Assembly (NCBI GenBank): GCA_014729085.1
Contig: WJKM01000004.1
Coordinates: forward strand, 68,345-132,344
DNA from: Candidatus Dojkabacteria bacterium
GTDB taxonomy: Bacteria; Patescibacteriota; Dojkabacteria; B142; WJKM01
Direction: 5' to 3'
DNA: 64,000 nucleotides
The notes beneath the pieces were generated by a model. That model made no database searches, had not been told where the DNA came from, and saw only the letters and a list, made by a program, of their open reading frames with translations. Positions 1-64,000 of this stretch are shown here, piece by piece; within the stretch, counting starts at the first letter, position 1, and every line of letters begins with the position of its first letter. The translations under genes were made by a program, and so were the position numbers.

Positions 1-798
1 TAAAATAAAGACCATAAAGAATAGGAGGAATAACGCTAGAAAGGGTAATGCCAAAACTAAAAATGTTAGTATAGTAATTACCAATTTTAGTAAAAAAGTA
101 ATTAAAATTTCAGTAAAATTTTTAATAAAGTATCTCATGCCCTGATTTATTGAAGCAATGACCGATTGATCTTCTATGATCAACTTTCGTAAAGCAAAGG
201 GTTTAATACAACCTATAAAAATTGAGTACAAACCAAGAACCGCACATAATAAAATAACTATCAAACTTAGGATAATAGGGAAGCTACTTTCATCAAAAGA
301 TATATCACGGTTTGTATAAAAAATACTTATCATGCTTCCAAATATTATTAAAACTACAATAATAATCGGAAGAGCAAGTAGAACATTTTGCCCAAAAACC
401 TTTAACCAGTATTTATTTCCTAGATTCCAACTCTTCTTGAAATTAAGCTTTGAACCGTTAGTTATTTTTTCTGTAGCTTTGACCAATCCACTTTTTGCTT
501 TGTTTTTTATATATATTGAGATTAGTATCCATATAATTAACAAACTAATGCAGATTGCTCCTATAACTATCCACAGTTCCTCTGGAATGGACTTAATACT
601 TTGAACAATTGGGTCTAATTGTTGAGTCGCCTGGTCGAATCCATGTTCGACTTTACCTGGAAAATCAGATGATGAATCAAAGTCATTTCGAAAATTTGAA
701 CCACCACTGAAAAATGCAACAATCATCCCTAACAACCAAAGATATTTATGCTCCCACCAGAGCTTTACTGAATCTTTTAGGTTTTGTATATAATCCAT
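1..798 (-). CDS. hypothetical polytopic membrane protein, 5'-partial in window (the ORF runs off the window start)
   Basis: Reverse-strand reading frame is open from ATG (revcomp of 796-798) down to position 1 with no stop. Translation MDYIQNLKDSVKLWWEHKYLWLLGMIVAFF... contains several hydrophobic TM-like segments. It is absent from the ORF track only because there is no stop inside the window. The + ORF at 332-604 lies antisense to it. Confidence 0.45.
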   Translation of the reverse strand, partial: MDYIQNLKDSVKLWWEHKYLWLLGMIVAFFSGGSNFRNDFDSSSDFPGKVEHGFDQATQQLDPIVQSIKSIPEELWIVIGAICISLLIIWILISIYIKNKAKSGLVKATEKITNGSKLNFKKSWNLGNKYWLKVFGQNVLLALPIIIVVLIIFGSMISIFYTNRDISFDESSFPIILSLIVILLCAVLGLYSIFIGCIKPFALRKLIIEDQSVIASINQGMRYFIKNFTEILITFLLKLVITILTFLVLALPFLALFLLFFMVFIL

Positions 799-832
799 TG
801 AATTATTTTAAAATGTAAGAATATTCCTAAAA

Positions 833-2911
833 TTATAGAATTAAATCTCTTGACTGGAGTAAATAAATATCGCGATCTTTATTGATTGTCCATTCAACAT
901 CCTGAAGAGAATCAAAATTATCTTCTAACTTTGTATACATTGCAAACAATGCTCTTATTTCAACTTCAGATAAATTTATTTTTTCCTTTTTTCCTTCATC
1001 TAAAATTATTTTTTGAAGGAATTTATCTATTATAATCTTTCGGACTTCACCAGTTCCATCAACGACCTCAGATGCATAACCTTTCGTAGCCTCGATAACT
1101 ACCTGATCTCTTGTCTTCGTCTCAATGTTACCTCCAAAAATTACTCCTGAATATTTAGGCTTAATCATTTCTTGAATTACAACTGCCATCCTTATTGTTT
1201 TTATATCTAAACTTTTTGAGATTTGTTTTACATGGCTCGTTTTAGCAGATTTCCATACCTCAATAATTTTTTCTTTAAGCTTATCTTTTTTCACATTTAG
1301 ATAACTATCAAACTGTCCTGCAAAGGCGTTATTTTCATTATCCTCTACGTTAGCACTTGATCTAACTGCATATTTTTTAGCTGAGTCAAGTTCATCCAGC
1401 ATAGATTGGAACTCATCAGATTTAAAAAATTTCTTTTTATTCATTTTGTTTGATTTTATAACAAATCCTTGTGGTACGTTGTATCCAACTTCTATTAATT
1501 GACCAAGTCTAAATGCCTTACCTCCTACCTGTTCCACTGACTCAAGCGAAGCGCTATCAAGCCTGATTATATTTTCATCCTCTTTGATTCCGGTAAAAAT
1601 ACGAATTTTCGATTTTTCAGATGTTATTCTTACGTACTGACCATCCTTAAATTTCTTAGTCCCTACGACAAAGGCTCTATGCCCTGAATCTGTAAGTACT
1701 CTCATAGCATGAGCCGTTGCTGATGTTCCGGGATACAATATATTTAAATTTTCTCTAATTGAAGCCACCGAATTTAAAGTACCATAGTCCCTTGTTTTTA
1801 CAATATTATTAGAGATATATAAGATCTGACTCTTCTTCTTGGTAATTTTTGATATGTCTTCAGGCCCGTCAACTACTAATATCCTTCCCCTAATATTAAT
1901 ATCTATATCATTTTCTTCTTCCAACTCATAATCAATCACTTCGTTAAAAAATAATGATTCACCATCTGAGGAAAATTCAATTCTCTTAGGAAAGTCTGCA
2001 TATTTTGTACATTTATTACATACAAGCGCAGCCTCTAAGATTTCAAAGTCAGATAAAACTTGTTCAAACTGATGATGTATTGGAACTCTTATTTTCTGAT
2101 CTTGAGAGGTCTCTGTAGTACAAATAGCATAAAACTTCTGCGGTATTATCTTGTCTATTATTATCATTCTTTTTATATCAACTGTATATTCATCATAACC
2201 TTCTAAAGATTGAACACCTTCATGATTTCCATATACTGCTAAAACAGTAATGATATTTCCATGAATGTCTTTTGGTACAGCATAACCTCCTCTTGGAAAT
2301 ATCACATTATCCTTTATAGGAAATTTCAGCATTGGGGGATCTGTAAAAGGATAAAAAAAAGCCTCAATTTTACTTTTTGGCTTAAGATGATATTCTTGTT
2401 CAATTGCAAAATCATAAATTCCCTCTAGTGCTTTTAAGGCATCTTTAAATTCCTTAATATCCAGAAATCTAGGACCCGGAGGATTTTCAATCCCCGGAAC
2501 TACGTATGCCCTTCTAAATGCTAGTAGACCGGTTTTCGAGTTAGATAATAAAGATTTTACATTATTTTTTAAAGTTTCTAAAAAACTAGTTGCTAATTTC
2601 CCAGTTTTCTCATAAACTCTGAATTCTTCATCGGTAATAACCCTTGTTTCTTCTGATTTGGCAAATTCGAATTTCAAATCAGGTCTAATAGATTCAAGAA
2701 TTCTAATTCCATCAATACGTGGATTTGATGATTTATATTCGCTTGGCTTTAATATGGACATATGGAATAATGAATTACATCTTTCTGTATTATACAAAAT
2801 GAATAATAAATAGCAAGAATCATATACCTTATATATCTGAAAGATATACCGCCTGGAATTCATTTCTGAAATCAACTTATTTAATTCTATGTTTGAAAGT
2901 AATGAGATCAA
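833..2911 (-). CDS. PEP-utilizing / pyruvate-water-dikinase-like phosphotransferase, domain-permuted
   Basis: The C-terminal ~240 aa match the PPDK_N ATP-binding domain motifs (VGGKAFRLGQL, VPQGFVI, AVRSSANVED..AFAGQFDSYLNV, MAVVIQEM, SGVIFGG, VIEATKGYASEVVDG). Residues ~395-425 resemble the PEP-utilizer His-swivel motif (PGTSATAHAMRVLTDSGHRAFVVGT, compare GGRTSHAAIVAREL-GIPAVVG). The N-terminal ~380 aa are unassigned. An alternative start is the ATG at 2762 (MSILKPSEY...), which would remove the overlap with the divergent gene at 2889. Confidence 0.5.
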   Translation of the reverse strand: MISLLSNIELNKLISEMNSRRYIFQIYKVYDSCYLLFILYNTERCNSLFHMSILKPSEYKSSNPRIDGIRILESIRPDLKFEFAKSEETRVITDEEFRVYEKTGKLATSFLETLKNNVKSLLSNSKTGLLAFRRAYVVPGIENPPGPRFLDIKEFKDALKALEGIYDFAIEQEYHLKPKSKIEAFFYPFTDPPMLKFPIKDNVIFPRGGYAVPKDIHGNIITVLAVYGNHEGVQSLEGYDEYTVDIKRMIIIDKIIPQKFYAICTTETSQDQKIRVPIHHQFEQVLSDFEILEAALVCNKCTKYADFPKRIEFSSDGESLFFNEVIDYELEEENDIDINIRGRILVVDGPEDISKITKKKSQILYISNNIVKTRDYGTLNSVASIRENLNILYPGTSATAHAMRVLTDSGHRAFVVGTKKFKDGQYVRITSEKSKIRIFTGIKEDENIIRLDSASLESVEQVGGKAFRLGQLIEVGYNVPQGFVIKSNKMNKKKFFKSDEFQSMLDELDSAKKYAVRSSANVEDNENNAFAGQFDSYLNVKKDKLKEKIIEVWKSAKTSHVKQISKSLDIKTIRMAVVIQEMIKPKYSGVIFGGNIETKTRDQVVIEATKGYASEVVDGTGEVRKIIIDKFLQKIILDEGKKEKINLSEVEIRALFAMYTKLEDNFDSLQDVEWTINKDRDIYLLQSRDLIL

Positions 2912-3644
2912 CTTAATAATTTCTGGATGGTTGGGAAGCGGATCTACTGTTACTTCACTTATATTAGCCTATCTCCTTCAAAAAAAATTTATTTATGCAG
3001 GTGCAACTTCTAGATTTATCGCACAAAGATTGGGATATGATACTTCTTCAGAGAGTTTTACAAAATATGAAAAAGAATTCGGCGAACAATTTGATTTAAT
3101 TTGGGAAAAATATATTCTTTGGAAAATTCAAGACCAAAAAAATATTTTAGTTAACAGTAAAATTACAGGCTTTTTCATTGACGACCCTGCATGGCTTTTC
3201 AAGGCTTATATAATTTCAGATCTAGAAGTAAGACAAGATAGAGCAGAAAAAGATAATAGAAAAGAAAAGCTCCAAAATCGCGAATCTCAACTTGAATATA
3301 GATGGAAAGAAATATTTAATATTGATTATAAAAATATTGAAGAAATTAGAGAAAACTATGATTTCTTAATAGATAATACCAATCTGACCATTTCCGAAAC
3401 TGTATTCAAAATATATTCAGCTTTAAGAAAGGCGCTTGGTTTGCAAGATATCTTTCTTCTAAGTGATATTCAGAAAATAGAAACGATATTGGAAAAGAAG
3501 GGAAAAATATATTTAATAAATAAACTTAAGGCTAACGAATTATTTATGGACCCTAAATCTATTATTGATGAATGGAAAAACAATTTTGATGAAGTGCTTA
3601 ATCAACTAGATCCTGAATGGGTTAAAATTGTAAACAGCATCTAG
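2889..3644 (+). CDS. P-loop nucleotide/nucleoside kinase-like protein (cytidylate-kinase-like fold)
   Basis: N-terminal glycine-rich P-loop-like segment ISGWLGSGSTVTS in a 251-aa soluble protein. This is weak motif-level evidence only. Confidence 0.35.
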   Translation: MFESNEINLIISGWLGSGSTVTSLILAYLLQKKFIYAGATSRFIAQRLGYDTSSESFTKYEKEFGEQFDLIWEKYILWKIQDQKNILVNSKITGFFIDDPAWLFKAYIISDLEVRQDRAEKDNRKEKLQNRESQLEYRWKEIFNIDYKNIEEIRENYDFLIDNTNLTISETVFKIYSALRKALGLQDIFLLSDIQKIETILEKKGKIYLINKLKANELFMDPKSIIDEWKNNFDEVLNQLDPEWVKIVNSI

Positions 3645-3897
3645 ACCTATAACTAGATAAGTCTTTTTTGTACTTGCTCATATCTTTCTATCCTCGATTT
3701 CTTTTTCTCGCTTTATGTTACAGCCTACTTACTAATATTATAGAAAGTGTTAAGTATCTTTGACATTATATAAACCTTATAGTATAATTTGATATATTTA
3801 TTATTTAACATGTAACATATTTTTGGTATTTTCGTATATATAAATATACGATTATGCACTTATTTTACATTTATCATATTTTTTAAATATTTTAATA

Positions 3898-6800
3898 ATG
3901 TCAAAGAAAAAACTCTTTACAGGAATACTTAGCGTATTTTTTCTAATATTGACAATTCCATTTGGAATTATCCTCATTAAGGCAGCTGGTATTCCTTACC
4001 ATAACACTTATTTTATCAATTCAACACCTCAAGACTACGGCTCTGATCAAGTAAATTGCGCTGAATATACTAATCTCGAATATGTAAGACCTATTTGGAG
4101 TGATGTAGAACCAACTGTTCCAAGACGCAGATTTAGGTACGGACTTCAAATCAACGTCCCAGCTGACGGACAGGGATTCATCGACTATACAGTTGGAGCA
4201 CCATATAGATATCCAGCAGACAGCCCTTGGATACAGTTTACAAATGAAGGACAGTACAGAACCAGAGTAAGAACAGAAGAAAATGTAGATACCTCAGATC
4301 CTGATTACGAAGAAGTAAGTGCATGGAGCTCACCTGTATGCAATATTTATTACGACATTACCTCACCTTTAGTAACTATAACAAACCCTGTTCAATCTCC
4401 AACTAACGCACTAAATAGTGATATTTCGTATGATATTGACAACGAAACTTTAGAATCAATTGAGAGACTCAGAATTAGATTAACTGGAGATATGGACCAT
4501 ACATTATTTAATAGTAATAATACTGATGAATGGGGATTAACAGATCCTGCAAATTTAATTGGAACTTTAAATCTAGATCTTTGTGATTACAACCCAATAA
4601 ATGAAATGTGTAATATTCAAGAAGGAGAATATACCCTAAGAGTCATTGCTCTTGATAAAGCAGGAAATGAAAGGGGACTAGCAACTCAAACCTTAAAAAT
4701 TGATCGGCAAGCTCCACAGGTAACTAGAAATTTTTCAGATTACCCATTGCATTACAACCCAACAACCGGAAATTTTGTCTTTAGATTTACAGCTAACGAT
4801 ACAGGAAGAGGTGAATCAAGAATTACTGGAGCAACAGCTGTCGATTGGAATGACGAAACTACACCTCTAGGTACTATCACATTTGATAGCCCACTTGATT
4901 CACATATTGAAACCTTTGTTTGGGATCCAACAGGACTTGCAGATGGATTCTACACAATTAAACTATGTGCAAGTGATGAAGCTGGAAACAATGGAGAAGT
5001 TGATTACGATGAATGCGAAGTACTAGACATATATATAGATACTACAGCTCCAACTGACCTAAACTGGGGAGATGCTTGGGAGTATGCAGCTAATAATGGA
5101 ATAACTCTATATACAAAACAAGATGACAATATTAGAGTAAATTGGGAATATGCCGGACAGGATGTAGTAAGATATACTTATTACACAAATTATCCAGATT
5201 TCCCACCTTTTGCTGCTGAGACAAGAGAATGTTCAGATCTTCCATTTAAGGAAAGTTCTACTGCAAACTTAACTGATGAATATGGAAACAGCAAATGTAC
5301 TGTTAATGGAAATAGTGTACCTGTTAATCAGTACGAACAATATCTTTCAAGAACTGGAAACCATACTTTTGAAGTGACCGTAAAAGACCTAGCAGGAAAC
5401 GAGAATCCAAATGTATTAAATGGTTTAACCATATATCATGATCCACAAGATCCAATGATTAGTTACCTCTATAGCAATGTGCAGAATAGTACTACGAATG
5501 GAGTATTTGATGTAACAGTAAATTCGGAAGATAATGAAAGTGGAGTAAAACTAATAAATATACAAATAGAATCAATTAGTACAGGTGTAACAGTATTTGA
5601 TCAATCATACGATAATCCGAATGGACATGAAACAGATTATTCACTTACTGAAACAATGGATGTTGCTAATTGGGACGGTCAAATAGATGATGGTTTTTAT
5701 CAACTTTGTACCTATACAGAGGACCATGCAGATGACTTAATATCTGATCATATGTTCTCAGGAGATGGCGATACTGTTGAAAATGAACAAGTAGGTAATC
5801 AAAGCACACAACAATGTTTTGCTTTTTATCTAGATATAACTGGTCCTGAATCTTATGCTGAACTAGTTGAAGGTTATATAGATGAACCTGAAGATGATCA
5901 AGATGTTGGTAGTCTAAGAGTTGAAAACCAGGGATGGTTTAATGTCGATGAATTCTTTATTGACCCAAGAGAAGGTACAAGAGGATTTAACTGGCATGAA
6001 GATTACACTAAATTCCAAATAAGAGTTGACGACTATACAACAGGAGGATCGGTTTACTACAAAATTATTGAAAATATTACTGATCCAGAAGTAGCATGTG
6101 GAGATACAGGATATACAAATACAAACAACGATAAAGTATTGTTTACATGGGACTGGGAATATGCACAGCAACACCCCGAATACCATCTAGTATTTGAACC
6201 AGAATTTATGCGAACTGAAAATATGCATAAATTATGTTACTTCGCTGAAGATGAAGCAGGAAATCGAGAATATAAAACTAATTACGAGATATTCAAAGTA
6301 GATGATACGCCTCCTGATATTTCTGTAACACCAAATGCAGATGACCAAGAGGACAACAACGGGGAAGTAGTATATGTATTCGATGAAAGTCCAGCTCAAT
6401 TTTCAACTGGATTAACAGATCAAGGAGGTAATACAATAGCTGGTGTAAGAAAATTGTATTACGACGTATACTCACTTTACTCTGTAAACGATGAATGCAG
6501 ATATTCACAGAACAAAATAGTTGACTCGGAGACTGTATACCCAGATGACAGGCAGGAACCAAAAGACTGGGCTGCACCAACTAGTGTAAACGACACAGTT
6601 TCTGTTGATTTACAAGAAGGTTATTACTGTATAAAATTTGAATCCAGAGATGATGCTAGAAATAAATCCGAAGTTAGATGGTTCAAATTACTTATTGATC
6701 CGGATGACTTAGCACCAGTAATCACCGCTATGACACCTGAACTTTCATCTACAAGTACAGTAATCAGACCAGGAGATGAATTTGAATTTGATACAACTGA

Positions 6801-8250
6801 TACAGATAGAGGAGATAATGATGTTGTTTCCTTTGAAATAACACCAAGTATTGGAAATGTTTCGGCTAACGGACAGGAAGCTCCAGATAGAACATTTACA
6901 TGGACAGTATCTGATGCTGATCTTGGTACATACTCAAACGTAAGATTTTGTGCAAGAGATGCTAGAGATAATATTGGAATACCACCAGATTCAACAGACA
7001 TTCCAACAGGGGACTATCCTTACAATCAAACTCCTGGAGAAGAATGCTATGTAATATCTGAATTAGAAATTACTGACGACAATGAGGCGCCAATTATTAC
7101 TACTCAGATTAATCAAGCTTTTCAAAACGTACTCAATGGTGACCCTGTTGAAGAAGATGTAAACTATACATTTGTTGTAGACGATTCCACAAGAGGAAAT
7201 AATGACATTGCAAGAGTAACTATTGAATCAACATTTGCAAATCTTAGATTCATCAACGCAGGTGATGCATTGGATTCTCCAACAGAAGAAGTTGCCTGGT
7301 ATGTTCCAGATGGAGCTCTAGAAAACGTAGATCCAGGCACATACTCAATCAGGCTATGTGGAGAAGATGTACTTGGAAATGCTGGAGATGGAAATGATAC
7401 ACAACTTCCAACTGGAGACCCTGACACCGATGTAGAGTGCTTCTTATTTGATATAGTAGTACCAGAAGAGACTCAGTGTACACTGGTTCTTGTCGGTGGT
7501 GAATGGGTATGCGAAGAACAATTGACACGTAGTACCAGATATACACATATGAGAAATCATACACAGAATGATGTTCCTTATGAATGGATAGACCCAAACT
7601 GGAATGATAATTGGATGGATGCATATGTAATAGCGGAAAACAAGGAAGATGGTGAATGGAGATCATGTAACTTTATTCCAGACGGAGGAACAGCACCAAG
7701 TTATTGCTACAATCAGGATTCTGTATACAAATTCTTCAATAAAAACTTTGCTCAAATAATATCGGCTAGACCAAGTGTAAATACAGCAAGTATGACTAGA
7801 GACTTCTTCAGACAGCAATTTAACCTTGTTGAAGGAAAACAAGTAGCAAGTGCAAAACTATATTTTACAGGAGATAATGTAACAAAATTCTGGATAGATG
7901 GAAATCCAATTGCCGCGAATCAAAATGGGAATCTTACAAACGAAGGAGTTTGTGATGGTTCGGCACAAGGTAATGGACATTACGGAGGAAGTATAAATAT
8001 GATAGATGTAACCGATAAACTAAATCAGAATTTATCTACACATCTGATTGCCGGAAACATTTTGAATACAAGACCTTGTGGAAGCAACCATCCTCACGGT
8101 GTTCAGTTCTACCTTTGGATACAATACACTGATGGAACGATTCATCCAGGTTCTACAAATCCTGTGAACCCTGGTGGCGGATATTCAGGTCAACAATATG
8201 TCATCCAGAAAGGATATGGAACTGAATTTGGAACTAATCTTTATCTCTAG
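3898..8250 (+). CDS. giant secreted/surface protein with multiple Ig-like (Big-type) repeat domains, putative adhesin
   Basis: 1450 aa with an N-terminal signal/TM segment (LFTGILSVFFLILTIPFGIILI). At least seven recurrences of an Ig-like domain motif ending in D-x-AGN-x (RVIALDKAGNE, CASDEAGNNGE, TVKDLAGNEN, CYFAEDEAGNRE, ESRDDARNKSE, CARDARDNIG, CGEDVLGNAGDG). Rich in T/D/N/Y. Confidence 0.6.
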   Translation: MSKKKLFTGILSVFFLILTIPFGIILIKAAGIPYHNTYFINSTPQDYGSDQVNCAEYTNLEYVRPIWSDVEPTVPRRRFRYGLQINVPADGQGFIDYTVGAPYRYPADSPWIQFTNEGQYRTRVRTEENVDTSDPDYEEVSAWSSPVCNIYYDITSPLVTITNPVQSPTNALNSDISYDIDNETLESIERLRIRLTGDMDHTLFNSNNTDEWGLTDPANLIGTLNLDLCDYNPINEMCNIQEGEYTLRVIALDKAGNERGLATQTLKIDRQAPQVTRNFSDYPLHYNPTTGNFVFRFTANDTGRGESRITGATAVDWNDETTPLGTITFDSPLDSHIETFVWDPTGLADGFYTIKLCASDEAGNNGEVDYDECEVLDIYIDTTAPTDLNWGDAWEYAANNGITLYTKQDDNIRVNWEYAGQDVVRYTYYTNYPDFPPFAAETRECSDLPFKESSTANLTDEYGNSKCTVNGNSVPVNQYEQYLSRTGNHTFEVTVKDLAGNENPNVLNGLTIYHDPQDPMISYLYSNVQNSTTNGVFDVTVNSEDNESGVKLINIQIESISTGVTVFDQSYDNPNGHETDYSLTETMDVANWDGQIDDGFYQLCTYTEDHADDLISDHMFSGDGDTVENEQVGNQSTQQCFAFYLDITGPESYAELVEGYIDEPEDDQDVGSLRVENQGWFNVDEFFIDPREGTRGFNWHEDYTKFQIRVDDYTTGGSVYYKIIENITDPEVACGDTGYTNTNNDKVLFTWDWEYAQQHPEYHLVFEPEFMRTENMHKLCYFAEDEAGNREYKTNYEIFKVDDTPPDISVTPNADDQEDNNGEVVYVFDESPAQFSTGLTDQGGNTIAGVRKLYYDVYSLYSVNDECRYSQNKIVDSETVYPDDRQEPKDWAAPTSVNDTVSVDLQEGYYCIKFESRDDARNKSEVRWFKLLIDPDDLAPVITAMTPELSSTSTVIRPGDEFEFDTTDTDRGDNDVVSFEITPSIGNVSANGQEAPDRTFTWTVSDADLGTYSNVRFCARDARDNIGIPPDSTDIPTGDYPYNQTPGEECYVISELEITDDNEAPIITTQINQAFQNVLNGDPVEEDVNYTFVVDDSTRGNNDIARVTIESTFANLRFINAGDALDSPTEEVAWYVPDGALENVDPGTYSIRLCGEDVLGNAGDGNDTQLPTGDPDTDVECFLFDIVVPEETQCTLVLVGGEWVCEEQLTRSTRYTHMRNHTQNDVPYEWIDPNWNDNWMDAYVIAENKEDGEWRSCNFIPDGGTAPSYCYNQDSVYKFFNKNFAQIISARPSVNTASMTRDFFRQQFNLVEGKQVASAKLYFTGDNVTKFWIDGNPIAANQNGNLTNEGVCDGSAQGNGHYGGSINMIDVTDKLNQNLSTHLIAGNILNTRPCGSNHPHGVQFYLWIQYTDGTIHPGSTNPVNPGGGYSGQQYVIQKGYGTEFGTNLYL

Positions 8251-8276
8251 ATAAATTATTGTTAGATCCGAAAACT

Positions 8277-8314
8277 AAAAACCCTGCATCAAATAATGAT
8301 GCAGGGTTTTACTA
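8277..8314. terminator. bidirectional Rho-independent terminator between convergent genes
   Basis: Perfect hairpin aaaccctgcatca/aataa/tgatgcagggtttt, flanked by an A-run upstream and a T-run downstream. It lies between the stop of 3898-8250 (+) and the stop of 8343-9095 (-). Confidence 0.5.
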
Positions 8315-8342
8315 TAAAAATACTATCAAGATATTCGAAAAA

Positions 8343-9095
8343 TTAAACACCTAATGATTTTTTGATATATGCAGCAAAACGCTCCATAACAATTTCCGTC
8401 CTTTCATTATTCTTAAGTCCCGGTCTAGATCTAATAAACTGACTCAATTCATGTAGTTTGATAATCAACTCACCCATATATATATCATCTATTTTATTAA
8501 TCAGTTTCGAATAATTTCCCCAATTATAAAGCAATGTACGGTCTTTCAGTAATTTTTTATTTTTAATCTTATTATTCCAATTTTTAGCATCTTGTAATTT
8601 TTGCATGAATTTACTAATAAAATTTAATCTCTTATTAACTTGTTGAACAATATAGTCAACATCTAAAGTACCTGGACAACTAGTAGGCGAATCACTAATT
8701 TCCTTATGTAACCAGGCATTCACACCTCTTTTAAGGGTAAATCCGTGTTTTACGCATAGGTTAACACAAAGTTCAATACTAGTTTCATGACATGTGGTTG
8801 TAGGTTTTTTACGTTTTCCATCTTTTAATTGTCCACCCGCATGTTCAATTCCAATATACCTAATATTTGCAGAAGAATTACCTGCATGCCACGCAATATA
8901 TTCATCTTGTACATATTGATGAACCGCTCCTCTTGAACCGACACCATAATGAGCTGATGCTTTCCTATCTGGATCTTTAAAAGTTCTATCAGCACTGCTT
9001 AACTCGCCAACAATCCAATGAAAAACTATACCTTGTTTAGTTGATTTTGTCTTTGAATAATTATTTGGATCGGCAGGTACTTGTCTAATATTCAT
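8343..9095 (-). CDS. N-acetylmuramoyl-L-alanine amidase (Amidase_2/PGRP family) with C-terminal extension
   Basis: Motifs typical of Amidase_2/T7-lysozyme-like zinc amidases: HWIVGE, ASAHYGV, YIAWHAGN, IGIEHAG, and C..CPG near the domain end. The C-terminal ~100 aa are of unknown function. Confidence 0.7.
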   Translation of the reverse strand: MNIRQVPADPNNYSKTKSTKQGIVFHWIVGELSSADRTFKDPDRKASAHYGVGSRGAVHQYVQDEYIAWHAGNSSANIRYIGIEHAGGQLKDGKRKKPTTTCHETSIELCVNLCVKHGFTLKRGVNAWLHKEISDSPTSCPGTLDVDYIVQQVNKRLNFISKFMQKLQDAKNWNNKIKNKKLLKDRTLLYNWGNYSKLINKIDDIYMGELIIKLHELSQFIRSRPGLKNNERTEIVMERFAAYIKKSLGV

Positions 9096-9222
9096 TATTA
9101 ATTTTGATGGTAATATAAAAAGAATATCAAAATAAATTATTAATATCCAGTATCTTAATAGATAAATTGCCTTATTATTTTAAAAAATAATATAATACTA
9201 AGATTAAAGTTATTAATAAAAA

Positions 9223-9822
9223 ATGTTAAAAACCAAATTGTTAGTTTTAAAAGAAAATTTTGACTTTTATAAATGCATCTCATTTATATTTAATCCTATA
9301 TTTCTTGCATTTACTCTCTTTATTATTCTAGTATCTGAATACAACATAAGAACAAAACATATAGCAATCATCAGTTTCATACAAATTATTATTCCACTCT
9401 CATATTTTTTATACAGCCTAATCAAAAAAAAGATTGATTTTGATCTGACAGAAAGACAAAAAAGATTACCTTTTATGTTAGCGACATTAGGCACCAGTTT
9501 AATTTCTTCATATTTTTTACTTCAATGGAAATACTATAAAATCCTAAATATAACATTTCCTGTTATCATAATAATCGCAATCGCCTTACTAATAACATTT
9601 AAATGGAAAATCAGCCTACATTCCCTTACTAATACTATTTTTTTAATCGTATTAGGAAAATATTTTGATAAATATATCTACTTAGCAATACCTTTTGTAA
9701 TTCCTCTTATTTCAATATCAAGATATAAGCTCAAAAAACATACCATTGCACAATTAATTGCGGGTGTCTTACTAGGTTTTTCATATTTAATAATTAATTA
9801 TTATATCTACTTTAAATCCTAA
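9223..9822 (+). CDS. PAP2-like (type 2 phosphatidic acid phosphatase family) integral membrane protein
   Basis: Six hydrophobic segments. SLHS and SRYKLKKHTIAQ resemble PAP2 motifs 2 and 3 (PSGH, SRxxxxxHxxxD). Its stop overlaps the start of the next gene (TAATG at 9820-9824). Confidence 0.4.
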   Translation: MLKTKLLVLKENFDFYKCISFIFNPIFLAFTLFIILVSEYNIRTKHIAIISFIQIIIPLSYFLYSLIKKKIDFDLTERQKRLPFMLATLGTSLISSYFLLQWKYYKILNITFPVIIIIAIALLITFKWKISLHSLTNTIFLIVLGKYFDKYIYLAIPFVIPLISISRYKLKKHTIAQLIAGVLLGFSYLIINYYIYFKS

Positions 9823-11360
9823 TGAAGAACAAACTGCCTCTGTTCAATTATGCAATTCTTTTCTTGTTCATCTTCATTTTCCAGATTTTTACTCTTACTA
9901 ATAGTTATGCTCAAATATTTAACGATATCTCTTCAGATTACGAATTTTATAACTACATTGAAGACCTTAAACAAAGAAATATAATTGACGGGTATACAGA
10001 TGGAACTTTCAGACCAAATAACAAGCTAACACGCGGAGAACTTTCAAAAATAGTTACAAATGCATTTAGTCTAAAAGCAGACTCTAAAAGTAATAACTTC
10101 CTTGATTTAGAGGAAACAGATACATTCTACGACTATATTATAACTCTTAACCAATTAGGGATAATAAATGGATATTCAGATGGCACCTTTAGAAGTTATG
10201 AGAAAGTTACCAGAGGACAAGCCATGAAATTCATCGTTAATTCGGTGAAACTTAGCGATAACGAAAAGTTTGTAGAGGTACCTCAGTGGACTATCTTTCC
10301 AGATGTTGATGAATCTAATACTTTCTTCAACTATATCAATTCAGCTACTTCTATTAAATTAAATGACGGAACGCGAATTATTAAAGGTTACTCAACAGGG
10401 GAATTTGGAGTCAATAATAACATTACAAGGGCCGAAATTTCTAAGGTCATAAGTCAAACTTTGAATTATTATGAGAATGGAGGTACATTTGAACCCCCGC
10501 TCACATATCAAGAAGCTAATAATGAACTTGCTGGCGTTGACGAAAATAATGAAATACTTGCAATTTATTCTATAAAGACAGACTCAACAATTACAATAAT
10601 TAGAGAATATGAAAAAACTGATCTACAAGTTAACGAACAAATGTGGGGCATAATTACCAATGTAATTCCGGAAAACAGAATTCAAAACCTATCAAAATTT
10701 AACCTATTTACGGATGGCGAAAAAGAATCATTAGCTGGAATTTATCGAGATGCCTACAATTTGGAAAATTTCAATTTTATGATTGATTATTTAGATATAT
10801 ACCAAAATTCAACTATTAATGAAACTCTATTAGAATATGCAACTATACATGAATTAGGGCATATTATAAGTTTAAATAGTGAACAGATAACTATTACAAA
10901 AAGTTTATATACTGCTAAAACTATAGAAGAAATGGAAGAAATGAAGGGTATTGCAGAATTACTTTGCACAAACTACTATGCATTTGATGGCTGTAGTAAA
11001 GATAACTCATATATTAATTCATTTGTAAACACCTTTTGGACTGAAGAACAACTTAATAGGTTAGAAGAAATTTACAATGCAGATACTGACGAAGAGCAAA
11101 ATCAATTACTAAATGATTTTTACTGGGATTATGAAAACGACTTTGTTACTCTATATGCCTTATCTGCCCCAACTGAGGACTTTGCAGAAAGTTTTACACA
11201 CTTTATTACACATGAGAGACCTGAAGATACAACTTTCATCAAAGATCAGAAAACCGAATTTTTCTATAGCTTTCCCGAACTCGTTGATTTACGAAATGAT
11301 ATCAGAATACACATTTCTGAGGATACTAAAAATGTTGACATCCAATCTTATCTTCTATAA
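9822..11360 (+). CDS. S-layer-homology (SLH) domain protein with C-terminal HExxH zinc-metallopeptidase-like domain
   Basis: Signal peptide, then three SLH repeats (F.D....FY.YI..L....II.GY.DGTFRPNNKLTRGELSKIV; ...GYSDGTFRSYEKVTRGQAMKFIV; ...GYSTGEFGVNNNITRAEISKVI). The C-terminal region has HELGH. Confidence 0.65.
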   Translation: MKNKLPLFNYAILFLFIFIFQIFTLTNSYAQIFNDISSDYEFYNYIEDLKQRNIIDGYTDGTFRPNNKLTRGELSKIVTNAFSLKADSKSNNFLDLEETDTFYDYIITLNQLGIINGYSDGTFRSYEKVTRGQAMKFIVNSVKLSDNEKFVEVPQWTIFPDVDESNTFFNYINSATSIKLNDGTRIIKGYSTGEFGVNNNITRAEISKVISQTLNYYENGGTFEPPLTYQEANNELAGVDENNEILAIYSIKTDSTITIIREYEKTDLQVNEQMWGIITNVIPENRIQNLSKFNLFTDGEKESLAGIYRDAYNLENFNFMIDYLDIYQNSTINETLLEYATIHELGHIISLNSEQITITKSLYTAKTIEEMEEMKGIAELLCTNYYAFDGCSKDNSYINSFVNTFWTEEQLNRLEEIYNADTDEEQNQLLNDFYWDYENDFVTLYALSAPTEDFAESFTHFITHERPEDTTFIKDQKTEFFYSFPELVDLRNDIRIHISEDTKNVDIQSYLL

Positions 11361-11364
11361 AAAT

Positions 11365-11961
11365 TTATGATTGTAAATAATGTTTATATTTCTTATCTTG
11401 TTTCATTTCTTTTTCGATAAGTTTCCTAAGTATTTCTGACCTGCTTTTATTATATATAGATGAAGCCCAATCCAGATAGTATTTTTGTCTTTTATCCAGC
11501 ACAAAATTATACCTTCCAGTTCCTGACTCAATTTTACTATAACCAATAAAAGATTGAATTTTTTTCTTGAAATTGTCTCTTGAGTAATCTTCAATAGTAA
11601 GATGAGAAGAGGATAAAGCATCTAAATATGAGTCGTCATATAAAATGTTATCTCTTCTCCTTCTCATAACCAAAGTAGGCTTCCTTCTTAATACCGAATA
11701 GTTGATTTGATGGGATGAACTGAAATTTGGAACTGTATACTCAATAACACTGGCATCGGCTTCATTAATCGCTTTTATTATGGATTTATATATTTTCTTA
11801 ATATTCCTTTTTTGATTCCCTTTTTTGATACGCTTATCTACCTCATCTATCCAATCCCAAAGGATTACGCATCCTAACTCTACCAAGTAATCCCTAATCA
11901 AAAAATAATATTCTCTATTCTGCATCCATTCATAAGTTGTACATCCAAACCATATTTTCAT
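11365..11961 (-). CDS. hypothetical protein with C-terminal ribbon-helix-helix (CopG/Arc-like) DNA-binding domain
   Basis: The C-terminal RYNFVLDKRQKYYLDWASSIYNKSRSEILRKLIEKEM fits the beta-alpha-alpha RHH pattern. The gene is divergently transcribed from the MazG-MazG-NUDIX cluster. Confidence 0.4.
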   Translation of the reverse strand: MKIWFGCTTYEWMQNREYYFLIRDYLVELGCVILWDWIDEVDKRIKKGNQKRNIKKIYKSIIKAINEADASVIEYTVPNFSSSHQINYSVLRRKPTLVMRRRRDNILYDDSYLDALSSSHLTIEDYSRDNFKKKIQSFIGYSKIESGTGRYNFVLDKRQKYYLDWASSIYNKSRSEILRKLIEKEMKQDKKYKHYLQS

Positions 11962-12080
11962 AATTTAAAACATTAATAAGGTTGATTAATCTAAATTATT
12001 GTGTAAATTTTTTGAAAGTTGTGTAATGATTACATAATATAATTTTGGTATAGTTAAATCAATATTTCAAAATAAATACT

Positions 12081-12416
12081 ATGAAATCAAAAAATGAACT
12101 TAAGCTGCCTCCAAAAGCTACATTAAAAGATTACCAGAAATATGTTATGGACTTAGAAAAAAGAAGGGGTTTCTTGCAACAAACAGCTATAGAAAAATGT
12201 TTAATGCTTGGTGAAGAAGTTGGAGAACTTTTTAAAGCTGTTAGAAAAAAAGAAGGGTTAAAAGTCGATAAAAAAAATTCAAAATTTAAAGACATTCCTG
12301 GAGAACTTGCTGATATTTTTATCTTTATTCTCTCCATCTCAAATAAATTCGATATTGATTTGGAAAAAGCATTTATCAATAAGGAAGCAATAAATAAGAA
12401 AAGAATATGGAACTAA
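12081..12416 (+). CDS. MazG-like nucleotide pyrophosphohydrolase
   Basis: 111 aa. EEVGELFKAVRKKEG ... ELADIFIFILSISNKFDIDLEKA matches the MazG/NTP-PPase EExxE..E..D helical motif pair. Confidence 0.6.
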   Translation: MKSKNELKLPPKATLKDYQKYVMDLEKRRGFLQQTAIEKCLMLGEEVGELFKAVRKKEGLKVDKKNSKFKDIPGELADIFIFILSISNKFDIDLEKAFINKEAINKKRIWN

Positions 12417-12435
12417 CTTTATAATCATATTTATT

Positions 12436-12813
12436 ATGAAAAAACCATCTTTTACTACAATAATTAATCAAATTATTGAATTTAATGATAAACGAGGTTG
12501 GGATCCAGAACCAGTTGACTCTGCTAAGTCCATAGTAATTGAATCAGCTGAGCTTCTTGAACATTTTCAGTGGGATGCAACTGACCAACGTAAAGACGAG
12601 AAGAAAGACTGGACTGATATTGAGTTAGAAGTTGCAGATGTTTTCTGGTATTTACTTACATTTTGCCATAAAACCAATATAGATCCTCTTGGAGCTATAC
12701 AAAATAAAATTAAATATAATGAAGAGAAATATCCAGAAGATCATTTCAATGGAAAACACAATCAAAAATTTTATAAACAGAGAAAAATGGAATATAGAAA
12801 CAAAAATAAATAA
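12436..12813 (+). CDS. MazG-like nucleotide pyrophosphohydrolase (second paralog)
   Basis: 125 aa. ESAELLEHFQW ... ELEVADVFWYLLTFCHKTNIDP matches the MazG/dCTPase-like motif pair. Confidence 0.55.
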   Translation: MKKPSFTTIINQIIEFNDKRGWDPEPVDSAKSIVIESAELLEHFQWDATDQRKDEKKDWTDIELEVADVFWYLLTFCHKTNIDPLGAIQNKIKYNEEKYPEDHFNGKHNQKFYKQRKMEYRNKNK

Positions 12814-12828
12814 TTTTCTTAACTTATT

Positions 12829-13305
12829 ATGAGAGACGCAACTCTTTGTTTTCTTGTAAAAGAATCAAATAATAAAATTATACAAATTTGCTTAGCTAAA
12901 AAGAAAAGGGGATTTGGTACTGATAAATGGAATGGCGCTGGAGGAAAAGTAATGAACGAAACAATAGAAGAGGCAATGATAAGAGAAACGATAGAAGAAA
13001 TTGACGTTGTACCCTTGGAATACGTAAAAGTTGCAGAACTAACTTTTCAATTTAAGGAAAATCCAGCATTTAATCAAAAAGTCTATAGTTACTTAGCAAC
13101 TTCCTGGAAAGGGAATCCCTCAGAAAGTGATGAAATGAAACCAAGATGGTTTGAAGTAGATGAAATTCCTTACTATAGCATGTGGGATGACGACAAACAC
13201 TGGTTACCACTTGTTCTTAATAAAAAGAAACTTACAGGCAAATTCCTTTTTAACCAAAAGAATAAGATTATAGATCACAAAATTAACGTAGTAAACAAAT
13301 TTTAA
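12829..13305 (+). CDS. NUDIX hydrolase
   Basis: Nudix box GGKVMNETIEEAMIRETIEEID (G-x5-E-x7-REuxEExGu). Confidence 0.7.
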   Translation: MRDATLCFLVKESNNKIIQICLAKKKRGFGTDKWNGAGGKVMNETIEEAMIRETIEEIDVVPLEYVKVAELTFQFKENPAFNQKVYSYLATSWKGNPSESDEMKPRWFEVDEIPYYSMWDDDKHWLPLVLNKKKLTGKFLFNQKNKIIDHKINVVNKF

Positions 13306-13326
13306 AACATTTGTTATTCAATTTAT

Positions 13327-15006
13327 TCAATATCTAGTCCGATAGATTGTTCCTTGTGCGAGTTGATAAGGATCTTCATTAAAAACCTCTTCAAATTTAT
13401 CTTTTGCTAGAGCATATTGCAAATTCCAACTTTGCCAATTTTGATTTTGTTCTTTACTACGAAACTTTACGATATCAACCGCAATTGACTCTTTAATATA
13501 TTTTCTTATACAATTTTCAAATTTAACCCCTGAATATGGACAATCATCAACTATATATTTTTGTTCCGAATCCATGAGATATTCAAATTCCTTACTATTC
13601 ATATAGTTAAGTAATGCAATTGAACCCTCCAGTCCTAGGTCTTCAACAATATACTCTAAGTCTAGTTCTTTGCTATCTCCTTCAAATTGTTCTTCATAAA
13701 ACTTTTCAATATTATTTTTAACTATTGTCTTTTCCATACTAAACTGCGTGAATCCGACCAAAAAAACAATGGTAATTAAAAATGTCCCAATATTTAAGAC
13801 CTTTCTACGTAAATCATCTTTGAAAAAAATATTAATTCCTAATAAGAACATAATTAAAACTTCGAATATTAAAAAGGCATGGGGTATGAGTCGATCTACT
13901 GTAAAACCATAAACTTGTTCATAAAGAGCTATTCTCGAGTGAGAAGAGAATATCATCACTAAGCTTGAAAATATTGTAAATATATACAAAGGAGCTAATA
14001 TCAACTTAGACTTACGTGCTTTAAGAGAGAATCTGGTCTGGGCAACATATAAAAGACAATAGTTGATCAAAGTAACTATAATCATTTCCCAAAAACCTTT
14101 AATCGCATATTCTGAATAAATTAAACCTTGATTCCGAATGAAATTCTCACCTCCAAATAAGTATTGGAATTGGACTATTACAAACACAAGATAAATAAAA
14201 TTCAATGCTATAAAAAGTATTGAGGGAATAATCAAATCAACAGAAATCTTATCCAATATTGCAATATTCACTTTTGAAACTCTCATTCTCTTTGAGTGAA
14301 TAAAGCCTGTAAAGTATGACCAAATTAGAAATCCAACTAAAATACTAAAAGGTATCTTAAAAAAAGTTGATAATCTAAGATCTGGGACAACTAAATCAAT
14401 AAAATCACGAACATAATCTGAAAAAATAGGATCTGCAGAACTTAATAAGAGTAAAACGATAAATATAATAGGCAAAGTGACGAAAATACCGATCAAAACT
14501 TTGGGAAGCCAAGATTTTGCATTCCTTTGAATCTTTTCTTGTTTGAAGATATAAAGTGGAGCTTTAAAAATCGCTCCAAATACAGTACTCGCTTTAATTA
14601 ATTCCAAAAATTCTAGACCTGAAAATTTTCTAAAATAGTTAGGATTTGCAGATAAAATAAAATATAAAGGTAAAAGAAAACTTAAGTTACAAAAACTGAG
14701 AAACAATACAAATGAATTAGCCCTAATTGTATAAATAGATGAAAAATATATAATAAAAAGACCTAAGAAACTATATACAGACAATTTAATACCTTTGTTA
14801 TAAATGATTCTTGCAATTTCATAAGTGGTTATTAGAAACACATTAAATATTAATAGCTGTATTCCCCATTTCTTAAAAAGAAAAAACCAATTAAAAACAA
14901 GAGAAGTTATAATAAACAAAACAAATGAATAAATAATTAATGGTTTTGACATTTTATTCTTTCTTTCCTTATTAGAAGCTTGCGATGATGATTTGTCCTC
15001 AGTCAT
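13327..15006 (-). CDS. hypothetical polytopic integral membrane protein
   Basis: 559 aa with more than 10 hydrophobic helices and a soluble C-terminal ~130 aa. No recognisable catalytic motif. Confidence 0.4.
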   Translation of the reverse strand: MTEDKSSSQASNKERKNKMSKPLIIYSFVLFIITSLVFNWFFLFKKWGIQLLIFNVFLITTYEIARIIYNKGIKLSVYSFLGLFIIYFSSIYTIRANSFVLFLSFCNLSFLLPLYFILSANPNYFRKFSGLEFLELIKASTVFGAIFKAPLYIFKQEKIQRNAKSWLPKVLIGIFVTLPIIFIVLLLLSSADPIFSDYVRDFIDLVVPDLRLSTFFKIPFSILVGFLIWSYFTGFIHSKRMRVSKVNIAILDKISVDLIIPSILFIALNFIYLVFVIVQFQYLFGGENFIRNQGLIYSEYAIKGFWEMIIVTLINYCLLYVAQTRFSLKARKSKLILAPLYIFTIFSSLVMIFSSHSRIALYEQVYGFTVDRLIPHAFLIFEVLIMFLLGINIFFKDDLRRKVLNIGTFLITIVFLVGFTQFSMEKTIVKNNIEKFYEEQFEGDSKELDLEYIVEDLGLEGSIALLNYMNSKEFEYLMDSEQKYIVDDCPYSGVKFENCIRKYIKESIAVDIVKFRSKEQNQNWQSWNLQYALAKDKFEEVFNEDPYQLAQGTIYRTRY

Positions 15007-15213
15007 TTATATTTATATAAAAATTTAATTGTTGAACTCAATTGGTTGAGTTTAGGCACATAATCCTCGTAATACTTTCAAAATTATTGACCTTCATCCC
15101 GTCAAACGGTACTTCGACACCGTGTACGGAAAAATTTCAATTTATGACCTTTCAATTCCGGTTACAGTAAAGGTACCATATATATAGACGTATTTGAAGC
15201 TAATTTATTACAT

Positions 15214-15250
15214 TTTAAAATAAAAGAACGATACTTCATAATATCGTTCT
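15214..15250 (-). terminator. Rho-independent terminator downstream of the ACD gene
   Basis: Hairpin agaacgata-cttcataa-tatcgttct followed on the minus strand by a T-run (ttttatttt), 90 nt after the stop of 15336-17480. Confidence 0.45.
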
Positions 15251-15335
15251 TATGCTTTATGTATAGACATCTATACAAATCAGATCAGGCGTGAATACGG
15301 CCATAAATTTAAATTTAAGAGCATGTATGTCAATA

Positions 15336-17480
15336 TTATTTTTGTACAAATACTTTTAGATCAACTACGACAGCTCGATCATCAGTTACTATACCCGGAT
15401 TTAAATCCATTGATACAATCTCCGGATAACTTATTACCATACTTTGAATTTTATCAATCAAATCGTAAACCTTATCCATCGCTAAAGTACCGCTACTTCT
15501 GGCACCTTTAAGGACTTTTGATACTTTTGTTGCATCTACAATTTCTTCAATTCCCTGTCTAGATAAAGGTAACAATCTTGATGCTAGATCTTTATAGACT
15601 TCTGTGTAAATTCCACCTTTTCCAAACACAACCATGTGTCCAAAACCTCTATCATCAGGATTAGAATATACTTCACTTGTCCCGTCTCTATTTACACCTA
15701 CAAAAATCTCTTCCCCTCCAACTATATGTTCTTGAATTAAAATATCAGCTAAGTTCTTTTCGTCAACCATTTTATCTTTCAACCTTGCTATTGTAATTTG
15801 TAATTCATTGAAAGCTTTACGAACTTGATCTTCAGTCTTAAGATTCAAATACAGAGATTTTTCATCTGTTTTATGAATAATATCAGCAGTAGTTGCCTTC
15901 ATAACTATTGGATATTTATCCTGACAAAAATTTACAACATCTTCGATATTATTGGAGACCATTTGTCGCGGGACATCAATTTCAAACTCCTCTGCAAGCT
16001 TCACTACTAACTTCTCTGGAAGTGGTTGAGGCTCTTCTGTAACAATCTTTTCAACTTCATCCCTAGTATTATCTGAAACATTTACGTTTTCAATTGAAAG
16101 GTTAAGATGGCTGGCTTCTCGTTCAAAACTGTAATACTTATACATATGTGCCATTACTTCAATTGCCTCCTCAACATAATCAAAAACTGGTACATTATGA
16201 TCATATAGTCTTTCTACACCGCTTCGAACATATTTACCACCTAAGAAGGCTGCAAATATAGGTTTTTTCAATACACGGCTTTCGTTGATGATTAATTTCG
16301 CTGTTTCTTCTATCTGTGTAATAAGCTGTGGTGTTAAAATAATCAAAATACCATCTACATTTGGATCTTCTCCCAATATTCCAATAGGAGCAGCATATCT
16401 TTCAGCCAATGCATCCCCGATCACATCAATCGGATTAACTACACTAGCGGCTTTTGGAAGACTAGCTTTAATCTTATCTTGGGTTGAGGATGTCAATTCA
16501 GCAAGTTCAAGTCCTTCTGTAATAATTTTATCTGCTGCAATAATTCCAGGCCCACCGGCATTTGTTACAACAGCAATTCTTTTTCCTTTAAGTGGTGGAC
16601 TCCAGGAAAAAGCCATAAGCAAATTGAACATAGTGTTCATATTCTCAACAAGCATAGCCCCGCATTGCTTTAAAGCCTGATTTCTAACTTCTGCTGAACC
16701 TGCAAGAGATCCAGTATGTGAGGAAATAGCTAATTTAGCTTTTTCTGTCTTACCTGGAGTCAACAAAATAACAGGCTTGTTCTGTTTCTTTCTAATCATG
16801 TTATATAACTCTTGTCCATCAGTTATCTCTTCAATATATGAACCTACAACTTTTACATCATCAGATTCTAGAGCATATTCTATTAGATCTATTTCACTTA
16901 CATCAGCTTTATTTCCATAAGAGACAAATTGGGCAAAACCCATATTTTTCTTCTGAGCAATATCAAGAGCGGCTGTACAGAAAGCACCTGATTGAGAAGA
17001 AAAGAAAATATCTCCTGCTGGAGGAGATGAAGTAGCAAAGGATGCATTCAATCCTATACTTGTGTTAATAAATCCCAAACAATTAGGTCCTAGGATTCGA
17101 ACACCATATTTAGAAGCAATTTCAATAATCTCTTCTTCCTTCTTTTTTCCTTCCTCTCCAATTTCCTTAAACCCAGCTGAAATAATAACGGCACCTTTGA
17201 TTCCTTTCTGTTCAGCAGCTTCTTTCAATGCTTCAGCAATAAATTTGGCTGGAATTACGAAAATGACTATTTCAACATCGCCATCGATTGCTCCAACCGA
17301 AGGATAACATCTTTTATCAAATAGTTCTTCATATTTGGGATTTACTGCATAAAGCTCACCCTCATAACCTGAATCTATAATATTATTGTAGATAATAGCC
17401 CCTAATTTAGTTACATCTTTTGAAACACCGACTACGGCTATAGATTTTGGATTCAAAAGATTATTAATATTGTTTCTCAT
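15336..17480 (-). CDS. acetate--CoA ligase (ADP-forming), fused alpha/beta subunits (ACD)
   Basis: N-terminal CoA-binding/succinyl-CoA-synthetase-like region (PKSIAVVGVSKD..LGAIIYNNII..GYEGELYAVNPKYEE...IPAKF). The His-loop region is GSLAGSAE. The C-terminal ATP-grasp part has ...IVMKA...HKTD..GV. 714 aa, the typical length for a fused ACD. Confidence 0.85.
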   Translation of the reverse strand: MRNNINNLLNPKSIAVVGVSKDVTKLGAIIYNNIIDSGYEGELYAVNPKYEELFDKRCYPSVGAIDGDVEIVIFVIPAKFIAEALKEAAEQKGIKGAVIISAGFKEIGEEGKKKEEEIIEIASKYGVRILGPNCLGFINTSIGLNASFATSSPPAGDIFFSSQSGAFCTAALDIAQKKNMGFAQFVSYGNKADVSEIDLIEYALESDDVKVVGSYIEEITDGQELYNMIRKKQNKPVILLTPGKTEKAKLAISSHTGSLAGSAEVRNQALKQCGAMLVENMNTMFNLLMAFSWSPPLKGKRIAVVTNAGGPGIIAADKIITEGLELAELTSSTQDKIKASLPKAASVVNPIDVIGDALAERYAAPIGILGEDPNVDGILIILTPQLITQIEETAKLIINESRVLKKPIFAAFLGGKYVRSGVERLYDHNVPVFDYVEEAIEVMAHMYKYYSFEREASHLNLSIENVNVSDNTRDEVEKIVTEEPQPLPEKLVVKLAEEFEIDVPRQMVSNNIEDVVNFCQDKYPIVMKATTADIIHKTDEKSLYLNLKTEDQVRKAFNELQITIARLKDKMVDEKNLADILIQEHIVGGEEIFVGVNRDGTSEVYSNPDDRGFGHMVVFGKGGIYTEVYKDLASRLLPLSRQGIEEIVDATKVSKVLKGARSSGTLAMDKVYDLIDKIQSMVISYPEIVSMDLNPGIVTDDRAVVVDLKVFVQK

Positions 17481-17773
17481 TTTAAAATTTAAAATTATAA
17501 ATTATATATATCACTATTTTAGCCAGATAAATATATCATAAAAATATAATGACCTAAGTATAATAGCAAACTTATACAGAAATTTTTAGTTCCGCACCTA
17601 TTAAACTTCCACTCCTCGACGGGCTCATTATATGATACTGCAGATATTTTTTCTATACTTTATAATGTCCAATGTATTGAAGATCAAATAAAATTATTAT
17701 AATGAACTGGATCAAATATTACTTTAACCATATAAATAATTAAGTCCTTTACATTAATGCTTGAAGCAGAATT

Positions 17774-19102
17774 ATGAGTAAATCAATAGATAACAAAAAC
17801 AAAATTGCGATTATTGGGGGAGGATTAACTGGTTTGACAGCTGCATACTTTCTATCACAAAAGGGATATAGTATTACTGTCTTCGAAAAATCCGATAAAT
17901 TAGGGGGACTTGCTTCAACAGACGAAATTGCTAATTCACAAATTGAAAAAACTTACCATCATATTTTTCAAACTGACACAAAGATATTGAAATTGATTCA
18001 AAAATTAAAATTAGCCCATTTGCTCAGATGGGAAAACAGCTCAATGGCAATCTATTATAAAAAACGAATATTTCCATTTTCTTCTCCTATTGACCTATTA
18101 AAATTCAAACCACTTTCACCAATCAACAGAATAAGAACAGGATTAGTTATATTTTTTTTAAAAATCTTCAAAAATTGGAAAAAATTGAGTTCTGTTACAG
18201 CAAAAGAATGGTTAAGCAAATGGAATGGAAAGCAAGCATATAAAGTAATCTGGGAACCTTTATTAAAAGGCAAATTTCATAAATATTCTAACCAAATTTC
18301 GATGGCTTGGCTATGGGCTAGAATCCATATACGCGCGAATACACGAAATAAGACAGGAAACCAGGAGCTTCTCGGTTATCTTGAAGGAAGCTTCGGTGTT
18401 TTAATCCAAGAACTAGAAAATCAACTTTCCCAGAACGGAGTTAAAATAAAACTCACCTCTGAAATCAAATCATTAACTTCTAAAAAATGCAATAAAGTTA
18501 TACTACAATCAAATAATAAAACATTTAAATTTGACAAATGTATTGCAACAGTTCCTTCGGTTGTTTTTGCAGACCTCTTAAATACAAATAAATATAACTA
18601 CTACATCAATAATTTAAAAGATATTGATTATCTAGGTGCTGCTACCTTAGTATTCTCTTCTAATCAGAACATAGGAGATAAATACTGGTACAATATTAAT
18701 GAAATATCTTTTCCATTTTTAGCATTCATTAATCATACAAATTTCATTCACAAGTCATTCTATGATAGAAAACATATATATTATATTGGAGGCTATTTTC
18801 CGCATGATCATGAAATTTTTAGTAAGAATGAAAGTGAAATACGACAAATTTGGTTTACATCATTAAAAAAAATTTTTCCACAATTCGACGAAACCCAAAT
18901 ACATGAATCGAAAATATACAGATTCAAATTTGCCCAACATATTGTAAATAATAGTTATAAGTCTAAAATTCCGAAATACATAACACCCCTAGATAATGTA
19001 TATTTAGCAAATTTCTCGCAAATCTATCCTGAAGATAGAGGTATGAATTTTGCAGTAAGAGAAGGGGAGAATATTGCCAATATTGTTGCCATAGATATGT
19101 GA
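17774..19102 (+). CDS. FAD/NAD(P)-binding oxidoreductase (amine-oxidase / protoporphyrinogen-oxidase-like family)
   Basis: N-terminal Rossmann dinucleotide motif KIAIIGGGLTGLTAAYFLSQKGYSITVFEKSDKLGGLAST (GxGxxG ... E ... GG). Confidence 0.6.
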   Translation: MSKSIDNKNKIAIIGGGLTGLTAAYFLSQKGYSITVFEKSDKLGGLASTDEIANSQIEKTYHHIFQTDTKILKLIQKLKLAHLLRWENSSMAIYYKKRIFPFSSPIDLLKFKPLSPINRIRTGLVIFFLKIFKNWKKLSSVTAKEWLSKWNGKQAYKVIWEPLLKGKFHKYSNQISMAWLWARIHIRANTRNKTGNQELLGYLEGSFGVLIQELENQLSQNGVKIKLTSEIKSLTSKKCNKVILQSNNKTFKFDKCIATVPSVVFADLLNTNKYNYYINNLKDIDYLGAATLVFSSNQNIGDKYWYNINEISFPFLAFINHTNFIHKSFYDRKHIYYIGGYFPHDHEIFSKNESEIRQIWFTSLKKIFPQFDETQIHESKIYRFKFAQHIVNNSYKSKIPKYITPLDNVYLANFSQIYPEDRGMNFAVREGENIANIVAIDM

Positions 19103-19134
19103 TATAATTCACTAACATTTTATCCTATATTATT

Positions 19135-19680
19135 ATGGAAAGTCTTACAGATTATAATCCATTTGGAGACTACGACAATGATGGTATCAGTAATATAGAA
19201 GAATGGTTAGGAGTAAATATTGAAGGATATGGACATATTACAACTAATTGGAGAGAAGAAGATACGGATAAAGATGGATTAAATGATGGAGAAGAGCGAG
19301 ATCTTGGGACTAACCCTAGAAACCCAGACAGTCATTTAAGCGGTATTCTTGATGGATATCAAGGAGGAAAATTTGGTGAAATCGATATTGATAAATATAA
19401 CCAATTTACTCAAATAACTATTGAGGGCCAAACATATTCCGAGTTCGCAGCTGAATTAATCTCAGAAGAATCCTTAAACTCACCTTTACATCTATCCAGA
19501 AGTGATTCTGGAATAGAGTCAGGTATACAAACCATTGATCCAGTAGCATGTATTGCAAATAATGGATTTACTGATTTATGGGAAATATGGGCCAATCAGG
19601 ATGGTGGTAGATATATTGATAAGTTTGATTTTAATGGAGATGGAGAAGTAACTATTGAGGATTTATTTACCGATTATTAA
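19135..19680 (+). CDS. hypothetical protein with calcium-binding-type D-x-D-x-DG repeats
   Basis: DYDNDGISNIEE, DTDKDGLNDGEE and DFNGDGEVTIED resemble thrombospondin-type-3 or dockerin-like Ca-binding loops. Its 3' end overlaps the convergent gene by 14 nt. Confidence 0.35.
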   Translation: MESLTDYNPFGDYDNDGISNIEEWLGVNIEGYGHITTNWREEDTDKDGLNDGEERDLGTNPRNPDSHLSGILDGYQGGKFGEIDIDKYNQFTQITIEGQTYSEFAAELISEESLNSPLHLSRSDSGIESGIQTIDPVACIANNGFTDLWEIWANQDGGRYIDKFDFNGDGEVTIEDLFTDY

Positions 19681-21763
19681 AAGCTTGAGCTCTCTTAGAA
19701 TACGCAATGATTCTAATCTCTTCATTTGAAAATACAACCTCCCCTAAGTCTGTAATCTTGTCTATTTGAAGAAGATCGCCGTATCTTGTCCTCTCACTTT
19801 GTCCTAGAATTATGTAATCAATTTCATAATTATTCAACAATTCAACTTTCTTATCCATCTCCAACCCAGTAAAAAATTGCCTTACATCTTCTTTCCTACT
19901 TCCTAGATTCTCATCGCTTCCTTGCCATGTCCATTCATGTCCGTACCATCCAAGCGGAGTAGGCCAACCTAAGAAAGTCGAAAAAAAATTATTATCTTTG
20001 AAGCTATCTCCCTCTGCTTCCATTATATGACGAACTTTATCATCTGAAGGAAGCTTATGCCTTACTTGTTTTAAATAAAGGTAACCTTCAAAATCTTCTG
20101 GATATTTATTCTTCCACCAATCCAACCCCCTGCTTATTCCTATAAACTCTTTGGAAGGAGGATAAGCCTGCTCAACAGCTTTGATTGGATATAAGACTTG
20201 TACGACAGTTACAAACCATAATATGATTATAGATAAATAACCCCAGATTTTTTTATATTTCTTAACAATAAGTATTATTGCCAAAGGTCCTAGTGTTAAC
20301 CCCATCCATAACCAAATTTGGATAGAAATTTTGTTATATGTATTTGCACGAAAATGTTCTCCTTCGGTTAAGATATCTTTAACATAAAAAATCTCCATAA
20401 AAATCCAGAAAAATAAAGATAACAGAAAAATAAATAAAGGAAACAATTTAATATTAGAAAGCTTTCCTTCTTTGATATATTTATATACAATTTTTGGATA
20501 ATTCAAGAAGTAGACAATGAATAAAAGTAGAAACGGTCCCCATAGAGCAAGCCATTTTAAAACTGGAGAAATTTTCTTTACAATACCAAATCCACTAATA
20601 GGGGCTTTGAAAAAAATAGACCATGGTAAAGTTAAACCATATGAAAATATAATCATAAAAATTAAAGTCAGAAGAGATTTCAATACATTTTTTCTAATAG
20701 ATTTTCTATATCTAATTATCATGGAACTAACTAGTAAAGCTCCAATTGTCACTACATCCCAAGAATTAAGCATATAGGAAATTCCCAGTACAAAACAGGA
20801 AATATAAACATATTTGTTTTTTAAATCAAAGTTTCTTACTCTATCTATCCAAATATGAATACATATAGATACACCAAATATACCTGTAAGAAGCCCCCAG
20901 ACTTGAGGGTGAAGATCTGATACTAAAAAACCATAAAACGGCATTTCATGAATTGCTCCGGGTATAAATCTAGTAGGATCTGCGTACCAATATGAAGGCT
21001 TCGAATAATTTAAGAAAAGATATTGGAAATAAGAATAAAGCCAAATTAATGTGTGAAAACTACCCGCAAACATCACAAAAAATATACTCCCCACACCAGC
21101 CAAACCAGCCTTTAAATTACTAGCTGATGATTTTTTGTATAAATATTTAAATAAATCAAAACCAAACCTATATACATTAATTCCAACAATTCCAAATATC
21201 CAAATTATAAGTACAAAAAACCCTGGTACCGTAGGAATAAATGTCAATGATAGGACAACATAGCCAATATAATGTCCAAAATAATAATAATTTAAAATTT
21301 CACCTCCAAACCATATATCATAAAGGGGTAGCTCATTTGTATTAAACAATGATTGAATAAATCCGAAATCCATAAATCTTTCAATTTGGTATATTTCGCT
21401 TCCATGCCCTCTGACCCAATATAAAAATCCAATTAATAGTAAAAAAAGTATTTGAATGAAAGCTACTTGATGCCAATTTATTTCAGATATTTTGATATTA
21501 TTAAACTTTTCTTTAATCAATAAATTAATAAATAGCCAAAATACAACTATCAATAAAATTGAAAATAATGTATTGGGTAATATTTTTAAAGATACTAAGA
21601 AAAATGCAATATAAGAAATTGCTATCCAACCAAATATATGGGAAAGACTATATCCATTATCTGACAACTTACGGAAAAAGAGGTTACTTATAGGCCAACT
21701 AATTAAGCCAACAATAAAATTTACAAAGAAAAGTGAACCTAAATATACTATATCTAAAATCAT
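19667..21763 (-). CDS. large polytopic membrane protein with C-terminal extracytoplasmic domain (possible GT-C-fold glycosyltransferase or DUF2298-like)
   Basis: 698 aa. About 14 TM helices are followed by a ~180-aa soluble C-terminal domain. This architecture recalls ArnT/PMT/oligosaccharyltransferase-type proteins. No motif-level proof. Confidence 0.4.
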   Translation of the reverse strand: MILDIVYLGSLFFVNFIVGLISWPISNLFFRKLSDNGYSLSHIFGWIAISYIAFFLVSLKILPNTLFSILLIVVFWLFINLLIKEKFNNIKISEINWHQVAFIQILFLLLIGFLYWVRGHGSEIYQIERFMDFGFIQSLFNTNELPLYDIWFGGEILNYYYFGHYIGYVVLSLTFIPTVPGFFVLIIWIFGIVGINVYRFGFDLFKYLYKKSSASNLKAGLAGVGSIFFVMFAGSFHTLIWLYSYFQYLFLNYSKPSYWYADPTRFIPGAIHEMPFYGFLVSDLHPQVWGLLTGIFGVSICIHIWIDRVRNFDLKNKYVYISCFVLGISYMLNSWDVVTIGALLVSSMIIRYRKSIRKNVLKSLLTLIFMIIFSYGLTLPWSIFFKAPISGFGIVKKISPVLKWLALWGPFLLLFIVYFLNYPKIVYKYIKEGKLSNIKLFPLFIFLLSLFFWIFMEIFYVKDILTEGEHFRANTYNKISIQIWLWMGLTLGPLAIILIVKKYKKIWGYLSIIILWFVTVVQVLYPIKAVEQAYPPSKEFIGISRGLDWWKNKYPEDFEGYLYLKQVRHKLPSDDKVRHIMEAEGDSFKDNNFFSTFLGWPTPLGWYGHEWTWQGSDENLGSRKEDVRQFFTGLEMDKKVELLNNYEIDYIILGQSERTRYGDLLQIDKITDLGEVVFSNEEIRIIAYSKRAQAFNNR

Positions 21764-21860
21764 ATAAATGTAGAGTTTAATATTTCAAGTCAGGAAAAAA
21801 ATTCAAAGCTATAAAATTATTTAATATTAAAAACTGCAAATCAAAAATATAAAATAATAA

Positions 21861-22346
21861 TTAAGGCACTGGCATACTAAATCCATTGTCAGAGCCCTCA
21901 AGCTCAATTAGTAGTTGTTTATGAATTCTATCATAGCATATACTAAGCTCTTTCGGATTTGTCTCTCTACTAGTAATTGGATTACATGTACCAGAAACTG
22001 GATTAATTTTTCCTCTATTATCTGCAGTTCCAACTAAACGAAAATATTTTGTATCAAATTTCGCTACAAAATCACCTGTACAACAGCATCCAGAGATGGG
22101 TCCCATGTATATCGATATATGACCCCTAACACCACTTGAACCAAAACATTGGGGTGTTTGCATTGTATTTGCCTGTGCATCTGCCATAACTAATATTATG
22201 TCCTCCACTGCTTTTCGTCGTTTTGTGTCCCTTGCATTTCTTTGCACGATATTTATTCCATATGCTGCAATAGAAATCAACACAGCAATTATTGCCATCG
22301 CAACTAAAAGCTCTACTAGCGAAAAAGCTTTCTTAGTAAGTTTCAT
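21861..22346 (-). CDS. type IV pilin-like protein (prepilin-type N-terminal cleavage/methylation domain), Cys-rich C-terminus
   Basis: MKLTKKAFSLVELLVAMAIIAVLISIAAYG is a class III signal (G/F-S-L-V-E). The start was set at the internal ATG (22346) rather than the ORF-track start 22418, because the upstream 24 codons lack support and the paralog starts at the equivalent ATG. The C-terminal region has 8 Cys (..SGCCCTGDF..). Confidence 0.7.
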   Translation of the reverse strand: MKLTKKAFSLVELLVAMAIIAVLISIAAYGINIVQRNARDTKRRKAVEDIILVMADAQANTMQTPQCFGSSGVRGHISIYMGPISGCCCTGDFVAKFDTKYFRLVGTADNRGKINPVSGTCNPITSRETNPKELSICYDRIHKQLLIELEGSDNGFSMPVP

Positions 22347-22465
22347 TTTATTAATAAAATAATTGTTTAGTAAAATATAACAAAAATTTCGTACTTTGCT
22401 ATTTGACGAAAAATCCAAGCACTTGAGCAGAAATCAGTGCCTGGACTCAACTTTTTCTAATGTAA

Positions 22466-22590
22466 TTCTACTCGAAAATCTCTTTGATTATATTTACCGT
22501 TTTTTCTTTGTCTTTATGAGGATTTTCAACTCAATCACTCCACCTGTACTATATTTTTGAATCTCTTTAACTAATCTGATACTCTCAGTA
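22466..22590 (-). pseudogene. decayed fragment of the htrA 3' end (PDZ C-terminus), carried in the tandem duplication
   Basis: About 80% nt identity to 23180-23300, the 3' end of the HtrA gene. It includes the duplicated terminator hairpin at 22415-22444 and has no upstream ORF. Confidence 0.55.
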
Positions 22591-22594
22591 AATT

Positions 22595-23056
22595 TTAAAG
22601 ACTGACTACATAACCATATCCTCCTAGTTCAGATGCTTCTAATCTTGCACAAATTAATAAATTCTGAAAATCCATCCCAATAGCAACATTATCTCTGCTT
22701 GGTCTCTTAGATAAGAAATCTCCTTGATCGGAGCATTCATTACCTGAAGTTCCCGCTCTAAACCATTGCAGGTCCATACCCTTTACTTCATATTCAGCAA
22801 CTTCCTGGCCTTGAATATAGAAAGTAATTGAATTTTCGCTCTCACTTTTAGTTGCGTTATCAGGATACATGAAATGGTTGGTTTGTATATCATGTATTGT
22901 TAAGATGAGATCTTCAACAATTTTTTTTCTTTTAAGATCACGAGCATTACGTTGAACAATTTGAATACCATACGCAGCAATGGAAATTAAAACCGCAATA
23001 ATTGCCATTGCAACCAAAAGCTCCACTAATGAAAAAGCTTTCTTAGTAAGTTTCAT
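22595..23056 (-). CDS. type IV pilin-like protein (prepilin-type N-terminal domain), paralog 2
   Basis: The N-terminal 40 aa are almost identical to the pilin at 21861-22346 (MKLTKKAFSLVELLVAMAIIAVLISIAAYGIQIVQRNARD). The C-terminal region is divergent. Confidence 0.7.
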   Translation of the reverse strand: MKLTKKAFSLVELLVAMAIIAVLISIAAYGIQIVQRNARDLKRKKIVEDLILTIHDIQTNHFMYPDNATKSESENSITFYIQGQEVAEYEVKGMDLQWFRAGTSGNECSDQGDFLSKRPSRDNVAIGMDFQNLLICARLEASELGGYGYVVSL

Positions 23057-23118
23057 TTTATTAATAAAACATTTTATTTAATAAAATATAACAAAAATTT
23101 CAGTACTTTGCTATTAGA

Positions 23119-23157
23119 CCAAAAATCCAAGCACTTGAGGAGAAATTAGTGCTTGGA
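23119..23157 (-). terminator. Rho-independent terminator of htrA; a duplicated copy lies at 22408-22446
   Basis: Minus-strand ccaagcact-(12 nt)-agtgcttgg followed by attttt. The copy at 22415-22444 has one G-U pair (ccaggcact...agtgcttgg). Confidence 0.5.
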
Positions 23158-23179
23158 CTCAACTTTTTCTAATTTAATT

Positions 23180-24382
23180 CTACTCGTAAGCCTCCAAAGT
23201 AACATTTACGGTTTTTTCTTCGCCTTTATGAAGAATTTTCAACTCAACCACTTCGCCTACACTATATTTTTGAATCTCCCTATCTAATCGGGCATTCTCA
23301 TCAATTTTTTTTCCATTAATTTCAAGAATAATGTCATTTTCTTGAATTCCAGCTTTATCTGCAGGACCACCTGGAATAACTGCCAACTCTTCTGGAGTTT
23401 CTCCACGTATTACAAGAGCTCCATAATCTACCTTTAGATTATTTGCTTCTTGCAATTCCGGTGTTACCGGAACATATCTTACACCTATATAAGGCCGGAC
23501 AATTTTTCCATGCTCTTTGACAGATTCGACTACCTTTTGAACACTATTTGAAGGAATTGCGAATCCTATATTTTCAGCTTGAGCCATTGCAACATTCATA
23601 CCTATTACATTTCCAGAAAGATCGAGTAGAGGACCGCCTGAATTACCAGGATTAATTGAAGCATCTGTCTGGATTACCCCCGTCAAAGTTTCTGCTTTTC
23701 CAGTTGTTCGGGATCCTGCTGTAATTGATCTAGCAAGTCCGGAAATAATTCCTGAACTTACCGAATTCGAAAATTGGCCAAGTGCATTTCCAATTGCTAC
23801 TACTTTTTGTCCAACCTTAAGATTATCCGAATCACCAAAACTAAGGTAATTTAAATCATTTCGGGCAACCTTGATGACAGCAATATCCATAAGCGGATCA
23901 CGTGCTAAAATCTCTGCATCGATTTTATCTCCATCATTAAAAACAACTGTATAAGAAGCTTCCTCGTCTTGTACGACATGTTTATTAGTAACAATGTATC
24001 CGTCGCTTGATACAATAAAACCAGTCCCAGCACCTACCTCTTGCTCTTCCTCCCCAATTTGTCTTCGGCCCTTTCTCCGAAAAAAATAATCAAAAAAATC
24101 ATCTCCAAACGGAGAAGGATTGTAGTAAAATTCTTCATAGACAGGTAAATCTTTTGTGACAATTATACTCACAACAGCATCTTGGGAATTTTCTACTACT
24201 TCTACAACTGCATCATTACTATCTACAATTTTTAAATCTGTTGAAAGGTTACCATTTTCACCGTTTCTATTCATTTCATATTTTGTATATGCTACACCTG
24301 CGATAAGTCCGGAAAACCCAGACACAAAATTTGTAACAAGAATAACTATAACTAGAAACAGTAAATACTTTTTTTTCTTCAT
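23180..24382 (-). CDS. htrA: HtrA/DegP-family serine endopeptidase with C-terminal PDZ domain
   Basis: Signal/TM anchor, then a trypsin-like domain: GTGFIVSSDGYIVTNKHVV (His region), a D-containing segment, and GNSGGPLLDLSGNVIGMNVA (catalytic Ser). The PDZ region is ...GALVIRG...GGPADKAGIQENDIILEINGKKI. Confidence 0.85.
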   Translation of the reverse strand: MKKKKYLLFLVIVILVTNFVSGFSGLIAGVAYTKYEMNRNGENGNLSTDLKIVDSNDAVVEVVENSQDAVVSIIVTKDLPVYEEFYYNPSPFGDDFFDYFFRRKGRRQIGEEEQEVGAGTGFIVSSDGYIVTNKHVVQDEEASYTVVFNDGDKIDAEILARDPLMDIAVIKVARNDLNYLSFGDSDNLKVGQKVVAIGNALGQFSNSVSSGIISGLARSITAGSRTTGKAETLTGVIQTDASINPGNSGGPLLDLSGNVIGMNVAMAQAENIGFAIPSNSVQKVVESVKEHGKIVRPYIGVRYVPVTPELQEANNLKVDYGALVIRGETPEELAVIPGGPADKAGIQENDIILEINGKKIDENARLDREIQKYSVGEVVELKILHKGEEKTVNVTLEAYE

Positions 24383-24576
24383 ATAAATTCAGATTAATAA
24401 GTAAACTATTAAAAATAATTTAAAAAACTACTTTAATAAAATTATTTTACTAGTAATAATTTTTAGGTTAAACTTTTTATGTACTATTTATAATGATAAA
24501 TTTGTTATTAAACATTAACTCAACCTATCAAGAGTTAAATATTTTTATAACTATATCATTCTGATATGAAAATAAT

Positions 24577-25215
24577 ATGAAACTACTAAAAGGAACAGAA
24601 AAATTAGGACAATATAATAACAAAGTGGTTTGCATTAATTGGGACAACTTTCTGAATGATTTTGAATCCAGATTCAATTCCTATCAGTTTAAAAAATCAC
24701 TTTGTAAATTTACTCTACTGATCTCTATTATCTTATTATGTCTATTACTTTTCTTAGAGATCACTACCGGACGGATTATTTTTATTCAAGGAGAAGCCTT
24801 TACTTTTCAGAATAGTCTAATATTAATTTCGATAAATCTTCTACTGTTTTCGATTTATTTTAATAATAAAGTACACACTCCAAAAAATTTATTGACATTA
24901 TCAGCTCATAACGAGCAGGTTGTAAATTTGGAAAAATTTATAAATATTTCCGCTAATAAAATCATCTCTGAAATTTATAATTCGATCACTGGTGAGGAAA
25001 TTAACCTATTGAAACAGTTGGTTAGTCAAGACTCTAAAATACCATATTCAATTAGAAAGAAAATTCAAGGATTACCTTTGCATAGAATAAATGATCGAAG
25101 TCTATGGCTTAAACAGCTCCTACTGGTGTGCTATAAAACTGCCTTAGAAAACAAATTAAACCACATTGATCAGTCAGTGCTTGCTTTCAGTTTACTTAAT
25201 CATCAAGAGTTGTAA
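24577..25215 (+). CDS. hypothetical membrane protein
   Basis: 212 aa with two or three hydrophobic helices and no recognisable motifs. Confidence 0.3.
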   Translation: MKLLKGTEKLGQYNNKVVCINWDNFLNDFESRFNSYQFKKSLCKFTLLISIILLCLLLFLEITTGRIIFIQGEAFTFQNSLILISINLLLFSIYFNNKVHTPKNLLTLSAHNEQVVNLEKFINISANKIISEIYNSITGEEINLLKQLVSQDSKIPYSIRKKIQGLPLHRINDRSLWLKQLLLVCYKTALENKLNHIDQSVLAFSLLNHQEL

Positions 25216-25323
25216 CATATTCACCACATATTCGTATTTATATTGTATATAATATCTGATCTCGTACTTTTTGCTAGATTTAGCGCCTAGAAATTCAAGG
25301 TTTTTGCATTCGCATTCTTTATT

Positions 25324-26826
25324 TTGATAGGGTATAATTCAATAATTCACAAAATGAAACCAAAAATTAATCAAAATAATTCAAAATCAAGTTTTTGGAG
25401 TAGGTATTCGCGTCTCATCATACTATTAATTACTTGCTCGCTACTAATTGCAAGTATTTATTTTACCTATATTCAAAACAATACCAAAGTAGAAAAAATC
25501 CCTTCTACGGATATTCCTATACCTGTCGAAACAATAATTATTGGAGAAGAAGATATATATACAAAAATTATTGGAACGGCTGATAATAAAAACATAGTCG
25601 TCATTAAATCACTCACAAAAGGAATTGTAAATAAAATTAAACCGGACTTAGGAGACTCTGTTAAGAAAGATCAAGAGTTAATTGAACTAACTGAGACATA
25701 TACCGGAAATGAAATATATGATGCTAAAATCGAAATAGCAGAGAAAAAAGTCGAACAAGCTAAGGATTACTATAATTTTTTGGATAAGATTGAAGATGAA
25801 AAGACCGATAGGGAAGAAGAAATCCAGGATAATTTTGAAGAACTACAAGACTTAAAAGAAGATAAACTAGAAAGTTACAATACTCAAATTGAAACCATCG
25901 AAAATATTATAACTGATATTGAAAATATCTTAGATTCAGGTAGTACAAATCTGGATCAAAAGATAGATTTGACCCAAGAACTATATGATTTAAAAGAACT
26001 GAGGTTTGAAATTAATTTACTCGAATATGAAACAGACAGAAGGTATCCGGGTACCGAAATAGCAGACCTTGAGAATGAAATAAATGAAAAAACCATACGC
26101 AATGAAACTGACCTTGCTGAACTTGATTACGAACTGGCCAAACTATATCTTGATTTACTCCTAATACAAGCAGATCTTCGTACCTTGAGTTCACCTATTA
26201 ATGGAACTATAGAACAAATCCTTTATCCAGAAGGCTCGGCAGTCCAGTCAGGAGATGAATTATTAATTATAAATGGTGAACAGGATACTATATTATTATC
26301 ACATGTTTCATCACAACTTGCAAAAAATATCGATATTAAACGAGATGCATTAATAGATATTGATGGCAATACTTACGAAGGAGATATTGAATTTGTATCA
26401 AAAACCCCTGTGAAAAACTCGCTATATGAAATTATTATTGAACCTGATAAAGCAATACGAGATAACTTGCAAATAGGGGCTTCCTTTTCAATCAGCTTAC
26501 CAATCAAAACTAAAATTGAAAATATTGATATGGAAATTGAAGATAAAATCTATATTCCAATAGACAGTGTTTATAAAACAAATCAATATTCTTATGTCTT
26601 TGTACTTGAAGGTGATCGCGCAATGATTAAAGCTGTCCAAACTGGGAAGATAACAGGCGGAGATCAAATCGAAATCGTATCCGGACTAGAAGAGGGGGAA
26701 ATTTTGATTTTGACAAAAAAAATAGTTCCAAATCAAAAAGTAATAATTCAGAAAGTGGAAGAAGTCAAAGAAGAGAAGGATGTTGAGATCCAAACTGTTG
26801 AACCAACTGAATCTCAGGGTGATTAA
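25324..26826 (+). CDS. HlyD-like periplasmic adaptor / membrane-fusion protein
   Basis: N-terminal TM anchor. Two lipoyl-like half-motifs flank a long coiled coil (..VIKSLTKGIVNKIKPDLGDSVKKDQELIEL.. and ..LSSPINGTIEQILYPEGSAVQSGDELLII..), then a beta-barrel-like region. It sits immediately upstream of a very large membrane transporter. Confidence 0.55.
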   Translation: MIGYNSIIHKMKPKINQNNSKSSFWSRYSRLIILLITCSLLIASIYFTYIQNNTKVEKIPSTDIPIPVETIIIGEEDIYTKIIGTADNKNIVVIKSLTKGIVNKIKPDLGDSVKKDQELIELTETYTGNEIYDAKIEIAEKKVEQAKDYYNFLDKIEDEKTDREEEIQDNFEELQDLKEDKLESYNTQIETIENIITDIENILDSGSTNLDQKIDLTQELYDLKELRFEINLLEYETDRRYPGTEIADLENEINEKTIRNETDLAELDYELAKLYLDLLLIQADLRTLSSPINGTIEQILYPEGSAVQSGDELLIINGEQDTILLSHVSSQLAKNIDIKRDALIDIDGNTYEGDIEFVSKTPVKNSLYEIIIEPDKAIRDNLQIGASFSISLPIKTKIENIDMEIEDKIYIPIDSVYKTNQYSYVFVLEGDRAMIKAVQTGKITGGDQIEIVSGLEEGEILILTKKIVPNQKVIIQKVEEVKEEKDVEIQTVEPTESQGD

Positions 26827-26848
26827 AATTCAAATAATCGTGTAACTA

Positions 26849-29800
26849 ATGAATAAAATATTAATTAAATCAAAACAAACTTTTCTTTATAAAATTTTAC
26901 AACTATTTAACAATCTTAAATTTTCGAGTTTCCTCATTATAATACTCTTGCTTCTCGGTCTATTTTCTTTTATACGTATTGATAAAAGCATCTACTTTTT
27001 TACCTCTGATCCATTTATAGACCTAAAAATTGAAACAACAAATAAGGATAAATTGGAAATAGAAAAAAAAATTATACAGCCTCTAGAAATATTTTGTTCA
27101 AATAATAAAGGATTTATAGATATATACTCCCAAATTCGAGATTCAAAAGCCGACGTCACTATCAAACTTTCAGAAACCACAAACTATAAATCACAGTATA
27201 ATAAACTCCTGAATTTCATTGATTTAAATAATCTTAACAGTTCAGATATAACAATTGAATTAAGAAACTCTTGGGAATCATCTCCTGAATATGCAGAACT
27301 GCTCATATACAGTAACTTGGATATATTTAATTTAAGCCAAATTAGCAAAAACCTAGCTTCTGAATTAAGTAACAATCCAGCTTTTGAACGTATTGACACA
27401 AAAGGTACTGTATATGAAAAAGTAAATGTTTCGCTTAATCTTAACAAAATCCAACAATTAGGAATAAAACCTCAACAATTAGTTGATGCAATTGAGGATA
27501 ATATAACAAATTATAAACTGGGAAAATTTGAAATTGATGATTATGTCTATTCTTTTGAGCTTGAAAATCCTTATAACTCAATACAGGATATTAGAAATCA
27601 GATTATCAAAATTGATGGCAATATCATCAAACTAGGAGAAATTGCTGACGTACAAATGGAGTTAAATCCTAATTCCAAGCGTATTTATTTCCAAAAAAAA
27701 GGACAAGCCCAATTAAATGCAATCAAGCTTAGTATATATAAAAACAAAGATGTAAATACTAATAAAGCATACAGTGAACTAAACTCAATAATCTATCAGT
27801 ATAATGAAGAATATCCTCAACTAAAAACTACTTATACTCATAATGATTTCCAATCTAACCATCAGTGGACATTAGGAGCCCTAATTTTTGCAATAATATC
27901 AATTCTGCTTATATTCTTATTTTCAAGTCATAAGAATCAAAATGGAAACATTCTTCTATCTCAGATTTTAGGCCTGTTTACTTACTTTTCAATCTCTTTT
28001 ATCTGCTTAAATTATTTTAACTATATTTTCGACTTAAAACTACTTCTTTATATTATTTCAGGACAAATCGTTTGTCTATTTTTATCTAATAAATTTCTAC
28101 ACAATGGACATGCAAATAATTCACTAAGGAAATTTTCATTTGAAGATACTAGTATTTCCGATGTTTATAAAAAGTTTAACAAATCATTAACCTTTCCATT
28201 AATAATTATTAGTCTTTTTGTTTTTGGACTGTTTACTTCTATCTCGTTGAACATTTCCTCCAAATGGGCAGAATCGTTAGGGGCAATAATCTTTATTCTC
28301 TGCTCAATTTTAATCAGCCTTGTTCTAATTTGGCCTTTTTCTAACATAACCAAAAAAATCAATTTTAAGAAATTGACTAAATTATCTATTCCAGGTACTA
28401 TTTTCATCATTTTCTCTTATATTAACTTCTATTATCTTGTACTAAATCCATTCGAAATTCAAAGAAGTAAAATCTTTAACCTGTTCTCAAATCGAATATT
28501 TTTACTTAACTCTCTTACATTTGTTTTTATAACGATAATCTTGGGTTATCTCATATTGAGAAAAAAAATATTCCAAAAATTGACTCCCCAAATTAAGATA
28601 AATAATATTGGTCTTATTGAAAAAATTAACATATATGTTACAAAAACGTACTCTAAAATATCAGTTTCCTATTCAAGTTTTGTCAATAAGCTCATTAAAA
28701 AAGACGAAAAATCATTAATAGTTCTTACTTTTATTTTTACCGTGGGAGTATTAATTGTTAATCTTGTTTTTCTTAGATTTACTCAACAGAATTTAAAACT
28801 AAGGTTTAAATCCAATACTATTTTTGTGAATCTGGAAGCTCCTACTGGATGGAGTCAAAAAAATCTAGATAATAAAGTGAGCAAAGCAATAAATCTTATT
28901 CAGCAAACAACGGAAACCGATTCATTGATAATCGAATATGGATCTCAGATTACCTTAAATAAAACTATTCAAAGTGGAAATAAACAAGCATATATTGCTG
29001 TTCAATTAATCCCCTCAAGCCAAAGAAAAAGAAGTTTCGAAGTAATAAAAAACGAACTTGAAAATGGACTAAATCGTATTGAAGAAATATCAGTAGAGGT
29101 TTTCCAACCCAATAAATATAATATCTTAGATACCAACTTTGAACTGTATATCCATGGAGATGACTATCAAGTTTTAGAAAATTTTAGAAAAGTTGTTGAA
29201 ACAACATTAGTTAACCACAATGAGTTTATTGAATATTCAACTCCACCAACAAATGATTATAAACAAATTGAAATCAAACCAAACTATATAGAAATGACCA
29301 AAAGAGGAATTTCCCTAAAAGATCTTGAAATCTTTTTTAATACTTTGCAGAAACAGTATTCTCTATCTGAGATATCTGGAAAAAGAGGAAATGGTATAGA
29401 AATTTCAATATCCCCAGATACTGACATGACACTTGATAGTATTGAGAATATGATAATCCCGACTTCCAATGGGGACTATACACTAAGTCAAATTGCTGAA
29501 CTTCATCTTATTGATAAACCTGAAATTATTTATAAATCCAATCAGCGCTATGTCCTGCCATACATTATCAAGTTTAAAGATAGATTTGATAGTAAAATAT
29601 ATAAATCAATTGCAAATCAAATAAATACAATCAACAATAGAGTAGGTTACACATACACTTTTCAGAAACAAAATCAAATTGAAAATTCTGATCTAGCACA
29701 ATTAGCTAAAACAGTTATTAGTATTGCAATTATATTTGCTTTGACTTTTGTCGCAAGATATAAATCATATAAAAAAACTATAATCAATTTATTTGGAATG

Positions 29801-30139
29801 ACATGCCTACTACTTTATTTTCTAATAGGACATCTTGTATTTGATATTAGTTACTCAGTTGGTATTCTTTTCACAGAACTTCTATTTATCTTGTTCTATA
29901 CATTGGTTGCAACCTACTTTATAGAAGTCCTCCAGGATACTAAAGACACGGAAATTCTAAAGAGCTACTATAATGTATTCACAAAACAAGTATTAGTGAC
30001 AGGTTCAACTCTTGCTCTAATAATTTTCTTGTTTCCTGCAATTACAGACATTAATCTACTCTTGTTTTTTGGGTTTAGTACTGTATCATTCATTTCATTG
30101 CTATTGAACTCCCTTTATTTAAAACTTAGTCAAAAATAA
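26849..30139 (+). CDS. RND-superfamily-like transporter permease (highly divergent)
   Basis: 1096 aa. Topology: TM1, a ~300-aa loop, a TM bundle, a ~350-aa loop, then a C-terminal TM bundle. A loop segment (LNKIQQLGIKPQQLVDAIEDNITNYKLGKF) resembles the AcrB porter-domain signature (..[23 protein letters not shown]). It is paired with the adaptor gene. Confidence 0.45.
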   Translation: MNKILIKSKQTFLYKILQLFNNLKFSSFLIIILLLLGLFSFIRIDKSIYFFTSDPFIDLKIETTNKDKLEIEKKIIQPLEIFCSNNKGFIDIYSQIRDSKADVTIKLSETTNYKSQYNKLLNFIDLNNLNSSDITIELRNSWESSPEYAELLIYSNLDIFNLSQISKNLASELSNNPAFERIDTKGTVYEKVNVSLNLNKIQQLGIKPQQLVDAIEDNITNYKLGKFEIDDYVYSFELENPYNSIQDIRNQIIKIDGNIIKLGEIADVQMELNPNSKRIYFQKKGQAQLNAIKLSIYKNKDVNTNKAYSELNSIIYQYNEEYPQLKTTYTHNDFQSNHQWTLGALIFAIISILLIFLFSSHKNQNGNILLSQILGLFTYFSISFICLNYFNYIFDLKLLLYIISGQIVCLFLSNKFLHNGHANNSLRKFSFEDTSISDVYKKFNKSLTFPLIIISLFVFGLFTSISLNISSKWAESLGAIIFILCSILISLVLIWPFSNITKKINFKKLTKLSIPGTIFIIFSYINFYYLVLNPFEIQRSKIFNLFSNRIFLLNSLTFVFITIILGYLILRKKIFQKLTPQIKINNIGLIEKINIYVTKTYSKISVSYSSFVNKLIKKDEKSLIVLTFIFTVGVLIVNLVFLRFTQQNLKLRFKSNTIFVNLEAPTGWSQKNLDNKVSKAINLIQQTTETDSLIIEYGSQITLNKTIQSGNKQAYIAVQLIPSSQRKRSFEVIKNELENGLNRIEEISVEVFQPNKYNILDTNFELYIHGDDYQVLENFRKVVETTLVNHNEFIEYSTPPTNDYKQIEIKPNYIEMTKRGISLKDLEIFFNTLQKQYSLSEISGKRGNGIEISISPDTDMTLDSIENMIIPTSNGDYTLSQIAELHLIDKPEIIYKSNQRYVLPYIIKFKDRFDSKIYKSIANQINTINNRVGYTYTFQKQNQIENSDLAQLAKTVISIAIIFALTFVARYKSYKKTIINLFGMTCLLLYFLIGHLVFDISYSVGILFTELLFILFYTLVATYFIEVLQDTKDTEILKSYYNVFTKQVLVTGSTLALIIFLFPAITDINLLLFFGFSTVSFISLLLNSLYLKLSQK

Positions 30140-30154
30140 TTAAGTAGATTTATT

Positions 30155-31033
30155 ATGAATCAAATTTATATAGCTATAATTTTTGGGGTTGTATGTATGA
30201 TTGGCTGGGGTGTAACTGACATTTTCAATAAAAACGTTATAGACAAAATTGGTAGCTACAAAACTTCAGTTTATATTAATGGACTTGCAACGATAATGTC
30301 ATTCCCGATATTGCTTATTGATTGGTCCTTTCCAAAGCTAACGTTCTTAAATATAATCTACCTGTTAATATTCAGTTTCCTTGACTTTTTAGGATTTTAT
30401 TTTTTATATAAAGCTTATCAGCTTGGAAAGGTAAGTATATTAAATCCTATTACTTCAAGTTATGCAATACTCACCTCTTTTCTATCGTATATATTTTTTG
30501 CAGAAAATTTTCCTCCTCTTAAAATAGCAGCTGTTTTTGTGACTATCATTGGCATTTTATTAACTTCAGTAAATATAAACGATTTAAAAGATGGACTGCA
30601 AACTAAAGATCTTGTAAAAGGTGTACCACAGGCTATCATTGTATTCTGTATCTACGGAACAATTCTCCCATTTTGGGATAGATACCTAGACCAGGAAGGC
30701 TGGATCTGGATTTCAATACTGGCAAGATTCCTTACATTTATTTTTACATTAATTTTTGCTACTGTTATCAAAAAACAATCCATACAAATTCCATCCAAAG
30801 GTTTAATGAAACCACTTTTTTGGGGAGCCTTGTTCATTTCAATCGGAAATTGGGGCTTCAATCTTGGCTTAAAATATACAAATCAGACCAGCATCATTGC
30901 CGTTCTCGCTTCAGCATATCCACTAGTACTTCTTATTTGCGCCTATATTTTTCTAAAAGAAAGAATAGCAACAAATCAATATTTCGGTATTTTCCTGATA
31001 GTTGCTGGTATTGTTATTACTTCATATATATAA
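30155..31033 (+). CDS. EamA/DMT-family (drug/metabolite transporter) membrane protein
   Basis: 292 aa with about 10 TM helices arranged as two 5-TM halves. Confidence 0.5.
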   Translation: MNQIYIAIIFGVVCMIGWGVTDIFNKNVIDKIGSYKTSVYINGLATIMSFPILLIDWSFPKLTFLNIIYLLIFSFLDFLGFYFLYKAYQLGKVSILNPITSSYAILTSFLSYIFFAENFPPLKIAAVFVTIIGILLTSVNINDLKDGLQTKDLVKGVPQAIIVFCIYGTILPFWDRYLDQEGWIWISILARFLTFIFTLIFATVIKKQSIQIPSKGLMKPLFWGALFISIGNWGFNLGLKYTNQTSIIAVLASAYPLVLLICAYIFLKERIATNQYFGIFLIVAGIVITSYI

Positions 31034-31111
31034 TTTTTCCTTTAATAGAAATTTTAAATAGTAATTCATATTTATTATTATGTATATACATTTATCAACA
31101 AATTAATAGAT

Positions 31112-32017
31112 ATGATCAAACTTCAAAAAATTACACTCAAAGAATTGAATATCAAAAAAGAGAAGGCTGTTGCCCTCTTGAACCCATGTGTGGTTTGTCC
31201 TAGGGAATGCAGAGTTGATCGCATAAAAACACAAGAGGGGTATTGTAAAACTAAAAATAAACCCAAAATCCATTCAGCTCAACCTCATTTTGGTGAAGAA
31301 TCTTGTCTAGTGGGTATAAAAGGATCAGGAACAATCTTTTTCTCGAGTTGTAATCTATCCTGTGTTTATTGTCAAAATTGGAAAATCAGTCAGATGAAAA
31401 TGGGGGAAGAGATGGAAATATCTCAGCTTGCATCATTAATGCTATATCTTGAAGCTAAAGGTTGTTCAAACATAAATCTTGTATCTCCCTCTATTTGGGT
31501 TCCTCAGATAATCGAATCACTGATTTTAGCAAAAAAGAAAGGGCTGAATATTCCCCTTGTTTTTAATACCGGAGGCTATGATCGCCTCGAGACTCTAAAA
31601 TTATTAGATGGAATTATCGACATCTACTTACCAGATATTAAGTATTCTACAAATAAAATGAGTCAAAACTACTCAAATGTTTCTGACTATTGGGTGAGAG
31701 TTCAACGGGCTGTATGGGAAATGTACAAACAAGTCGGAGACTTGAAAATCAACAAAGAAGGGATAGCTGAGTCGGGACTTCTAGTAAGGCATCTAATTCT
31801 TCCAAATAGACTAGCTGGAACAGCAAAAGTAATGAAGTTTATTTCATCTGTATCAAAAAATTCATATATAAATATAATGGACCAATATCAACCTTGTTTT
31901 AAGAGTAGAAAATTTCCAGAACTCAATCGTAAAATAACAGACCAAGAATTTAAACAGGCAGTTGGAATTGCCAAAAATGAAGGACTGTATCGTTTTGAAC
32001 ATCTGCAAAGAAAATAA
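31112..32017 (+). CDS. radical SAM protein, PflX-like (COG1313, pyruvate-formate-lyase-activase-related)
   Basis: N-terminal CVVCPRECRVDR..GYC cysteine motif plus the radical-SAM cluster motif CNLSCVYCQNW. Confidence 0.65.
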   Translation: MIKLQKITLKELNIKKEKAVALLNPCVVCPRECRVDRIKTQEGYCKTKNKPKIHSAQPHFGEESCLVGIKGSGTIFFSSCNLSCVYCQNWKISQMKMGEEMEISQLASLMLYLEAKGCSNINLVSPSIWVPQIIESLILAKKKGLNIPLVFNTGGYDRLETLKLLDGIIDIYLPDIKYSTNKMSQNYSNVSDYWVRVQRAVWEMYKQVGDLKINKEGIAESGLLVRHLILPNRLAGTAKVMKFISSVSKNSYINIMDQYQPCFKSRKFPELNRKITDQEFKQAVGIAKNEGLYRFEHLQRK

Positions 32018-32021
32018 TTTT

Positions 32022-33509
32022 TTATTTTTTCTTCGCAAGGACTTTTCTTTCGATAAATATAAATATCAAAATAGAAGCTATACCTATCCAACCAATAAAA
32101 TCTCCAAATCTTGTATAAAAAGTCCCGCTTTGTGGAATACTGATTTTAGATATTACAACTTTTGTAACTGGGATTTTAGAAATATTTTTTTCTAAAATTT
32201 CACCGTATTCATTAATGATAACTGAATCATAACCTCCATCTGCTTTAATTATCGAAACTTTATTTTCCAATGCACGAAATACTGTATGCGCATAATGTCT
32301 GTCTGCAATCTCAGGCCAATCAAGTGAAGGGACTGCAAGTATTTGTGCACCGTTAGAAACTGCAAAACGCGTACTATCAGTAAAATCCTGATCATAACAA
32401 ATTATTACTCCTAATTTACCATATGGGGTATCTATAACTGGATAATTGCCTAATCCAGTATTCTTTTCCCCACCGAAAAGAACTGGATGTTGTTTTCCAT
32501 ATCTTCCAGAAAATTTACCATCTGGAGTTATAGTTACAGCTTCATTTCTCCAAGTACCATCCTCATTTGCGACAATATAACCAGTAGTTAAATAAATATT
32601 ATTCTTACTTGCCAAATCAGTGAGCATCTCTGTATCTTGAACTTGAGGATCAAAAGCTAATGCTCCTTCCGGCCATACTACAATTCTAGCGCCATTAGCT
32701 ACTGCCTTTTCAGTCAAATCTATGAGGGTATTAAGTATGTTTTCTTGAATTTCTGGGGTATCATCATACCCGCCATCTGAGGTTCTTCTATTTATACTCA
32801 CAGCAGCGACTTTCACTTCAGTTCGTTTTTGTTCTCTTGTCTGACTTAAAACAATACTTAATAATCCCCAACCTATTAAGACAAATCCAACAATTATTAA
32901 AGAATACTTTACAACAGACCAAGATCTACGAATCTCAGAAATTTCCTTTTTCCTGTTACAGTAATCATAAATCTTAATAGCTAACAATCCTAATGTAAAA
33001 TTAATTGAAATTATTAACAATCCAAGTCCCAAGATACCAAATATTGATACAGGAAGTATTAAGCCATTCTGTCTATATAAAGCATATGCTATAAAAGCCC
33101 AGGACCCCATTATTGGTATAAAAAGCCTTATCATTTCAACCGCAGTCCACGCAAGAGACTCTTTTACAACGAAATATTTATAATCTGTTTTTTCATGGAA
33201 CTCTACATTATTCTTCTCAGTTAGAAATACAACTAAAACTAGAATAATAGGTAGATAAATCATATAAGTGCCTGAGCTAGCAAAGATATCAATAAAAAAT
33301 ACACCTAACCAAACAGCATTGTATATAGCAGGAGCCAAACTCGAAAATTTCTTAGGCATAATTCGATACTGAGCTAAAATACTTGGAACTAAAGCTATGA
33401 ATATACAGTACCAATATTTGCCCGGAGGGAGGGAGATAATTAGCAAAATTGCAGATAGCAATGAAAATAAAATACCAATTAAAATTTTAGATATATTCTT
33501 ATTTAACAT
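32022..33509 (-). CDS. lnt: apolipoprotein N-acyltransferase
   Basis: 495 aa. About 7 N-terminal TM helices are followed by a carbon-nitrogen-hydrolase domain (VAAVSINRR..., VVWPEGA, GVIICYDQDF with the catalytic Cys). This is the typical Lnt architecture. Confidence 0.65.
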   Translation of the reverse strand: MLNKNISKILIGILFSLLSAILLIISLPPGKYWYCIFIALVPSILAQYRIMPKKFSSLAPAIYNAVWLGVFFIDIFASSGTYMIYLPIILVLVVFLTEKNNVEFHEKTDYKYFVVKESLAWTAVEMIRLFIPIMGSWAFIAYALYRQNGLILPVSIFGILGLGLLIISINFTLGLLAIKIYDYCNRKKEISEIRRSWSVVKYSLIIVGFVLIGWGLLSIVLSQTREQKRTEVKVAAVSINRRTSDGGYDDTPEIQENILNTLIDLTEKAVANGARIVVWPEGALAFDPQVQDTEMLTDLASKNNIYLTTGYIVANEDGTWRNEAVTITPDGKFSGRYGKQHPVLFGGEKNTGLGNYPVIDTPYGKLGVIICYDQDFTDSTRFAVSNGAQILAVPSLDWPEIADRHYAHTVFRALENKVSIIKADGGYDSVIINEYGEILEKNISKIPVTKVVISKISIPQSGTFYTRFGDFIGWIGIASILIFIFIERKVLAKKK

Positions 33510-33670
33510 ATAACTTGTACTTAATAAATAGTTGTCTATTATAACTAATATCTGAAATGACTTTAATTATTTTAAACAACAAAATAAATATAATAAATTT
33601 CATAAATATTGTTTTCCATATATAGTTATGATATAGTTCTAAAATACTTTTCTATATTAATAAAAAACAA

Positions 33671-34635
33671 ATGAAGGCATTGTTACTAGAAAATATACAT
33701 AAAATTGCTATTCAAAATTTACAAGAAAAAATTTTGAAGTTATTTCCAAAGACTGTGCATTTACAGAAAACAAACTCATTGAACAAATTAAAGATATAGA
33801 AATACTTGGTATTAAATCCCGAACTAAAATAACCAAAAAAGTCCTATCTCATGCTAAAAAACTTAAAGTTATTGGAACTTTTTCTGTAGGCACTAAACAT
33901 ATTGATATAGATTCATGTAGCAAATATAAAATCCCAGTCTTTAATGATCCACAAAGTAGTACTAGAAGTGTTGCAGAATTAGTAATTGGGAACATAATTG
34001 CTTTATCTAGGGGAATTTTTCATAAATCAAACGATGTACATAATGGGATCTGGGAAAAGAATTCTAAGAAATCCTATGAGATCAGTAATAAAATTCTAGG
34101 TATCATTGGTTATGGAAATATAGGATCTCAAGTTTCTCTGTTTGCTGAAAATCTTGGAATGAAAGTCCTTTTTTTTGATATTGAGGACAAAGATCCTGTT
34201 GGCAAAGCCACTAAATGTAACTCTATGAAGCAACTTCTAAAAATCGCAGATATTATTACAATACATGTCGATGGAAGAGAAGAAAACACAAATCTAATCG
34301 ACTTTGCAGAATTGGAACTGATGAAAAAAGGCGCAGTTCTTATTAATACAAGCAGAGGACATGTAGTAAACTTTCCTGCAGTACTAGACAATCTCAAATC
34401 CGAAAAATTACACAGTGGCGCATTTGATGTGCATCCAGACGAACCAAATTGCTATAAAGGTAAATATACTTCCGTACTTCAAAAACTTCCGAATGTAATT
34501 CTTACTCCTCATATAGGAGCTTATACTGAAGAAGCCCAATATAATGTTGGAAATTCTGTATCTAATAAAATAATCAGATATATTTCAAAAAATAATCCTG
34601 AAGATTGTGTTAATGAATCCGCATTACGTTACTAA
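33671..34635 (+). pseudogene. D-3-phosphoglycerate dehydrogenase-like (SerA-like) 2-hydroxyacid dehydrogenase, frameshifted
   Basis: Frame 1 from the ATG at 33671 gives MKALLLENIHKIAIQNLQEK and then hits a stop at 33797. A second frame, +2 relative to the first, continues from 33736 as EVISKDCAFTENKLIEQIKDIEILGIKSRTKITKKVLSHAKKLKVIGTFSVGTKHIDIDSCSKYKIPVFNDPQSSTRSVAELVIG..GIIGYGNIGSQV... into ORF 34159-34635 (SRGHVVNFPAVLDNLKSEKLHSGAFDVHPDEP). The similarity to E. coli SerA extends from the N-terminus. The shift lies in the run gaaaaaatttt (33725-33735). There is no ACT domain. Confidence 0.55.
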
Positions 34636-34719
34636 GCCTGATTATCAAAATCAAATATAGATGCTGTTTATCCAATTGTAATACTTTCTTAAAATCAATA
34701 TCTATTATTTAATATCAGA

Positions 34720-35475
34720 TTGAGCATATATATTAATGCTTGTATAATTAGTTTCACAATATCTTATATCCACGATTTTTGTATGAATAAAATTGGAAAA
34801 GGTCCTAATTTAATATTTTTCCATGGAGGCGGAGTACGTTACAACTCATATCTACCTTTAATGAAGGCCTTATCTTCACACTACACAGTATATTATTTTG
34901 ATCTACCTGGCCATGGATCCGAAATGACTAATGGGAATCCTATAGATGCGGTAAACAAGTTGACACAAAAAATTAAAAATTATTCAATTGGAAATCCAAT
35001 TCTTTTAGGCCATTCGTTTGGAGGTTTTTGTGCATATGAAGTCAGCAAAAATCTTGAAGATATCAACCAAGTAATACTTTTAAATCCATTACTCATTGAA
35101 TCCAAAAAAAACTTTCTTTATCTCCTGTTTAGGTTTCTTATTCTAAAAAATATTCGTTCAATAATAATGAAACCAATGATTATAAAATTTTATATAAAGG
35201 CTTTTATGGATATTTTGATTAATATATTTTCTCAAAATATAAATCTCGTAAATACAATTAAATTGCTACTCAACTCTACTTACTGTACTAAAACCCCTCT
35301 TAATCAATCTAATCCCAAAACTGTAATCTTACATGGAAAGCATGATTCAATTATTCCTTACAATAATTTTCAAGATGGCTTCAAAAAAATCACAAATCTG
35401 GTAGATGGAGAACATGATTGGTGCATGAATAATGTAGAAGATACTGTAAGAAAAATTTTAAAAGTTGCTACTTGA
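34720..35475 (+). CDS. alpha/beta-fold hydrolase
   Basis: LIFFHGGG oxyanion motif and the nucleophile elbow LGHSFGG. An alternative start is the ATG at 34783 (MNKIGKGPNLIFFHGGG). Confidence 0.6.
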   Translation: MSIYINACIISFTISYIHDFCMNKIGKGPNLIFFHGGGVRYNSYLPLMKALSSHYTVYYFDLPGHGSEMTNGNPIDAVNKLTQKIKNYSIGNPILLGHSFGGFCAYEVSKNLEDINQVILLNPLLIESKKNFLYLLFRFLILKNIRSIIMKPMIIKFYIKAFMDILINIFSQNINLVNTIKLLLNSTYCTKTPLNQSNPKTVILHGKHDSIIPYNNFQDGFKKITNLVDGEHDWCMNNVEDTVRKILKVAT

Positions 35476-35490
35476 ATGATTACTATGAAT

Positions 35491-35564
35491 TCAGGCCAGG
35501 CGGACTTGAACCGCCGCTCTCACGGCCCCCAGCCGTGCGTTTTAGCCAACTAAACTATGGCCTG
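35491..35564 (-). tRNA. tRNA-Pro (anticodon GGG)
   Basis: The revcomp folds as a cloverleaf. Acceptor CAGGCCA/TGGCCTG, D-stem GTTT/AAAC, anticodon stem CACGG/CCGTG with loop CTGGGGG, T-arm GGCGG-TTCAAGT-CCGCC, discriminator A. No encoded CCA. Confidence 0.8.
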
Positions 35565-35646
35565 AAATTTATTTGCTCTCTATAAATGAACAATAAAAAT
35601 AATATAAGTATTTTATAAAATCACAGAAAATTTGTATAGCTTGAAA

Positions 35647-36036
35647 TTAAGAGATCAAGGTATAAGCAATATAAATAACTTCTCCTATAATTGCCAAAAT
35701 AAAAACAATAGTCATTATCTTGGAAATTGGCAAGGTTTTCTTTTCACTCACTTGCTGTTGAGGCATTTGTTGTGGGGGTTGTACTACTGGAGGTTGTTGG
35801 ATTTGTACAGGAGGCTGATTTGGATTCTGAACAGGGACATTTGGAGTCTGTGGAACTGGATTAGGCTGTGTCTGAGTTTGAGGCTGCTGTTGTCCAGGTA
35901 CATTTCCTACTTGTGGTGAGGGAACCGCAGGCTGTGTCTGTTGATTCGGCTGCTGAGGTTGTCCTGATGAATTTGGTTGATTGGGTAGAGGAGGTAATCC
36001 TCCGGGATTATTTTGCTGTTGGGCAGGATTTTGCAT
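35647..36036 (-). CDS. proline/glutamine-rich low-complexity protein with C-terminal TM anchor
   Basis: 129 aa. It is about 75% P/Q/N/V repeats (QPQQPNQQTQPAVPSPQ...), with a hydrophobic tail TIVFILAIIGEVIYIAYTLIS. The upstream region and 5' end are duplicated at 37630-37823. Confidence 0.4.
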   Translation of the reverse strand: MQNPAQQQNNPGGLPPLPNQPNSSGQPQQPNQQTQPAVPSPQVGNVPGQQQPQTQTQPNPVPQTPNVPVQNPNQPPVQIQQPPVVQPPQQMPQQQVSEKKTLPISKIMTIVFILAIIGEVIYIAYTLIS

Positions 36037-36137
36037 ATCTTCAAAATTCTCAAATTAATCAGTTTATTATGCCTTCTTTAAGAAATGAGGTCAAGATAAA
36101 GTCAGTTGTCCGTCATACATTCAACCCCTGCTTGTTT
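35941..36137. repeat. ~195-bp direct repeat, copy 1 (copy 2 at 37630-37823)
   Basis: About 85-90% nt identity between the copies. Both copies contain a 3'-terminal gene fragment (..QAG.EC.TDN*), an intergenic leader, and the 5' end of the PQ-rich gene. The gene is intact here but stop-truncated in copy 2 (MQNPAQKQNNPGGFPPLPNQPNSSFQPQQPNQ*). Confidence 0.6.
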
Positions 36138-36186
36138 AAAATCGATGAAATGATAAAACTACAAAAGAGGGTCAATTAGAAATCTA

Positions 36187-37275
36187 CTATAATAACTCAA
36201 AATACCATACCTCCCCATGTTCTAATGATTTATATCTTAGATAAAAGTCTTCTAAATGTTTTTCTTGAGCTACTTTAAAAGTCAGTATATTATTACCATT
36301 ACTAAGATATAGAGTCTCATTTGTCGCCTCGAAATACTTCTTGCTATGCTTTTCTATTAAGGAAATATAATAAGTTTCCAATTTTTCATCATAATCATCA
36401 TCGTTCCTCTCTATATGTAAAGACACATCAATTTCCTTTTCTGCATTTTCGCTTTTAATCTCAGCATGATTAACTGACATTTTCCAATAAGCATCTGACT
36501 TCTCGTCATTTATTTTTACAATCTCAACATCCTGATCATCCTGGAAAAAATGATCTTTATTTTTATTAATTCTATACCTTAAAGGCTCAACAATTATTTC
36601 CCATACTAAGGCAGAAAAAATAAGCGTAAGTATCAAAATTATTAACAAGTAAAACGAATTAACGAAAATTTTATTGAAAAAATTCTTATAATTATCTTCT
36701 ACACCTTCCACTTTAATTCCCTGCAAAAGTTCTGCAGGATTATTTTCAAATTTTCGTTGGAGTTCATCACTATATCCCACAGAACTCCTCTCATTCAAAG
36801 ATCCAAATATGTCCATATACTTTGGTAAATCGTCTTCGTTGACTCGAATGGCGATTTTCCTGCCTTCTATAGTTCCAAGGACTATAAAATTGATAACAGC
36901 TCTTCTGAAGTTAGGATTCTTAACTGTACGCATCCAATAATTTGCGAGCCCAATTTTTCTATTATAAACCCATACTAAAGACCTTGGTTTATTTTTAATT
37001 CTATGGGTCAACCAAAAGTTTTTATAACTACGATATGTATAAACATCTCTTAATCTTAAAAAAAGATTTACAAAAAGAATAAGCAGACTTATTATCCCAA
37101 CTGCAAAAAATAATATATTTTCACTTTTAATAACATAAATATTTGAAAGAATTACTAGCAAAATTGATGAGATTATAATTAATATAGATTTAACAGCTTG
37201 GTTTTTCTCCTGCTGAATAAACCTTTGTAAAAATAATAATGCTTCTTCTTTTTTTGTTAGCTGTCTATTACTCAT
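36187..37275 (-). CDS. hypothetical membrane protein, flanked by the ~195-bp direct repeats
   Basis: 362 aa with two N-terminal TM helices and another near residue 200. No motifs recognised. Confidence 0.4.
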   Translation of the reverse strand: MSNRQLTKKEEALLFLQRFIQQEKNQAVKSILIIISSILLVILSNIYVIKSENILFFAVGIISLLILFVNLFLRLRDVYTYRSYKNFWLTHRIKNKPRSLVWVYNRKIGLANYWMRTVKNPNFRRAVINFIVLGTIEGRKIAIRVNEDDLPKYMDIFGSLNERSSVGYSDELQRKFENNPAELLQGIKVEGVEDNYKNFFNKIFVNSFYLLIILILTLIFSALVWEIIVEPLRYRINKNKDHFFQDDQDVEIVKINDEKSDAYWKMSVNHAEIKSENAEKEIDVSLHIERNDDDYDEKLETYYISLIEKHSKKYFEATNETLYLSNGNNILTFKVAQEKHLEDFYLRYKSLEHGEVWYFELL

Positions 37276-37629
37276 ATTTTCCAGAAGTAAATCTAAAGAA
37301 TTATATCCTAAATTTTCAGAATCAAATTATCAACTTTTTAGTAAGATATTAAATTTCTGTCTCTTGTAACTGAACTTATTGTATGTTGATTTTGTATTAT
37401 AATTTTTGACAATAGTAATTTCGCATCCTTATACAATCAATCCTATATCAAATTTACAATTTATTCCACTTTTTTTTGGTGGAACCTCAAATCATGATAG
37501 TTTTAAGACAATTAAACTCAAACGAATCTTTTAAAACTTGGTAGAATTTTAAGATTACCAACCTAAATTTAGAAGAATTCCTTTTTTTTTATAATTAAAA
37601 TAGCCGAAGGAACTGTAGGTTGTACTTAC

Positions 37630-37823
37630 TGATTCGGTTGCTGAGGTTGAAATGATGAATTTGGTTGATTGGGTAGAGGAGGGAATCCTCCGGGATTGTT
37701 TTGCTTTTGGGCAGGATTCTGCATATCTTCAAGTTATTCAATCATTTTATTATGCCTTCTTTAGGAAATGAAGCCAAGATAAAGTCAGTTGTCCGTCACA
37801 CATTCAAGCCCTGCTTGGTCTAA
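37630..37823. repeat. ~195-bp direct repeat, copy 2
   Basis: See copy 1. This copy overlaps the true 3' end of gene 37785-39047 and carries a truncated 5' pseudo-copy of the PQ-rich gene. Confidence 0.6.
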
Positions 37824-39047
37824 ATAGCCAATATAATTTTGAAATAAAGGATCTGGAAAATCTACTCCATGTTTTCTTCGTAAATCATTGTAATAACCTC
37901 CTTCTTCAAAAAGTTTAGACATTTGCTCACAATCAGATTGATAAACCATCATTGGTAACTCTTGACCGTCCAACATAGCTTCTGTATACGATACTACATA
38001 AGGAAGACTTAAACTATCTGTCATAAGATTTCTCTTTGCATTATAATAAGCAGCTTCACTAACGTCGCTGTAGTCAGAATCAAAATTTCTCATATCATAA
38101 ATTCCATTATCTGTTTCTATAATGTAATCACCATCATCTATCAATTCTTGAAAATAAAGATCTACAACTTCACGAACAAGATTTTCTTTAGCCTCGTAAT
38201 CATAAGCTGCTGGTTCTTCAATATCATACTCATCCATTATTCTTTGAACTTCATTCTCCAAAAGACGGTTTTCTATAAGTTCTTCATATAATACCCCCGA
38301 ACGAGCAATACTTGCTAATTCTGGGACTGTCAAATCTTGAATATCTTCAAATGATATTCCTCTTACTTGCCATAGATTACCTAAATTAGAAACATTAAAA
38401 TTCATTGCCTCATCTGGAAAACTATATCCTATTCGACCTAGGTCATCAGTAACTCTAGGCCCGTATTTGAGCATAGTAAAAATGAACATATCTCGATCAC
38501 TTCCTGAAATATCAAAAACAATTTCGGGTTGTATAATATCAAATCCTTCTGCCTCAAGTAATTGACACCAATTGCATCCGGTTCTATACTGACCTTCAGT
38601 AAAATTCATGAAAATATGATCAAAATCATATTCAACTCCTGATTCTTCTTCAAATATATTAAGTCGAGTACGTAAAGCTTCTGGAGCAAGCATGAAATCC
38701 GCTTCATGTGGATTATTTACATGCCCATAAATTGTCCTTTCTCCAAAAGGAAATTCAAAATGTGCCTGAGGTGATCCTACATCTTGATTTGTGTTACTCA
38801 AATCAAAGGAAGTATATTCTCCCTCTAATTCCAAAAATCCTAGCTCTGGAAGACGATCTAAATTACCATCTCCATTAAAATCCAAATCAAACAAATCTGG
38901 AATACCATCTCCATCCATATCTGGATTTGAAGCTTCTACCGTAGACGTAGGTACAGGAGTAGCTGTAGGATCAATTCCATCAGGATCTGGTACCGGTGTT
39001 TCGCTTGGGTCTACTTCTGTATTAACTGCACCTCCACAACCTGTCAT
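37785..39047 (-). CDS. hypothetical secreted (possibly lipo-)protein with Asp-rich Ca-binding-like N-terminal region
   Basis: N-terminal DMDGDGIPDLFDLDFNGDGNLD. The in-frame upstream sequence encodes KRYGPLLLAVTLMTGC, which is signal-peptide plus lipobox-like, but there is no canonical start codon upstream (see findings). Confidence 0.45.
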   Translation of the reverse strand: MTGCGGAVNTEVDPSETPVPDPDGIDPTATPVPTSTVEASNPDMDGDGIPDLFDLDFNGDGNLDRLPELGFLELEGEYTSFDLSNTNQDVGSPQAHFEFPFGERTIYGHVNNPHEADFMLAPEALRTRLNIFEEESGVEYDFDHIFMNFTEGQYRTGCNWCQLLEAEGFDIIQPEIVFDISGSDRDMFIFTMLKYGPRVTDDLGRIGYSFPDEAMNFNVSNLGNLWQVRGISFEDIQDLTVPELASIARSGVLYEELIENRLLENEVQRIMDEYDIEEPAAYDYEAKENLVREVVDLYFQELIDDGDYIIETDNGIYDMRNFDSDYSDVSEAAYYNAKRNLMTDSLSLPYVVSYTEAMLDGQELPMMVYQSDCEQMSKLFEEGGYYNDLRRKHGVDFPDPLFQNYIGYLDQAGLECVTDN

Positions 39048-39296
39048 TAAAGTGACAGCTAGTAATAGTGGGCCATAACGTTTTAAAAAATTCTCTTATT
39101 CCATAACGAACATTATAAGAAAAAATTTTATCCCGATTATATCAACTCATAGTGTAAGTTTCTAGTATTTTATCTGATTTTTATATGTAGTGAAGAATCT
39201 ATAACGCGTACCAAACAGTTTATGCTAATTAATCCTCAAGGAAGATTTAACCAAGCAAATTATGGCACTGTATATGCAGAAAAATGAATGTTTTAA

Positions 39297-40373
39297 TTAC
39301 TCAACTTTCTTCCACTTAACACATATTGATTTTTGACACTGTCTATACAAAATATCTTCCTCTAAAAATACTTCATGTGTTTCGCCCTCAGAGTCAACCA
39401 TAGTAACATTTCCATTATTGTAGGTATAACTTGTGAATTGAATTGGACCTTCATTTTGGCAGGTTGCTCTATGCCAACAATGCTCCGCAGTTCCATCTTC
39501 TTTAAATAAATAATATGAACCTTCATACATGGTATCTGTCAAATCAGTTGTACCAAGATATTCATAAATCAGCCACTTTCCAACTAGATTAATTTCTGGA
39601 GACTCTTCTGGTTCCTGTGTTTCTTCCACAGGCTCATACTCATTCAAACCAAATTCACTAGCATCTATTGTTGGGGTGGATTCTTGTTGAGTATCTAAAT
39701 CTGAGATAGAGTCTTCTGCATCTCCTAGTAATCTACTCTTAAATTCTTTATCTTCATTAACTATCTCTGCCAATTTTTCTTCTACTTTTTGGTAATCTAC
39801 CTCTCCACGTTTCTCCTGCTCCTCCAGTTCCTTAAGTTCCTTGTATTTAGTCTCTACTTGACTCCCTACTTCCTCCATCTCTTTTCTCATTGCTCTTGCT
39901 TTTGCAATTAATATTGCAATATCTGCATCACTTCCTGTATTCGCCATATTTCTCCACATCTTCATATCCACTCCTTCTTCTTCACCAGCTGAAGCTTTTG
40001 CTGCCATTACTGTATCCTGCACTCCAGATACTACTCCATCCAAATCTTTTGCTCCTGGCACATCCGGAGTTAGCAATCCTGTACCAAGATTAAATGCTTC
40101 CTCGGAAAGTTTTCTATTGTATGAACTTTCATTTAATTGTGATAAAGTCTGTTCTGTCTGACTAAGACTTTCTGCTATCCTAAGCTTTGCACGCTTTCTT
40201 TCCAGATTTGCTTCCTTATCAGCTTGATTTTGTAAAATCGTTGCTTGATTACGCATATCCATAAGCGACTCATCTATAACGCTTTTATCGTGAATTGTCC
40301 CAGCAGTATTTGCTCCTGCTGTGATCAATCCCATTACTGTCATTGTTGTTACTATTGTTGTAAATATTGCCAT
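39297..40373 (-). CDS. hypothetical secreted protein with N-terminal hydrophobic segment and coiled-coil region
   Basis: 358 aa. The N-terminal TM/signal is MAIFTTIVTTMTVMGLITAGA. The central region is heptad-rich and charged. The C-terminal region has 4 Cys. Confidence 0.35.
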   Translation of the reverse strand: MAIFTTIVTTMTVMGLITAGANTAGTIHDKSVIDESLMDMRNQATILQNQADKEANLERKRAKLRIAESLSQTEQTLSQLNESSYNRKLSEEAFNLGTGLLTPDVPGAKDLDGVVSGVQDTVMAAKASAGEEEGVDMKMWRNMANTGSDADIAILIAKARAMRKEMEEVGSQVETKYKELKELEEQEKRGEVDYQKVEEKLAEIVNEDKEFKSRLLGDAEDSISDLDTQQESTPTIDASEFGLNEYEPVEETQEPEESPEINLVGKWLIYEYLGTTDLTDTMYEGSYYLFKEDGTAEHCWHRATCQNEGPIQFTSYTYNNGNVTMVDSEGETHEVFLEEDILYRQCQKSICVKWKKVE

Positions 40374-40397
40374 TTTCGATTGATTAAAAAAGTATAT

Positions 40398-41480
40398 TTA
40401 AGTTAAACCAGGAAAAGTTCCACCCGGCACATAAAACGATTTTAAGATATTAGCTCTGCTCAACTCCTCTGGAATAGAATCAGCTCCTATATCTCCGTTT
40501 GGAAATGATATTTCATAAAACTTTTCATTTAAGTTAAAACCTTCTTCGTCAACGCCTTCACTCGTCATATCCATGTCAATAAATTCGGTATCTGGAGCAT
40601 TCATAACGTTCTCTGTATACTGTTTTCTATTCATGATACTGATTGTAAACAATGGTATTCCTTCTGTTCCACAAATTGAATTCTCCATTGCATCATCGGT
40701 TTTGTAGCAATAATCATAAGAGTCAAGTGCCCAATCAACTTCATCATGTTTTTCAATAATCTTATCTTTATTATTGCCGACTTTAAAAGTAAAACTGTAT
40801 TTCTCGTTCATAAATATATCTTGCTCTTGATCATCGCCTGCGCCTACTTCAGCGTTATTTATCTCAGAAGTAGGTTTCTCAGCCTTTTCAGTGAAAGCTT
40901 TTTGATCTATAGAAACTATAGTACCATCCAACTCAGCGGCATGGAGCCATATACCGTATTCATAGTATTTCGTACCTCCACCTAGTATAGATTCATCGAT
41001 TGTAGTTGTAGCTGAGGGAGCAGTTCCTAATATTCGGTCCAAATCCTCTCTAGTCTCAACATCATAGAAATCCTTAGGTTCAAGGTTAAGACTGTAAACT
41101 TCAACACCATCTACATCATCAAAATAATAATGTTTTCTGCCTATAAATTCACCATCATTAAACGTAAAGATCTCGTCTATATCAACGTATTTCCATACCT
41201 CTATTCGCGTTTGTTCTTCAAATTCATTGTCAATAGTGATATTATATGAATCCGGTAGACCAAATTCATCTATAAATTTTTTCTGATCTTTAGAGTAAAT
41301 ATTTGATACTGTACCTATTTGACCGAGATCTCCAAAATCAAAATTTGGAAATACAAAAATTATGGCAAAACATATACATAAACAAAACACAGAAAAAGCA
41401 GCAAATAATAAAATAATGCCTTTCTTTTTCTTGGAGTCTTTGTCTAAGGGAGTAGGGGACTGAGAGTTTGTGTCCATCAA
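40398..41480 (-). CDS. hypothetical membrane-anchored protein
   Basis: 360 aa with a single N-terminal TM (ILLFAAFSVFCLCICFAIIFVF) after a K/S-rich tail. The rest is acidic and soluble. Confidence 0.35.
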   Translation of the reverse strand: MMDTNSQSPTPLDKDSKKKKGIILLFAAFSVFCLCICFAIIFVFPNFDFGDLGQIGTVSNIYSKDQKKFIDEFGLPDSYNITIDNEFEEQTRIEVWKYVDIDEIFTFNDGEFIGRKHYYFDDVDGVEVYSLNLEPKDFYDVETREDLDRILGTAPSATTTIDESILGGGTKYYEYGIWLHAAELDGTIVSIDQKAFTEKAEKPTSEINNAEVGAGDDQEQDIFMNEKYSFTFKVGNNKDKIIEKHDEVDWALDSYDYCYKTDDAMENSICGTEGIPLFTISIMNRKQYTENVMNAPDTEFIDMDMTSEGVDEEGFNLNEKFYEISFPNGDIGADSIPEELSRANILKSFYVPGGTFPGLT

Positions 41481-41575
41481 AAATTTCTAAAAATTATTAC
41501 TTTTATAGATTAACACAAAACAATTTTGAAATTAAATTTGGCATATCTCTTAATTTTATTAAAGTTCTAAGCTTC

Positions 41576-42511
41576 TTATGGCTGAAGAATATCGTTGCTT
41601 TCATTGTTAATTGAGATGATTACTTGATTTACGGTCGGGAACTGTTTTAAGGTCTGTGAAATTTGTGAGCGAATACTTTCAACCCTGCAGGATCCACCTA
41701 CCTGGTAATCAAGCTTCTCGTTAAAATCAGCATATGCAATATCATTCTCGATTCTAAGGCTCTGCAAGACAACGCCTTCAGGAATTGATGTACTATATCC
41801 ATCATCTACTTCATCTTGTTCTGGGCCTTTCAACAATTCGTTTATAGCAGCTTTACCCATAGCTTCCGTCTTCTTTATCTCTCTTTTCACTGGATAGACT
41901 TTTGAACAATCCAACATGTTTGGATCATTTTTTGTATTATAAAAAAATACTTCTATAATTGAGTTTTCTTGGGGAACGATGGTAAGGGGAATTTCAATTT
42001 TATCATCAAGTTCTCTTTTATCACTAACATTTGATTTATAGAGAGTCATTACGACTTTTTGTTTTGTTTTAAATGTACAGTCAATAGTTGCTTCAAAATC
42101 TACAAACTCATCAGTCATCCATTCCTCATCTGTGTGTGCAGATACTCTCATTAATTCATTACCTTGTTGATCATTTATACCAACTGGAAAACTAGCTTCA
42201 AAAAACCAATAACCAGGAATTTCTCCTTTTACCTCGAACGGGCAACTTACGGAATCATTTGAAAAAGGTGTAATTAGTTTATAAGGAGTTCCTTTTTCTG
42301 AAGTATCCAAGGAATCATCAACTGTAGGAATTGCAGTTGATTGATCTATATAATCGGTTGGAGACACAGCATTATCCAAATCATTGGAGTTCGTTTGGTT
42401 TTTCCTATTGCTATTTTGAAAAGCTAAATAAGCAATAAGAGAAATAGCTGGGATTATTACAATAACTAATAATAGAATAATTGGTAGTTTGTTTTTATTT
42501 TTCATATTCAA
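41576..42511 (-). CDS. membrane-anchored protein with Gmad2-like and GerMN-like domains
   Basis: N-terminal TM. A central region (..SCPFEVKGEIPGYWFFEASFPVGINDQQGNEL..) is Gmad2-like. The C-terminal ...ADFNEKLDYQVGGSCRVESIRSQISQTLKQFPTVNQVIISINN matches the GerMN signature (GGSC ... Q.P.V..V.I.ING). Confidence 0.4.
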   Translation of the reverse strand: MNMKNKNKLPIILLLVIVIIPAISLIAYLAFQNSNRKNQTNSNDLDNAVSPTDYIDQSTAIPTVDDSLDTSEKGTPYKLITPFSNDSVSCPFEVKGEIPGYWFFEASFPVGINDQQGNELMRVSAHTDEEWMTDEFVDFEATIDCTFKTKQKVVMTLYKSNVSDKRELDDKIEIPLTIVPQENSIIEVFFYNTKNDPNMLDCSKVYPVKREIKKTEAMGKAAINELLKGPEQDEVDDGYSTSIPEGVVLQSLRIENDIAYADFNEKLDYQVGGSCRVESIRSQISQTLKQFPTVNQVIISINNESNDILQP

Positions 42512-42803
42512 ATTGATTAAAGAATTAAAATAACATACCTATTTCATTATATAATATATATTCCAGATACCTTAATTCATTCTTCATGAGTTTCCCTAAT
42601 TTAATAAGTGATTATTTTCCGCCAATATAAGTAATCGACTCAATAGCTAATTTGAGTTCATTTGATGTGGATTCTCAAACTTCGACATTAATAAAACCCT
42701 TTAATACAAATTCAGTATCAATTTAACTAATGGTTTTGCTGCACTTCGTTTACAAAGCCAAGACTATCACCTGCCTACCAAAGTACTTTGTACGGCGGGC
42801 AGG

Positions 42804-42876
42804 TTGTCGATCTGGTTTCCGGTTCTCGCCTTTCAATTCATACCAAAAATAAAAAATTCCACCTTTCGGTGGATTT
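42804..42876. repeat. ~73-bp repeat R75, copy 1 (other copies at 46956-47027 and 50106-50168), containing a bidirectional terminator hairpin
   Basis: ttgtcgatc(y)ggtttccggttctcgcctttca(w)ttcataccaaaaataaaaa(a)ttccacc(t)ttcggtggattt. It contains hairpins ccgg-ttt-ccgg and ccacc-tttc-ggtgg, flanked by A-runs and T-runs on both sides. Confidence 0.6.
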
Positions 42877-42935
42877 AATTAGAGGAAGCGACCTGCCTTC
42901 TCCTTCGCAAGTTCAGGATTGTTTTCAATAACAGT

Positions 42936-42966
42936 GGAGCCAAGTACTGGGCAAAGTCCGAACTGA
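42936..42966. repeat. direct repeat S, copy 2 (copy 1 at 46148-46176), flanking the DUF4297-HerA cassette
   Basis: ggagc-NNNN-tactgggcaaagtccgaact, 29/31 identical between the copies. Both copies begin with the same ggagc pentamer that starts the tRNA-Gly-derived core. Confidence 0.6.
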
Positions 42967-42986
42967 GTATTTAAATAAAAATACGC

Positions 42987-44744
42987 TTATGTAACGTTTT
43001 TCCAGTCCTTTGTTACATTTTCAAAATTAACATCTTTCCATTGTTTTTTCCAGATGTCTAAATAATCAATGTCCGGTGATTTTGGTTCTTGGTTGGGCAT
43101 GTGAATTTTAACCAATGAAGGCAAAATGATAGATTCCCCTATCAAAAGTGCTTCCCCAGCTTTCAATGTTGGCAAATAATTGGTTAAATCACCCAATGTA
43201 TCCGGAAGCAATTTCCTAACATAGTTTTGATCATCTGGATTTGTCAGTCTCATGGCAATAAAGTTATTGCATTGAGAAAAAATTGTTTCAGAAATTTCAG
43301 CTGGTCTTTGACTGACTATTCCAAGTGTAATTCCATATTTTCTACCTTCTTTTGCAATTCTTTCAATAGCTGTCCTTGAAGCCCTATACTTTGTTAAACC
43401 ACTTCTTGGAACATATTTGTGAGCTTCTTCAAAGATTAAAAGTAGTGGTGTATCACATTCAGATGAACCATCTAACATTTTTTTGTAATAGTATCCGTAT
43501 TCAAACAGTATTCTTGAAATAAGTGAAACAGTAACACTAAGAACTTCAAAGGGAATTCCAGAAAGATCAAATATTGTTACATTTGCCTTGCTTTTGGTAT
43601 AGCCTATGAATTGTTTTAACACGTCTTCAAGTGTAAGTGAGTCTGCATTTTCAAATAAAAACCTGAGTCTGGGATTATTCCTTGTTATATCAAGTCTTAA
43701 AATAAACCTTTCAAAATGACCCTTGAATGGTCCAGGACCAGCTTTTGTCGCCTTTGTTCTTGACTGTTCACAGAAATCAATATCATCTGTGAAGTATTTA
43801 GGAATTCTATCCGGAATCAATTCTCCACTAATTGATTTGGGTACGTTTTCACCTTCTAACTTCCCGATGACCTCATTATTCACATTTTTTATATATCTTA
43901 TTACTTCATCAATATTAAATCTAAAAGGGGAATCAAAGTAAATATTCTTAGAATCAATATCTGGATTTGTATGTTTTTTGTTTTCTGTAACAGCATATCT
44001 GAACTGTGAAACTTGATTATGTGAATTATCTTCGTTACTTTCAATAAAAAGATCCCCAAGCTCATCACTATCAAAAAGCCAATAGGGAATCTTTATATTT
44101 GAAGAATCAATGATGTTAGCATCAGGGAATGCTTCCCTATATTCTCCGCCTATATCAAAAATCACTATATGAGAATTGTTCAAATCATCATAACTACCAT
44201 TTTTTTCTTGTATTGCCTTTTGAATTATGGAAGCAACTGAATGTGACTTTCCAGATCCAGTTGACCCAACAATTGCAAAATGCTTGTTGAATAGTTTATT
44301 ACCATTCACTGGTACTGCAATAGCATTATTTTGTGCAAGGTCTGAAAACACAAACTTTTCTGAATCTTTCAATTTACATGAATATATCTTGTTAAAATCT
44401 TCATCTGATAATAGTTCTATTCCATTGTTAGGTGGAAGCGGTATCCCATGTGCACCACGTTCAAACTCAACTTTACCTTCTGACAATACCCTATATGATC
44501 CAATCAGTTCAACTTCAATAATAAATTGATTTTCACCCGCAGGCGTATCAGGATCTGTTGAATCTAAGTTTTTAATTTTGTAGTTCTTGATCACACCTAT
44601 AATGAAGTCACTTGAATCACTTTGGAAGGGAATTTTTATATAACTTCCAATATTAAAGTGATTATCAAATTGCTTTGAATCAAGGATTTCAATTGATACT
44701 ATATCCCTTGTTACACCTATTATCTTGAAATTTTCTGGGTCCAT
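42987..44744 (-). CDS. HerA/FtsK-superfamily ATPase (HerA-like helicase, DUF87-type), candidate antiphage defence component
   Basis: 585 aa. Walker A is FAIVGSTGSGKSHSVASII. Walker B is LLLIFEEAHKYVP. Further downstream are GITLGIVSQRPAEIS, a sensor/arginine-finger-like region, and an N-terminal HerA-type barrel. The gene abuts the upstream DUF4297-like gene. Confidence 0.65.
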   Translation of the reverse strand: MDPENFKIIGVTRDIVSIEILDSKQFDNHFNIGSYIKIPFQSDSSDFIIGVIKNYKIKNLDSTDPDTPAGENQFIIEVELIGSYRVLSEGKVEFERGAHGIPLPPNNGIELLSDEDFNKIYSCKLKDSEKFVFSDLAQNNAIAVPVNGNKLFNKHFAIVGSTGSGKSHSVASIIQKAIQEKNGSYDDLNNSHIVIFDIGGEYREAFPDANIIDSSNIKIPYWLFDSDELGDLFIESNEDNSHNQVSQFRYAVTENKKHTNPDIDSKNIYFDSPFRFNIDEVIRYIKNVNNEVIGKLEGENVPKSISGELIPDRIPKYFTDDIDFCEQSRTKATKAGPGPFKGHFERFILRLDITRNNPRLRFLFENADSLTLEDVLKQFIGYTKSKANVTIFDLSGIPFEVLSVTVSLISRILFEYGYYYKKMLDGSSECDTPLLLIFEEAHKYVPRSGLTKYRASRTAIERIAKEGRKYGITLGIVSQRPAEISETIFSQCNNFIAMRLTNPDDQNYVRKLLPDTLGDLTNYLPTLKAGEALLIGESIILPSLVKIHMPNQEPKSPDIDYLDIWKKQWKDVNFENVTKDWKNVT

Positions 44745-44753
44745 TTCGTTAAC

Positions 44754-45938
44754 TTAAAATTTAATTGCTTCATAAATTTGCTTAGTTGACAATCCTTCTA
44801 CACAAACTGATGGCAGTGATTCAAAACGCTCTGGAATGTTATGATCAAATGCATATATCATCTGTGGGGTATTTTGATAGTCAACTATACTATCGAAAGT
44901 AGATTCAGAAATTAGTCTCATTTCAAAAGAAATTCTTTCTAACGTTTCTGTAGCACGTCCATTACTTAAAGTTTTCTTTTCTTTTAGTGGTTTTTCAAAA
45001 AAGATGGAAGAATTGAAACTAATATTTTCATAGCCATCATTAAAATTTACATCATATCCAACTATCACTTTCTTTGCTTCTTCAACATGATCATCTGGTA
45101 CTACAAAGGTAATTGGATTTATGTCAATCTGTGGTTTCTTCCCTTTATAGTCTTCTACTACAGCTAATATAAGTTTCCCCATGTTATATGACGGATCATG
45201 TTTTACTTTTCCCAACATTACTAAATTTTCTTCTTTCCGTATGATTTTGCTAAACTTCTTTTTAATAAATGCCAAATACTTTTCTTCTCCTTTGAATTCT
45301 AGAAATGCTGAGTTAAAAATAATATTTTTACCAGATTTGACGTAATCCATTAGTTCCTTCCTATTTATTACCCGGTCTTCTGGATTTATTGTTTTTGTTA
45401 TTTTTTTTCTAATATAGTCAACTATATTAGAATAATAAAAGATTGCTTCATCAGTATTTGATGCTAAACCGAGTTCTTCATCCTGAAGCTTCCTAATTAC
45501 TTGTTGAAACTGCTGTTGGAAATCCGGTGCAAAATCTAAGACAAACTTCTTTATAAAGTCATTCTTTATTTTTTTACTGAACTGATCTTTCTTATTTCCA
45601 AGAATTTTGTTCAGGTTTTTTAATGAAAGGTGCCTGTCCTCACCTACAAACTTTTCATATCTTTTATATGAAGCAAATGAGGCATAAAGAAAGTAGTTCT
45701 TTTCATTATCATCCCGAAAATTATTCAGTAGATTGATTACAGGGGTTTTGATTTTTGAGGGCGTAAACGCTTGAGTTTCTTGGTATTTTACCTGAATCAC
45801 AAAATTTTTCGATGATATATCTTCAATAATTTCAACCCCAATAGGGTCTGTTTCATTAGTAGATTCAAGAATTTCAAATACAGTTTTGTCTATTTGATAT
45901 TCAAATCCTTTGATTGCATAATATCCACCATCGGTCAC
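44754..45938 (-). CDS. DUF4297-like (Cap4-type PD-(D/E)xK nuclease-like) protein, candidate partner of HerA in a DUF4297-HerA defence system
   Basis: 394 aa, within the 368-411 aa range typical of DUF4297. The N-terminus is GGYYAIKGFEYQIDKTVFEIL...IGVEIIEDISS..FVIQVKYQE (GxxYQ plus E..D...Q.K). The gene is co-oriented with the HerA gene and overlaps it by spacing. Confidence 0.5.
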   Translation of the reverse strand: MTDGGYYAIKGFEYQIDKTVFEILESTNETDPIGVEIIEDISSKNFVIQVKYQETQAFTPSKIKTPVINLLNNFRDDNEKNYFLYASFASYKRYEKFVGEDRHLSLKNLNKILGNKKDQFSKKIKNDFIKKFVLDFAPDFQQQFQQVIRKLQDEELGLASNTDEAIFYYSNIVDYIRKKITKTINPEDRVINRKELMDYVKSGKNIIFNSAFLEFKGEEKYLAFIKKKFSKIIRKEENLVMLGKVKHDPSYNMGKLILAVVEDYKGKKPQIDINPITFVVPDDHVEEAKKVIVGYDVNFNDGYENISFNSSIFFEKPLKEKKTLSNGRATETLERISFEMRLISESTFDSIVDYQNTPQMIYAFDHNIPERFESLPSVCVEGLSTKQIYEAIKF

Positions 45939-46010
45939 GAGTAAGTTCTAAGAATTATGATAAGTAATTATCTCAAAGAATTATTCCAACTTACAAATAA
46001 TATTTGATTT

Positions 46011-46152
46011 GGTTCGAACCAGCCAAAATCACTATCATTACTGGTAGGATGGAAGGTAATCACGGTAGGGGGTATCAAAAATTCGGTTTTAGCTCGAACC
46101 AATATGAATTATATTTGAAAAGGGTTTCGGGGTTTTTATGAGAAATTGGAGC
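46011..46152. repeat. ~140-bp conserved cassette leader, block A copy 1 (copy 2 at 49861-50002)
   Basis: About 85% identical between copies. Each ends in ...gagaaattggagc, immediately 5' (on the minus strand) of the first gene of a module (DUF4297 or the ATPase). It contains tataat and ttcaaa hexamers and a short hairpin attac...gtaat. Confidence 0.6.
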
Positions 46153-46262
46153 ACCCTACTGGGCAAAGTCCGAACTAGATTTTTGGAAATTCACTTTAAT
46201 TCTTTTGTTATAATATTATTAATCACTTTAGTTAACTATTATAATAAATAAACTACTTAATT

Positions 46263-46796
46263 ATGGTACCTACTGTTATTTTTAGTATAATAATATGTTT
46301 TTCGTTATACATATTTATATTCTCCTTACTTTCAAAAATAATATTAATTATTCTCAAACGTGTATTTCAATTATCACCAAAAATAAAAAAAATAATCTCA
46401 ATAATTGATATTATTTTAATTATAATTCTTATTCTGTGTATTCCGGCTATATTTATTTCTATTTTTATGGGTGGATGCTACACATCCTCACTAAAAACTG
46501 ATCAGATTTGTATTAATGAACCTGATAGTTATGGATGCTGGATTTGTGATAACGATGGAAATTATAACTATCAAAAAAATTCAGGTAGTGATATCAAAGG
46601 AACAGATCTTTGTGAGTTGTGTAATAAGGATGAAAACACGGGAATAAAAATTCAGACTGAAATTGCAAATATAACAGGCACAGAACTAACTTGTAATCGA
46701 ATAGTAGGTTCAAAAAATACGAATGATGGCATAGGGGTAGAACAAACTGAAAAAACAATTAAATGCATTTTGATAAAGGGAGAGAAAAATTGTTGA
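46263..46796 (+). CDS. small Cys-rich membrane-anchored hypothetical protein
   Basis: 177 aa. Two N-terminal TM helices are followed by a 100-aa domain with 10 Cys (CINEPDSYGCWICDNDG ... CELCNKDENTG ... CNR ... C..C). It lies between repeat S copy 1 and the tRNA-derived core copy at 46859. Confidence 0.35.
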   Translation: MVPTVIFSIIICFSLYIFIFSLLSKIILIILKRVFQLSPKIKKIISIIDIILIIILILCIPAIFISIFMGGCYTSSLKTDQICINEPDSYGCWICDNDGNYNYQKNSGSDIKGTDLCELCNKDENTGIKIQTEIANITGTELTCNRIVGSKNTNDGIGVEQTEKTIKCILIKGEKNC

Positions 46797-46858
46797 AAAT
46801 TTCGAGCAAATGGTAAGGAGTGTTTTGAATCAGGTTAATTTTATTGGAATTAGAGGGT

Positions 46859-47040
46859 GAGCGATGGACCGGGCTCACGTGGATTTGTAGACAAATCCAG
46901 TATCAATTCAGGTAAGTTCACTTCCTCATTTCATTCGTCGTTCACTAACCCTTCATTGTCGATCCGGTTTCCGGTTCTCGCCTTTCAATTCATACCAAAA
47001 ATAAAAAATTCCACCTTTCGGTGGATTTTTATTTTTGGAG
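46859..47040. repeat. ~175-bp block B, copy 1 (copy 2 at 50003-50170); begins with a tRNA-Gly 3'-end-derived core and ends with R75
   Basis: The first 18 nt, gagcgatggaccgggctc, are the revcomp of the last 18 nt of tRNA-Gly (GAGCCCGGTCCATCGCTC). The remainder is about 95% identical between copies. The ORFs in the track (46857-47105, 49988-50170) are translation artefacts of this repeat. Confidence 0.65.
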
Positions 47041-47189
47041 TCGTGCCTTCGCTAAAGCTTCGGCAGACTCTCGTACTTCAATCAATATTTCAGTACATTC
47101 AGTAATCGACTTGCTATACGAAACAAAATTGAATGTAATGAAATTTTGTGAAGTATGGAGCTCTCTGATAGAGGAAGTTAGAACTAATG

Positions 47190-47870
47190 TTAGATTGATT
47201 CAGTAACTTTGTATATCCCAGTACGACTAAAATCAGGACTAGGATTTAGTATCCATTTACCAAAAGAGACTTTATCTTTATCTGGACAATAATGCTCAAC
47301 ACCAATAGACAGTTCTTTGTCATCATCCACGCTAAGTAGCCAATACGATTTAAATCGATCATTCTTACTTTGGCAATCCACTTGAGGAATCAGGAGATCT
47401 TTATCAATCAGCCAGCCATCAATAAACAGTAAAAGATTCCTATTAAATGGAGAAACTTCTTTATCAATTTTATGACTCAAGGCCTTCTTAACTCCTTTCT
47501 CAAGATCAAGACCATAAAATTTCTTACTATTTTTGTTCTGGACAAAAGCAGATGTCTGCTCCAAAGCGTAAGCAAATCGGTCAATATAAACAAATCCATC
47601 ATCCAACTCTGTAAATCCCTGTTTTCCTTCTTGAAAACCAAATCTCACATCCTTATTATTTAAATTATTCTGTAGGATAACAAAAACGGAGAACACTCCA
47701 AGCATTTCATATAAAGAAAGATTAAAAGGATCAAGCTTTGAAGAATTGTATAAAGATTCAATCTTATTAAAATGATCTTTTAATGAATTAATAAGGGGAG
47801 AATACTGTTTCAAAGTTTTAAATGACCCATATGGGGGACTTTTAATAAATTTCGCCGAATATCCATTCAT
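47190..47870 (-). CDS. hypothetical protein, third gene of the ATPase module
   Basis: 226 aa with no recognisable motifs. It is co-oriented with and 17 nt downstream of the 127-aa gene. Confidence 0.3.
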   Translation of the reverse strand: MNGYSAKFIKSPPYGSFKTLKQYSPLINSLKDHFNKIESLYNSSKLDPFNLSLYEMLGVFSVFVILQNNLNNKDVRFGFQEGKQGFTELDDGFVYIDRFAYALEQTSAFVQNKNSKKFYGLDLEKGVKKALSHKIDKEVSPFNRNLLLFIDGWLIDKDLLIPQVDCQSKNDRFKSYWLLSVDDDKELSIGVEHYCPDKDKVSFGKWILNPSPDFSRTGIYKVTESI

Positions 47871-47887
47871 CCATTCCCTTTGAGATA

Positions 47888-48271
47888 TTAGTTTGGAGAG
47901 CTTCGCTCTCGTACAAATGATTCTATCATATCCTCGATCAGTTTCAGATGACTAAAAAATTTCTCACCCCAGAAGTCACAATCAACTTTCTTAGATACCT
48001 CACTCAATTTTTGTTTCAATTCACTTTCAAGAAACACCCCGGGTTTATAATTGTAAAGCCACAAACAAAACATGACCATCTCAACACTAAGTCTATACTC
48101 CTGGAAATAAAACATATGTATTGAATCAATGATAAAAATTTCAATAACCTCTGGTTCAAATTCTATCTCTTGATTTGGATCAGAAGATCCATGTTTAAAA
48201 TCATTATAATCCTGGTTAACAATATCCTTAAATCGTTTCACTGATGTATTACTTTTTCCATATCTCTTCAT
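47888..48271 (-). CDS. hypothetical small protein, middle gene of the ATPase module
   Basis: 127 aa with no recognisable motifs. Confidence 0.3.
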   Translation of the reverse strand: MKRYGKSNTSVKRFKDIVNQDYNDFKHGSSDPNQEIEFEPEVIEIFIIDSIHMFYFQEYRLSVEMVMFCLWLYNYKPGVFLESELKQKLSEVSKKVDCDFWGEKFFSHLKLIEDMIESFVRERSSPN

Positions 48272-48403
48272 GAAGTGTTCCTTATGATATTGTTTTAATA
48301 CATCCCTATTTAGATGTTCATCAGCTTTTTCAACAAAATATGATAAATGAATAAATAATATTACTGCTAATTACAATATTTAAAAGAAATTTTTATAAAA
48401 AAC

Positions 48404-49795
48404 CTATTTTTTAGTTTTCTTTGATTTTACTATCTTAATCATTTCCGTTATTGATTTTTTAAATTCGTTTTGCGAATATGTCTTATTGGCTGTATTTTCC
48501 GGGTGATGTATTGAGTGTCTTATATAAGTTGATAATGAAACTGATTCGTTACGTTTCTTTTTTTCGTTATACCAAGTTTTAGTTTTTGGTAGTTTTTTTA
48601 AGTCTGTCCTATACTTCCCTTCTATATACCCGTATAACTCATTATGAAATTCTACTGTAGGTATGTCAAACGCGTAATAATTCACTTCTCCCCAAGATGG
48701 GCTCCAAGGAAATAAATTTTCCTGTGTATCTTTGATATTCTTATACTTAATGATGCCCTTACTATCCTTTGAAAGTAAATATATTACTGTATTATCATCT
48801 TGAAGATGTTGCTTGAATAAATATGGAGAATGTGATGCCATAAAAATTTGCCCGTTTTGTTCTCCTTTTTGATCATTAAGTAGTTCTTTGAAATAATTGA
48901 GTAATTGAATTTGAGTTTGTGGATTTAAACTTTTTTCAGGTTCATCTATAGATACTATTACTCCTTCTGAAAATTCTTGATTCTGAAGAACTTGTATAGT
49001 CCTGTGTACCAAACTTTTTTCTCCTGAACTTAGATTTTCTAAACTTGAATCTTTCCCATTCTCTTCAAAATAAACTTGCCAACCATCTTTAGTTTCCCGA
49101 AGTTCTTTAAGATTCTTACCATAGGGAAGAATCTTTTCAAACGCTTTGCGTAATCTATTCCACCTTTTATCAATTACATCTTTAGGTATCTTCTTTTTAG
49201 GATGATCTATAATCCAGTTTCGAAGATCTTGATTATCGTGAAATTGTGTATTTATTAATAGTTGATGATTCCGAGCACCTAATTGACTATCATGGCTCAT
49301 AGCTGTAAAATTTTCTTTATCAAAAGAATCCTTTGTAATGCTAGAAACTTTCTTCAATCTATAATTAGGCTCTGCTCCAGAAAAAATGAATTTAAAATTC
49401 TGAACAAATTCTCCACTAATCCTTCCAAGATCAAGGTCAGTGTATTCATGAGAATTATCGTTGCTGAAAGAAATTTTTCTTCCCTCATTAGACATAATCA
49501 GCTTAATTGTTTTACCTTTAATTCCCTTATGAAACCATCCAACCGTTGTGATATTTTTCAAATTTTCGCTCTCATGCTTATTTAATTGGAATTCATACAT
49601 TCGTATTTCATCGCTAGCCGTAGGTATACCATTGTGCAAGAATCTGTCTATTATGTTTTCAAATAGATATGTCTTTCCAACACCATTATTGCCTATAAGG
49701 AGTACATTATCTGCAATTTTCCCATTAAAATTGAAATCAAGGTCCAGATCTCCAATAACGGGATTATTTTTAACTTCAATTTTTGAAATCTTCAT
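48404..49795 (-). CDS. ABC-type / AAA_15-21-like ATPase (OLD/Gabija-GajA/ABC-3C-type N-terminal ATPase), candidate defence ATPase
   Basis: Walker A is LLIGNNGVGKTY near the N-terminus. The ABC signature is LSSGEKSLVHRT. Walker B is VIVSIDEPEKSLNP. The D/H-loop region is IFMASHSPY. About 130 aa at the C-terminus are unassigned. Confidence 0.6.
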   Translation of the reverse strand: MKISKIEVKNNPVIGDLDLDFNFNGKIADNVLLIGNNGVGKTYLFENIIDRFLHNGIPTASDEIRMYEFQLNKHESENLKNITTVGWFHKGIKGKTIKLIMSNEGRKISFSNDNSHEYTDLDLGRISGEFVQNFKFIFSGAEPNYRLKKVSSITKDSFDKENFTAMSHDSQLGARNHQLLINTQFHDNQDLRNWIIDHPKKKIPKDVIDKRWNRLRKAFEKILPYGKNLKELRETKDGWQVYFEENGKDSSLENLSSGEKSLVHRTIQVLQNQEFSEGVIVSIDEPEKSLNPQTQIQLLNYFKELLNDQKGEQNGQIFMASHSPYLFKQHLQDDNTVIYLLSKDSKGIIKYKNIKDTQENLFPWSPSWGEVNYYAFDIPTVEFHNELYGYIEGKYRTDLKKLPKTKTWYNEKKKRNESVSLSTYIRHSIHHPENTANKTYSQNEFKKSITEMIKIVKSKKTKK

Positions 49796-49860
49796 TTTTT
49801 AAGTATTAAGAGTTGTTTTGATTATAACTTACCTATTTAGAGAAAAACAAAATTAAACTT

Positions 49861-50002
49861 GGCTTGAACCAGCCAGAATCACTATCATTACTGGCAGGAC
49901 GAAAGGTAATCACGGTAGGGGGTATAGGAAATTCAAATCTGACTCGAACTAATATGAATTATATTTGAAGAGGGTTTCGGCGTTTTTATGAGAAATTGGA
50001 GC
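49861..50002. repeat. block A, copy 2 (cassette leader)
   Basis: See copy 1. It abuts the tRNA-derived core at 49998-50016. Confidence 0.6.
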
Positions 50003-50170
50003 GATGGACCGGGCTCACGTGGATTTGTAGACAAATCCAGTATCAATTCAGGTAAGTTCACTTCCTCATTTCATTCGTCGTTCACTAACCCTTCATTGTC
50101 GATCCGGTTTCCGGTTCTCGCCTTTCATTTCATACCAAAAATAAAAATTCCACCTTCCGGTGGATTTTAA
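50003..50170. repeat. block B, copy 2, directly adjacent to the tRNA-Gly 3' end
   Basis: See copy 1. It is followed by aatttttggagc and then the tRNA. Confidence 0.65.
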
Positions 50171-50174
50171 TTTT

Positions 50175-50251
50175 TGGAGCGATGGACCGGGCTCGAACCG
50201 GCGACCTTCACTTTGGCAAAGTGACGTTCTAGCCAACTGAACTACCATCGC
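50175..50251 (-). tRNA. tRNA-Gly (anticodon GCC), CCA encoded
   Basis: The revcomp GCGATGGTAGTTCAGTTGGCTAGAACGTCACTTTGCCAAAGTGAAGGTCGCCGGTTCGAGCCCGGTCCATCGCTCCA folds as a cloverleaf. Acceptor GCGATGG/CCATCGC, anticodon loop TTGCCAA, T-arm GCCGG-TTCGAGC-CCGGT. Confidence 0.85.
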
Positions 50252-50378
50252 ATCAAATTGAACTCATGTATTATAGTCATTATTTTAGATTGTTTCAATA
50301 TTTTATTTTATTGTTTCAAAAACTCGTTATATTGCATAATTGTCTTAAATGAGGTTATAATAGCAATCGTAAAACTTT

Positions 50379-50455
50379 GGGTGCTTAGCTCAACTGGCTA
50401 GAGCATCTCGTTTACACCGAGAAGGTTTGGGGTTCGAGTCCCTAAGCACCCACCA
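50379..50455 (+). tRNA. tRNA-Val (anticodon TAC), CCA encoded
   Basis: GGGTGCTTAGCTCAACTGGCTAGAGCATCTCGTTTACACCGAGAAGGTTTGGGGTTCGAGTCCCTAAGCACCCACCA. Acceptor GGGTGCT/AGCACCC, anticodon loop TTTACAC. Confidence 0.85.
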
Positions 50456-50500
50456 TCAAATTCTTCAATTAGTACTTATCTTTTAACCTCGTATTTAATA

Positions 50501-51307
50501 ATGAAATCAGTAGGATTAGCCTTAAGTGCAGGTGGATCAAGAGGAATTGCCCATATTGGAGTTATTAAGTGTCTGGTTGAACATGATATCCCAATTGATA
50601 TGATCTCGGGAACTAGTGCAGGTGCACTAATAGGCGGATTGTATGCTTCAACAGGAGATATTTCAAAAGTTGAAACGATATTTAAAAATTTAAACAAAAG
50701 AGAAGTAATAAGTTTATTTACAGATCCTTCAATTAAAGCTGGATTCATTAAAGGAAATAAAACTGAGAATTTTTTGAGAAGACATTTTGAGCAAAGCGAG
50801 ATTAGCAAATTTCCAATAAAATTTCAGGCAGTAACAACAGATATTAATACTGGTAAAACAGTTAGATTTTCGAAAGGAGATGCTGTTGAGGCAATTAGAG
50901 CAAGCATTTCTGTCCCTCTTATATTTAAGCCTGTTGTGATCAATGGTAGACTCTTAGTTGATGGTGGCGTTACCGAACCAGTACCAGTTCACACATTAAC
51001 AAAAATGGGAGCGGATATTAGAATAGCAGTCAATTTAAATAATTCAAAGAGTATTGAAAAAATTGAGAAACAAGATTATAGAAAACCATCCATGCTTTCC
51101 ATTCTTCGTTCTACTATCTTATTACTCATCAATAATCTTGCGGAACAATTAGAAAAAGAAGCAGAGATTATTATCAAGCCCACTGTACCATTTGAAGGAT
51201 ATCTTCCAAATTTGGTTAAGTATATTGATAAATTTGAAGAAGTTGAGCAAGAGGGGTATAACAAAACGTTAAAACAAATTGAAAAAATTAAAAGTTTACT
51301 TAGATAA
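50501..51307 (+). CDS. patatin-like phospholipase
   Basis: Oxyanion GGSRG (LSAGGSRGIAHIGV), nucleophile elbow GTSAG, and the catalytic Asp in LLVDGGV (DGG). Confidence 0.8.
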   Translation: MKSVGLALSAGGSRGIAHIGVIKCLVEHDIPIDMISGTSAGALIGGLYASTGDISKVETIFKNLNKREVISLFTDPSIKAGFIKGNKTENFLRRHFEQSEISKFPIKFQAVTTDINTGKTVRFSKGDAVEAIRASISVPLIFKPVVINGRLLVDGGVTEPVPVHTLTKMGADIRIAVNLNNSKSIEKIEKQDYRKPSMLSILRSTILLLINNLAEQLEKEAEIIIKPTVPFEGYLPNLVKYIDKFEEVEQEGYNKTLKQIEKIKSLLR

Positions 51308-51386
51308 TTAAGTGGGACAAGAATCCAATTGTAGTAACTTTTCATGTTATACTTTTTTAAATTATTTAAGCATCTCACCATACACA

Positions 51387-52373
51387 ATGGATAAAGTACA
51401 CTTCCTCAAAAATTTCGAAGATTTGTACTCACATAGTAAAAATCTTCTAAAAAATACTTACAAGCCTCACTCTAAGATACTTGTCAAACTTCACTTTGGA
51501 GAGCCAGGAAATAAGACCGCATTTAAACCAGAAGATGTAAAACCAATTATTAAAGCTTTAAATGAATTAAAACTTGAACCAACATTAATCGATTCACCTG
51601 TTGCATATAATTCTCCGCGCGGAACTGTAGAAGGCTACGAACAGTTTGCTAAACAAAAAGGTTTTAACAAACTTGCACCATGTCTAATTTCCAATAATGG
51701 TAAAAGGGTTGAAATGAAAGACATTCCAATCGAAGTAATTAAAGAATTAATTGAAGCAGAAAATGTCTTGGTTCTATCACATGTTAAGGGACATGGTTGT
51801 GCAGGTTTTGGAGGAGCTATTAAAAATTTGGGTATGGGTGGAGTAACAAAGGAATCAAAATCCAAAATCCATGGATTATGCAAGCCCAAATTTATCAAAG
51901 AATGTCAGGGGTGTGGAACTTGTGCAAAACTTTGTCCAGCCCATGCAATAAAAATGACAGATGGAAAAGCTGAATTTGATTTGAATGCATGCTACGGCTG
52001 TTCCATTTGTGAGATTGAATGTCCCTTTAAGTGTTTAGCTCCAATTAAAGCAATATTTGATGATCTACTTGCACAAGGTGCAGCAGCTGTTATTAACAAC
52101 TTTCCAGAAAACACATTCTATATTAATGTAATTAAAAATATTACCGAAGGATGTGATTGCCAATCAAATGCTGGTCAAATTCTTTCAGATGATATCGGAG
52201 TTTTACTTAGTAAAAATCCCGTTGCTATAGACCATGCAAGTATTGATCTAATTAACAAAACGAACGAAAAGAATATATTCCTAGAGCATACACACAAAGA
52301 TCCCTTATTACATGTTGAATATGCAGCTAAATATACTAACTGGGAAGAAGATTATGAGATTGAAGAACTATAA
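51387..52373 (+). CDS. DUF362-type protein with two 4Fe-4S ferredoxin motifs
   Basis: CQGCGTCAKLCP and CYGCSICEIECP clusters. The N-terminal region is DUF362-like (..KILVKLHFGEPGN..). The start was set at the internal ATG at 51387 (MDKVHF...) rather than 51312. Confidence 0.55.
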   Translation: MDKVHFLKNFEDLYSHSKNLLKNTYKPHSKILVKLHFGEPGNKTAFKPEDVKPIIKALNELKLEPTLIDSPVAYNSPRGTVEGYEQFAKQKGFNKLAPCLISNNGKRVEMKDIPIEVIKELIEAENVLVLSHVKGHGCAGFGGAIKNLGMGGVTKESKSKIHGLCKPKFIKECQGCGTCAKLCPAHAIKMTDGKAEFDLNACYGCSICEIECPFKCLAPIKAIFDDLLAQGAAAVINNFPENTFYINVIKNITEGCDCQSNAGQILSDDIGVLLSKNPVAIDHASIDLINKTNEKNIFLEHTHKDPLLHVEYAAKYTNWEEDYEIEEL

Positions 52374-53720
52374 CTATAGTTTATTAACCTGCCCAATAAA
52401 GAAAATTTCTCCGCTTTCTGCATCCTGTATAACAAAAACAAATGGTTTATCCATAATCATATAAAATGGATCTTCTACTGTTTCTGGAACAGCCTTGAGA
52501 GCCATTTCGACACTAGTTGCAGCAGAGGCCTCAGTTCCTTTCTCATTTATCTCTATAAAAGCCTTATGTCTGACTTCACTAATATATAAATCGTTTTCTT
52601 CGCGCATTAATGAAAAATCAGCACCTGGTGTAAAAGCCACTTCCATACCCATATCCTGAAGCATATTATTCAAACTTTTTGAATAGTCCATTTTAAATCT
52701 CGGCAAAATAATTTTTCCTTTACTTTTTTCGAAAGAATCCGTAAACTCATTGAAACTTTTAATAGAGAAGGAATCGAGAAAAGCATCCATTTCGTCTTTT
52801 GGAAGAACTATAATCATTTCTACTTTTTCTGTTTCACCGTACTTAAGACTAACAACTTGAATTTCTTCATTTTCAAAATACTCAAATTCCTTTTCAAGCT
52901 GCATCATAGGAACTTGAGACTCGGAACCATCAGTATTTTTAAATGATTTATTTTCTGTTAATTCGCTATTAAATTCATACTTCCAAATCCCCTTAAAATA
53001 AACGGCATTAATTAGATACATAATTACATCTGACTCAATAGGGAATTCAACAATTTTCTGGATTTTATTATTCGTATTCTTGTCTACCCAACTATTAATT
53101 AGCTCAACTGCCTGTTCTGAATCAAAGTTAATACTTGCTACTTCAGCATCAAAATTTTCTTGGTTTACATCCAAAAATTTGTTGTTGATTTTATATCCCT
53201 CCCTAATCCAGATCGAGTTGGCAATAGAGATATCAATATCTGCTTGTTTTTGTAAATAATCAATGATTTTTTTGCTTTCCTTGTTTATTTCTTCGGACGT
53301 TAATTGGGTCATAGCCAAAACATCCAAAATGGTTTGTCTTGTCTCTCCTTGAGCTCCATTTAATGGCATAGACAGAGCTAATGAAATACTTAGGGGAGAA
53401 ACAAATATATTCTTATTCTGTGCGGAATCTGTCAATTTTTTAAACAAGTTAAAGGCAAAAGCTGAGTGTGAAGTAATCAGTAAATTTTCATCTAGCGGAG
53501 AAGGCGGTATCATTTCTTCGATATCAATTTCAGAATGAGTCTCAGTTGGCTCAACAGTAACTGTAGGCTTTCCATTTTCTATTTCTATTTGAGAAGATTT
53601 ATAGCGATTAATAAATAATAAACCTAAAAAGAGAAAAAAAAGTAAAACAACAAAGACAGCAATTGCCATTGTAGTGGAAGAATTTCCTTTAGCAGGACTT
53701 TTTTTATCAATAAATTCCAT
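52374..53720 (-). CDS. serpin-family serine protease inhibitor with N-terminal membrane anchor
   Basis: N-terminal TM (MAIAVFVVLLFFLFLGLLFI). Serpin motifs: NIFVSPLSISLALSM, NAVYFKGIWKYEF, a reactive-centre-loop hinge EKGTEASAATSVEM, and C-terminal PFVFVIQD...IFFIGQV. Confidence 0.8.
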   Translation of the reverse strand: MEFIDKKSPAKGNSSTTMAIAVFVVLLFFLFLGLLFINRYKSSQIEIENGKPTVTVEPTETHSEIDIEEMIPPSPLDENLLITSHSAFAFNLFKKLTDSAQNKNIFVSPLSISLALSMPLNGAQGETRQTILDVLAMTQLTSEEINKESKKIIDYLQKQADIDISIANSIWIREGYKINNKFLDVNQENFDAEVASINFDSEQAVELINSWVDKNTNNKIQKIVEFPIESDVIMYLINAVYFKGIWKYEFNSELTENKSFKNTDGSESQVPMMQLEKEFEYFENEEIQVVSLKYGETEKVEMIIVLPKDEMDAFLDSFSIKSFNEFTDSFEKSKGKIILPRFKMDYSKSLNNMLQDMGMEVAFTPGADFSLMREENDLYISEVRHKAFIEINEKGTEASAATSVEMALKAVPETVEDPFYMIMDKPFVFVIQDAESGEIFFIGQVNKL

Positions 53721-53885
53721 AGCAAGTTACTTAATATATACTACTTAATATAATGACTTAAAAGTTAGCTCATTTCAAGTTAATTATTATTATTCTTGCC
53801 TAAAAAATTTCAAAAGTGTAAAATCGTGAAGTATAATAAAAGTACTTAAAACGAATTTAATTGAAAAATTAATTAGCACTTTTAT

Positions 53886-53958
53886 GCCGAGATAGCTCAG
53901 TTGGTAGAGCACACGACTGAAAATCGTGGTGTCGCCGGTTCAATTCCGGCTCTCGGCA
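53886..53958 (+). tRNA. tRNA-Phe (anticodon GAA)
   Basis: GCCGAGATAGCTCAGTTGGTAGAGCACACGACTGAAAATCGTGGTGTCGCCGGTTCAATTCCGGCTCTCGGCA. Acceptor GCCGAGA/TCTCGGC, anticodon loop CTGAAAA. No encoded CCA. It is followed by a T-run. Confidence 0.85.
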
Positions 53959-54201
53959 CTTTTTTTAGATGAAAAGAATAAACTATAGATTAGTATTTTT
54001 AAAACATGCTAATCTGTCGAAAACGAGTTTTATAAATTATAGGCATGGTCTGAGCTTATAAATCATCCCCAGTTTATTTTAAAAATGAACTTTAAATAAA
54101 AAGCTACATGTAACTCTCCATTTCACTTAGATTAATTACATAAAAATATAAAAACTTACAAAATCATGCTATAATACTATCGGATATATTATAATGTACT
54201 A

Positions 54202-55035
54202 ATGAACCAAGAAACAAATTCACAAGAAAGTAAAATAAAATTCACATACGATAAAAGTGGCCTAATTGATGGAACAATAGGACGAATTGGGCAACTTCTT
54301 ACTCATTTGAAACTCGGGACACTAGATAATATGCTCGAAGACTTCCCTGAAGAAAACATTCCTAAATTAGAGGAAAGATATAAAGACTTAGAACTGGAAG
54401 GGAATATTGAAGTTTATTTGAATCACTCTCCTTTATTTAAAAATCTCAAAAGACTTTTTGAAAAGGGAAGACGAAATAATTTATTTGCAAGAGTATTATT
54501 TGGAATTCCCTACACTATTGGACAGTGGCTAGGAGGGCAAATAACAAGAGCAGATTCTTATAATCCATATACAGAAACTGCACAAGTTTATCATCCAAAC
54601 GAAACCGTAGCTATGCACGAAATAGGGCATGCAGAAGATTTTGATGCTTCGGAGCATCCAACTATAAGATCACTCATTTACAGTATTCCATTTATAAGAT
54701 CAAAACTTGAATGGAATGCCTCCAAATATGCCATGGAACATATGACTGAAGATGAAAGAAAACAAAACTCAAAAATTTTGGAACCTGCACTTGGAACATA
54801 TCTTGCATTTGATACTGCGGAAACTGCCGTTAACGCTGCATTACTTGCAGGAGCTACCATTTCATCACCTGCGATCTCATTGATACTTAATGCTGCACCC
54901 TGGGTTGGAGCTGGTTTAGGTCATCTGTATTCAAGGGTCATAAAGGATCCTGATACAAATGTTTTCATTTCAAATAGTAAACAAAGTTATTTAGATGAAC
55001 CATCTGGAAGAGAGCCTGCCTTGTCTACGATCTAA
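54202..55035 (+). CDS. putative zinc metallopeptidase-like protein (HExxH) with C-terminal hydrophobic region
   Basis: MHEIGHAEDFD motif and a C-terminal Gly/Ala-rich hydrophobic stretch. Otherwise unassigned. Confidence 0.35.
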   Translation: MNQETNSQESKIKFTYDKSGLIDGTIGRIGQLLTHLKLGTLDNMLEDFPEENIPKLEERYKDLELEGNIEVYLNHSPLFKNLKRLFEKGRRNNLFARVLFGIPYTIGQWLGGQITRADSYNPYTETAQVYHPNETVAMHEIGHAEDFDASEHPTIRSLIYSIPFIRSKLEWNASKYAMEHMTEDERKQNSKILEPALGTYLAFDTAETAVNAALLAGATISSPAISLILNAAPWVGAGLGHLYSRVIKDPDTNVFISNSKQSYLDEPSGREPALSTI

Positions 55036-55036
55036 C

Positions 55037-56404
55037 TTAAATATTATCCAGTACCATAGCTAACTGTGAACCTCCAATTAAGGTTGGGGCTTTAACAAAA
55101 AACATATGATTATCTTCAATTAACATATCAGTTACTTCTCTTGCCTTTTCCATGATTTTTTCACTCTCCCAGAAGACTTTGCCATCAATTGGGATAAGTT
55201 TTGTCCCATTCTTATAACCAGCAGCTTTGGTAACACAAGCTATAGTGGCACCAATTGATTGTCCTGCCTGTATGGTAGCTCTGTAACTGCACTCTTTAAT
55301 TACTTTATATATGTAATGAACTTCAAAACCATCTAAAAAATTATTTAAATCTAATTTTATGAATTTCTTAAATCCAATCTTATCATCTGTAAAATATGAA
55401 AAGAAATGTTCATCTGGTTGATCAATTATCCACTCAACGATACTTTTCGACATCACTTCATTATCCGAAAGCAGAGAAATGGCTGCGGCAATTCTATATC
55501 TAATATAATCCCCACCCGTCAGATGCTCAATAAACTTTTTCTTAGTATGAATTAGATCAAGATCCATCATTTTTTGATGAATAAGTTCTGCAAGACCAAA
55601 TCTTTCTGGTCTAATAAATTTACTAACCTCTAAATTCAAATCTCGTATTGCTGCATTTGAACCATTGCTAAATACGAAACCAACAGGAAGCTTTTCAATA
55701 TCTTTGTGTTCATTATCCGAGGGTAGAAAGCTAACCACACAGGAAGTATCGTTTATTATATAAACATTTTTGAAATTAAAGCTAAAACTTTTATCTAACA
55801 AGTTTTTCCTTAATAAATTTCCTATATAACTTGGATATTTATATTCACCAAAATCTATAATATTCCAAGATTTGGGTAATTTCCTCCTAAGAAAATATGC
55901 ATCAATTCCATCATCAATAAGTTTATTCTGAACTGGAAAAGCAAGTGATAACAATACCGTGATATCTTGATTCATGGATTTATCCCATACTCCATCAACA
56001 ATCTTTAAGATTCTTAGAATAAACTGACGGAAAGTGCATCTTCTTTCTTTTCTAGGCATTACATATTTTTTTTCTTTCTGGACTTCCAAAACACCGCTCT
56101 TGGTTTTACTAATTACAGAAGATTTCCAAATTGTTCCACCTAAATTACAAGCAATTATTTGCTCCCCAACAGGTACTTTCTCAAATTGCTTGGATTTTAT
56201 CTGAGGTATATCTGTCTTGATAATATCAATCTTTGAATCTTCATCTACTCCCTCTACTTTAGATCTAATTGAATTAAGAACTGCTTCGTAAAACTCAGGG
56301 GCTAATACTCTTTTGATCTCAACATCAGTAAAAGGCCGAAGACCAAAACTATCCAACATTTGCTTTACATAATTCATATAGTCTGATGAGGAATTCGTTT
56401 GCAT
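55037..56404 (-). CDS. hexokinase-family (eukaryote-type hexokinase/actin-fold) sugar kinase, paralog B
   Basis: IIACNLGGTIWKS (compare LDLGGTNFR), LSLAFPV (GFTFSFP), YIINDTSCV (NDTVGT), GFVFSNGSNAA (GTGTNACY), and C-terminal IPIDGKVFW (VAVDGSLYK). Confidence 0.5.
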   Translation of the reverse strand: MQTNSSSDYMNYVKQMLDSFGLRPFTDVEIKRVLAPEFYEAVLNSIRSKVEGVDEDSKIDIIKTDIPQIKSKQFEKVPVGEQIIACNLGGTIWKSSVISKTKSGVLEVQKEKKYVMPRKERRCTFRQFILRILKIVDGVWDKSMNQDITVLLSLAFPVQNKLIDDGIDAYFLRRKLPKSWNIIDFGEYKYPSYIGNLLRKNLLDKSFSFNFKNVYIINDTSCVVSFLPSDNEHKDIEKLPVGFVFSNGSNAAIRDLNLEVSKFIRPERFGLAELIHQKMMDLDLIHTKKKFIEHLTGGDYIRYRIAAAISLLSDNEVMSKSIVEWIIDQPDEHFFSYFTDDKIGFKKFIKLDLNNFLDGFEVHYIYKVIKECSYRATIQAGQSIGATIACVTKAAGYKNGTKLIPIDGKVFWESEKIMEKAREVTDMLIEDNHMFFVKAPTLIGGSQLAMVLDNI

Positions 56405-56416
56405 TTAAAAATACTA

Positions 56417-57778
56417 TTATTTTACATATGATTCTTGGACCATAAGAAACTGGGCTAAACCAACTACACTAGATGCCTTTATCATACTAATATTATTTTC
56501 TGGAATTAATAAATTTATTACTTTTTGTGACTGCTCCTGAATTCCATAACCTTTCCAATATACTGCTCCTTCTACCGGAACAGCAATATCTCCTGTATTG
56601 TATTCAGCTGACTTGAGGACAGATGCAATCATTACTCCAATAGTTTGCCCTGCTTGAATTAAAGCACGGGTCGAACATTCTTTTAATATTACATAAATTC
56701 GACGTGCCTCGGTTTCTTCCTCCACTAAATTAAAGTCGAGGAAATCATCATAGGACATATCACCACTTGCTAAACGACTTACAATACTTGCATCTTCTTG
56801 CTGTATCATCCATTCAGCTATTCTATTTGAAATTATCTTATCTTCGGAGAGTATCGAAAGAGCTGATGCAATTCTATATCTAATGTAGTCACCTCCATGA
56901 AAATGCTCAATAAATTTCTTCTGGGTATGTACCAAACCAAGTTCGATCATTTTTTCATCTATCCTTCTGTCCAAATCTAACTCTTGAGGCATAATAAACT
57001 TGCCGGCTTCTAAGTTCCATTGTTTCAATGCTGCATTTGATCCTGTTCCAAAAACAAATCCCACCGGGTATTCACCAAACTCATCTTTACCTGGTAGTTG
57101 TTGAGCTACCGAATTCGCATCATTGAGAAAATATACATATTTTATATTTGGAAGAGAGTAGGTTGTTAATAACTTTTCCAAAAACAATTTACCAATCAAA
57201 CTGGGAAAAGGTAGTTTATGAAAATCTCTAACAATCCATGATTTAGGCAATTTCTGTCTTAGAAAGTAAGCATCTATTCCATACTCTGTTCTTACATTTC
57301 TATGAGGAAATCCTAAAGAAATACCTACGAATTGAAATTCATCCTTATCTTCTTCTTGCAGTATATTGTAGATTTGTTCTGCCATTTTCAAGATAAAATC
57401 CTGGAATCTGATATTTCGCTGTTTACGAGGTATATATATCATATTTTCTTTGTATATCTCTGTTTTTATATCATCCGTCTTTCGTACCAAAGATGTAACC
57501 CAATTAGTTCCTCCATAAGAACACGTAATTACTTTTTTCCCAACAGGAACGTTTTGGAACTGCTCCTTTGTAATCAACTCGACATCAGTAGGAATAGCAA
57601 GTAGGCCACCGTCTTCATTAGTAGGATCTCCATGTCTATTAATACCAACGTTTATCGCATGTAAATATTTAGGGAAAATAATATCGCGAAGTTCATATTC
57701 ACTAAAAGGACGCAATCCTATTTTATCCAGATTTATATTTATTTCTTTAATGAATGAATCTAATGACTCTTCCTGCAT
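56417..57778 (-). CDS. hexokinase-family sugar kinase, paralog A
   Basis: VITCSYGGTNWVTS, GISLGFPHR, YFLNDANSVAQ, GFVFGTGSNAALK, VPVEGAVYWKG. It is about 35% identical to paralog B, with the same motifs in the same order. Confidence 0.55.
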   Translation of the reverse strand: MQEESLDSFIKEININLDKIGLRPFSEYELRDIIFPKYLHAINVGINRHGDPTNEDGGLLAIPTDVELITKEQFQNVPVGKKVITCSYGGTNWVTSLVRKTDDIKTEIYKENMIYIPRKQRNIRFQDFILKMAEQIYNILQEEDKDEFQFVGISLGFPHRNVRTEYGIDAYFLRQKLPKSWIVRDFHKLPFPSLIGKLFLEKLLTTYSLPNIKYVYFLNDANSVAQQLPGKDEFGEYPVGFVFGTGSNAALKQWNLEAGKFIMPQELDLDRRIDEKMIELGLVHTQKKFIEHFHGGDYIRYRIASALSILSEDKIISNRIAEWMIQQEDASIVSRLASGDMSYDDFLDFNLVEEETEARRIYVILKECSTRALIQAGQTIGVMIASVLKSAEYNTGDIAVPVEGAVYWKGYGIQEQSQKVINLLIPENNISMIKASSVVGLAQFLMVQESYVK

Positions 57779-57908
57779 ATATCTAGTTTAATATATTCTA
57801 ATCTATTTATACTAAATTTTAATAAAGATTAAAAATTCAAATTGACATTTATATCGTATATATATTAATATATTTTGGTTATATAAAATTAGTTGCACTT
57901 TAAATTAA

Positions 57909-58163
57909 ATGGAAACCGGCAAACCACTTATTATCCCCCCAAATCTACTCTCAACATGTCAAAAAATTCAAGGAAAACCCTGTACCGCTCTTGAATGGTC
58001 ACAAAATGGAAGGCAGGTACCAACTTGTGTAGCTCCAGATTCCTGTCACTGTATTAATAGAGAAAGACTCTTAATCCAACCAGATTCAGGAGATACAACT
58101 CATACATTAAGGGTTCATACTAATCCTCTAATTCATGTCGTATCCGGTCTATGGCCTTTTTAA
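57909..58163 (+). CDS. small Cys-containing hypothetical protein (doubtful)
   Basis: 84-aa ORF in a locally GC-richer intergenic region between the hexokinase-like genes and trxB. No homology recognised. Confidence 0.2.
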   Translation: METGKPLIIPPNLLSTCQKIQGKPCTALEWSQNGRQVPTCVAPDSCHCINRERLLIQPDSGDTTHTLRVHTNPLIHVVSGLWPF

Positions 58164-58235
58164 ATATATATTTTCACTTTGCATAAACATCCTATAATAT
58201 TTTATAATATATAGTATAAAATTTATTACGCATAG

Positions 58236-59171
58236 ATGGAAACCCTCAACAAACATACAACTCAACAACCGAGCAAAAATGATCTTCTTATACTTGGTTC
58301 GGGGCCAGCCGGGCTTACAGCTGGAATTTATGCCGGCAGAGCTGGATTAAATACGAAAATCATTGCTGGCAGAGAGCGGGGAGGACAACTTACAGGCAGT
58401 TCTAAAGTTGAAAATTTCCCTGGCTTTCCAGATGGAATAAATGGATTGGAACTAATGGATCGTACAATTAAACAGGCTGAACTAAGCGGTGCTGATATTA
58501 TCTACCAAGATGCAACATCAGTTGATCTAACCTCAACTCCCAAATGGATACAAACTGAAAATGGAGATAAATACGAGGCGGAACAAATTCTAATCGCAAC
58601 AGGCTCAACGCCAAAACGACTAGGAATTAAAGGTGAACAAAAATTCTGGGGTAGGGGAGTCTCAACCTGTGCTACTTGCGATGGCCCGTTATATAAAGAC
58701 AAAGACGTTGTAGTTGTTGGAGGAGGTAATAATGCATTTCATGAAGCACTTCATCTTGCACGAATGGGAGCCAAGGTAAAATTAGTACATAGAAGAGAGG
58801 AATTTAAAGCCGATGAAACCTTACAGGAAGAGCTTTTTTCACATCCTAATATCGAAATTTTGACTAATTCCGAATTGAGTTCCATTCAAGGAGAAGAAAC
58901 TGTTAAAAGTGTTTCAATACTCGCTAAAGACCAAGAAGATGAAAAACAGATTAAAACTGATGGAGTATTTATTGCTATTGGAACAGTTCCTAATACAGAT
59001 TTATTCTCCAATCAATTAGAACTAGATGAAGCAGGTCACATTCTTACGGATCAAAATTTAAAAACAAGTACTGACAAAGTCTACGCGGCAGGTGATGCGC
59101 GAGATTCAAGATATAAACAAGCAATTACTGCAGCAGCTGAAGGCGCAATGGCCGTAATGAATCTAAAATAG
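58236..59171 (+). CDS. trxB: thioredoxin-disulfide reductase
   Basis: FAD motif LILGSGPAGLTAGIYAGRAG. Redox-active CATCDG. NADPH motif VVVGGGNNAFHEAL. C-terminal GDARD. 311 aa. Confidence 0.85.
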   Translation: METLNKHTTQQPSKNDLLILGSGPAGLTAGIYAGRAGLNTKIIAGRERGGQLTGSSKVENFPGFPDGINGLELMDRTIKQAELSGADIIYQDATSVDLTSTPKWIQTENGDKYEAEQILIATGSTPKRLGIKGEQKFWGRGVSTCATCDGPLYKDKDVVVVGGGNNAFHEALHLARMGAKVKLVHRREEFKADETLQEELFSHPNIEILTNSELSSIQGEETVKSVSILAKDQEDEKQIKTDGVFIAIGTVPNTDLFSNQLELDEAGHILTDQNLKTSTDKVYAAGDARDSRYKQAITAAAEGAMAVMNLK

Positions 59172-59243
59172 TCCAAGCTTTCAATTCAAATCTTCGAAGA
59201 AATTCTATATACTATAAATATCTTATTCGGTTTCAAAATAACT

Positions 59244-62072
59244 ATGGAAGATTTTCTCGTTCTATTAATTTGCAGTTCACCCTTTCTCTTTTTGTTTGCT
59301 ATTGTTTTCCTTCTTTTCTGGTTTTTATCCAAAAAGAATTCGGAACAGAGAAAAGATACCAATACCCTTAACAAACAAACCTTAATAAGGTGGTTAAAAC
59401 AACAAAAAAAGGCAGGTCTAATAACTATAGATGATCTACTAACAAAAATTGAAAGATCAAAACATGCAACAAAACAAGATAAATATAAAACAACAAAGCA
59501 AACTCTTGTACATAAAAAAGAAACTCAAAGTAATGAGATCGAAACTAAATCTACCAAGAAAAAAGACTCTGCAACTGATATAATAAAAAAGCAATCCTCA
59601 AATGCCACTTTACTTTTATATATTGGGGCAATTCTAGTTATTTTCTCTGTATTTATTTTTACTGCATTCAATTGGGAAACTTTTTCAGGACTTATCAAAA
59701 GCTTTATTCTAATCGGCTTGACTCTATCTTTCTATATTTCGGGTATTATAATCTACCAGTTCAAGTCAATTAAAAAGGCTGGGATTACTTTTATTACGAT
59801 TGCCTCTATCGGCCTTGGCTTTACAGGAATTGGTCTATGGAAATTTCTCCTCGAAAATACCTGGACACTAAATTTCTCTACATACTGGTTGGGATATTCA
59901 ATCTTTATGACGCTGGTATACTCTGTAAGCCTTTACCTTTTTAATCTTAGAAAATACTTCTATTTTTTACTTATATCTATCTATAGTTCCATCCTATCTT
60001 TTGCCTTTACTCTTACAACTGAAATTGAATACAGGGTTGTAGTAATATTAATACTTAATCTGCTCTTTTATTTCTCAGATGGAATTCTAACTAAGTTCAC
60101 AAAAGAAATTCAATTTTCTTCCAGATTAATCAACCAAATTCTCAATGTTCTAGGTATCCTAACCGTAATTATTGGATTAGACACAGGATTGATACATTCC
60201 AACATAATATATCTAATAACGCTTTTCGTTCCAACTGTTTTTTCAGTCATTACTTGGTTTAAACAAAAATATAAGGTTGAAACCCTTATTTCATTATTAC
60301 TAACCCCAGTGAAGATATTTATTGCCTACTTTGTACTTGACCTTGAAAACCCTAATCCAGTTCAACTGACTCTTGTGGTTACTATTTACACAATATTAAA
60401 TACTATCCTAGCCGAAATTATATTTGATAAGAAACATAAATTACTACATGCAATCTCTACTTTTGTTTCAGGGGGACTCATATTTATTACAACGCTGTTT
60501 TACATATTGATGTCCGCAAGTAATTCGTCCTCATATATTTTCTCTACTGATGCTAAACTTTTTGTATTAATCGTTAATTCTTCTTTATTAATATTGCCTC
60601 ATCTTGCTAAGAATCGACGTATCATTTTTGCAATTGGAATTAATTATTTGATCTTTTCCAGTTATCAAATACTTGCCATTCTCAATGAAAATTTTAGACC
60701 TATACACTTAATTATTCTTCTGACTCTAATTGAAACCTTAGGACTTCTACTGCATTATTTAATTCATAAGAAGAAGATTAAAAATTTCTATTATTCCCTT
60801 CTACCAATAATATTAATTTCAGGAATAATATCAATAACTATCGGTTTAGAAGAAAAACCTTTAGACAGATTGGTGTCTTTTACAATTTTAAGCATCGTCT
60901 TAACTATTATTTCCAGACTTCATAAAATCAAATTCATTGATTTAGTAACAATTCCTATAAATCTTGTTGCCTATGTTTCATTTTTTAAGTTTCTTGAAGC
61001 AGAAGCAGCGATTGAGATACAAATGCATCATTATGGAATGATTTTTTTAATTCCAGTTCTATTTTATCTAATAAAATTCGAAATAAATAAAATAAATCAA
61101 AAATACATATATCCGTTTATAATTGGAGCGTTGTTTTTCTGGATAATTAGCATTTTCTTGACAATAAAGAATAACAACTTCCTGCTTATAAGCCTGATAA
61201 TATCATTGACCTACTGGATTTATGCGCAATTTAGATTTAGAAAATCATTTATAACTTATCTAATTTATCTTTTCTCAAACCTAATAACCTGGCAGATATT
61301 AAACATTCAAAATCAAGATGTCGATATCTATATCTTATCAACCTCCCTTTTAACAATAATGTTTACAATCGTAAGTTATATTAAATCTAAATCACCAATT
61401 TTAAAACTAGAAGACAGAACAAGGAAACACTTCAGCTTAAGTACAATAATCTCAACAACGATACTATTTCCAATAATCTTTGTCCTTGTAATAACAGATC
61501 CAAGTAATGCAACAGTATTGGCTGCTCTTGCTTTAGGATTAAATCTCGCAATTGCTTCCAGAAGATATTCCTTTCTTGCAGACTTCGCAGGTATAGGGTT
61601 AGTTTTAGCATTGTGGAATTATATATTTCAGCTTGATTTTAATAGTTTGGTAACCCAATTCATCTTTCTTCCAATAACCCTTTGGATACTAATTCTTTCA
61701 TTTAAATACTATCTAAAAAAGAAGAAAAGATTATCATTGATTTTAGAAAGCGGAGGATATATTCTACATTCTCTAATACTTCTTTCCCAATCCGTATTTC
61801 TTTCTGAAGAAGAAAATATATTATATGGCATCATATTGATAGGTGTGAGTATATTAATCCTTCTTTGGGGTGTATATAGAGACAAAAAAGCATTGATTAT
61901 AATTTCTATTATATTTTTAATTACTGAATTAATTATCAGGTTATATATTATACTTATTGATACTCCCTGGTACATATATGTCTGCCTCTTTGGTATGATA
62001 CTTCTGGGAATTGCTATTTATATCATGTGGAGAATTGGACGATATTCCTCTGAAGAAAAACCTAAAAAATGA
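59244..62072 (+). CDS. very large polytopic membrane protein (more than 25 predicted TM helices) with N-terminal cytoplasmic K-rich linker
   Basis: 942 aa. A TM helix is followed by a ~100-aa K/T/Q-rich soluble stretch and then continuous hydrophobic helices to the C-terminus. This resembles DUF2339-type proteins. No catalytic motif. Confidence 0.4.
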   Translation: MEDFLVLLICSSPFLFLFAIVFLLFWFLSKKNSEQRKDTNTLNKQTLIRWLKQQKKAGLITIDDLLTKIERSKHATKQDKYKTTKQTLVHKKETQSNEIETKSTKKKDSATDIIKKQSSNATLLLYIGAILVIFSVFIFTAFNWETFSGLIKSFILIGLTLSFYISGIIIYQFKSIKKAGITFITIASIGLGFTGIGLWKFLLENTWTLNFSTYWLGYSIFMTLVYSVSLYLFNLRKYFYFLLISIYSSILSFAFTLTTEIEYRVVVILILNLLFYFSDGILTKFTKEIQFSSRLINQILNVLGILTVIIGLDTGLIHSNIIYLITLFVPTVFSVITWFKQKYKVETLISLLLTPVKIFIAYFVLDLENPNPVQLTLVVTIYTILNTILAEIIFDKKHKLLHAISTFVSGGLIFITTLFYILMSASNSSSYIFSTDAKLFVLIVNSSLLILPHLAKNRRIIFAIGINYLIFSSYQILAILNENFRPIHLIILLTLIETLGLLLHYLIHKKKIKNFYYSLLPIILISGIISITIGLEEKPLDRLVSFTILSIVLTIISRLHKIKFIDLVTIPINLVAYVSFFKFLEAEAAIEIQMHHYGMIFLIPVLFYLIKFEINKINQKYIYPFIIGALFFWIISIFLTIKNNNFLLISLIISLTYWIYAQFRFRKSFITYLIYLFSNLITWQILNIQNQDVDIYILSTSLLTIMFTIVSYIKSKSPILKLEDRTRKHFSLSTIISTTILFPIIFVLVITDPSNATVLAALALGLNLAIASRRYSFLADFAGIGLVLALWNYIFQLDFNSLVTQFIFLPITLWILILSFKYYLKKKKRLSLILESGGYILHSLILLSQSVFLSEEENILYGIILIGVSILILLWGVYRDKKALIIISIIFLITELIIRLYIILIDTPWYIYVCLFGMILLGIAIYIMWRIGRYSSEEKPKK

Positions 62073-62324
62073 AATACTCCGGCTTAAAAGCGGGAACATT
62101 TTGTTTAACACTATCTTACCTCCGACAAGCAAGCCTTATGATTCTAGTTTTATCACCATCATACTTACCCACCCCTGGTGGAAATGTTGGTGCTTTTGCT
62201 ATCTTGAAATAAAAAAAGCAACATGCTTCTCATTAGAAACTCATGATATCTTCAACTCAATCTTTCATCCTATAATATTGACAAAATAGCTTAACTTTGT
62301 ATATACTTAATATATAAGATTAAT

Positions 62325-62531
62325 ATGGAATTCTTCACATGTAGTCAACATGCAGAACAAAGAAGACAATTAGCAGAGGCAGTAATAAAATGGACGGAAC
62401 TTCAAGGACAATTGTTGAACCATCGTTATATGGATAGACCTACAGTTTGTCGGGTTGTTGGCCACATCTTGACCCACTTAGAATCCAAGCTGATCAAGCA
62501 AGGGATGCATGGAATGACCTTCAATATTTAA
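62325..62531 (+). CDS. small hypothetical protein (doubtful)
   Basis: 68-aa ORF. The local GC is higher than the surroundings. No motif. Confidence 0.2.
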   Translation: MEFFTCSQHAEQRRQLAEAVIKWTELQGQLLNHRYMDRPTVCRVVGHILTHLESKLIKQGMHGMTFNI

Positions 62532-62857
62532 AAACTCAAATACTAAACTGATTTTAAATCTAAATAAGAAACCGATTTAAATATTGTAAAAAAATATTAG
62601 ATTCAATTATAATATATTATCAAACAGCAAATGGGGGAACTATAAAAAATCAGAATTATAGTTAACTGAAAACCCAAGTTTAAATTTGGAAGTAAAACTT
62701 AATACTATATACAAAGATGTCTCTCTAAAACATTAGAGAGGAAGAAAGGTGGAACCGTCTTTTATCCAACATATGATGAAAAGATCCTAATCAGAAACTT
62801 AGACAAAGTTTTTGATTAGGATTTTTTTATTTATATTAAATTTTAAAATTCTGCTCT

Positions 62858-63403
62858 ATGTTTAATATAAAAATAGAAGATAATTTACAGCTAAATTATT
62901 TAAATCAAAAATATGCTAAAGAAATTTTCGATCTTATAGAAGTAAACCGTGCATATCTTAGACAATGGTTGGTTTGGGTTGACCAAACTAAGCAAATCGA
63001 AGATACAAAAAAATGGATACAAAAATCATTAGATGATGGAGCAAAGGGGAAAGCACTCCAAACTACAATAATGTTAAATGATAGTATTGTAGGTAACATT
63101 GGTTTTAATAAAATTGACAAATTCAATAAAAAGGGAGAAATAGGATACTGGCTTTCTCAAAACCAGCAAGGTAAAGGAATAATGAGCAAATCGGTAAGTG
63201 CATTACTCGATTATGGTTTAAACTTTTTAGAGTTAAACCGAATTGAAATAAAATGTGCAGTTGAAAACAATAAAAGCAGAGCAATCCCTGAAAGGTTAGG
63301 CTTTAGACTTGAAGGTATCCTAAAAGAGGAAGCATGGCTTAATGATAGATTTGTAGACCATGCTTTATATTCTTTATTAAAATCTGAATATCAAGACTCA
63401 TGA
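62858..63403 (+). CDS. GNAT-family N-acetyltransferase (RimJ/RimL-like)
   Basis: ..IGYWLSQNQQGKGIMSKSVSALLDYGLNFLELNRIEIKCAVENNKSRAIPERLGFRLEG.. matches GNAT motifs A/B (Q/RxxGxG/A). Confidence 0.65.
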   Translation: MFNIKIEDNLQLNYLNQKYAKEIFDLIEVNRAYLRQWLVWVDQTKQIEDTKKWIQKSLDDGAKGKALQTTIMLNDSIVGNIGFNKIDKFNKKGEIGYWLSQNQQGKGIMSKSVSALLDYGLNFLELNRIEIKCAVENNKSRAIPERLGFRLEGILKEEAWLNDRFVDHALYSLLKSEYQDS

Positions 63404-64000
63404 AGTTTTCAACAATAATTTTTGACATGGATGGCGTAGTTGTAGATACAGAACCAATCTGGAAAAAAGCAACAATGAAATTTTTACAAAGAAGGGGTAT
63501 AACTCAAGATATAGATAAAGATAAACATAAATGGATAAGCAAATCTCCTGTTGAAATAATGGAAATAATGAAGGATCTTTACGAATTTGAAGGCGATCCA
63601 ATGGAGCTTCACGATGAAAGAAATGCCATTGTAGATGAGATTTATCAGGACGAACTTCAGTATATTAAAGGTTTCGAACCCTTTATTAAAAAAGTTAAAG
63701 ATTCAAACTTAAAAACCTGCATTGCAACAAGCTCCTTTAAAAAACATATTGATCTAATCGATGAGAAGCTAAATATCACGGCCAAATTTGGCCAGCATAT
63801 TTACAGTATTGCAGATGTAGGTAATATTGGAAAACCAAATCCTGATTTATTTCTTTTTGCAGCTGAAAAATTAAATTCAAGTCCTAGTGACTGTATAGTT
63901 ATCGAAGATTCGCCAAACGGAGTGCAAGCAGCTAAAAATGCAGAGATGTTCTGTATAGCACTTTCGCAACAGGATACTGAGGAACACAAACGAAGACTTC
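63400..64000 (+). CDS. HAD-superfamily hydrolase (subfamily IA, beta-phosphoglucomutase-like), 3'-partial in window
   Basis: The start ATGA overlaps the stop of the GNAT gene. Motif I is IIFDMDGVVVDTEP, motif II is CIATSS, motif III/IV is GKPNPDLF ... IVIEDSPNGVQAAKNAEM. The frame is open to the window end. Confidence 0.65.
   Translation, partial: MKFSTIIFDMDGVVVDTEPIWKKATMKFLQRRGITQDIDKDKHKWISKSPVEIMEIMKDLYEFEGDPMELHDERNAIVDEIYQDELQYIKGFEPFIKKVKDSNLKTCIATSSFKKHIDLIDEKLNITAKFGQHIYSIADVGNIGKPNPDLFLFAAEKLNSSPSDCIVIEDSPNGVQAAKNAEMFCIALSQQDTEEHKRRL

Follow-up and report, generated by a model that had tools for sequence, protein, structure and literature searches.

A predicted phosphohistidine-swivel dikinase of Candidatus Dojkabacteria with a putative second, diverged ATP-grasp domain

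The locus and its reading frame

The window, a stretch of 64,000 nucleotides of DNA from Candidatus Dojkabacteria, a tiny uncultured member of the Patescibacteria, carries on its minus strand an open reading frame that in its maximal form begins with TTG and comprises 692 codons (833..2911), next to a divergently transcribed gene for a (d)CMP-kinase-like P-loop protein (Table 1). In the homolog search, GenBank GF362_00735 was a 100 % match to P0001. The true start of GF362_00735 is probably M51 of the maximal frame, giving a protein of 642 aa, since the M51-equivalent position is the start in the ten closest homologs and the best promoter-like site on the minus strand (TTGCTA-16-TATAAT, 2816..2789) lies within the extended ORF. 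Starting at M51 also abolishes the overlap of the ORF with the divergent gene. Residues are numbered here with M51 as 1, so that H351 of the 642-aa protein is H401 of the 692-aa frame. Decay of an RHH domain was considered as the origin of the 50 codons ahead of M51 and rejected, as the RHH profile scored 0.2 bits against them and 129 of 2000 shuffles scored as high. The AF2 model of the 642-aa protein had a pLDDT of 89.1 and a pTM of 0.82.

Table 1. Features of the locus, with positions in the window.
Feature	Position	Strand	Basis or remark
Probable true gene, 642 aa (GenBank GF362_00735, Candidatus Dojkabacteria)	833..2761	-	ATG at 2761 (M51), stop 833..835
Canonical PPDK_N ATP-grasp domain, residues 396-642, presumed ATP site	836..1576	-	Pfam, alignment to RPH-Lm
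Diverged phosphohistidine swivel (PEP-utilizers-like) domain, residues 286-395, predicted	1577..1906	-	hhalign, P0182, AF2 secondary structure
His motif YPGTSATAHAMRVLTDSGH, residues 393-411 of the 692-aa frame	1679..1735	-	Translation
Codon of predicted phospho-carrier H351	1709..1711	-	Translation, conservation
N′ domain, residues 1-285, predicted cryptic diverged PPDK_N-type ATP-grasp, presumed acceptor-binding	1907..2761	-	hhalign, Foldseek
50 codons upstream of M51 in maximal ORF	2762..2911	-	Probably 5′ untranslated/promoter region, outside the protein
(d)CMP-kinase-like P-loop gene, divergently transcribed	2889..3644	+	TIGR02173 E 1.5e-13, below cutoff; weak AAA_18 match

The swivel domain and the two ATP-grasp domains

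The C-terminal part of the protein is matched by Pfam PF01326 (PPDK_N) over residues ~445-690 of the 692-aa frame (E 5.4e-46). When aligned to RPH-Lm (5fbs/5hv6), residues K415, R467, S/T486, E623, Q636 and R638 fall on K22, R117, T136, E297, Q309 and R311, respectively, and none of the six varies among 61 homologs, apart from S or T at the T136 position. The roles of the ATP-site residues K22, R117, T136 and E297 have been described for RPH-Lm (PMC4844700), and the C-terminal domain is presumed to be the ATP site of the window protein.

Upstream of this domain, where the preliminary description of this DNA had placed a His-swivel, lies the motif YPGTSATAHAMRVLTDSGH, a variant of the canonical GGxT(S/C)HAAIxARExG with two additional residues ahead of the His. 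It departs from the T/SxxGGxxxH motif of PF00391, reading YPGTSATAH without the GG and with the same two additional residues, and a Pfam scan of the whole 692-aa protein with PF00391 gave zero matches even at E<=10. The PEP-utilizers match that had been expected ahead of PPDK_N thus did not appear, and taken at face value the scan counts against a swivel, but the assignment itself stood up to stronger tests. His351 is invariant in 61/61 homologs, and the core family profile aligned by hhalign with real PF00391 domains (E 8.5e-4) with H351 on the catalytic His; the E-value was 1.3e-5 after split relatives were added and 2.5e-7 after the further addition of two Pfam-positive bridging members, again with His on His. 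A remote relative, P0182, exceeds the Pfam PF00391 cutoff (28.6 vs 23.1 bits) and aligns in a single stretch to positions 90-451 of the PEP-synthase model, and the motif can be followed through relatives from PGGITSH (P0108) over YPGNVRTSH (P0107) and YPGTATTAH (P0097) to the YPGTSATAH of the window protein. In the AF2 model, residues 288-390 follow the swivel fold element by element in the order of their secondary structure, and the His stands at the N-terminal end of a helix. On this combined profile, structural and bridging-homolog evidence, which we let override the PF00391 miss, the central domain is judged to be a genuine, diverged swivel domain, and H351 is assumed to be competent for phosphotransfer despite the two-residue-longer loop before it.

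The preliminary description had left a ~380-aa N-terminal region unassigned. This can be revised, as translation probably begins only after the first ~50 codons, and the ~285 aa that follow, here called N′, are predicted to form a cryptic, highly diverged PPDK_N-type ATP-grasp domain. Aligned by hhalign, N′ matched canonical PPDK_N over 214 columns (98.7 %, E 1.8e-16), the matches of the N+His profile fall inside canonical PPDK_N domains, and in split relatives N′ scores above the cutoff of Pfam PPDK_N. A Foldseek search with the N+His model, lacking the C-terminal domain, gave the ATP-grasps of RPH, HpeI, PEP synthase and PPDK as best matches (RPH ATP-grasp 5hv6, E 3e-12; PEP synthase 2ols, 469 columns; PPDK 1kbl, 583 columns). 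N′ and the C domain are conserved to the same degree (mean pairwise identity 0.47 vs 0.45). N′ carries the motifs NPRIDG, RRAYVVPG.ENPPGPRF, GN.EGVQS, IPQK, QFEQVLSD.EILE, R.EFS and FNE, and is invariant in 61/61 homologs at R84, Q184, D190, K204, K209, D238, R260, E262 and E274. In the alignment with canonical PPDK_N, R83 falls on R117, E262 on E297 and E274 on Q309, and R15 is paired with K22 by a motif series in relatives; the equivalent of R311 is lost, the adenine hinge VQEMV is replaced by a Pro-rich PFxDP, and NPRIDG, RRAYVVPG and FNE stand in place of GGKA, RSSA.ED and LQ.RP. N′ would thus retain the phosphate/Mg2+ ligand set with a remodelled adenine hinge. A recent internal duplication of the C domain was considered as its source and rejected, because N′ matches the C domain of its own protein weakly (E 1.7e-3), far less well than it matches canonical PPDK_N; the joining of a PEPS-like [ATP-grasp–His] module with a separate ATP-grasp gene is the likelier origin.

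The layout of the protein is accordingly ATP-grasp′ – His – ATP-grasp. The term "permuted", which had been applied to it, holds insofar as an ATP-grasp follows the His, but residues 1-395 keep the canonical ATP-grasp to His order, after which the canonical ATP-grasp stands in the place of the TIM barrel. The [N′+His] and C-terminal ATP-grasp modules are separable: at locus L009, relatives carry a split operon in which an [N′+His] gene (P0070) is followed by a 282-aa PPDK_N gene with a 4-bp overlap, and P0107 is a fusion with the module order swapped. Throughout this family, a canonical ATP-grasp is always supplied beside N′+His, either in cis or by the adjacent gene. The arrangement of His before ATP-grasp as such is already known from glucan water dikinase. 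Bacterial proteins with a canonical PF00391, P0081 among them, likewise have an acceptor-side domain, then the His and then a C-terminal ATP-binding domain.

Relationship to known dikinases

The PPDK_N-type ATP-grasp with its conserved ATP/Mg site, and the swivel fold with a conserved His that is profile-homologous to PF00391, identify the protein, as judged by alignment and model, as a member of the PEPS/PPDK/RPH/GWD dikinase superfamily. This agrees with the superfamily placement in the preliminary description, for which the PF01326 match and the aligned RPH-Lm site residues speak. Its claim that a His-swivel domain lies upstream of a C-terminal PPDK_N domain was likewise confirmed. Neither the TIM barrel (PF02896) nor the RIF-binding domain (PF27448) has a Pfam match in the window protein.

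RPH-Lm (PDB 5HV1/5FBS/5HV6) is the best structural and sequence match to both ATP-grasp domains, and RPH and the window protein share a three-part logic of ATP-grasp, acceptor domain and swivel His. In RPH the order is ATP-grasp – RIF-binding – His and the acceptor domain is the helical RIF-binding domain, whereas the window protein has a second ATP-grasp in that role and a His loop that is two residues longer and undetected by PF00391. True RPH-like matches contain PF27448, and the window protein reached 108 bits with the RPH model NF041857 against a cutoff of 999. The ATP-grasp and His two-thirds of PEPS/PPDK (2OLS, 1KBL) are collinear with residues 1-395 over 469-583 columns, and the swivel mechanism of these enzymes is likewise proposed here. 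The window protein nevertheless cannot be a PEP synthase, because the TIM barrel is missing and the chain ends with the ATP-grasp; the scores of the NCBIfam PEPS equivalogs are all far under cutoff (124 vs 598 bits).

In glucan water dikinase StGWD1, the His domain follows an acceptor-side central domain and precedes a C-terminal ATP-binding domain; the protein also has two CBM45 modules, and its central domain is all-alpha, with 20 helices (PMC13553574). Judged from this published description, GWD1 shares the linear order acceptor–His–ATP with the window protein; its His domain is likewise distant from PF00391-type domains and its ATP domain is RPH-like. The first domain, however, is all-alpha in GWD1 and an alpha/beta ATP-grasp here, so that only the domain order is common to both, and kinship of the N-terminal domain with GWD was rejected on this ground (PMC13553574). 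CBM45/CBM20 modules had no Pfam match in the window protein, and GWD1 is eukaryotic/plastidial whereas the family of the window protein occurs in bacteria of the candidate phyla radiation (CPR).

In the two-component dikinases HpeHI, PpsAB and CreHI, [acceptor-binding + swivel His] and [ATP-grasp] are encoded adjacently (PMC12167813; PDB 9GOJ). This is the split logic of P0070 and its 282-aa PPDK_N partner, and the window protein corresponds to a single-chain fusion in the gene order of that pair. HpeI was among its top structural matches, but the acceptor part of HpeH is helical, RIF-binding-domain-like and binds phenolics, whereas N′ is an ATP-grasp that has diverged and whose conserved site is charged. 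VadK (Rv1127c), an [ATP-grasp–His] protein derived from PPDK, has no acceptor barrel; it phosphorylates itself on His and functions as a regulator (PMC13400623). It resembles the N′+His module as a truncated derivative that lacks the TIM barrel yet is functional; its single ATP-grasp is the ATP site, whereas the family of the window protein combines a diverged N′ with a second, canonical ATP-grasp. In the open-access literature, we found no earlier account of a double-ATP-grasp or CPR dikinase.

Family distribution, proposed reaction and alternatives

The family was found in 16 of ~185,000 species genomes, all of CPR bacteria. Homologs of the (d)CMP-kinase-like neighbour lie immediately upstream of the family gene in L005 and L028, and such a neighbour is present in three loci, within the clade of the window protein only, making a functional link possible, if unproven. 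A NUDIX gene lies directly upstream in three loci and is again clade-limited, and Adk, RNR or NUDIX genes are near the family gene in other clades. Housekeeping neighbours occur in several clades (yqeY–X–ybeY–ftsAZ, secY–X–adk and recO…X–glyS, where X is the family gene), and all-vs-all ORF clustering of 26 loci revealed no operon partner common to several clades. Given these varied neighbourhoods and the rarity of the family, genomic context is almost no guide to the substrate. A PADLOC scan gave zero matches, and a role in anti-phage defence was rejected. An RHH/CopG-like N-terminal extension is present in 17/42 homologs (about 40 %), which hints at a regulatory, not purely metabolic, role; the window protein and its entire subclade are without it.

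From the observed folds, domain order, site-residue conservation and module separability, we infer as follows how catalysis proceeds, in which direction the phosphate is transferred and what kind of acceptor is used. The protein is probably, in our estimate, a self-contained phosphohistidine-swivel phosphotransferase that cleaves ATP at the C domain, uses H351 as carrier and holds its acceptor in N′. MgATP would bind the canonical C-terminal ATP-grasp and His351 would attack the beta-phosphate with release of AMP, the gamma-phosphate passing to water (PEPS/RPH-type) or Pi. The phospho-His domain would then swivel toward N′, where the bound acceptor would take the phosphoryl group. N′ itself presumably goes back to the ATP-grasp in an [ATP-grasp–His] ancestor that resembled PEP synthase. 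Since N′ keeps the phosphate/Mg2+ ligands while R311 is gone and the hinge is remodelled, the acceptor is most likely a small anionic metabolite (phosphate- or carboxylate-bearing, possibly nucleotide-like) and not ATP itself. The lack of a conserved partner in 26 loci fits a self-contained enzyme, and GWD provides a working example of the order acceptor-domain – His – ATP-domain (PMC13553574).

N′ could instead be regulatory or structural. The protein might then be a VadK-like autophosphorylating histidine kinase in which the reaction either stops at phospho-His351 or continues with transfer to a partner protein, and N′ is a regulatory or ligand-sensing pseudo-ATP-grasp; in the homologs bearing the RHH-like extension, phosphorylation or ligand state would govern DNA binding. 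VadK offers a precedent for such a PPDK-derived regulator without acceptor barrel (PMC13400623), and the extension in 17 of 42 homologs, the Pro-rich hinge and lost R311 equivalent of N′, and the absence of a conserved metabolic operon among the 26 loci are all in line with it. We nevertheless regard this reading as unlikely, as the extension is missing from the very subclade of the window protein, the 26 loci reveal no conserved adjacent partner protein, and the invariance of the Mg/phosphate ligand equivalents and of the new charged residues in N′ resembles an active site more than a sensor.

Were both ATP-grasps active, the His could carry a phosphoryl (or pyrophosphoryl) group from one nucleotide to another, for example ATP + NMP/NDP -> AMP + NDP/NTP, in the service of salvage in nucleotide-auxotrophic CPR bacteria. 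The N′ equivalents of K22, R117, E297 and Q309 (R15, R83, E262 and E274) would suit such a reaction, as would the (d)CMP-kinase-like gene adjoining in three loci of the clade and the Adk, RNR or NUDIX genes nearby in other clades. The adenine hinge and R311 are gone from N′, however, and the nucleotide-gene neighbours vary between clades and are common in CPR genomes generally. To our knowledge, a swivel enzyme shuttling phosphate between two nucleotides has no precedent and would belong to an enzyme class that has not been described, and we give this possibility only a slim chance.

It is similarly improbable that the protein is an RPH/HpeHI-like antibiotic or xenobiotic kinase, with N′ as a novel binding domain for small molecules, hydrophobic or hydroxylated, whose phosphorylation inactivates or traps them. 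The nearest structures and NCBIfam models are of RPH and PEPS type, and the family is sporadic and rare with a variable genomic context, as accessory or resistance genes typically are. On the other hand, the helical RIF-binding-type domain (PF27448) is absent, the charged invariant site of N′ (R, K, D, E) suits an anionic or Mg2+-bound ligand better than a hydrophobic drug, and in several clades the gene lies amid core housekeeping genes.

Finally, natural two-gene split versions in relatives and the overlap of the maximal ORF with the start of the neighbouring gene might suggest a frameshift or assembly fusion of two genes, or a decaying pseudogene, but the chance of such an artefact is close to nil: the overlap vanishes given the M51 start, purifying selection is similar across all three domains, and ~60 homologs from independent assemblies that are collinear and uninterrupted over their full length, together with an AF2 model that is confident throughout and has no segment below 50 pLDDT, exclude a frameshift fusion and uphold the single gene of the preliminary description.

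The window protein would thus represent an uncharacterised, CPR-restricted branch of the swivel-histidine dikinases in which the acceptor-side domain is itself a recycled ATP-grasp. Acceptor domains elsewhere are the TIM barrel in PEPS/PPDK, the helical RIF-binding domain in RPH/HpeH and the all-alpha central domain in GWD, and ATP-grasp′–His–ATP-grasp, which also occurs split and swapped, extends this modular repertoire. Should a nucleotide or another central metabolite prove to be the acceptor, the family would bear on the handling of phosphate-bond energy in ultra-small symbionts, and if the two-nucleotide shuttle were true, CPR bacteria would have in one protein an ATP:NMP/NDP phospho(pyrophospho)transferase for recharging salvaged nucleotides. 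Patescibacteria reconstructions that count members as pps/ppdK would be wrong, because without a TIM barrel no PEP is made. Pfam detects one of the three domains, and the family can provide seeds for widening PF01326 and PF00391 to very divergent members. In the databases, members are named 'PEP/pyruvate-binding domain protein' and even 'putative phosphoenolpyruvate synthase' (P0066).

Reading frame, C-terminal domain and central His domain

The minus-strand reading frame of the dikinase-like gene comprises 692 codons with TTG first. Its product matches, at 100 % identity, a hypothetical protein from a MAG of Candidatus Dojkabacteria (Patescibacteria/CPR), for which GenBank places the start at M17 (window 2863, 676 aa). 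Among homologs, the ten most similar (44-53 % identity) start exactly at the position equivalent to M51. The top sigma-70-like site of the minus strand (TTGCTA-16-TATAAT, 10/12) lies within the extended ORF and ends 28 nt 5' of ATG 2761, and once M51 is taken as the start, the gene no longer overlaps its divergent neighbour beginning at 2889. Judged from these sequence features, the true start is therefore probably ATG 2761 (M51; 642 aa), and the GenBank annotation probably carries 34 surplus codons at the 5' end. Residues are numbered from M51; adding 50 gives the numbering of the preliminary description.

Pfam recognised a single domain, PPDK_N, across the final ~245 residues (E 5.4e-46), as expected from the PPDK_N-like C-terminus noted before, and sub-threshold NCBIfam matches to PEP synthase, RPH and PigC/RedH models were all confined to this domain. 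No Pfam match to PF00391 (PEP-utilizers) was obtained in the protein, even at E<=10, a result that, read literally, speaks against a swivel domain upstream of PPDK_N. Such a domain had been proposed from a His-swivel-like motif, and comparison with relatives confirmed it. The first His of the motif YPGTSATAHAMRVLTDSGH (His351) is invariant in 61/61 full-length homologs, a set with a mean pairwise identity as low as ~45 %, and falls on the catalytic His when the central-region profile is aligned with a bona fide PF00391 profile. This alignment reached E 8.5e-4 for the core family, E 1.3e-5 over 85 columns with split relatives included, and E 2.5e-7 when two remote members were also included. 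Moreover, the motif is graded among relatives, from PGGITSH (P0108) through YPGNVRTSH (P0107) and YPGTATTAH (P0097) to YPGTSATAH in the window protein, and the remote member P0182 clears the Pfam PF00391 cutoff (28.6 vs 23.1 bits).

Features of the target gene and its surroundings (window coordinates)
Feature	Position	Strand	Remarks
Multi-pass membrane protein	1..798	-	DUF7544, E 2.4e-9; co-directional with target
Target gene, probable extent	833..2761	-	start at M51
Target gene, maximal reading frame	833..2911	-	
YPGTSATAHAMRVLTDSGH	1679..1735	-	
Codon of His351	1709..1711	-	
Promoter-like site	2816..2789	-	
(d)CMP-kinase-like P-loop gene	2889..3644	+	251 aa; TIGR02173 E 1.5e-13, below cutoff; ~80-aa C-terminal extension
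Secreted protein	3898..8250	+	1450 aa; bacterial Ig-like (Big_13/Big_3) repeats
Amidase_2 gene	8343..9095	-	N-acetylmuramoyl-L-alanine amidase
Protein with three SLH domains	9822..11360	+	weak zinc-metallopeptidase match
MazG, MazG-like, NUDIX	12081..13305	+	111, 125 and 158 aa; consecutive nucleotide-pyrophosphatase-type genes

A second ATP-grasp in the N-terminal region

While the placement of a His domain before a C-terminal ATP-grasp was upheld, the region preceding it, previously regarded as unassigned, is a second ATP-grasp (N′), on which five tests agree. The architecture is thus ATP-grasp′ – His – ATP-grasp. N′ carries the motifs RRAYVVPG, GN.EGVQS and R.EFS.D…FNE, resembling VRSSA.ED, GLGEGVVSG and DIEWAID…LQSR of PPDK_N, respectively, and its profile aligned by hhalign to canonical PPDK_N from PEPS/RPH-like proteins with 98.7 % probability (E 1.8e-16, 214 collinear columns). 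A profile restricted to residues 1-395, run against 1.84 billion representative proteins, matched, outside its own family, canonical proteins of PEPS/RPH type with E ~1e-8 to 1e-10 within their Pfam PPDK_N domains, and Pfam PPDK_N scored above cutoff on the N-type domain of the standalone relatives P0097, P0108, P0113, P0167 and P0182. When residues 1-395 were modelled on their own with AF2, without the C-terminal PPDK_N (pLDDT 90.3), the model best matched the RPH ATP-grasp (isolated domain 5hv6, E 3e-12, TM 0.59-0.65), with HpeI also among the best matches (ATP-grasp only), and aligned to PEP synthase 2ols over 469 columns and PPDK 1kbl over 583 columns, covering ATP-grasp and His domain in canonical order. 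Finally, P0182 gave one continuous alignment with a PEP-synthase model (positions 90-451). The first two-thirds of the protein is a diverged PEP-synthase-like N-terminus, followed by a canonical ATP-grasp where PEP synthase has its TIM barrel. N′ matched the protein's own C domain far more weakly (E 1.7e-3) than canonical PPDK_N, and a recent internal duplication was therefore rejected.

Residues were mapped by phmmer alignment to RPH-Lm, using the published mutational analysis of RPH, in which K22, R117 and T136 position polyphosphate and E297 binds Mg2+ (PMC4844700).

Equivalents of RPH-Lm residues, with conservation among 61 homologs
RPH-Lm	C domain	N′
K22	K415 (invariant)	R15, by motif series (60/61 R)
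R117	R467 (invariant)	R83 (58/61 R); adjacent R84 invariant
T136	S/T486	R98
E297	E623 (invariant)	E262 (invariant)
Q309	Q636 (invariant)	E274 (invariant)
R311	R638 (invariant)	lost (Ile)

In N′ the adenine hinge reads PFxDP in place of VQEMV, and D190, K204, K209, D238 and R260 are invariant charged residues specific to this domain. Since E262, E274 and these additional residues are invariant, and N′ shows no less conservation than the C domain (mean pairwise identity 0.47 vs 0.45), a decaying relic was rejected; from residue conservation, N′ is a selected site that probably handles Mg2+/phosphate and whose base pocket is remodelled.

The two modules are separable, as seen from their arrangement in relatives. 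In locus L009 (548..2535), N′ and the His domain are encoded by a 380-aa gene of their own (P0070; 33 % identity to residues 4-375 of the window protein, E 4e-50), which overlaps the next gene by 4 bp. This second gene encodes a 282-aa PPDK_N protein that shares 38 % identity with the window protein's C domain (E 1e-34) and retains RSS, QDIEW and LQSRP. P0107 is a swapped fusion with PPDK_N (22-239) preceding N′ and His (294-644). HpeHI, PpsAB and CreHI likewise divide acceptor-binding plus swivel and ATP-grasp between separate proteins (PMC12167813), a two-component logic shared with the L009-type split. At the P0060 locus (L008, 3604..5020, minus strand), a standalone gene of 107 aa with PF00391 only lies ~700 bp downstream from the family member, next to a 366-aa gene without Pfam match, and this pair may form a further split swivel-His system of that genome.

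Proposed mechanism and relation to known dikinases

The ATP-grasp and, as judged from profiles and structure, also the swivel domain place the protein in the dikinase superfamily; the latter trait is described for PPDK, RPH and GWD alike (PMC13553574). The protein lacks the third domain (PF02896) of PEPS/PPDK, the RIF-binding domain of RPH, and the CBM45 and all-alpha central domains of GWD. GWD1, ordered CBM45–CBM45–central–His–ATP (PMC13553574), shares the succession of His and ATP domains, which also occurs with a canonical swivel domain in the bacterial P0081 (846 aa; ~400 N-terminal residues without Pfam match, PF00391 430-500, PPDK_N 553-846), which resembles an HpeH–HpeI-type dikinase in fused form. 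Hence, a His domain ahead of an ATP-grasp has precedents. In the open-access literature no description was found of a second, diverged ATP-grasp as acceptor-side domain, and this use appears undescribed. The architecture is unusual for specialists of the superfamily.

We favour, with moderate confidence, a mechanism in which the canonical C-terminal ATP-grasp would cleave ATP and His351 would carry the beta-phosphate, the gamma-phosphate probably passing to water since the domain is of PEPS/RPH type; the His domain would then swivel to N′, where the acceptor would be phosphorylated. Folds, domain order, conserved residues and modularity are established by the analysis, and the catalysis, transfer direction and acceptor are inferred. 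An autophosphorylating, VadK-like regulator is an unlikely alternative with a precedent in VadK itself (PMC13400623), and it is supported by a ~45-aa N-terminal RHH/CopG-like extension in 17 of 42 aligned family members (~40 %), which fuses a DNA-binding fold to the enzyme. The extension (P0012-P0044; alignment A1, columns 45-100) has the consensus MIRSQILLT.EL…SQSEAVRKLL and matches RHH_1 in P0039 (E 8e-4); no significant RHH remnant was found in the window's 50 upstream codons (2762..2911). Less probable still, and to a similar degree, are an RPH/Hpe-like kinase of small molecules (drug or xenobiotic) and a shuttle between two nucleotide sites. An artefact, such as two genes fused by a frameshift, is refuted by ~60 collinear homologs and a model that is confident throughout, without any low-confidence segment.

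Distribution and gene neighbourhoods

The family is small and rare, with ~70 clusters at 90 % identity among 5.8 billion and 57 representatives at E<1e-30 in the representative library, and its members are mislabelled as PEP synthase, which gives it practical weight for CPR annotation. A pattern scan found it in only 16/185,579 species-representative genomes, all MAGs and essentially Patescibacteria, a few with improbable taxon labels. Several MAGs (L012, L014, L017, L019, L020, L023, L025) are titled 'uncultured Gammaproteobacteria', 'Bathyarchaeia' or 'Woesearchaeota'; their neighbour genes look bacterial/CPR-like, and the titles are therefore probably labelling or binning artefacts.

ORF clustering of 26 loci revealed no universally conserved partner gene, and neighbourhoods vary by clade (X, family member): yqeY–X–ybeY–ftsA–ftsZ (stops and starts overlapping), recO…X–glyS, secY–X–…–adk–map, and NUDIX–X. 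PADLOC gave no match. In three loci of the window's Dojkabacteria-type clade the (d)CMP-kinase-like gene adjoins the family member in two arrangements, divergent in the window and co-directional in L005 (5216..5947) and L028 (2972..3712), a weak hint of a role in nucleotide metabolism. The MazG, MazG-like and NUDIX genes, encoding house-cleaning or nucleotide-hydrolysing enzymes, lie ~10 kb from the target. The DUF7544 gene begins ~35 nt past the target stop and extends beyond the window edge, and the three genes for the secreted, Amidase_2 and SLH-domain proteins form a cell-surface/envelope cluster.

What the first reader, a model, noticed from the sequence alone, without database searches (positions are those of the whole stretch)
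21861..23300. Tandem segmental duplication creating two pilin paralogs and a fossil htrA 3' end
The block [htrA 3' end + htrA terminator + intergenic promoter + first ~120 nt of the pilin gene] occurs twice: at 22940-23300 (true) and at 22230-22590 (copy). In the copy the htrA piece has decayed (about 80% identity, no ORF). The two pilin genes share a nearly identical N-terminal 40 aa (class III signal plus hydrophobic helix) but have unrelated C-terminal globular parts, one with 8 Cys. This looks like pilin diversification by duplication that retains the shared promoter and terminator, which is typical of variable surface-filament loci.
Basis: seen in the sequence. Interest (0 to 1): 0.55.

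Follow-up and report, generated by a model that had tools for sequence, protein, structure and literature searches.

The report
Copied regulatory block heads two pilin genes
In a Candidatus Dojkabacteria (CPR) genome, a ~280-base block (tail of the htrA protease gene, its terminator, a promoter and the pilin leader peptide) has been copied in front of a second, anciently diverged pilus-subunit gene; the repeat is real, but it is an ordinary kind of pilin-locus rearrangement.

Summary
The repeat is real: 22234-22596 aligns with 22944-23308 at local score 203.5, against 11.1 +/- 1.2 for shuffles. All genes are on the minus strand, in the order htrA, pilin 1 (153 aa), a decayed htrA 3' fragment, pilin 2 (161 aa), DUF2298. 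Both pilins carry the prepilin N-terminal methylation motif.

- The C-terminal domains are not unrelated. Both match a profile built from other family members' C-termini (E about 1e-11 to 1e-13). Both have the same predicted helix-plus-seven-strand layout. They share only 18% identity.
- The pilin genes are not products of the same recent duplication. Third codon positions show 0/8 differences in codons 1-8 and 33/52 (63%, near the 68% of random codon pairing) from codon 9 on. The htrA fragment differs at only 6/42 third positions.

Only about 277 nt are recently shared: the htrA tail, terminator, promoter, 5'UTR and leader peptide. The mature pilin bodies are old paralogs. The same genome has at least three more, and a relative has htrA directly next to DUF2298.

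Pilin 2 has 6 cysteines, not 8. An assembly artefact is very unlikely, because the copies differ by 10-24% and the fragment is frameshifted. This is a new member of a known kind, of modest interest.

The parts
23180..24382 (-). htrA/DegP-family serine protease gene (400 aa), intact
   Evidence: Trypsin_2 E 7e-36 and PDZ_2 E 2e-15. TIGR02037 degP_htrA_DO E 1e-92, below that model's cutoff. 100% identical to NCBI MBD3362244.1, Candidatus Dojkabacteria.
23183..23309 (-). Last 42 codons of htrA; the source copy of the duplicated htrA tail and the outer edge of the proximal repeat
   Evidence: Aligns to 22470-22596 at 76% identity. Sliding-window identity falls to 53% above about 23310.
23121..23160 (-). 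Proximal intrinsic-terminator-like hairpin (10-13 bp stem, 12-nt loop) plus T-tract, about 20 nt after the htrA stop
   Evidence: MFE -24.1 kcal/mol, z -3.1. Missed by the scan tool because its loop limit is 3-8 nt. The 18-nt core occurs exactly twice in the window.
23085..23113 (-). Proximal promoter-like site: TAGCAA, 17-nt spacer, TGT-TATATT (extended -10), about 30 nt upstream of the pilin 1 ATG
   Evidence: Read from the sequence. Both hexamers are unchanged in the distal copy. The site is below the scan tool's -35 threshold, so it is inferred and not demonstrated.
22595..23056 (-). Pilin 1 (153 aa): leader MKLTKKA, cleavage before F8, E+5; Cys108 and Cys136
   Evidence: PF07963 and TIGR02532. 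AF2 pLDDT 89 with helix 10-61 and 7 strands. Equals MBD3362243.1. Orthologue-like relatives P0002 and P0003 are 57% and 53% identical.
23033..23309 (-). Proximal copy of the recently shared block (htrA tail + stop + terminator + promoter/5'UTR + pilin codons 1-8)
   Evidence: Change point in third-position differences after codon 8: 0/8 then 33/52, permutation p 0.007.
22323..22596 (-). Distal copy of the recently shared block
22470..22596 (-). Fossil htrA 3' end: 76% identical, a 1-nt deletion causing a frameshift, no ORF, GC 0.28 against 0.36 in the true copy; starts at the pilin 1 stop codon
   Evidence: Differences by htrA codon position are 9/42, 12/41 and 6/42, with no third-position excess, so constraint is relaxed in the fossil.
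22409..22448 (-). Distal copy of the terminator hairpin plus T-tract; it now lies about 150 nt downstream of the pilin 1 stop
   Evidence: MFE -21.4 kcal/mol, z -1.9. The only stem change, A to G, keeps a G.U pair.
22374..22401 (-). Distal promoter-like site: TAGCAA, 16-nt spacer, TGT-TATATT
   Evidence: The spacer is 1 nt shorter than in the proximal copy.
21861..22346 (-). Pilin 2 (161 aa): same leader and alpha1 helix; 6 Cys including a CCC run at 87-89
   Evidence: PF07963 and TIGR02532. AF2 pLDDT 79 with the same order of elements as pilin 1. Equals MBD3362242.1. No relative above 46% identity over at least 75% of its length.
19667..21763 (-). DUF2298 / YYY-domain membrane protein; it lies directly next to htrA in a relative
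   Evidence: PF10060 E 2e-64. 45% identical from residue 1 to the gene that directly follows htrA in L040.

Best explanation
Shown: two intact, same-strand prepilin-type genes lie between htrA and DUF2298 in a Candidatus Dojkabacteria genome. Each gene is preceded by the same ~277-nt block. The block consists of the last 127 nt of htrA, the stop region, a hairpin with a T-tract, a promoter-like TAGCAA-N16/17-TGnTATATT site, a short 5'UTR, and the eight leader codons MKLTKKA|F. The two block copies differ by 10-24%. From codon 9 onward the pilin genes are saturated at synonymous sites, and they are only 18% identical in the globular domain, although both belong to one Dojkabacteria pilin family. 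So the block is young and the mature-pilin bodies are old paralogs. The locus is a recombinational mosaic whose inner breakpoint lies at the leader/mature junction, the start of the KKAFSLVELLV coding motif.

Inferred origin (favoured route, about 40% of the total): two old paralogs already sat in tandem with a short spacer, as in the related locus L108. A break at the 5' end of pilin 2 was repaired by invading the homologous N-terminal coding stretch of pilin 1. Synthesis then copied upstream through the leader, promoter, terminator and 127 nt of htrA. The new strand was joined illegitimately just after the pilin 1 stop codon.

Inferred function: the copy gives pilin 1 a terminator and gives pilin 2 the same promoter, 5'UTR and leader. 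This makes two insulated, co-regulated monocistronic units. Their products share the processing site and filament-core helix but present different surfaces. The htrA fragment is a non-functional by-product.
For: - The repeat is real and significant.
- Both products carry PF07963/TIGR02532 and give lollipop-like AF2 models.
- Third-position differences are 0/8 in codons 1-8 and 33/52 after, with a change point after codon 8 (permutation p 0.007). Pilin codons 9-31 differ at 13/23 third positions, against 6/42 for htrA third positions (Fisher p 0.0006).
- In the mature N-terminus, pilin 1 and pilin 2 differ synonymously in 14/23 codons. That equals the difference from pilins of other genomes (12-13/22). 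True recent duplicates, L039 a and b, differ in 4/23.
- C-terminal codon-aligned nucleotide differences equal random pairing.
- The pilin 1 C-terminus is closer to P0002 (49%) and P0003 (37%) from other organisms than to pilin 2 (18%).
- Both C-termini match the family C-terminal HMM.
- The same genome encodes at least three more paralogs with the same mature N-terminus.
- The relative L040 has htrA directly followed by DUF2298.
- The intergenic block is more conserved than the fossil: 113/127 against 97/128, p 0.008. The hairpin is retained through a G.U pair.
- There is an independent parallel in L039. Pilins b and c share a 378-nt terminator-plus-promoter spacer (95%) and the leader, with the breakpoint near codons 10-13.
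Against: - There is no expression, processing or filament data.
- The promoter assignment rests on an extended -10 and fails the scan tool's -35 criterion.
- The breakpoint estimate rests on 60 third positions.
- The favoured repair route is not distinguishable here from a whole-unit duplication followed by body replacement, or from an old duplication plus recent gene conversion.
- DNA of the other paralog loci of this genome, and of any close relative, was not retrievable: the best HtrA relative is 60% identical.
- No T4P machinery genes lie in the window.
Confidence: 0.7

Rival explanations
1. Two-step origin. First, a plain 713-nt tandem duplication of [htrA tail + intergenic region + whole pilin]. 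Later, the mature-coding part of one copy was replaced by recombination with a diverged allele from another strain or with a paralog elsewhere in the genome. The 5' crossover fell in the conserved N-terminal coding motif.
For: - The 710-713 nt period equals exactly one unit, and the fossil starts at the pilin 1 stop codon.
- At least three donor-type paralogs exist in the same genome.
- Whole-unit pilin duplications do occur in relatives: L039 a/b, the L108 pair and the L109 pair.
Against: - It needs two events where one suffices.
- The 3' crossover needs homology downstream of the pilin. That exists only if the donor was an allele at the same locus, and the nearest relative has no pilin there.
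- It is not otherwise distinguishable from the favoured route with the present data.
Confidence: 0.25
2. An old whole-unit tandem duplication, with the regulatory and leader block kept similar by recent or recurrent gene conversion (concerted evolution of the expression signals).
For: - Identity peaks in the intergenic region and leader (90-100%) and falls off on both sides.
- The intergenic region is more conserved than the fossil.
Against: - If the duplication were as old as the pilin bodies, the unselected htrA fragment would have lost the homology needed to anchor conversion on that side.
- Conversion tracts should also run into the 80%-identical N-terminal coding region, yet synonymous sites there are saturated from codon 9.
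Confidence: 0.12
3. One reading: one recent tandem duplication produced both pilin genes, and their C-terminal domains then diverged in place by point mutation under diversifying selection.
For: - The tandem layout, the shared N-terminus, and family-level homology of the C-termini.
- L039 a and b show that recent duplicates do diverge fastest in the globular domain.
Against: - Positive selection cannot saturate synonymous sites. Third positions differ at 63% in pilin codons 9-60 but at 14% in the adjacent htrA tail.
- The pilin 1 C-terminus is nearer to proteins of other organisms than to pilin 2.
Confidence: 0.06
4. Assembly artefact: a collapsed or expanded repeat, or a chimera of two strains that carry different pilin alleles downstream of htrA.
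For: - The genome is a metagenome-assembled genome.
- In relatives, contigs break right after htrA.
Against: - The copies differ by 10-24%, so they would not be confused by an assembler.
- The distal htrA piece is frameshifted, AT-decayed and full of non-synonymous changes, so it is not a second strain's working allele.
- No shared k-mer-length sequence links the pilin 1 end to mid-htrA.
Confidence: 0.03

Closest known systems
Streptococcus sanguinis PilE1/PilE2, two major pilins forming a heteropolymeric type IV pilus (PMC10628169; PDB 8PFB)
   Same: - Two pilin genes of one family in one genome.
- Their products share the alpha1 core, so they could co-assemble while presenting a mosaic surface.
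- PilE1 is the best solved-structure sequence hit of this family's profile (8pfb_G, E 1.3e-4).
   Different: [quoted passage not shown] Here the globular domains are only 18% identical.
- The genes here lie away from any T4P machinery gene in the window, between htrA and DUF2298.
- Co-assembly is untested.
Orphan pilins of Saccharibacteria (PilJ and PilK of Nanosynbacter lyticus TM7x; PMC11623550)
   Same: - A CPR bacterium with several pilin loci, including pilin genes outside the assembly-machinery clusters.
- Low G+A+S+T content (26-29%), like the TM7x orphan pilins as described in that paper.
   Different: - A different CPR class (Dojkabacteria).
- No sequence relationship was shown beyond the N-terminal motif.
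- No duplicated regulatory block is described for TM7x.
Neisseria pilE/pilS antigenic variation by gene conversion (from my own knowledge)
   Same: Recombination shuffles variable pilin parts while the conserved N-terminal coding region stays constant.
   Different: The partition is the opposite. pilS copies lack the promoter and the 5' coding region and are silent. Here both copies carry promoter-like, leader and full N-terminal sequences and are intact ORFs. No evidence of ongoing conversion was found.
Tandem pilin arrays in other Dojkabacteria
   Same: - The same pilin family, or its N-terminus.
- Adjacent paralogs.
- In L039 a terminator-plus-promoter spacer and the leader are shared between neighbours, with a breakpoint at the same KKAFSLVELLV motif.
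   Different: - L039 is explained by one unequal crossover between neighbouring N-terminal motifs and contains no fragment of a flanking gene.
- L108 and L109 have 21-36 nt spacers, consistent with operons.
- Only 1 of 37 adjacent pilin pairs surveyed shares upstream DNA.

Membership tests
Type IV pilin / prepilin-type N-terminal cleavage-methylation proteins (PF07963, TIGR02532) | Class III signal peptide: short basic leader, small residue at -1, F at +1, E at +5, about 20 hydrophobic residues | tested here: met
   MKLTKKA|FSLVELLVAMAIIAVLISIAAYG in both proteins. PF07963 E 1e-7 and 1.4e-7, above cutoff; TIGR02532 E 1e-7 and 4e-7. Residue -1 is Ala, not the usual Gly; other family members have Gly.
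Type IV pilin / prepilin-type N-terminal cleavage-methylation proteins (PF07963, TIGR02532) | Lollipop architecture: a long N-terminal alpha1 helix packed on a beta-sheet head | tested here: met
   The AF2 models have helix 10-61 followed by 7 strands in both proteins, with pLDDT 89 and 79. Foldseek against PDB gave no significant match; the best pilin hit was 1ay2, E 1.3.
Type IV pilin / prepilin-type N-terminal cleavage-methylation proteins (PF07963, TIGR02532) | C-terminal disulfide-bonded region | tested here: inconclusive
   One Cys column is invariant (C108 in pilin 1, C121 in pilin 2), and a second Cys lies 16-28 residues later in both. Disulfide formation cannot be shown here.
Type IV pilin / prepilin-type N-terminal cleavage-methylation proteins (PF07963, TIGR02532) | Processing by a prepilin peptidase and assembly by PilB/PilC-type machinery | not testable with these tools
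   No such genes lie in the 64-kb window. More distant Dojkabacteria pilin pairs lie in PilB-PilC-pilin-pilin-PilD clusters.
Simple recent tandem segmental duplication of a whole gene unit | Two adjacent direct copies with a constant period and a truncated flanking-gene fragment at the junction | tested here: met
   Period 710-713 nt. The htrA tail fragment abuts the pilin 1 stop codon.
Simple recent tandem segmental duplication of a whole gene unit | Comparable neutral divergence along the whole repeated unit | tested here: not met
   Third-position differences are 14% in the htrA tail, 0% in pilin codons 1-8 and 63% in codons 9-60. The C-terminal part is at random level.
pilE/pilS-type silent-cassette antigenic variation | Donor copies lack the promoter and 5' coding region | tested here: not met
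   Both copies have the promoter-like site, ATG, leader and a full-length ORF.
Two-major-pilin heteropolymeric pilus (PilE1/PilE2 type) | Paralogs highly similar along their whole length and encoded in the pilus gene cluster | tested here: not met
   83% identity in aa 1-60 but 18% in the rest. No pilus machinery genes are nearby.
Rho-independent (intrinsic) terminator | G+C-containing hairpin immediately followed by a U-tract downstream of a stop codon | tested here: met
   A 10-13 bp stem, 12-nt loop and U5. MFE -24.1 kcal/mol (z -3.1) and -21.4 kcal/mol (z -1.9). Pairing is preserved in the copy. Termination itself is not demonstrated.

The most novel reading that the evidence does not exclude
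In Dojkabacteria the leader/mature junction of this pilin family (the KKAFSLVELLV coding motif) may be a recurrent recombination hotspot. Whole expression modules (terminator + promoter + 5'UTR + leader) would then be moved onto different mature-pilin bodies, and bodies exchanged between loci. That would be a modular pilin-shuffling system that keeps every copy expressed, the opposite design to silent-cassette systems. It could tune host attachment in these episymbionts.
Probability: 0.12. Interest if true: 0.55.

Novelty: new member of a known kind. Interest (0 to 1): 0.3.

Why it matters
Type IV pili are the best-supported host-attachment organelles of CPR/Patescibacteria (PMC11623550). How these tiny genomes diversify pilins is little studied.

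This locus is a clean, datable example. An unselected gene fragment sits next to the pilin genes and acts as an internal neutral clock. That clock shows that the expression signals and the leader were copied recently onto a much older paralog.

It is also a cautionary case. An identical 31-residue pilin N-terminus is not evidence of recent duplication, because purifying selection on the filament core maintains it.

The practical consequences are small. Both genes are already annotated as prepilin-type proteins in the public record, and tandem pilin paralogs are commonplace.

Tried and rejected
- Exact look-ups of pilin 1, pilin 2 and P0006 in the contig index found nothing. DNA of the other paralog loci of this genome could therefore not be compared.
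- The HtrA scan of genome contigs gave only relatives of 57% identity or less, none with a pilin motif nearby.
- The metagenome scan with the family alignment returned mostly proteins similar only in the N-terminus. It was useful only for a survey of adjacent pairs.
- The HtrA protein search found no relative above 60% identity apart from the source itself. Pilin copy number in close relatives is therefore untestable here.
- The promoter/terminator scan found neither the hairpin (its loop limit is 8 nt) nor the proximal promoter-like site.
- Rfam found no family in 21500-24700 at E up to 1, so a known riboswitch or sRNA in the conserved intergenic block is rejected.
- An unequal crossover between pilin N-terminal motifs, which explains L039, was rejected as the sole origin here. 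It cannot place an htrA fragment between the genes and would predict three motif copies.
- An ancient tandem htrA-pilin duplication followed by deletion of most of htrA2 was rejected, because the fragment is only 24% diverged.
Full report
**Observation**

All relevant genes are on the minus strand. In the direction of transcription the order is:
- htrA (23180-24382, 400 aa)
- pilin 1 (22595-23056, 153 aa)
- a non-coding stretch
- pilin 2 (21861-22346, 161 aa)
- a DUF2298 membrane-protein gene (19667-21763)

The repeat finder reports three co-linear direct-repeat pieces, 22191-22596 against 22901-23309, with a 710-713 nt period. The best local alignment is 22234-22596 against 22944-23308. Its score is 203.5, against 11.1 +/- 1.2 for shuffled sequence, and the block has no third copy in the window.

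**Anatomy of the repeat**

| Segment | Result |
|---|---|
| Last 127 nt of htrA vs its copy | 76% identity |
| Stop region, hairpin and T-tract | 90% identity |
| Remaining intergenic sequence up to the ATG | 87.5% identity |
| Pilin codons 1-31 | 0 amino-acid, 14 synonymous differences |
| Pilin codons 32-60 | 10 amino-acid differences |
| Beyond codon 60 | random-level nucleotide differences |

- The copied htrA tail still reads KFTESIRLVKEIQKYSTGGVIELKI, then a frameshift, then LHKDKEKTVNIIKEIFE*. The true tail reads KIDENARLDREIQKYSVGEVVELKILHKGEEKTVNVTLEAYE*.
- The copy has a 1-nt deletion and no ORF. Its GC content is 0.28, against 0.36 in the true tail.
- Its differences are spread over all three codon positions (9/42, 12/41, 6/42), so it is a decaying fragment.
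- It starts directly at the pilin 1 stop codon. Pilin 1 ends at the same alignment column as its closest relatives P0002 and P0003.

**Signals in the intergenic block**

- A hairpin (10-13 bp stem, 12-nt loop, followed by U5) lies about 20 nt after the htrA stop. Its MFE is -24.1 kcal/mol with z -3.1.
- The distal copy keeps the stem. Its only stem change, A to G, makes a G.U pair (-21.4 kcal/mol, z -1.9).
- The scan tool missed the hairpin because its loop limit is 8 nt.
- Between the T-tract and the ATG, both copies keep TAGCAA, a 17- or 16-nt spacer, and TGT-TATATT. I read this as a weak -35 with an extended -10. This is an inference.
- The intergenic block is significantly better conserved than the htrA fragment: 113/127 against 97/128, Fisher p 0.008. 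This argues that both copies of the signals are under selection.
- No Rfam family matches.

**What the genes are**

- Both products carry the prepilin N-terminal cleavage/methylation motif (PF07963, TIGR02532). They have a 7-residue leader, Ala at -1, Phe at +1 and Glu at +5.
- The AF2 models show helix 10-61 plus seven strands, in the same order in both (pLDDT 89 and 79).
- HtrA is an ordinary Trypsin_2 + PDZ protease.
- The three proteins are identical to NCBI entries MBD3362242-44 of a Candidatus Dojkabacteria (WS6, CPR) metagenome-assembled genome. Both pilins are already annotated there as prepilin-type proteins.
- No pilus-machinery gene lies in the window.

**The C-terminal domains are homologous**

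- Database searches found one small, Dojkabacteria-restricted family whose members align with both pilins over 92-100% of their length.
- I built a profile from the C-terminal parts (aa 61 to the end) of family members, leaving out both window pilins. It hits pilin 1 at E 4e-11 to 1.5e-20 and pilin 2 at E 7e-12 to 8e-13.
- An invariant Cys and a conserved LEG-type motif are shared.
- The two C-termini are nevertheless only 18% identical. The pilin 1 C-terminus is 49% and 37% identical to P0002 and P0003 from other organisms.
- Pilin 2 has 6 Cys, not 8.

**The pilin bodies are much older than the repeated block**

This is the main new result.
- Third-codon-position differences between the two pilin genes are 0/8 in codons 1-8 and 33/52 (63%) in codons 9-60. 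Random codon pairing gives 68%.
- The best change point is after codon 8 (permutation p 0.007).
- Codons 9-31 differ at 13/23 third positions. The htrA tail differs at 6/42 third positions (p 0.0006), and the whole fragment at 27/125 positions (p 0.0014).
- In the 23 codons after Phe+1, pilin 1 and pilin 2 differ synonymously in 14/23 codons. That is as much as either differs from pilins of different genera (11-14/22). Genuine recent duplicates, L039 a and b, differ in 4/23.
- The identical 31-residue N-terminus therefore reflects purifying selection on the leader and filament-core helix. Three further paralogs of the same genome on other contigs (P0006, P0007, P0009; accession series MBD33622xx-33630xx) have a near-identical mature N-terminus.
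- The recently shared DNA is only about 277 nt: 23033-23309 and 22323-22596.

**Context in relatives**

- No close relative exists in the searched collections. The best other HtrA is 60% identical.
- In L040 the syntenic neighbourhood is RND transporter, membrane-fusion protein, htrA, DUF2298. It has htrA directly followed by DUF2298, separated by a 157-nt spacer with its own terminator. The DUF2298 proteins are 45% identical from residue 1.
- The pilin pair is therefore lineage-specific at this site.
- In another relative an IS110 transposase gene follows htrA. Two other contigs end right after htrA.
- A contig from the same sample as L040 carries three tandem family pilins elsewhere (L039). 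Its neighbours b and c share a 378-nt spacer (95% identity) and the leader, with a breakpoint near codons 10-13. The spacer begins with a terminator hairpin and ends with TTGCAA-N18-TATTAT. Pilin b has the leader of c and the body of a, which is the signature of one unequal crossover in the KKAFSLVELLV motif.
- The syntenic locus L108 has the three pilins only 32-36 nt apart.
- Among 37 adjacent pilin pairs in all fetched loci, only L039 b/c share upstream DNA.

**Interpretation**

Shown: the locus is a mosaic, with a young regulatory-plus-leader block on two old paralog bodies.

Inferred origin: I favour a single repair event.
1. The event was primed by homology in the N-terminal coding motif of an adjacent older paralog.
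2. It copied upstream sequence as far as 127 nt into htrA.
3. It ended in an illegitimate join just after the pilin 1 stop.

Two other routes cannot be separated from this with the present data. One is a whole-unit duplication followed by replacement of one body. The other is an old duplication plus recent conversion of the 5' block. In-place divergence after a simple duplication is contradicted by the synonymous-site data.

An assembly artefact is very unlikely. The copies differ by 10-24%, and the distal htrA piece is a frameshifted, AT-decayed fragment rather than a second working allele.

Inferred function: the copy supplies a terminator for pilin 1 and an identical promoter, 5'UTR and leader for pilin 2. 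This gives two insulated, co-regulated monocistronic pilin genes. Their products share the processing site and core helix but expose different heads.

**Comparison with known systems**

- The nearest functional analogue is the two-major-pilin pilus of S. sanguinis (PMC10628169). PilE1 is also the best PDB sequence hit of the family profile (8pfb_G, E 1.3e-4). Those paralogs are similar along their whole length and lie in the pilus cluster, which is not the case here.
- Orphan pilins outside machinery loci are described in Saccharibacteria (PMC11623550).
- The Neisseria pilE/pilS design is the opposite, with silent, promoter-less copies; this comparison rests on my own knowledge.

**Verdict**

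This is a new member of a known kind, tandem type IV pilin paralogs shaped by duplication and recombination, with a tidy internal clock but modest general interest.

Noticed in passing
L039:5001-7198: Another Dojkabacteria contig has three tandem family pilins. The 378-nt spacers a-b and b-c are 95% identical. Each starts with a hairpin plus T9 and ends with TTGCAA-N18-TATTAT. Pilin b has the leader of c and the body of a, which suggests an unequal crossover in the N-terminal motif.
   Followed up: partly
L039:5591-5788 and L039:6404-6610 (minus strand): A 65- or 68-aa ORF on the opposite strand is conserved, with its first 49 aa identical, in both copies of the 378-nt spacer. It has no Pfam match. 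Whether it is a real small gene is unknown.
   Followed up: partly
L042:1860-2270; ends of L041 and L043: In relatives, an IS110-family transposase gene (PF01548, E 1e-16) lies directly downstream of htrA. Two other contigs break 50-190 nt after htrA. The region downstream of htrA looks variable across this clade.
   Followed up: partly
window:55037-57778 (minus strand): Two adjacent 455- and 453-aa ORFs have similar N-termini and no solid Pfam match (weak Hexokinase_2, E 2e-4, on one). They may be another tandem paralog pair.
   Followed up: no
window:52374-53720 (minus strand): A full-length serpin (PF00079, E 2e-109) in a CPR genome.
   Followed up: no
window:36187-41477 (minus strand): Four consecutive ORFs of 358-420 aa have no Pfam hit at E up to 1e-4. 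Whether they are related to each other was not checked.
   Followed up: no
window:21861-22418 (minus strand): The longest mechanical ORF for pilin 2 starts at a TTG (22418) inside the duplicated intergenic block. Homology with pilin 1 and the family places the real start at the ATG at 22346.
   Followed up: yes
window:23070-23081 (minus strand), proximal 5'UTR: The proximal leader region contains a mini-ORF, ATG TTT TAT TAA, 12 nt upstream of the pilin 1 ATG. It is absent from the distal copy and is probably incidental.
   Followed up: no
window:42987-44744 and 48404-49795 (minus strand): A HerA/DUF87-type ATPase and an AAA_15/AAA_21 ATPase lie among short unannotated ORFs. This may be a defence or mobile region.
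   Followed up: no
L109:164-2016 and the P0029 locus (no DNA retrieved): More distant Dojkabacteria pilin pairs, similar only in the N-terminus, sit in PilB-PilC-pilin-pilin-prepilin peptidase clusters. The L109 pair is itself a recent tandem duplicate.
   Followed up: partly

What the first reader, a model, noticed from the sequence alone, without database searches (positions are those of the whole stretch)
42540..50251. Cassette-like island at tRNA-Gly: tRNA-derived direct repeats, conserved leader blocks and defence-type gene modules
Seen directly in the sequence: the last 18-19 nt of the minus-strand tRNA-Gly (GAGCCCGGTCCATCGCTCC) recur as direct repeats at 49998-50016 and 46859-46876. A second, unrelated ~30-bp direct repeat (ggagc-N4-tactgggcaaagtccgaact) occurs at 46148-46176 and 42936-42966. 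These repeats partition the region into units. Each unit starts (in the tRNA reading direction) with the same ~140-bp block A and is followed by a gene module. The units end with block B / R75, which contains a bidirectional terminator. The layout tRNA-core | B' | core | A'-ATPase module-B | core | Cys gene | S | A-DUF4297-HerA | S | R75 is what serial site-specific integration at a tRNA 3' end would produce, if the circular form carried an attP of the form B-core-A. No integrase is encoded between the repeats. Mobilisation would therefore have to be in trans, or the elements are fossils. It resembles an integron- or tycheposon-like hotspot that collects defence cassettes.
Basis: partly seen in the sequence, partly recalled or inferred. 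Interest (0 to 1): 0.85.

Follow-up and report, generated by a model that had tools for sequence, protein, structure and literature searches.

The report
Integrase-less defence cassettes stacked at tRNA-Gly
Next to a glycine tRNA gene of an uncultured Dojkabacteria (CPR) bacterium, two unrelated 3-kb anti-phage gene modules are framed by copies of the tRNA's last 18-20 bases and by shared non-coding blocks, as serial site-specific integration would leave them; this kind of island is known, no recombinase is present, and mobility could not be tested.

Summary
The 3' 18-20 nt of the minus-strand tRNA-Gly(GCC) recur exactly at 49997-50016 and 46859-46876. A second 20-nt repeat (S) occurs at 42945 and 46157.

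These blocks frame two unrelated modules: DUF4297-HerA, and a PtuA/AriA-like ATPase with two near-orphan genes. A small Cys-rich ORF lies between them.

New details:
- All sites share TGGAGC, the complement of the tRNA's GCTCCA end.
- A third, degenerate S site follows the ATPase module.
- An intact T-core-L junction of about 330 bp sits beside the tRNA. It looks like the attP junction between tandem elements.

No integrase or transposase is detectable anywhere in the 64 kb. L, T and S have no match in the rest of the window or in the public collections I could scan. The source is a singleton MAG with no close relatives.

Best reading (about 0.55): tandem, partly nested accretion of att-flanked, integrase-less mini-islands (CIME-like) at tRNA-Gly. 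They would be mobilised in trans, or are fossils. It is not an integron. Interest is moderate to low: a new member of a known kind.

The parts
50175..50251 (-). tRNA-Gly(GCC), intact. Its 3' terminal 20 nt (+ strand TGGAGCGATGGACCGGGCTC, 50175-50194) is core copy c1, the presumed attB.
   Evidence: ARAGORN; Rfam tRNA 66 bits; sequence.
50017..50168 (.). Its R75 terminator hairpin (50149-50164) lies 10 nt from the tRNA 3' end. T1 lies between c1 and c2 with no gene.
   Evidence: 98-99% identical to 46859-47028. Terminator-like on both strands.
49997..50016 (.). Core copy c2: exact 20-nt copy of the tRNA 3' end, joining L1 to T1. The contiguous block L1-c2-T1 is about 330 bp and looks like an attP junction.
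49845..49996 (.). It ends at TGGAGC.
   Evidence: 85% identical to 45995-46152. No Rfam hit.
48404..49795 (-). Module 1, gene 1: 463-aa AAA_15/AAA_21 ATPase (PtuA/AriA-like).
   Evidence: Pfam 3.7e-14 and 4.2e-10; PADLOC PtuA 6.6e-27 and AriAB 5e-21. Closest relatives are only 33-34% identical.
47888..48271 (-). Module 1, gene 2: 127-aa protein of unknown family.
   Evidence: No Pfam, NCBIfam, PADLOC or PHROG hit. Weakest hint is HEPN_Apea at E=0.11.
47190..47870 (-). Module 1, gene 3: 226-aa near-orphan protein.
   Evidence: Only 2 homologs (29-31% identity) among 1.84 billion representatives. No PDB or Pfam match.
47156..47185 (.). S'': degenerate S-type site (TGGAGC tctc TGATAGAGGAAGTTAGAACT), 4 nt beyond the stop of the 226-aa gene. 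S occupies the same relative position after HerA.
   Evidence: 12 of 20 matches to the S arm after an exact TGGAGC. It is the best of the 32 other TGGAGC sites; per-site P is about 1e-3.
46877..47028 (.).
46859..46876 (.). Core copy c3: exact 18-nt copy of the tRNA 3' fragment. The CCA complement is altered (GTG instead of TGG).
46263..46796 (+). 177-aa ORF between S' and c3, on the opposite strand. It has a hydrophobic N-terminus and a Cys-rich C-terminal half. No family assigned.
   Evidence: It contains a 26-nt R75-like stretch at 46365-46390 (88%).
46147..46176 (.). S': TGGAGC accc TACTGGGCAAAGTCCGAACT. The TGGAGC is also the last 6 nt of L2.
45995..46146 (.).
44754..45938 (-). Module 2, gene 1: DUF4297 (Cap4-like nuclease partner of HerA).
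   Evidence: PADLOC 1.9e-28; NCBIfam DUF4297_antiphage 3.9e-37; PDB 8xav, 9c1m and 8ziq.
42987..44744 (-). Module 2, gene 2: anti-phage-type HerA ATPase.
   Evidence: Pfam DUF87 6.2e-33; PADLOC HerA 1.5e-204; NCBIfam HerA_antiphage_2 1.4e-211. Closest relative is 73% identical.
42935..42964 (.). S: TGGAGC caag TACTGGGCAAAGTCCGAACT, 22 nt beyond the HerA stop.
42700..42876 (.). T3. R75 (42804-42876) has 1 mismatch in 73 nt to T2. The left part is diverged, carries an inserted hairpin and has no core. It abuts the chromosomal Germane/Gmad2 gene (41576-42511, minus strand).
   Evidence: Pfam for the flanking gene.

Best explanation
The region is a small genomic island built at the 3' end of tRNA-Gly(GCC) by repeated site-specific integration (tandem, partly nested accretion) of short elements from one family.

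**Proposed element structure.** In the tRNA reading direction each element reads core | L | one defence operon | (S-type site, spacer) | T | core. The circular form would therefore carry an attP of about 330 bp, T-core-L.

**Proposed history.**
- The ATPase element (46877-49996) is bounded by exact core copies c3 and c2.
- The block T1-c2-L1 next to the tRNA is the attP-like junction expected between two tandem elements. Its proximal partner has been reduced to T1.
- The DUF4297-HerA unit (42965-46146) is bounded by a second site type, S. S shares with the core the TGGAGC motif (complement of the tRNA's GCTCCA end) and a weaker tRNA-like arm.
- The Cys-rich ORF lies between an S site and a core.

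**Mobility.** None of the units encodes a recombinase. They are therefore cis/trans-mobilisable elements (CIME-like) served by a tyrosine integrase encoded elsewhere, or immobilised remnants.

**Shown:** the repeats, their exactness and orientation, the unrelated cargo, the defence annotation, and the absence of a recombinase in 64 kb.

**Inferred:** that recombination at these sites made the array, the role of L and T as att arms, the order of events, and any present mobility.
For: 1. There are three exact, same-orientation copies of the tRNA 3' 18-mer, with about 0.01 expected. The copied part starts in the T-loop and runs to the 3' end. A 3' tDNA fragment is the common case among mapped tDNA islands: 3760 of 3919 islands carry one, and 1836 have a T-stem-region attP (PMC4383910).
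2. The same L and T blocks frame gene modules with no detectable similarity to each other (BLASTP). A plain segmental duplication is therefore excluded.
3. L1 and L2 are only 85% identical while the cargo differs. They look like diverged family members, not a fresh in-place copy.
4. L-core-T is contiguous at 49845-50168 and has the size of a tyrosine-recombinase attP (own knowledge: lambda attP is about 240 bp).
5. TGGAGC on the + strand occurs 4 times in the 1720 nt of non-coding island DNA, against 0.48 expected (P = 0.0016). Every occurrence sits at a block boundary.
6. A third, degenerate S site lies directly after module 1, just as S lies after module 2.
7. L and T occur nowhere else in the 64 kb, so they are not a generic interspersed repeat.
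8. An independent parallel exists. The best homolog of the ATPase (33% identity, ENA contig L019) also lies just downstream of a tRNA-Gly(gcc). That tRNA is followed by a terminator, about 200 nt, and a displaced copy of its own 3' end (16-mer search with up to 3 mismatches: 0.02 expected) before the ATPase gene.
9. Tandem arrays separated by partial tRNA/tmRNA copies, including units without an integration module, are documented:
   - tycheposons (bioRxiv 10.1101/2020.12.28.424599);
   - Dehalococcoides ssrA islands, 15 of 31 without an integration module (PMC3146451);
   - CIME accretion (PMC5704250).
Against: - No integrase, excisionase or transposase domain was found in any ORF of 120 aa or more in the window.
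- No second locus, empty site or circular junction could be found. The L, T and S patterns are absent from IMG/VR. The tRNA core is also absent there. The one L 20-mer scanned in JGI metagenomes gave only chance hits. Phage records match only the tRNA.
- GC content of the island (0.32) equals that of the genome (0.317), so there is no compositional sign of recent import.
- The simple model needs extra events: a deletion to leave T1 alone between tRNA and c2, a second site type (S), and loss of the core at T3.
- T follows each tRNA-like GCTCCA end (8, 128 and 58 nt away). This could also mean that T is the native tRNA downstream flank that was copied.
- The two S copies differ in the 4 nt next to TGGAGC.
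- Only one genome, a MAG, is available.
Confidence: 0.55

Rival explanations
1. Homologous-recombination hotspot. T (tRNA downstream flank plus terminator) and L are conserved intergenic sequences of the locus. A unit was duplicated in tandem by unequal crossing-over. The cargo between the conserved blocks was then swapped by homologous recombination with DNA taken up from related strains. The core copies are simply part of the duplicated T block. No site-specific recombinase is involved.
For: - c2 and c3 are embedded in a 170-nt repeat that is 98-99% identical, with 0 differences in 129 nt. They need not be independent integration scars.
- R75 is kept at 96-99% in all three copies while the rest of T3 has diverged. 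This suggests gene conversion or selection.
- No recombinase is present in 64 kb.
- GC content of the island equals that of the genome.
Against: - The first displaced copy of a tRNA 3' end still needs an integration-type event to arise.
- The exact repeat stops precisely at the tRNA-derived 18-20 nt on the L side.
- The S repeats bound module 2 without any T homology.
- TGGAGC is enriched at every boundary (P = 0.0016).
- L019 shows a displaced tRNA-Gly fragment with unrelated flanks.
- Cargo swapping still presupposes a pool of L...T-flanked cassettes.
Confidence: 0.22
2. Regulatory or RNA-gene duplication. L-core-T would be a functional unit of its own. One possibility is a ~175-nt + strand RNA that starts near TGGAGC, is antisense to the tRNA-Gly 3' end and ends at the R75 terminator. 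Another is a shared leader and terminator pair for defence operons. Under this reading it was copied together with neighbouring operons.
For: - R75 is a good bidirectional terminator in all copies.
- T folds better than shuffled sequence (z = -2.3 to -2.5).
- The RNAalifold model for + strand L keeps all 35 pairs, 8 of them through one-sided G-U changes.
- On the + strand, L2 is followed by the Cys-rich ORF and then T2, as if L supplied a promoter and T a terminator.
Against: - No Rfam family matches, even at E up to 5.
- No consensus promoter was called at the 3' end of L.
- The L-core-T fold has z of only -1.8 to -1.9 on either strand.
- With two sequences the pair counts are uninformative, and the minus strand does equally well.
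- This reading does not explain the S repeats or why the modules differ.
Confidence: 0.1
3. Assembly artefact. In the metagenome, strains carry alternative cassettes at one hotspot flanked by the same T and L. The assembler threaded the alleles one after the other through the shared repeats.
For: - The source is a MAG contig.
- T1 and T2 share 129 identical bases, which is as long as typical maximum k-mers.
- Alternative cassettes at one hotspot are common.
Against: - The three T copies and two L copies are distinct sequences, and each junction is unique.
- T2 combines a T1-specific base (46965) and a non-T1 base (46988) only 23 nt apart, so it exists as a real molecule for any k of 25 or more.
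- The layout is internally consistent.
Confidence: 0.06

Closest known systems
Cis-mobilisable elements (CIMEs) and tandem accretion at the 3' end of tRNA or other genes (ICESt1-type elements of streptococci; PMC5704250)
   Same: The units are flanked by attL/attR direct repeats derived from the 3' end of the target gene. They lack integration and transfer genes, lie in tandem, and the junction between neighbours looks like an attP.
   Different: No related autonomous element or integrase has been identified. The units are very small (3.1-3.2 kb, one operon each). A second site type (S) is nested in the array. The host is a CPR bacterium, and mobility is untested.
Dehalococcoides ssrA-specific genomic islands (PMC3146451)
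   Same: A series of tandem islands lies downstream of a small RNA gene. Each is bounded by a 20-bp direct repeat of its 3' end, with conserved sequence around the repeats. About half (15 of 31) have no integration module and were suggested to be CIMEs.
   Different: Those islands target tmRNA and use a serine recombinase (DsiB) present in 16 islands. They are larger and carry rdhA cargo. Here the target is tRNA-Gly and no recombinase of any family is visible.
Tycheposons of Prochlorococcus (bioRxiv 10.1101/2020.12.28.424599)
   Same: Both integrate at tRNA genes, form tandem elements separated only by a partial tRNA copy, and leave remnants and extra partial tRNAs in islands. Both occur in streamlined genomes and carry adaptive or defence cargo.
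   Different: Tycheposons are defined by their tyrosine recombinase and replication modules, which are absent here. There is no sequence relation, and the phylum is different.
Integron gene cassettes
   Same: Both show a serial array of small single-function cassettes without their own recombinase, mostly in one orientation, next to a fixed insertion point.
   Different: There is no IntI, attI or Pc. The junctions are not attC hairpins (single-stranded DNA fold of L has z about 0). The recombination sites derive from a tRNA 3' end. Each cassette brings about 200 nt of upstream sequence.
DUF4297-HerA anti-phage system (PMC11291478; PDB 8xav)
   Same: The two-gene operon has DUF4297 directly upstream of HerA, and both match the defence-specific models.
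   Different: This is only the cargo of one unit. The scores are below the NCBIfam equivalog cut-offs (704 bits against a cut-off of 850; 128 against 300). Function was not tested.

Membership tests
tDNA-integrated genomic island (Islander definition) | Intact tRNA gene plus a displaced fragment of the same tRNA in direct orientation at the far end of the island. | tested here: met
   tRNA-Gly is intact. Exact 18-20-nt 3' fragments lie at 49997 and 46859 on the same strand.
tDNA-integrated genomic island (Islander definition) | Tyrosine integrase gene inside the island. | tested here: not met
   No Phage_integrase, Resolvase or DDE domain was found in any island ORF or in any ORF of 120 aa or more in the window.
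tDNA-integrated genomic island (Islander definition) | The displaced fragment is a 3' fragment that starts in the T-stem/loop region. | tested here: met
   The repeat is GAGC (end of the T-loop) + CCGGT + CCATCGC + T + CCA, read directly from the sequence. This class is the most common.
CIME (cis-mobilisable element) | Flanked by attL and attR sites but devoid of integration and transfer genes. | tested here: met
   c2 and c3 flank the ATPase unit. S' and S flank the DUF4297-HerA unit. No recombinase was found.
CIME (cis-mobilisable element) | A related autonomous element with the same att specificity exists and can co-excise or mobilise it. | not testable with these tools
   Only 64 kb of a 132.9-kb contig is available. 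No relative carrying L, T, S or the core was found in the collections scanned.
Integron | IntI-type tyrosine recombinase with adjacent attI and Pc at the head of the array. | tested here: not met
   No integrase domain was found in the window. The array starts at a tRNA gene.
Integron | Cassettes separated by attC sites (imperfect palindromes that fold as single-stranded hairpins). | tested here: not met
   Single-stranded DNA folding of L1 and L2 gives z between -0.6 and +0.3 on both strands. The junctions are tRNA-derived direct repeats.
Tycheposon | Flanking by a full and a partial tRNA; tandem elements separated by a partial tRNA. | tested here: met
   description of the family.
Tycheposon | Family-specific tyrosine recombinase with a replication or PICI-like module. 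| tested here: not met
   No such genes were found in the island or the window.
DUF4297-HerA defence system | Adjacent genes for a DUF4297 nuclease and a defence-type HerA ATPase. | tested here: met
   PADLOC HerA 1.5e-204 and DUF4297 1.9e-28; NCBIfam 1.4e-211 and 3.9e-37; PDB DUF4297 chains. The genes are 9 nt apart.
Septu / PARIS / AbiL-type ATPase-nuclease systems | AAA_15/AAA_21 ATPase together with its cognate nuclease partner (PtuB HNH, AriB DUF4435/TOPRIM or AbiLii). | tested here: inconclusive
   The ATPase matches PtuA at 6.6e-27 and AriAB at 5e-21. The 127-aa and 226-aa partners match no family. The 226-aa protein has only 2 homologs.

The most novel reading that the evidence does not exclude
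CPR bacteria (here Dojkabacteria) may possess a cassette-capture system that works like an integron but uses tRNA-derived sites. In this reading, roughly 3-kb single-operon defence cassettes carry a ~330-bp T-core-L recombination region and no recombinase. A tyrosine integrase encoded elsewhere in the genome, or on a phage or plasmid, inserts them serially at the GCTCCA end of tRNA-Gly and at its displaced copies (core and S-type sites). This would give a minimal genome a swappable defence array.
Probability: 0.15. Interest if true: 0.7.

Novelty: new member of a known kind. Interest (0 to 1): 0.4.

Why it matters
If the reading is right, an ultra-small CPR genome acquires and stacks anti-phage systems by the classic tRNA-targeted integration route. 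The units are stripped to one operon plus att arms and depend on a recombinase supplied in trans. This would give a concrete, testable handle (the T-core-L junction and the TGGAGC-containing sites) for studying gene flow and defence turnover in Patescibacteria, where mobile elements are poorly characterised. It also flags an uncharacterised three-gene candidate defence module: a PtuA/AriA-like ATPase with two near-orphan proteins. If the units are only fossils, this is an ordinary small tRNA-linked defence island.

Tried and rejected
**Exact-protein look-ups.** Look-ups of the window's own genes found nothing on record.

**Synteny search in GTDB genomes.** The search used the patatin flank gene. 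It found only relatives at 27-43% identity, in other phyla.

**Block searches in public collections.**
- IMG/VR exact-pattern scans for two L segments, the T 22-mer, the S 20-mer and the core 18-mer gave nothing.
- The L 20-mer in JGI metagenomes gave two chance hits in 60-65% GC contigs.
- blastn against phage records matched only the tRNA.

**Suspected extra remnants, none significant against shuffled and genomic controls.**
- An L remnant left of T3: 38 of 1000 shuffles reach the score for L1, and there is no signal for L2.
- An L remnant before c3.
- Homology between the two spacers.

**T2 as a T1/T3 mosaic.** Support is weak (Fisher P = 0.03). R75 is simply conserved in all three copies.

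**S as a real tRNA 3' half.** It cannot form a canonical T-arm (manual parsing). It only resembles the tRNA-Gly end: TGGAGC-N4-xACyGGGC...GAAC.

**L or T as a known RNA.** There is no Rfam hit. Folding z-scores are unremarkable and two-sequence covariation is uninformative.

**attC-like folding of L.** Rejected.

**Neighbourhoods of cargo homologs.**
- HerA homologs (L010-L013): no tRNA and no L or T.
- ATPase homologs (L014-L018): no tRNA; they sit in methyltransferase and serine-recombinase contexts.
- Only L019 shows the tRNA-Gly parallel.

**Not attempted.** Structure prediction of the orphan proteins was not run, because no admissible alignment could be built.

Full report
**1. Source and setting**

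Three window proteins are 100% identical to NCBI proteins of a "Candidatus Dojkabacteria bacterium" (CPR/Patescibacteria) on a 132,905-bp contig. The window has 31.7% GC and the island 32.0%.

The island lies between two chromosomal landmarks. On the left is a Germane/Gmad2 gene (41576-42511, minus strand). On the right is a divergent tRNA-Gly(GCC) / tRNA-Val pair, followed by patatin and DUF362 genes.

**2.

- *Core.* The last 18 nt of the tRNA (+ strand GAGCGATGGACCGGGCTC) occur exactly three times in 64 kb, at 46859, 49999 and inside the tRNA. About 0.01 matches are expected by chance. With the preceding TG, the copy at 49997 is a 20-nt exact repeat. It spans the end of the T-loop, the 3' T-stem, the acceptor strand, the discriminator and CCA.
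- *S.* The 20-mer TACTGGGCAAAGTCCGAACT occurs exactly twice.
There are no differences in the first 129 nt and three (including one indel) in the last 73.
- *R75.* The 73-nt terminator part recurs at 42804-42876 with one mismatch. The rest of that third copy (T3) is diverged, carries an inserted hairpin and has no core.
- *Terminator.* R75 scores as a terminator on both strands in all three copies.
- *Distribution.* L, T and S occur nowhere else in the window.

**3. Map in the tRNA reading direction (minus strand)**

| Order | Feature | Coordinates |
|---|---|---|
| 1 | tRNA-Gly, including core c1 | 50251-50175 |
| 2 | T1 | 50168-50017 |
| 3 | core c2 | 50016-49997 |
| 4 | L1 | 49996-49845 |
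| 5 | ATPase, 127-aa and 226-aa genes | 49795-47190 |
| 6 | S'' | 47185-47156 |
| 7 | 127-nt spacer | 47155-47029 |
| 8 | T2 | 47028-46877 |
| 9 | core c3 | 46876-46859 |
| 10 | Cys-rich ORF, opposite strand | 46796-46263 |
| 11 | S' | 46176-46147 |
| 12 | L2 | 46146-45995 |
| 13 | DUF4297 and HerA | 45938-42987 |
| 14 | S | 42964-42935 |
| 15 | 58-nt spacer | 42934-42877 |
| 16 | T3 | 42876 to about 42700 |
| 17 | Germane gene | 42511-41576 |

**4. New details**

- *A shared hexamer.* Every site carries TGGAGC on the + strand, the complement of the tRNA's terminal GCTCCA. Four such hexamers fall in the 1720 nt of non-coding island DNA, where 0.48 are expected (P = 0.0016), and a fifth is in the tRNA. 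All five lie at block boundaries.
- *A third S-type site.* S'' (TGGAGC tctc TGATAGAGGAAGTTAGAACT) lies 4 nt after the last gene of module 1, just as S lies 22 nt after HerA. It matches the S arm at 12 of 20 positions. That is the best of the 32 other TGGAGC sites in the window, with a per-site chance of about 1e-3.
- *S resembles the tRNA end.* By eye the pattern is TGGAGC-N4-xACyGGGC...TC(C)GAAC. It cannot form a canonical T-arm, so I treat it as a diverged att-type site and not as a fragment of another tRNA (inference).
- *An intact junction.* L1-c2-T1 is one contiguous ~330-bp block beside the tRNA. In the second copy, L2 and c3-T2 are separated by exactly the S'-to-Cys-ORF segment (46153-46858). 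That segment begins right after the TGGAGC that ends L2.

**5. Cargo**

- *Module 2* is a DUF4297-HerA anti-phage system. Scores are PADLOC HerA 1.5e-204 and DUF4297 1.9e-28; NCBIfam anti-phage HerA 1.4e-211 and DUF4297_antiphage 3.9e-37, both below the equivalog cut-offs; and solved DUF4297 chains 8xav, 9c1m and 8ziq. The system is biochemically characterised elsewhere (PMC11291478).
- *Module 1* starts with an AAA_15/AAA_21 ATPase that resembles PtuA (6.6e-27) and AriA/AriAB. Its two partners match no family. The 226-aa protein has only two homologs among 1.84 billion representatives. Module 1 is therefore only a candidate defence system.
- *The Cys-rich ORF* has no assignable family.
- The two modules share no protein similarity.
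- The nearest database relatives are 73% identical for HerA and 33-34% for the ATPase. There is no sign of very recent exchange with any sequenced genome.

**6. No recombinase**

Pfam scans of all ORFs of 120 aa or more in the 64 kb found no integrase, resolvase, transposase or excisionase. PADLOC, NCBIfam and PHROG scans of the island ORFs agree.

**7. Comparative evidence could not be obtained**

- The patatin flank gene has one 89% relative, on a 1-kb contig. The next relative is 46% identical.
- The GTDB scan gave only distant phyla.
- Exact-pattern scans for L, T, S and the core in IMG/VR found nothing.
- Phage records match only the tRNA.

One independent parallel did emerge. On ENA contig L019, the best homolog of the ATPase lies just downstream of another tRNA-Gly(gcc). 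That tRNA is followed by a terminator, about 200 nt, and a displaced copy of its own 3' end (CTTACCCGCTCCA), and then by the ATPase and a 227-aa gene. A 16-mer search allowing up to 3 mismatches found the second copy, with 0.02 expected by chance. There is no DNA similarity to L or T. The layout tRNA | short block | core copy | leader | ATPase is thus seen twice with unrelated sequences.

**8. Interpretation**

- *Support for site-specific integration.* The regenerated tRNA plus displaced 3' fragments in direct orientation is the standard footprint of tyrosine-integrase integration at tDNAs (PMC4383910).
- *Why not a plain duplication.* Unrelated cargo between diverged copies of the same arms excludes a simple duplication. 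It implies a family of units sharing L and T.
- *The economical model.* Tandem accretion of elements with attP = T-core-L fits best. The ATPase element lies between c2 and c3. T1-c2-L1 is the inter-element junction. The proximal element has lost everything but T1; a short TTTTTGGAG repeat that follows R75 in both T1 and T2 could have mediated that deletion (inference).
- *The S sites.* The DUF4297-HerA unit and the Cys segment are bounded by S-type sites that share only TGGAGC and a weak arm with the core. This suggests a nested series of events, possibly with strand exchange in the GCTCCA region (inference).
- *Limits.* The exact order of events cannot be reconstructed uniquely. In particular, T follows each GCTCCA-type end at 8, 127 and 58 nt. 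T may therefore originally have been the native tRNA downstream flank.
- *Mobility.* Units without recombinase genes but with both att sites are what the literature calls CIMEs. They move only when a related integrase-bearing element is present (PMC5704250). Comparable integrase-less units occur in the Dehalococcoides ssrA arrays (PMC3146451) and as remnants in tycheposon islands.

**9. Rivals**

- *Homologous recombination in conserved flanks plus unequal crossing-over (0.22).* It fits the near-identity of the c-T copies, the conserved R75 and the lack of a recombinase. It does not create tRNA-end copies, S repeats or the TGGAGC pattern.
- *A functional L-core-T RNA or regulatory unit (0.10).* There is no Rfam, promoter or folding support.
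- *An assembly chimera of alternative alleles (0.06).* It cannot be excluded without reads. It is unlikely because every copy and junction is distinct.

**10. Verdict**

The island is best filed as a new member of the known class of tRNA-linked, tandemly accreted, integrase-less islands carrying defence genes. It is notable for its miniature single-operon units, its second site type and its CPR host. It is not an integron, and membership in the tycheposon family fails on that family's defining genes. Interest is 0.4. The more novel reading, a trans-acting cassette-capture system in CPR bacteria, is not excluded (about 0.15).

Noticed in passing
L019:1-2650 (ENA ERZ27249449 k141_874459): The best homolog of the island ATPase (33% identity) sits right after a tRNA-Gly(gcc) at 67-139. 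That tRNA is followed by a terminator, a 55%-GC stretch of about 160 nt, and a displaced copy of its own 3' end (344-356, which carries CCA where the gene itself reads CAC). The ATPase and an unrelated 227-aa gene come next.
   Followed up: partly
window 35918-36142 and 37606-37825 (upstream of tRNA-Pro 35490-35565): A 225-nt direct repeat (85-90% identity) covers the 5' end of a Pro/Gln-rich 129-aa ORF and its upstream region. It is unrelated to L, T or S. Five consecutive minus-strand ORFs between tRNA-Pro and the Germane gene (36187-41480) have no Pfam match.
   Followed up: partly
window 21861-23309: Two adjacent pilin-like genes (N_methyl motif, 185 and 153 aa) lie inside a tandem duplication of about 710 bp (76-83% identity, 22191-22596 against 22901-23309).
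   Followed up: no
window 52374-53720 (-): A full-length serpin (Pfam Serpin 1.8e-109) is encoded between DUF362 and tRNA-Phe in this CPR genome.
   Followed up: no
window 55037-57778 (-): Two adjacent paralogous genes of about 455 aa have faint hexokinase-like hits. An internal 168-nt repeat (71% identity, 55411-55578 against 56791-56958) links them.
   Followed up: no
window 47190-47870 (-): The 226-aa protein of module 1 is nearly an orphan. Only two homologs (29-31% identity, 224-225 aa) exist among 1.84 billion cluster representatives, and it has no Pfam or PDB match.
   Followed up: partly
window 46365-46390: A 26-nt stretch inside the N-terminal hydrophobic part of the Cys-rich ORF is 88% identical to the A-rich part of R75. 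It may be a decayed fourth T copy or an AT-rich coincidence. If it is real, the ORF's true start may be the internal Met at about 46467.
   Followed up: partly
window 47029-47045, 50169-50180: R75 is followed by TTTTTGGAG in both T2 and T1. In T1 this is the tRNA 3' end. In T2 it is followed by a GC-rich hairpin (47036-47063). This hints that T2 was once adjacent to a tRNA-like end.
   Followed up: no
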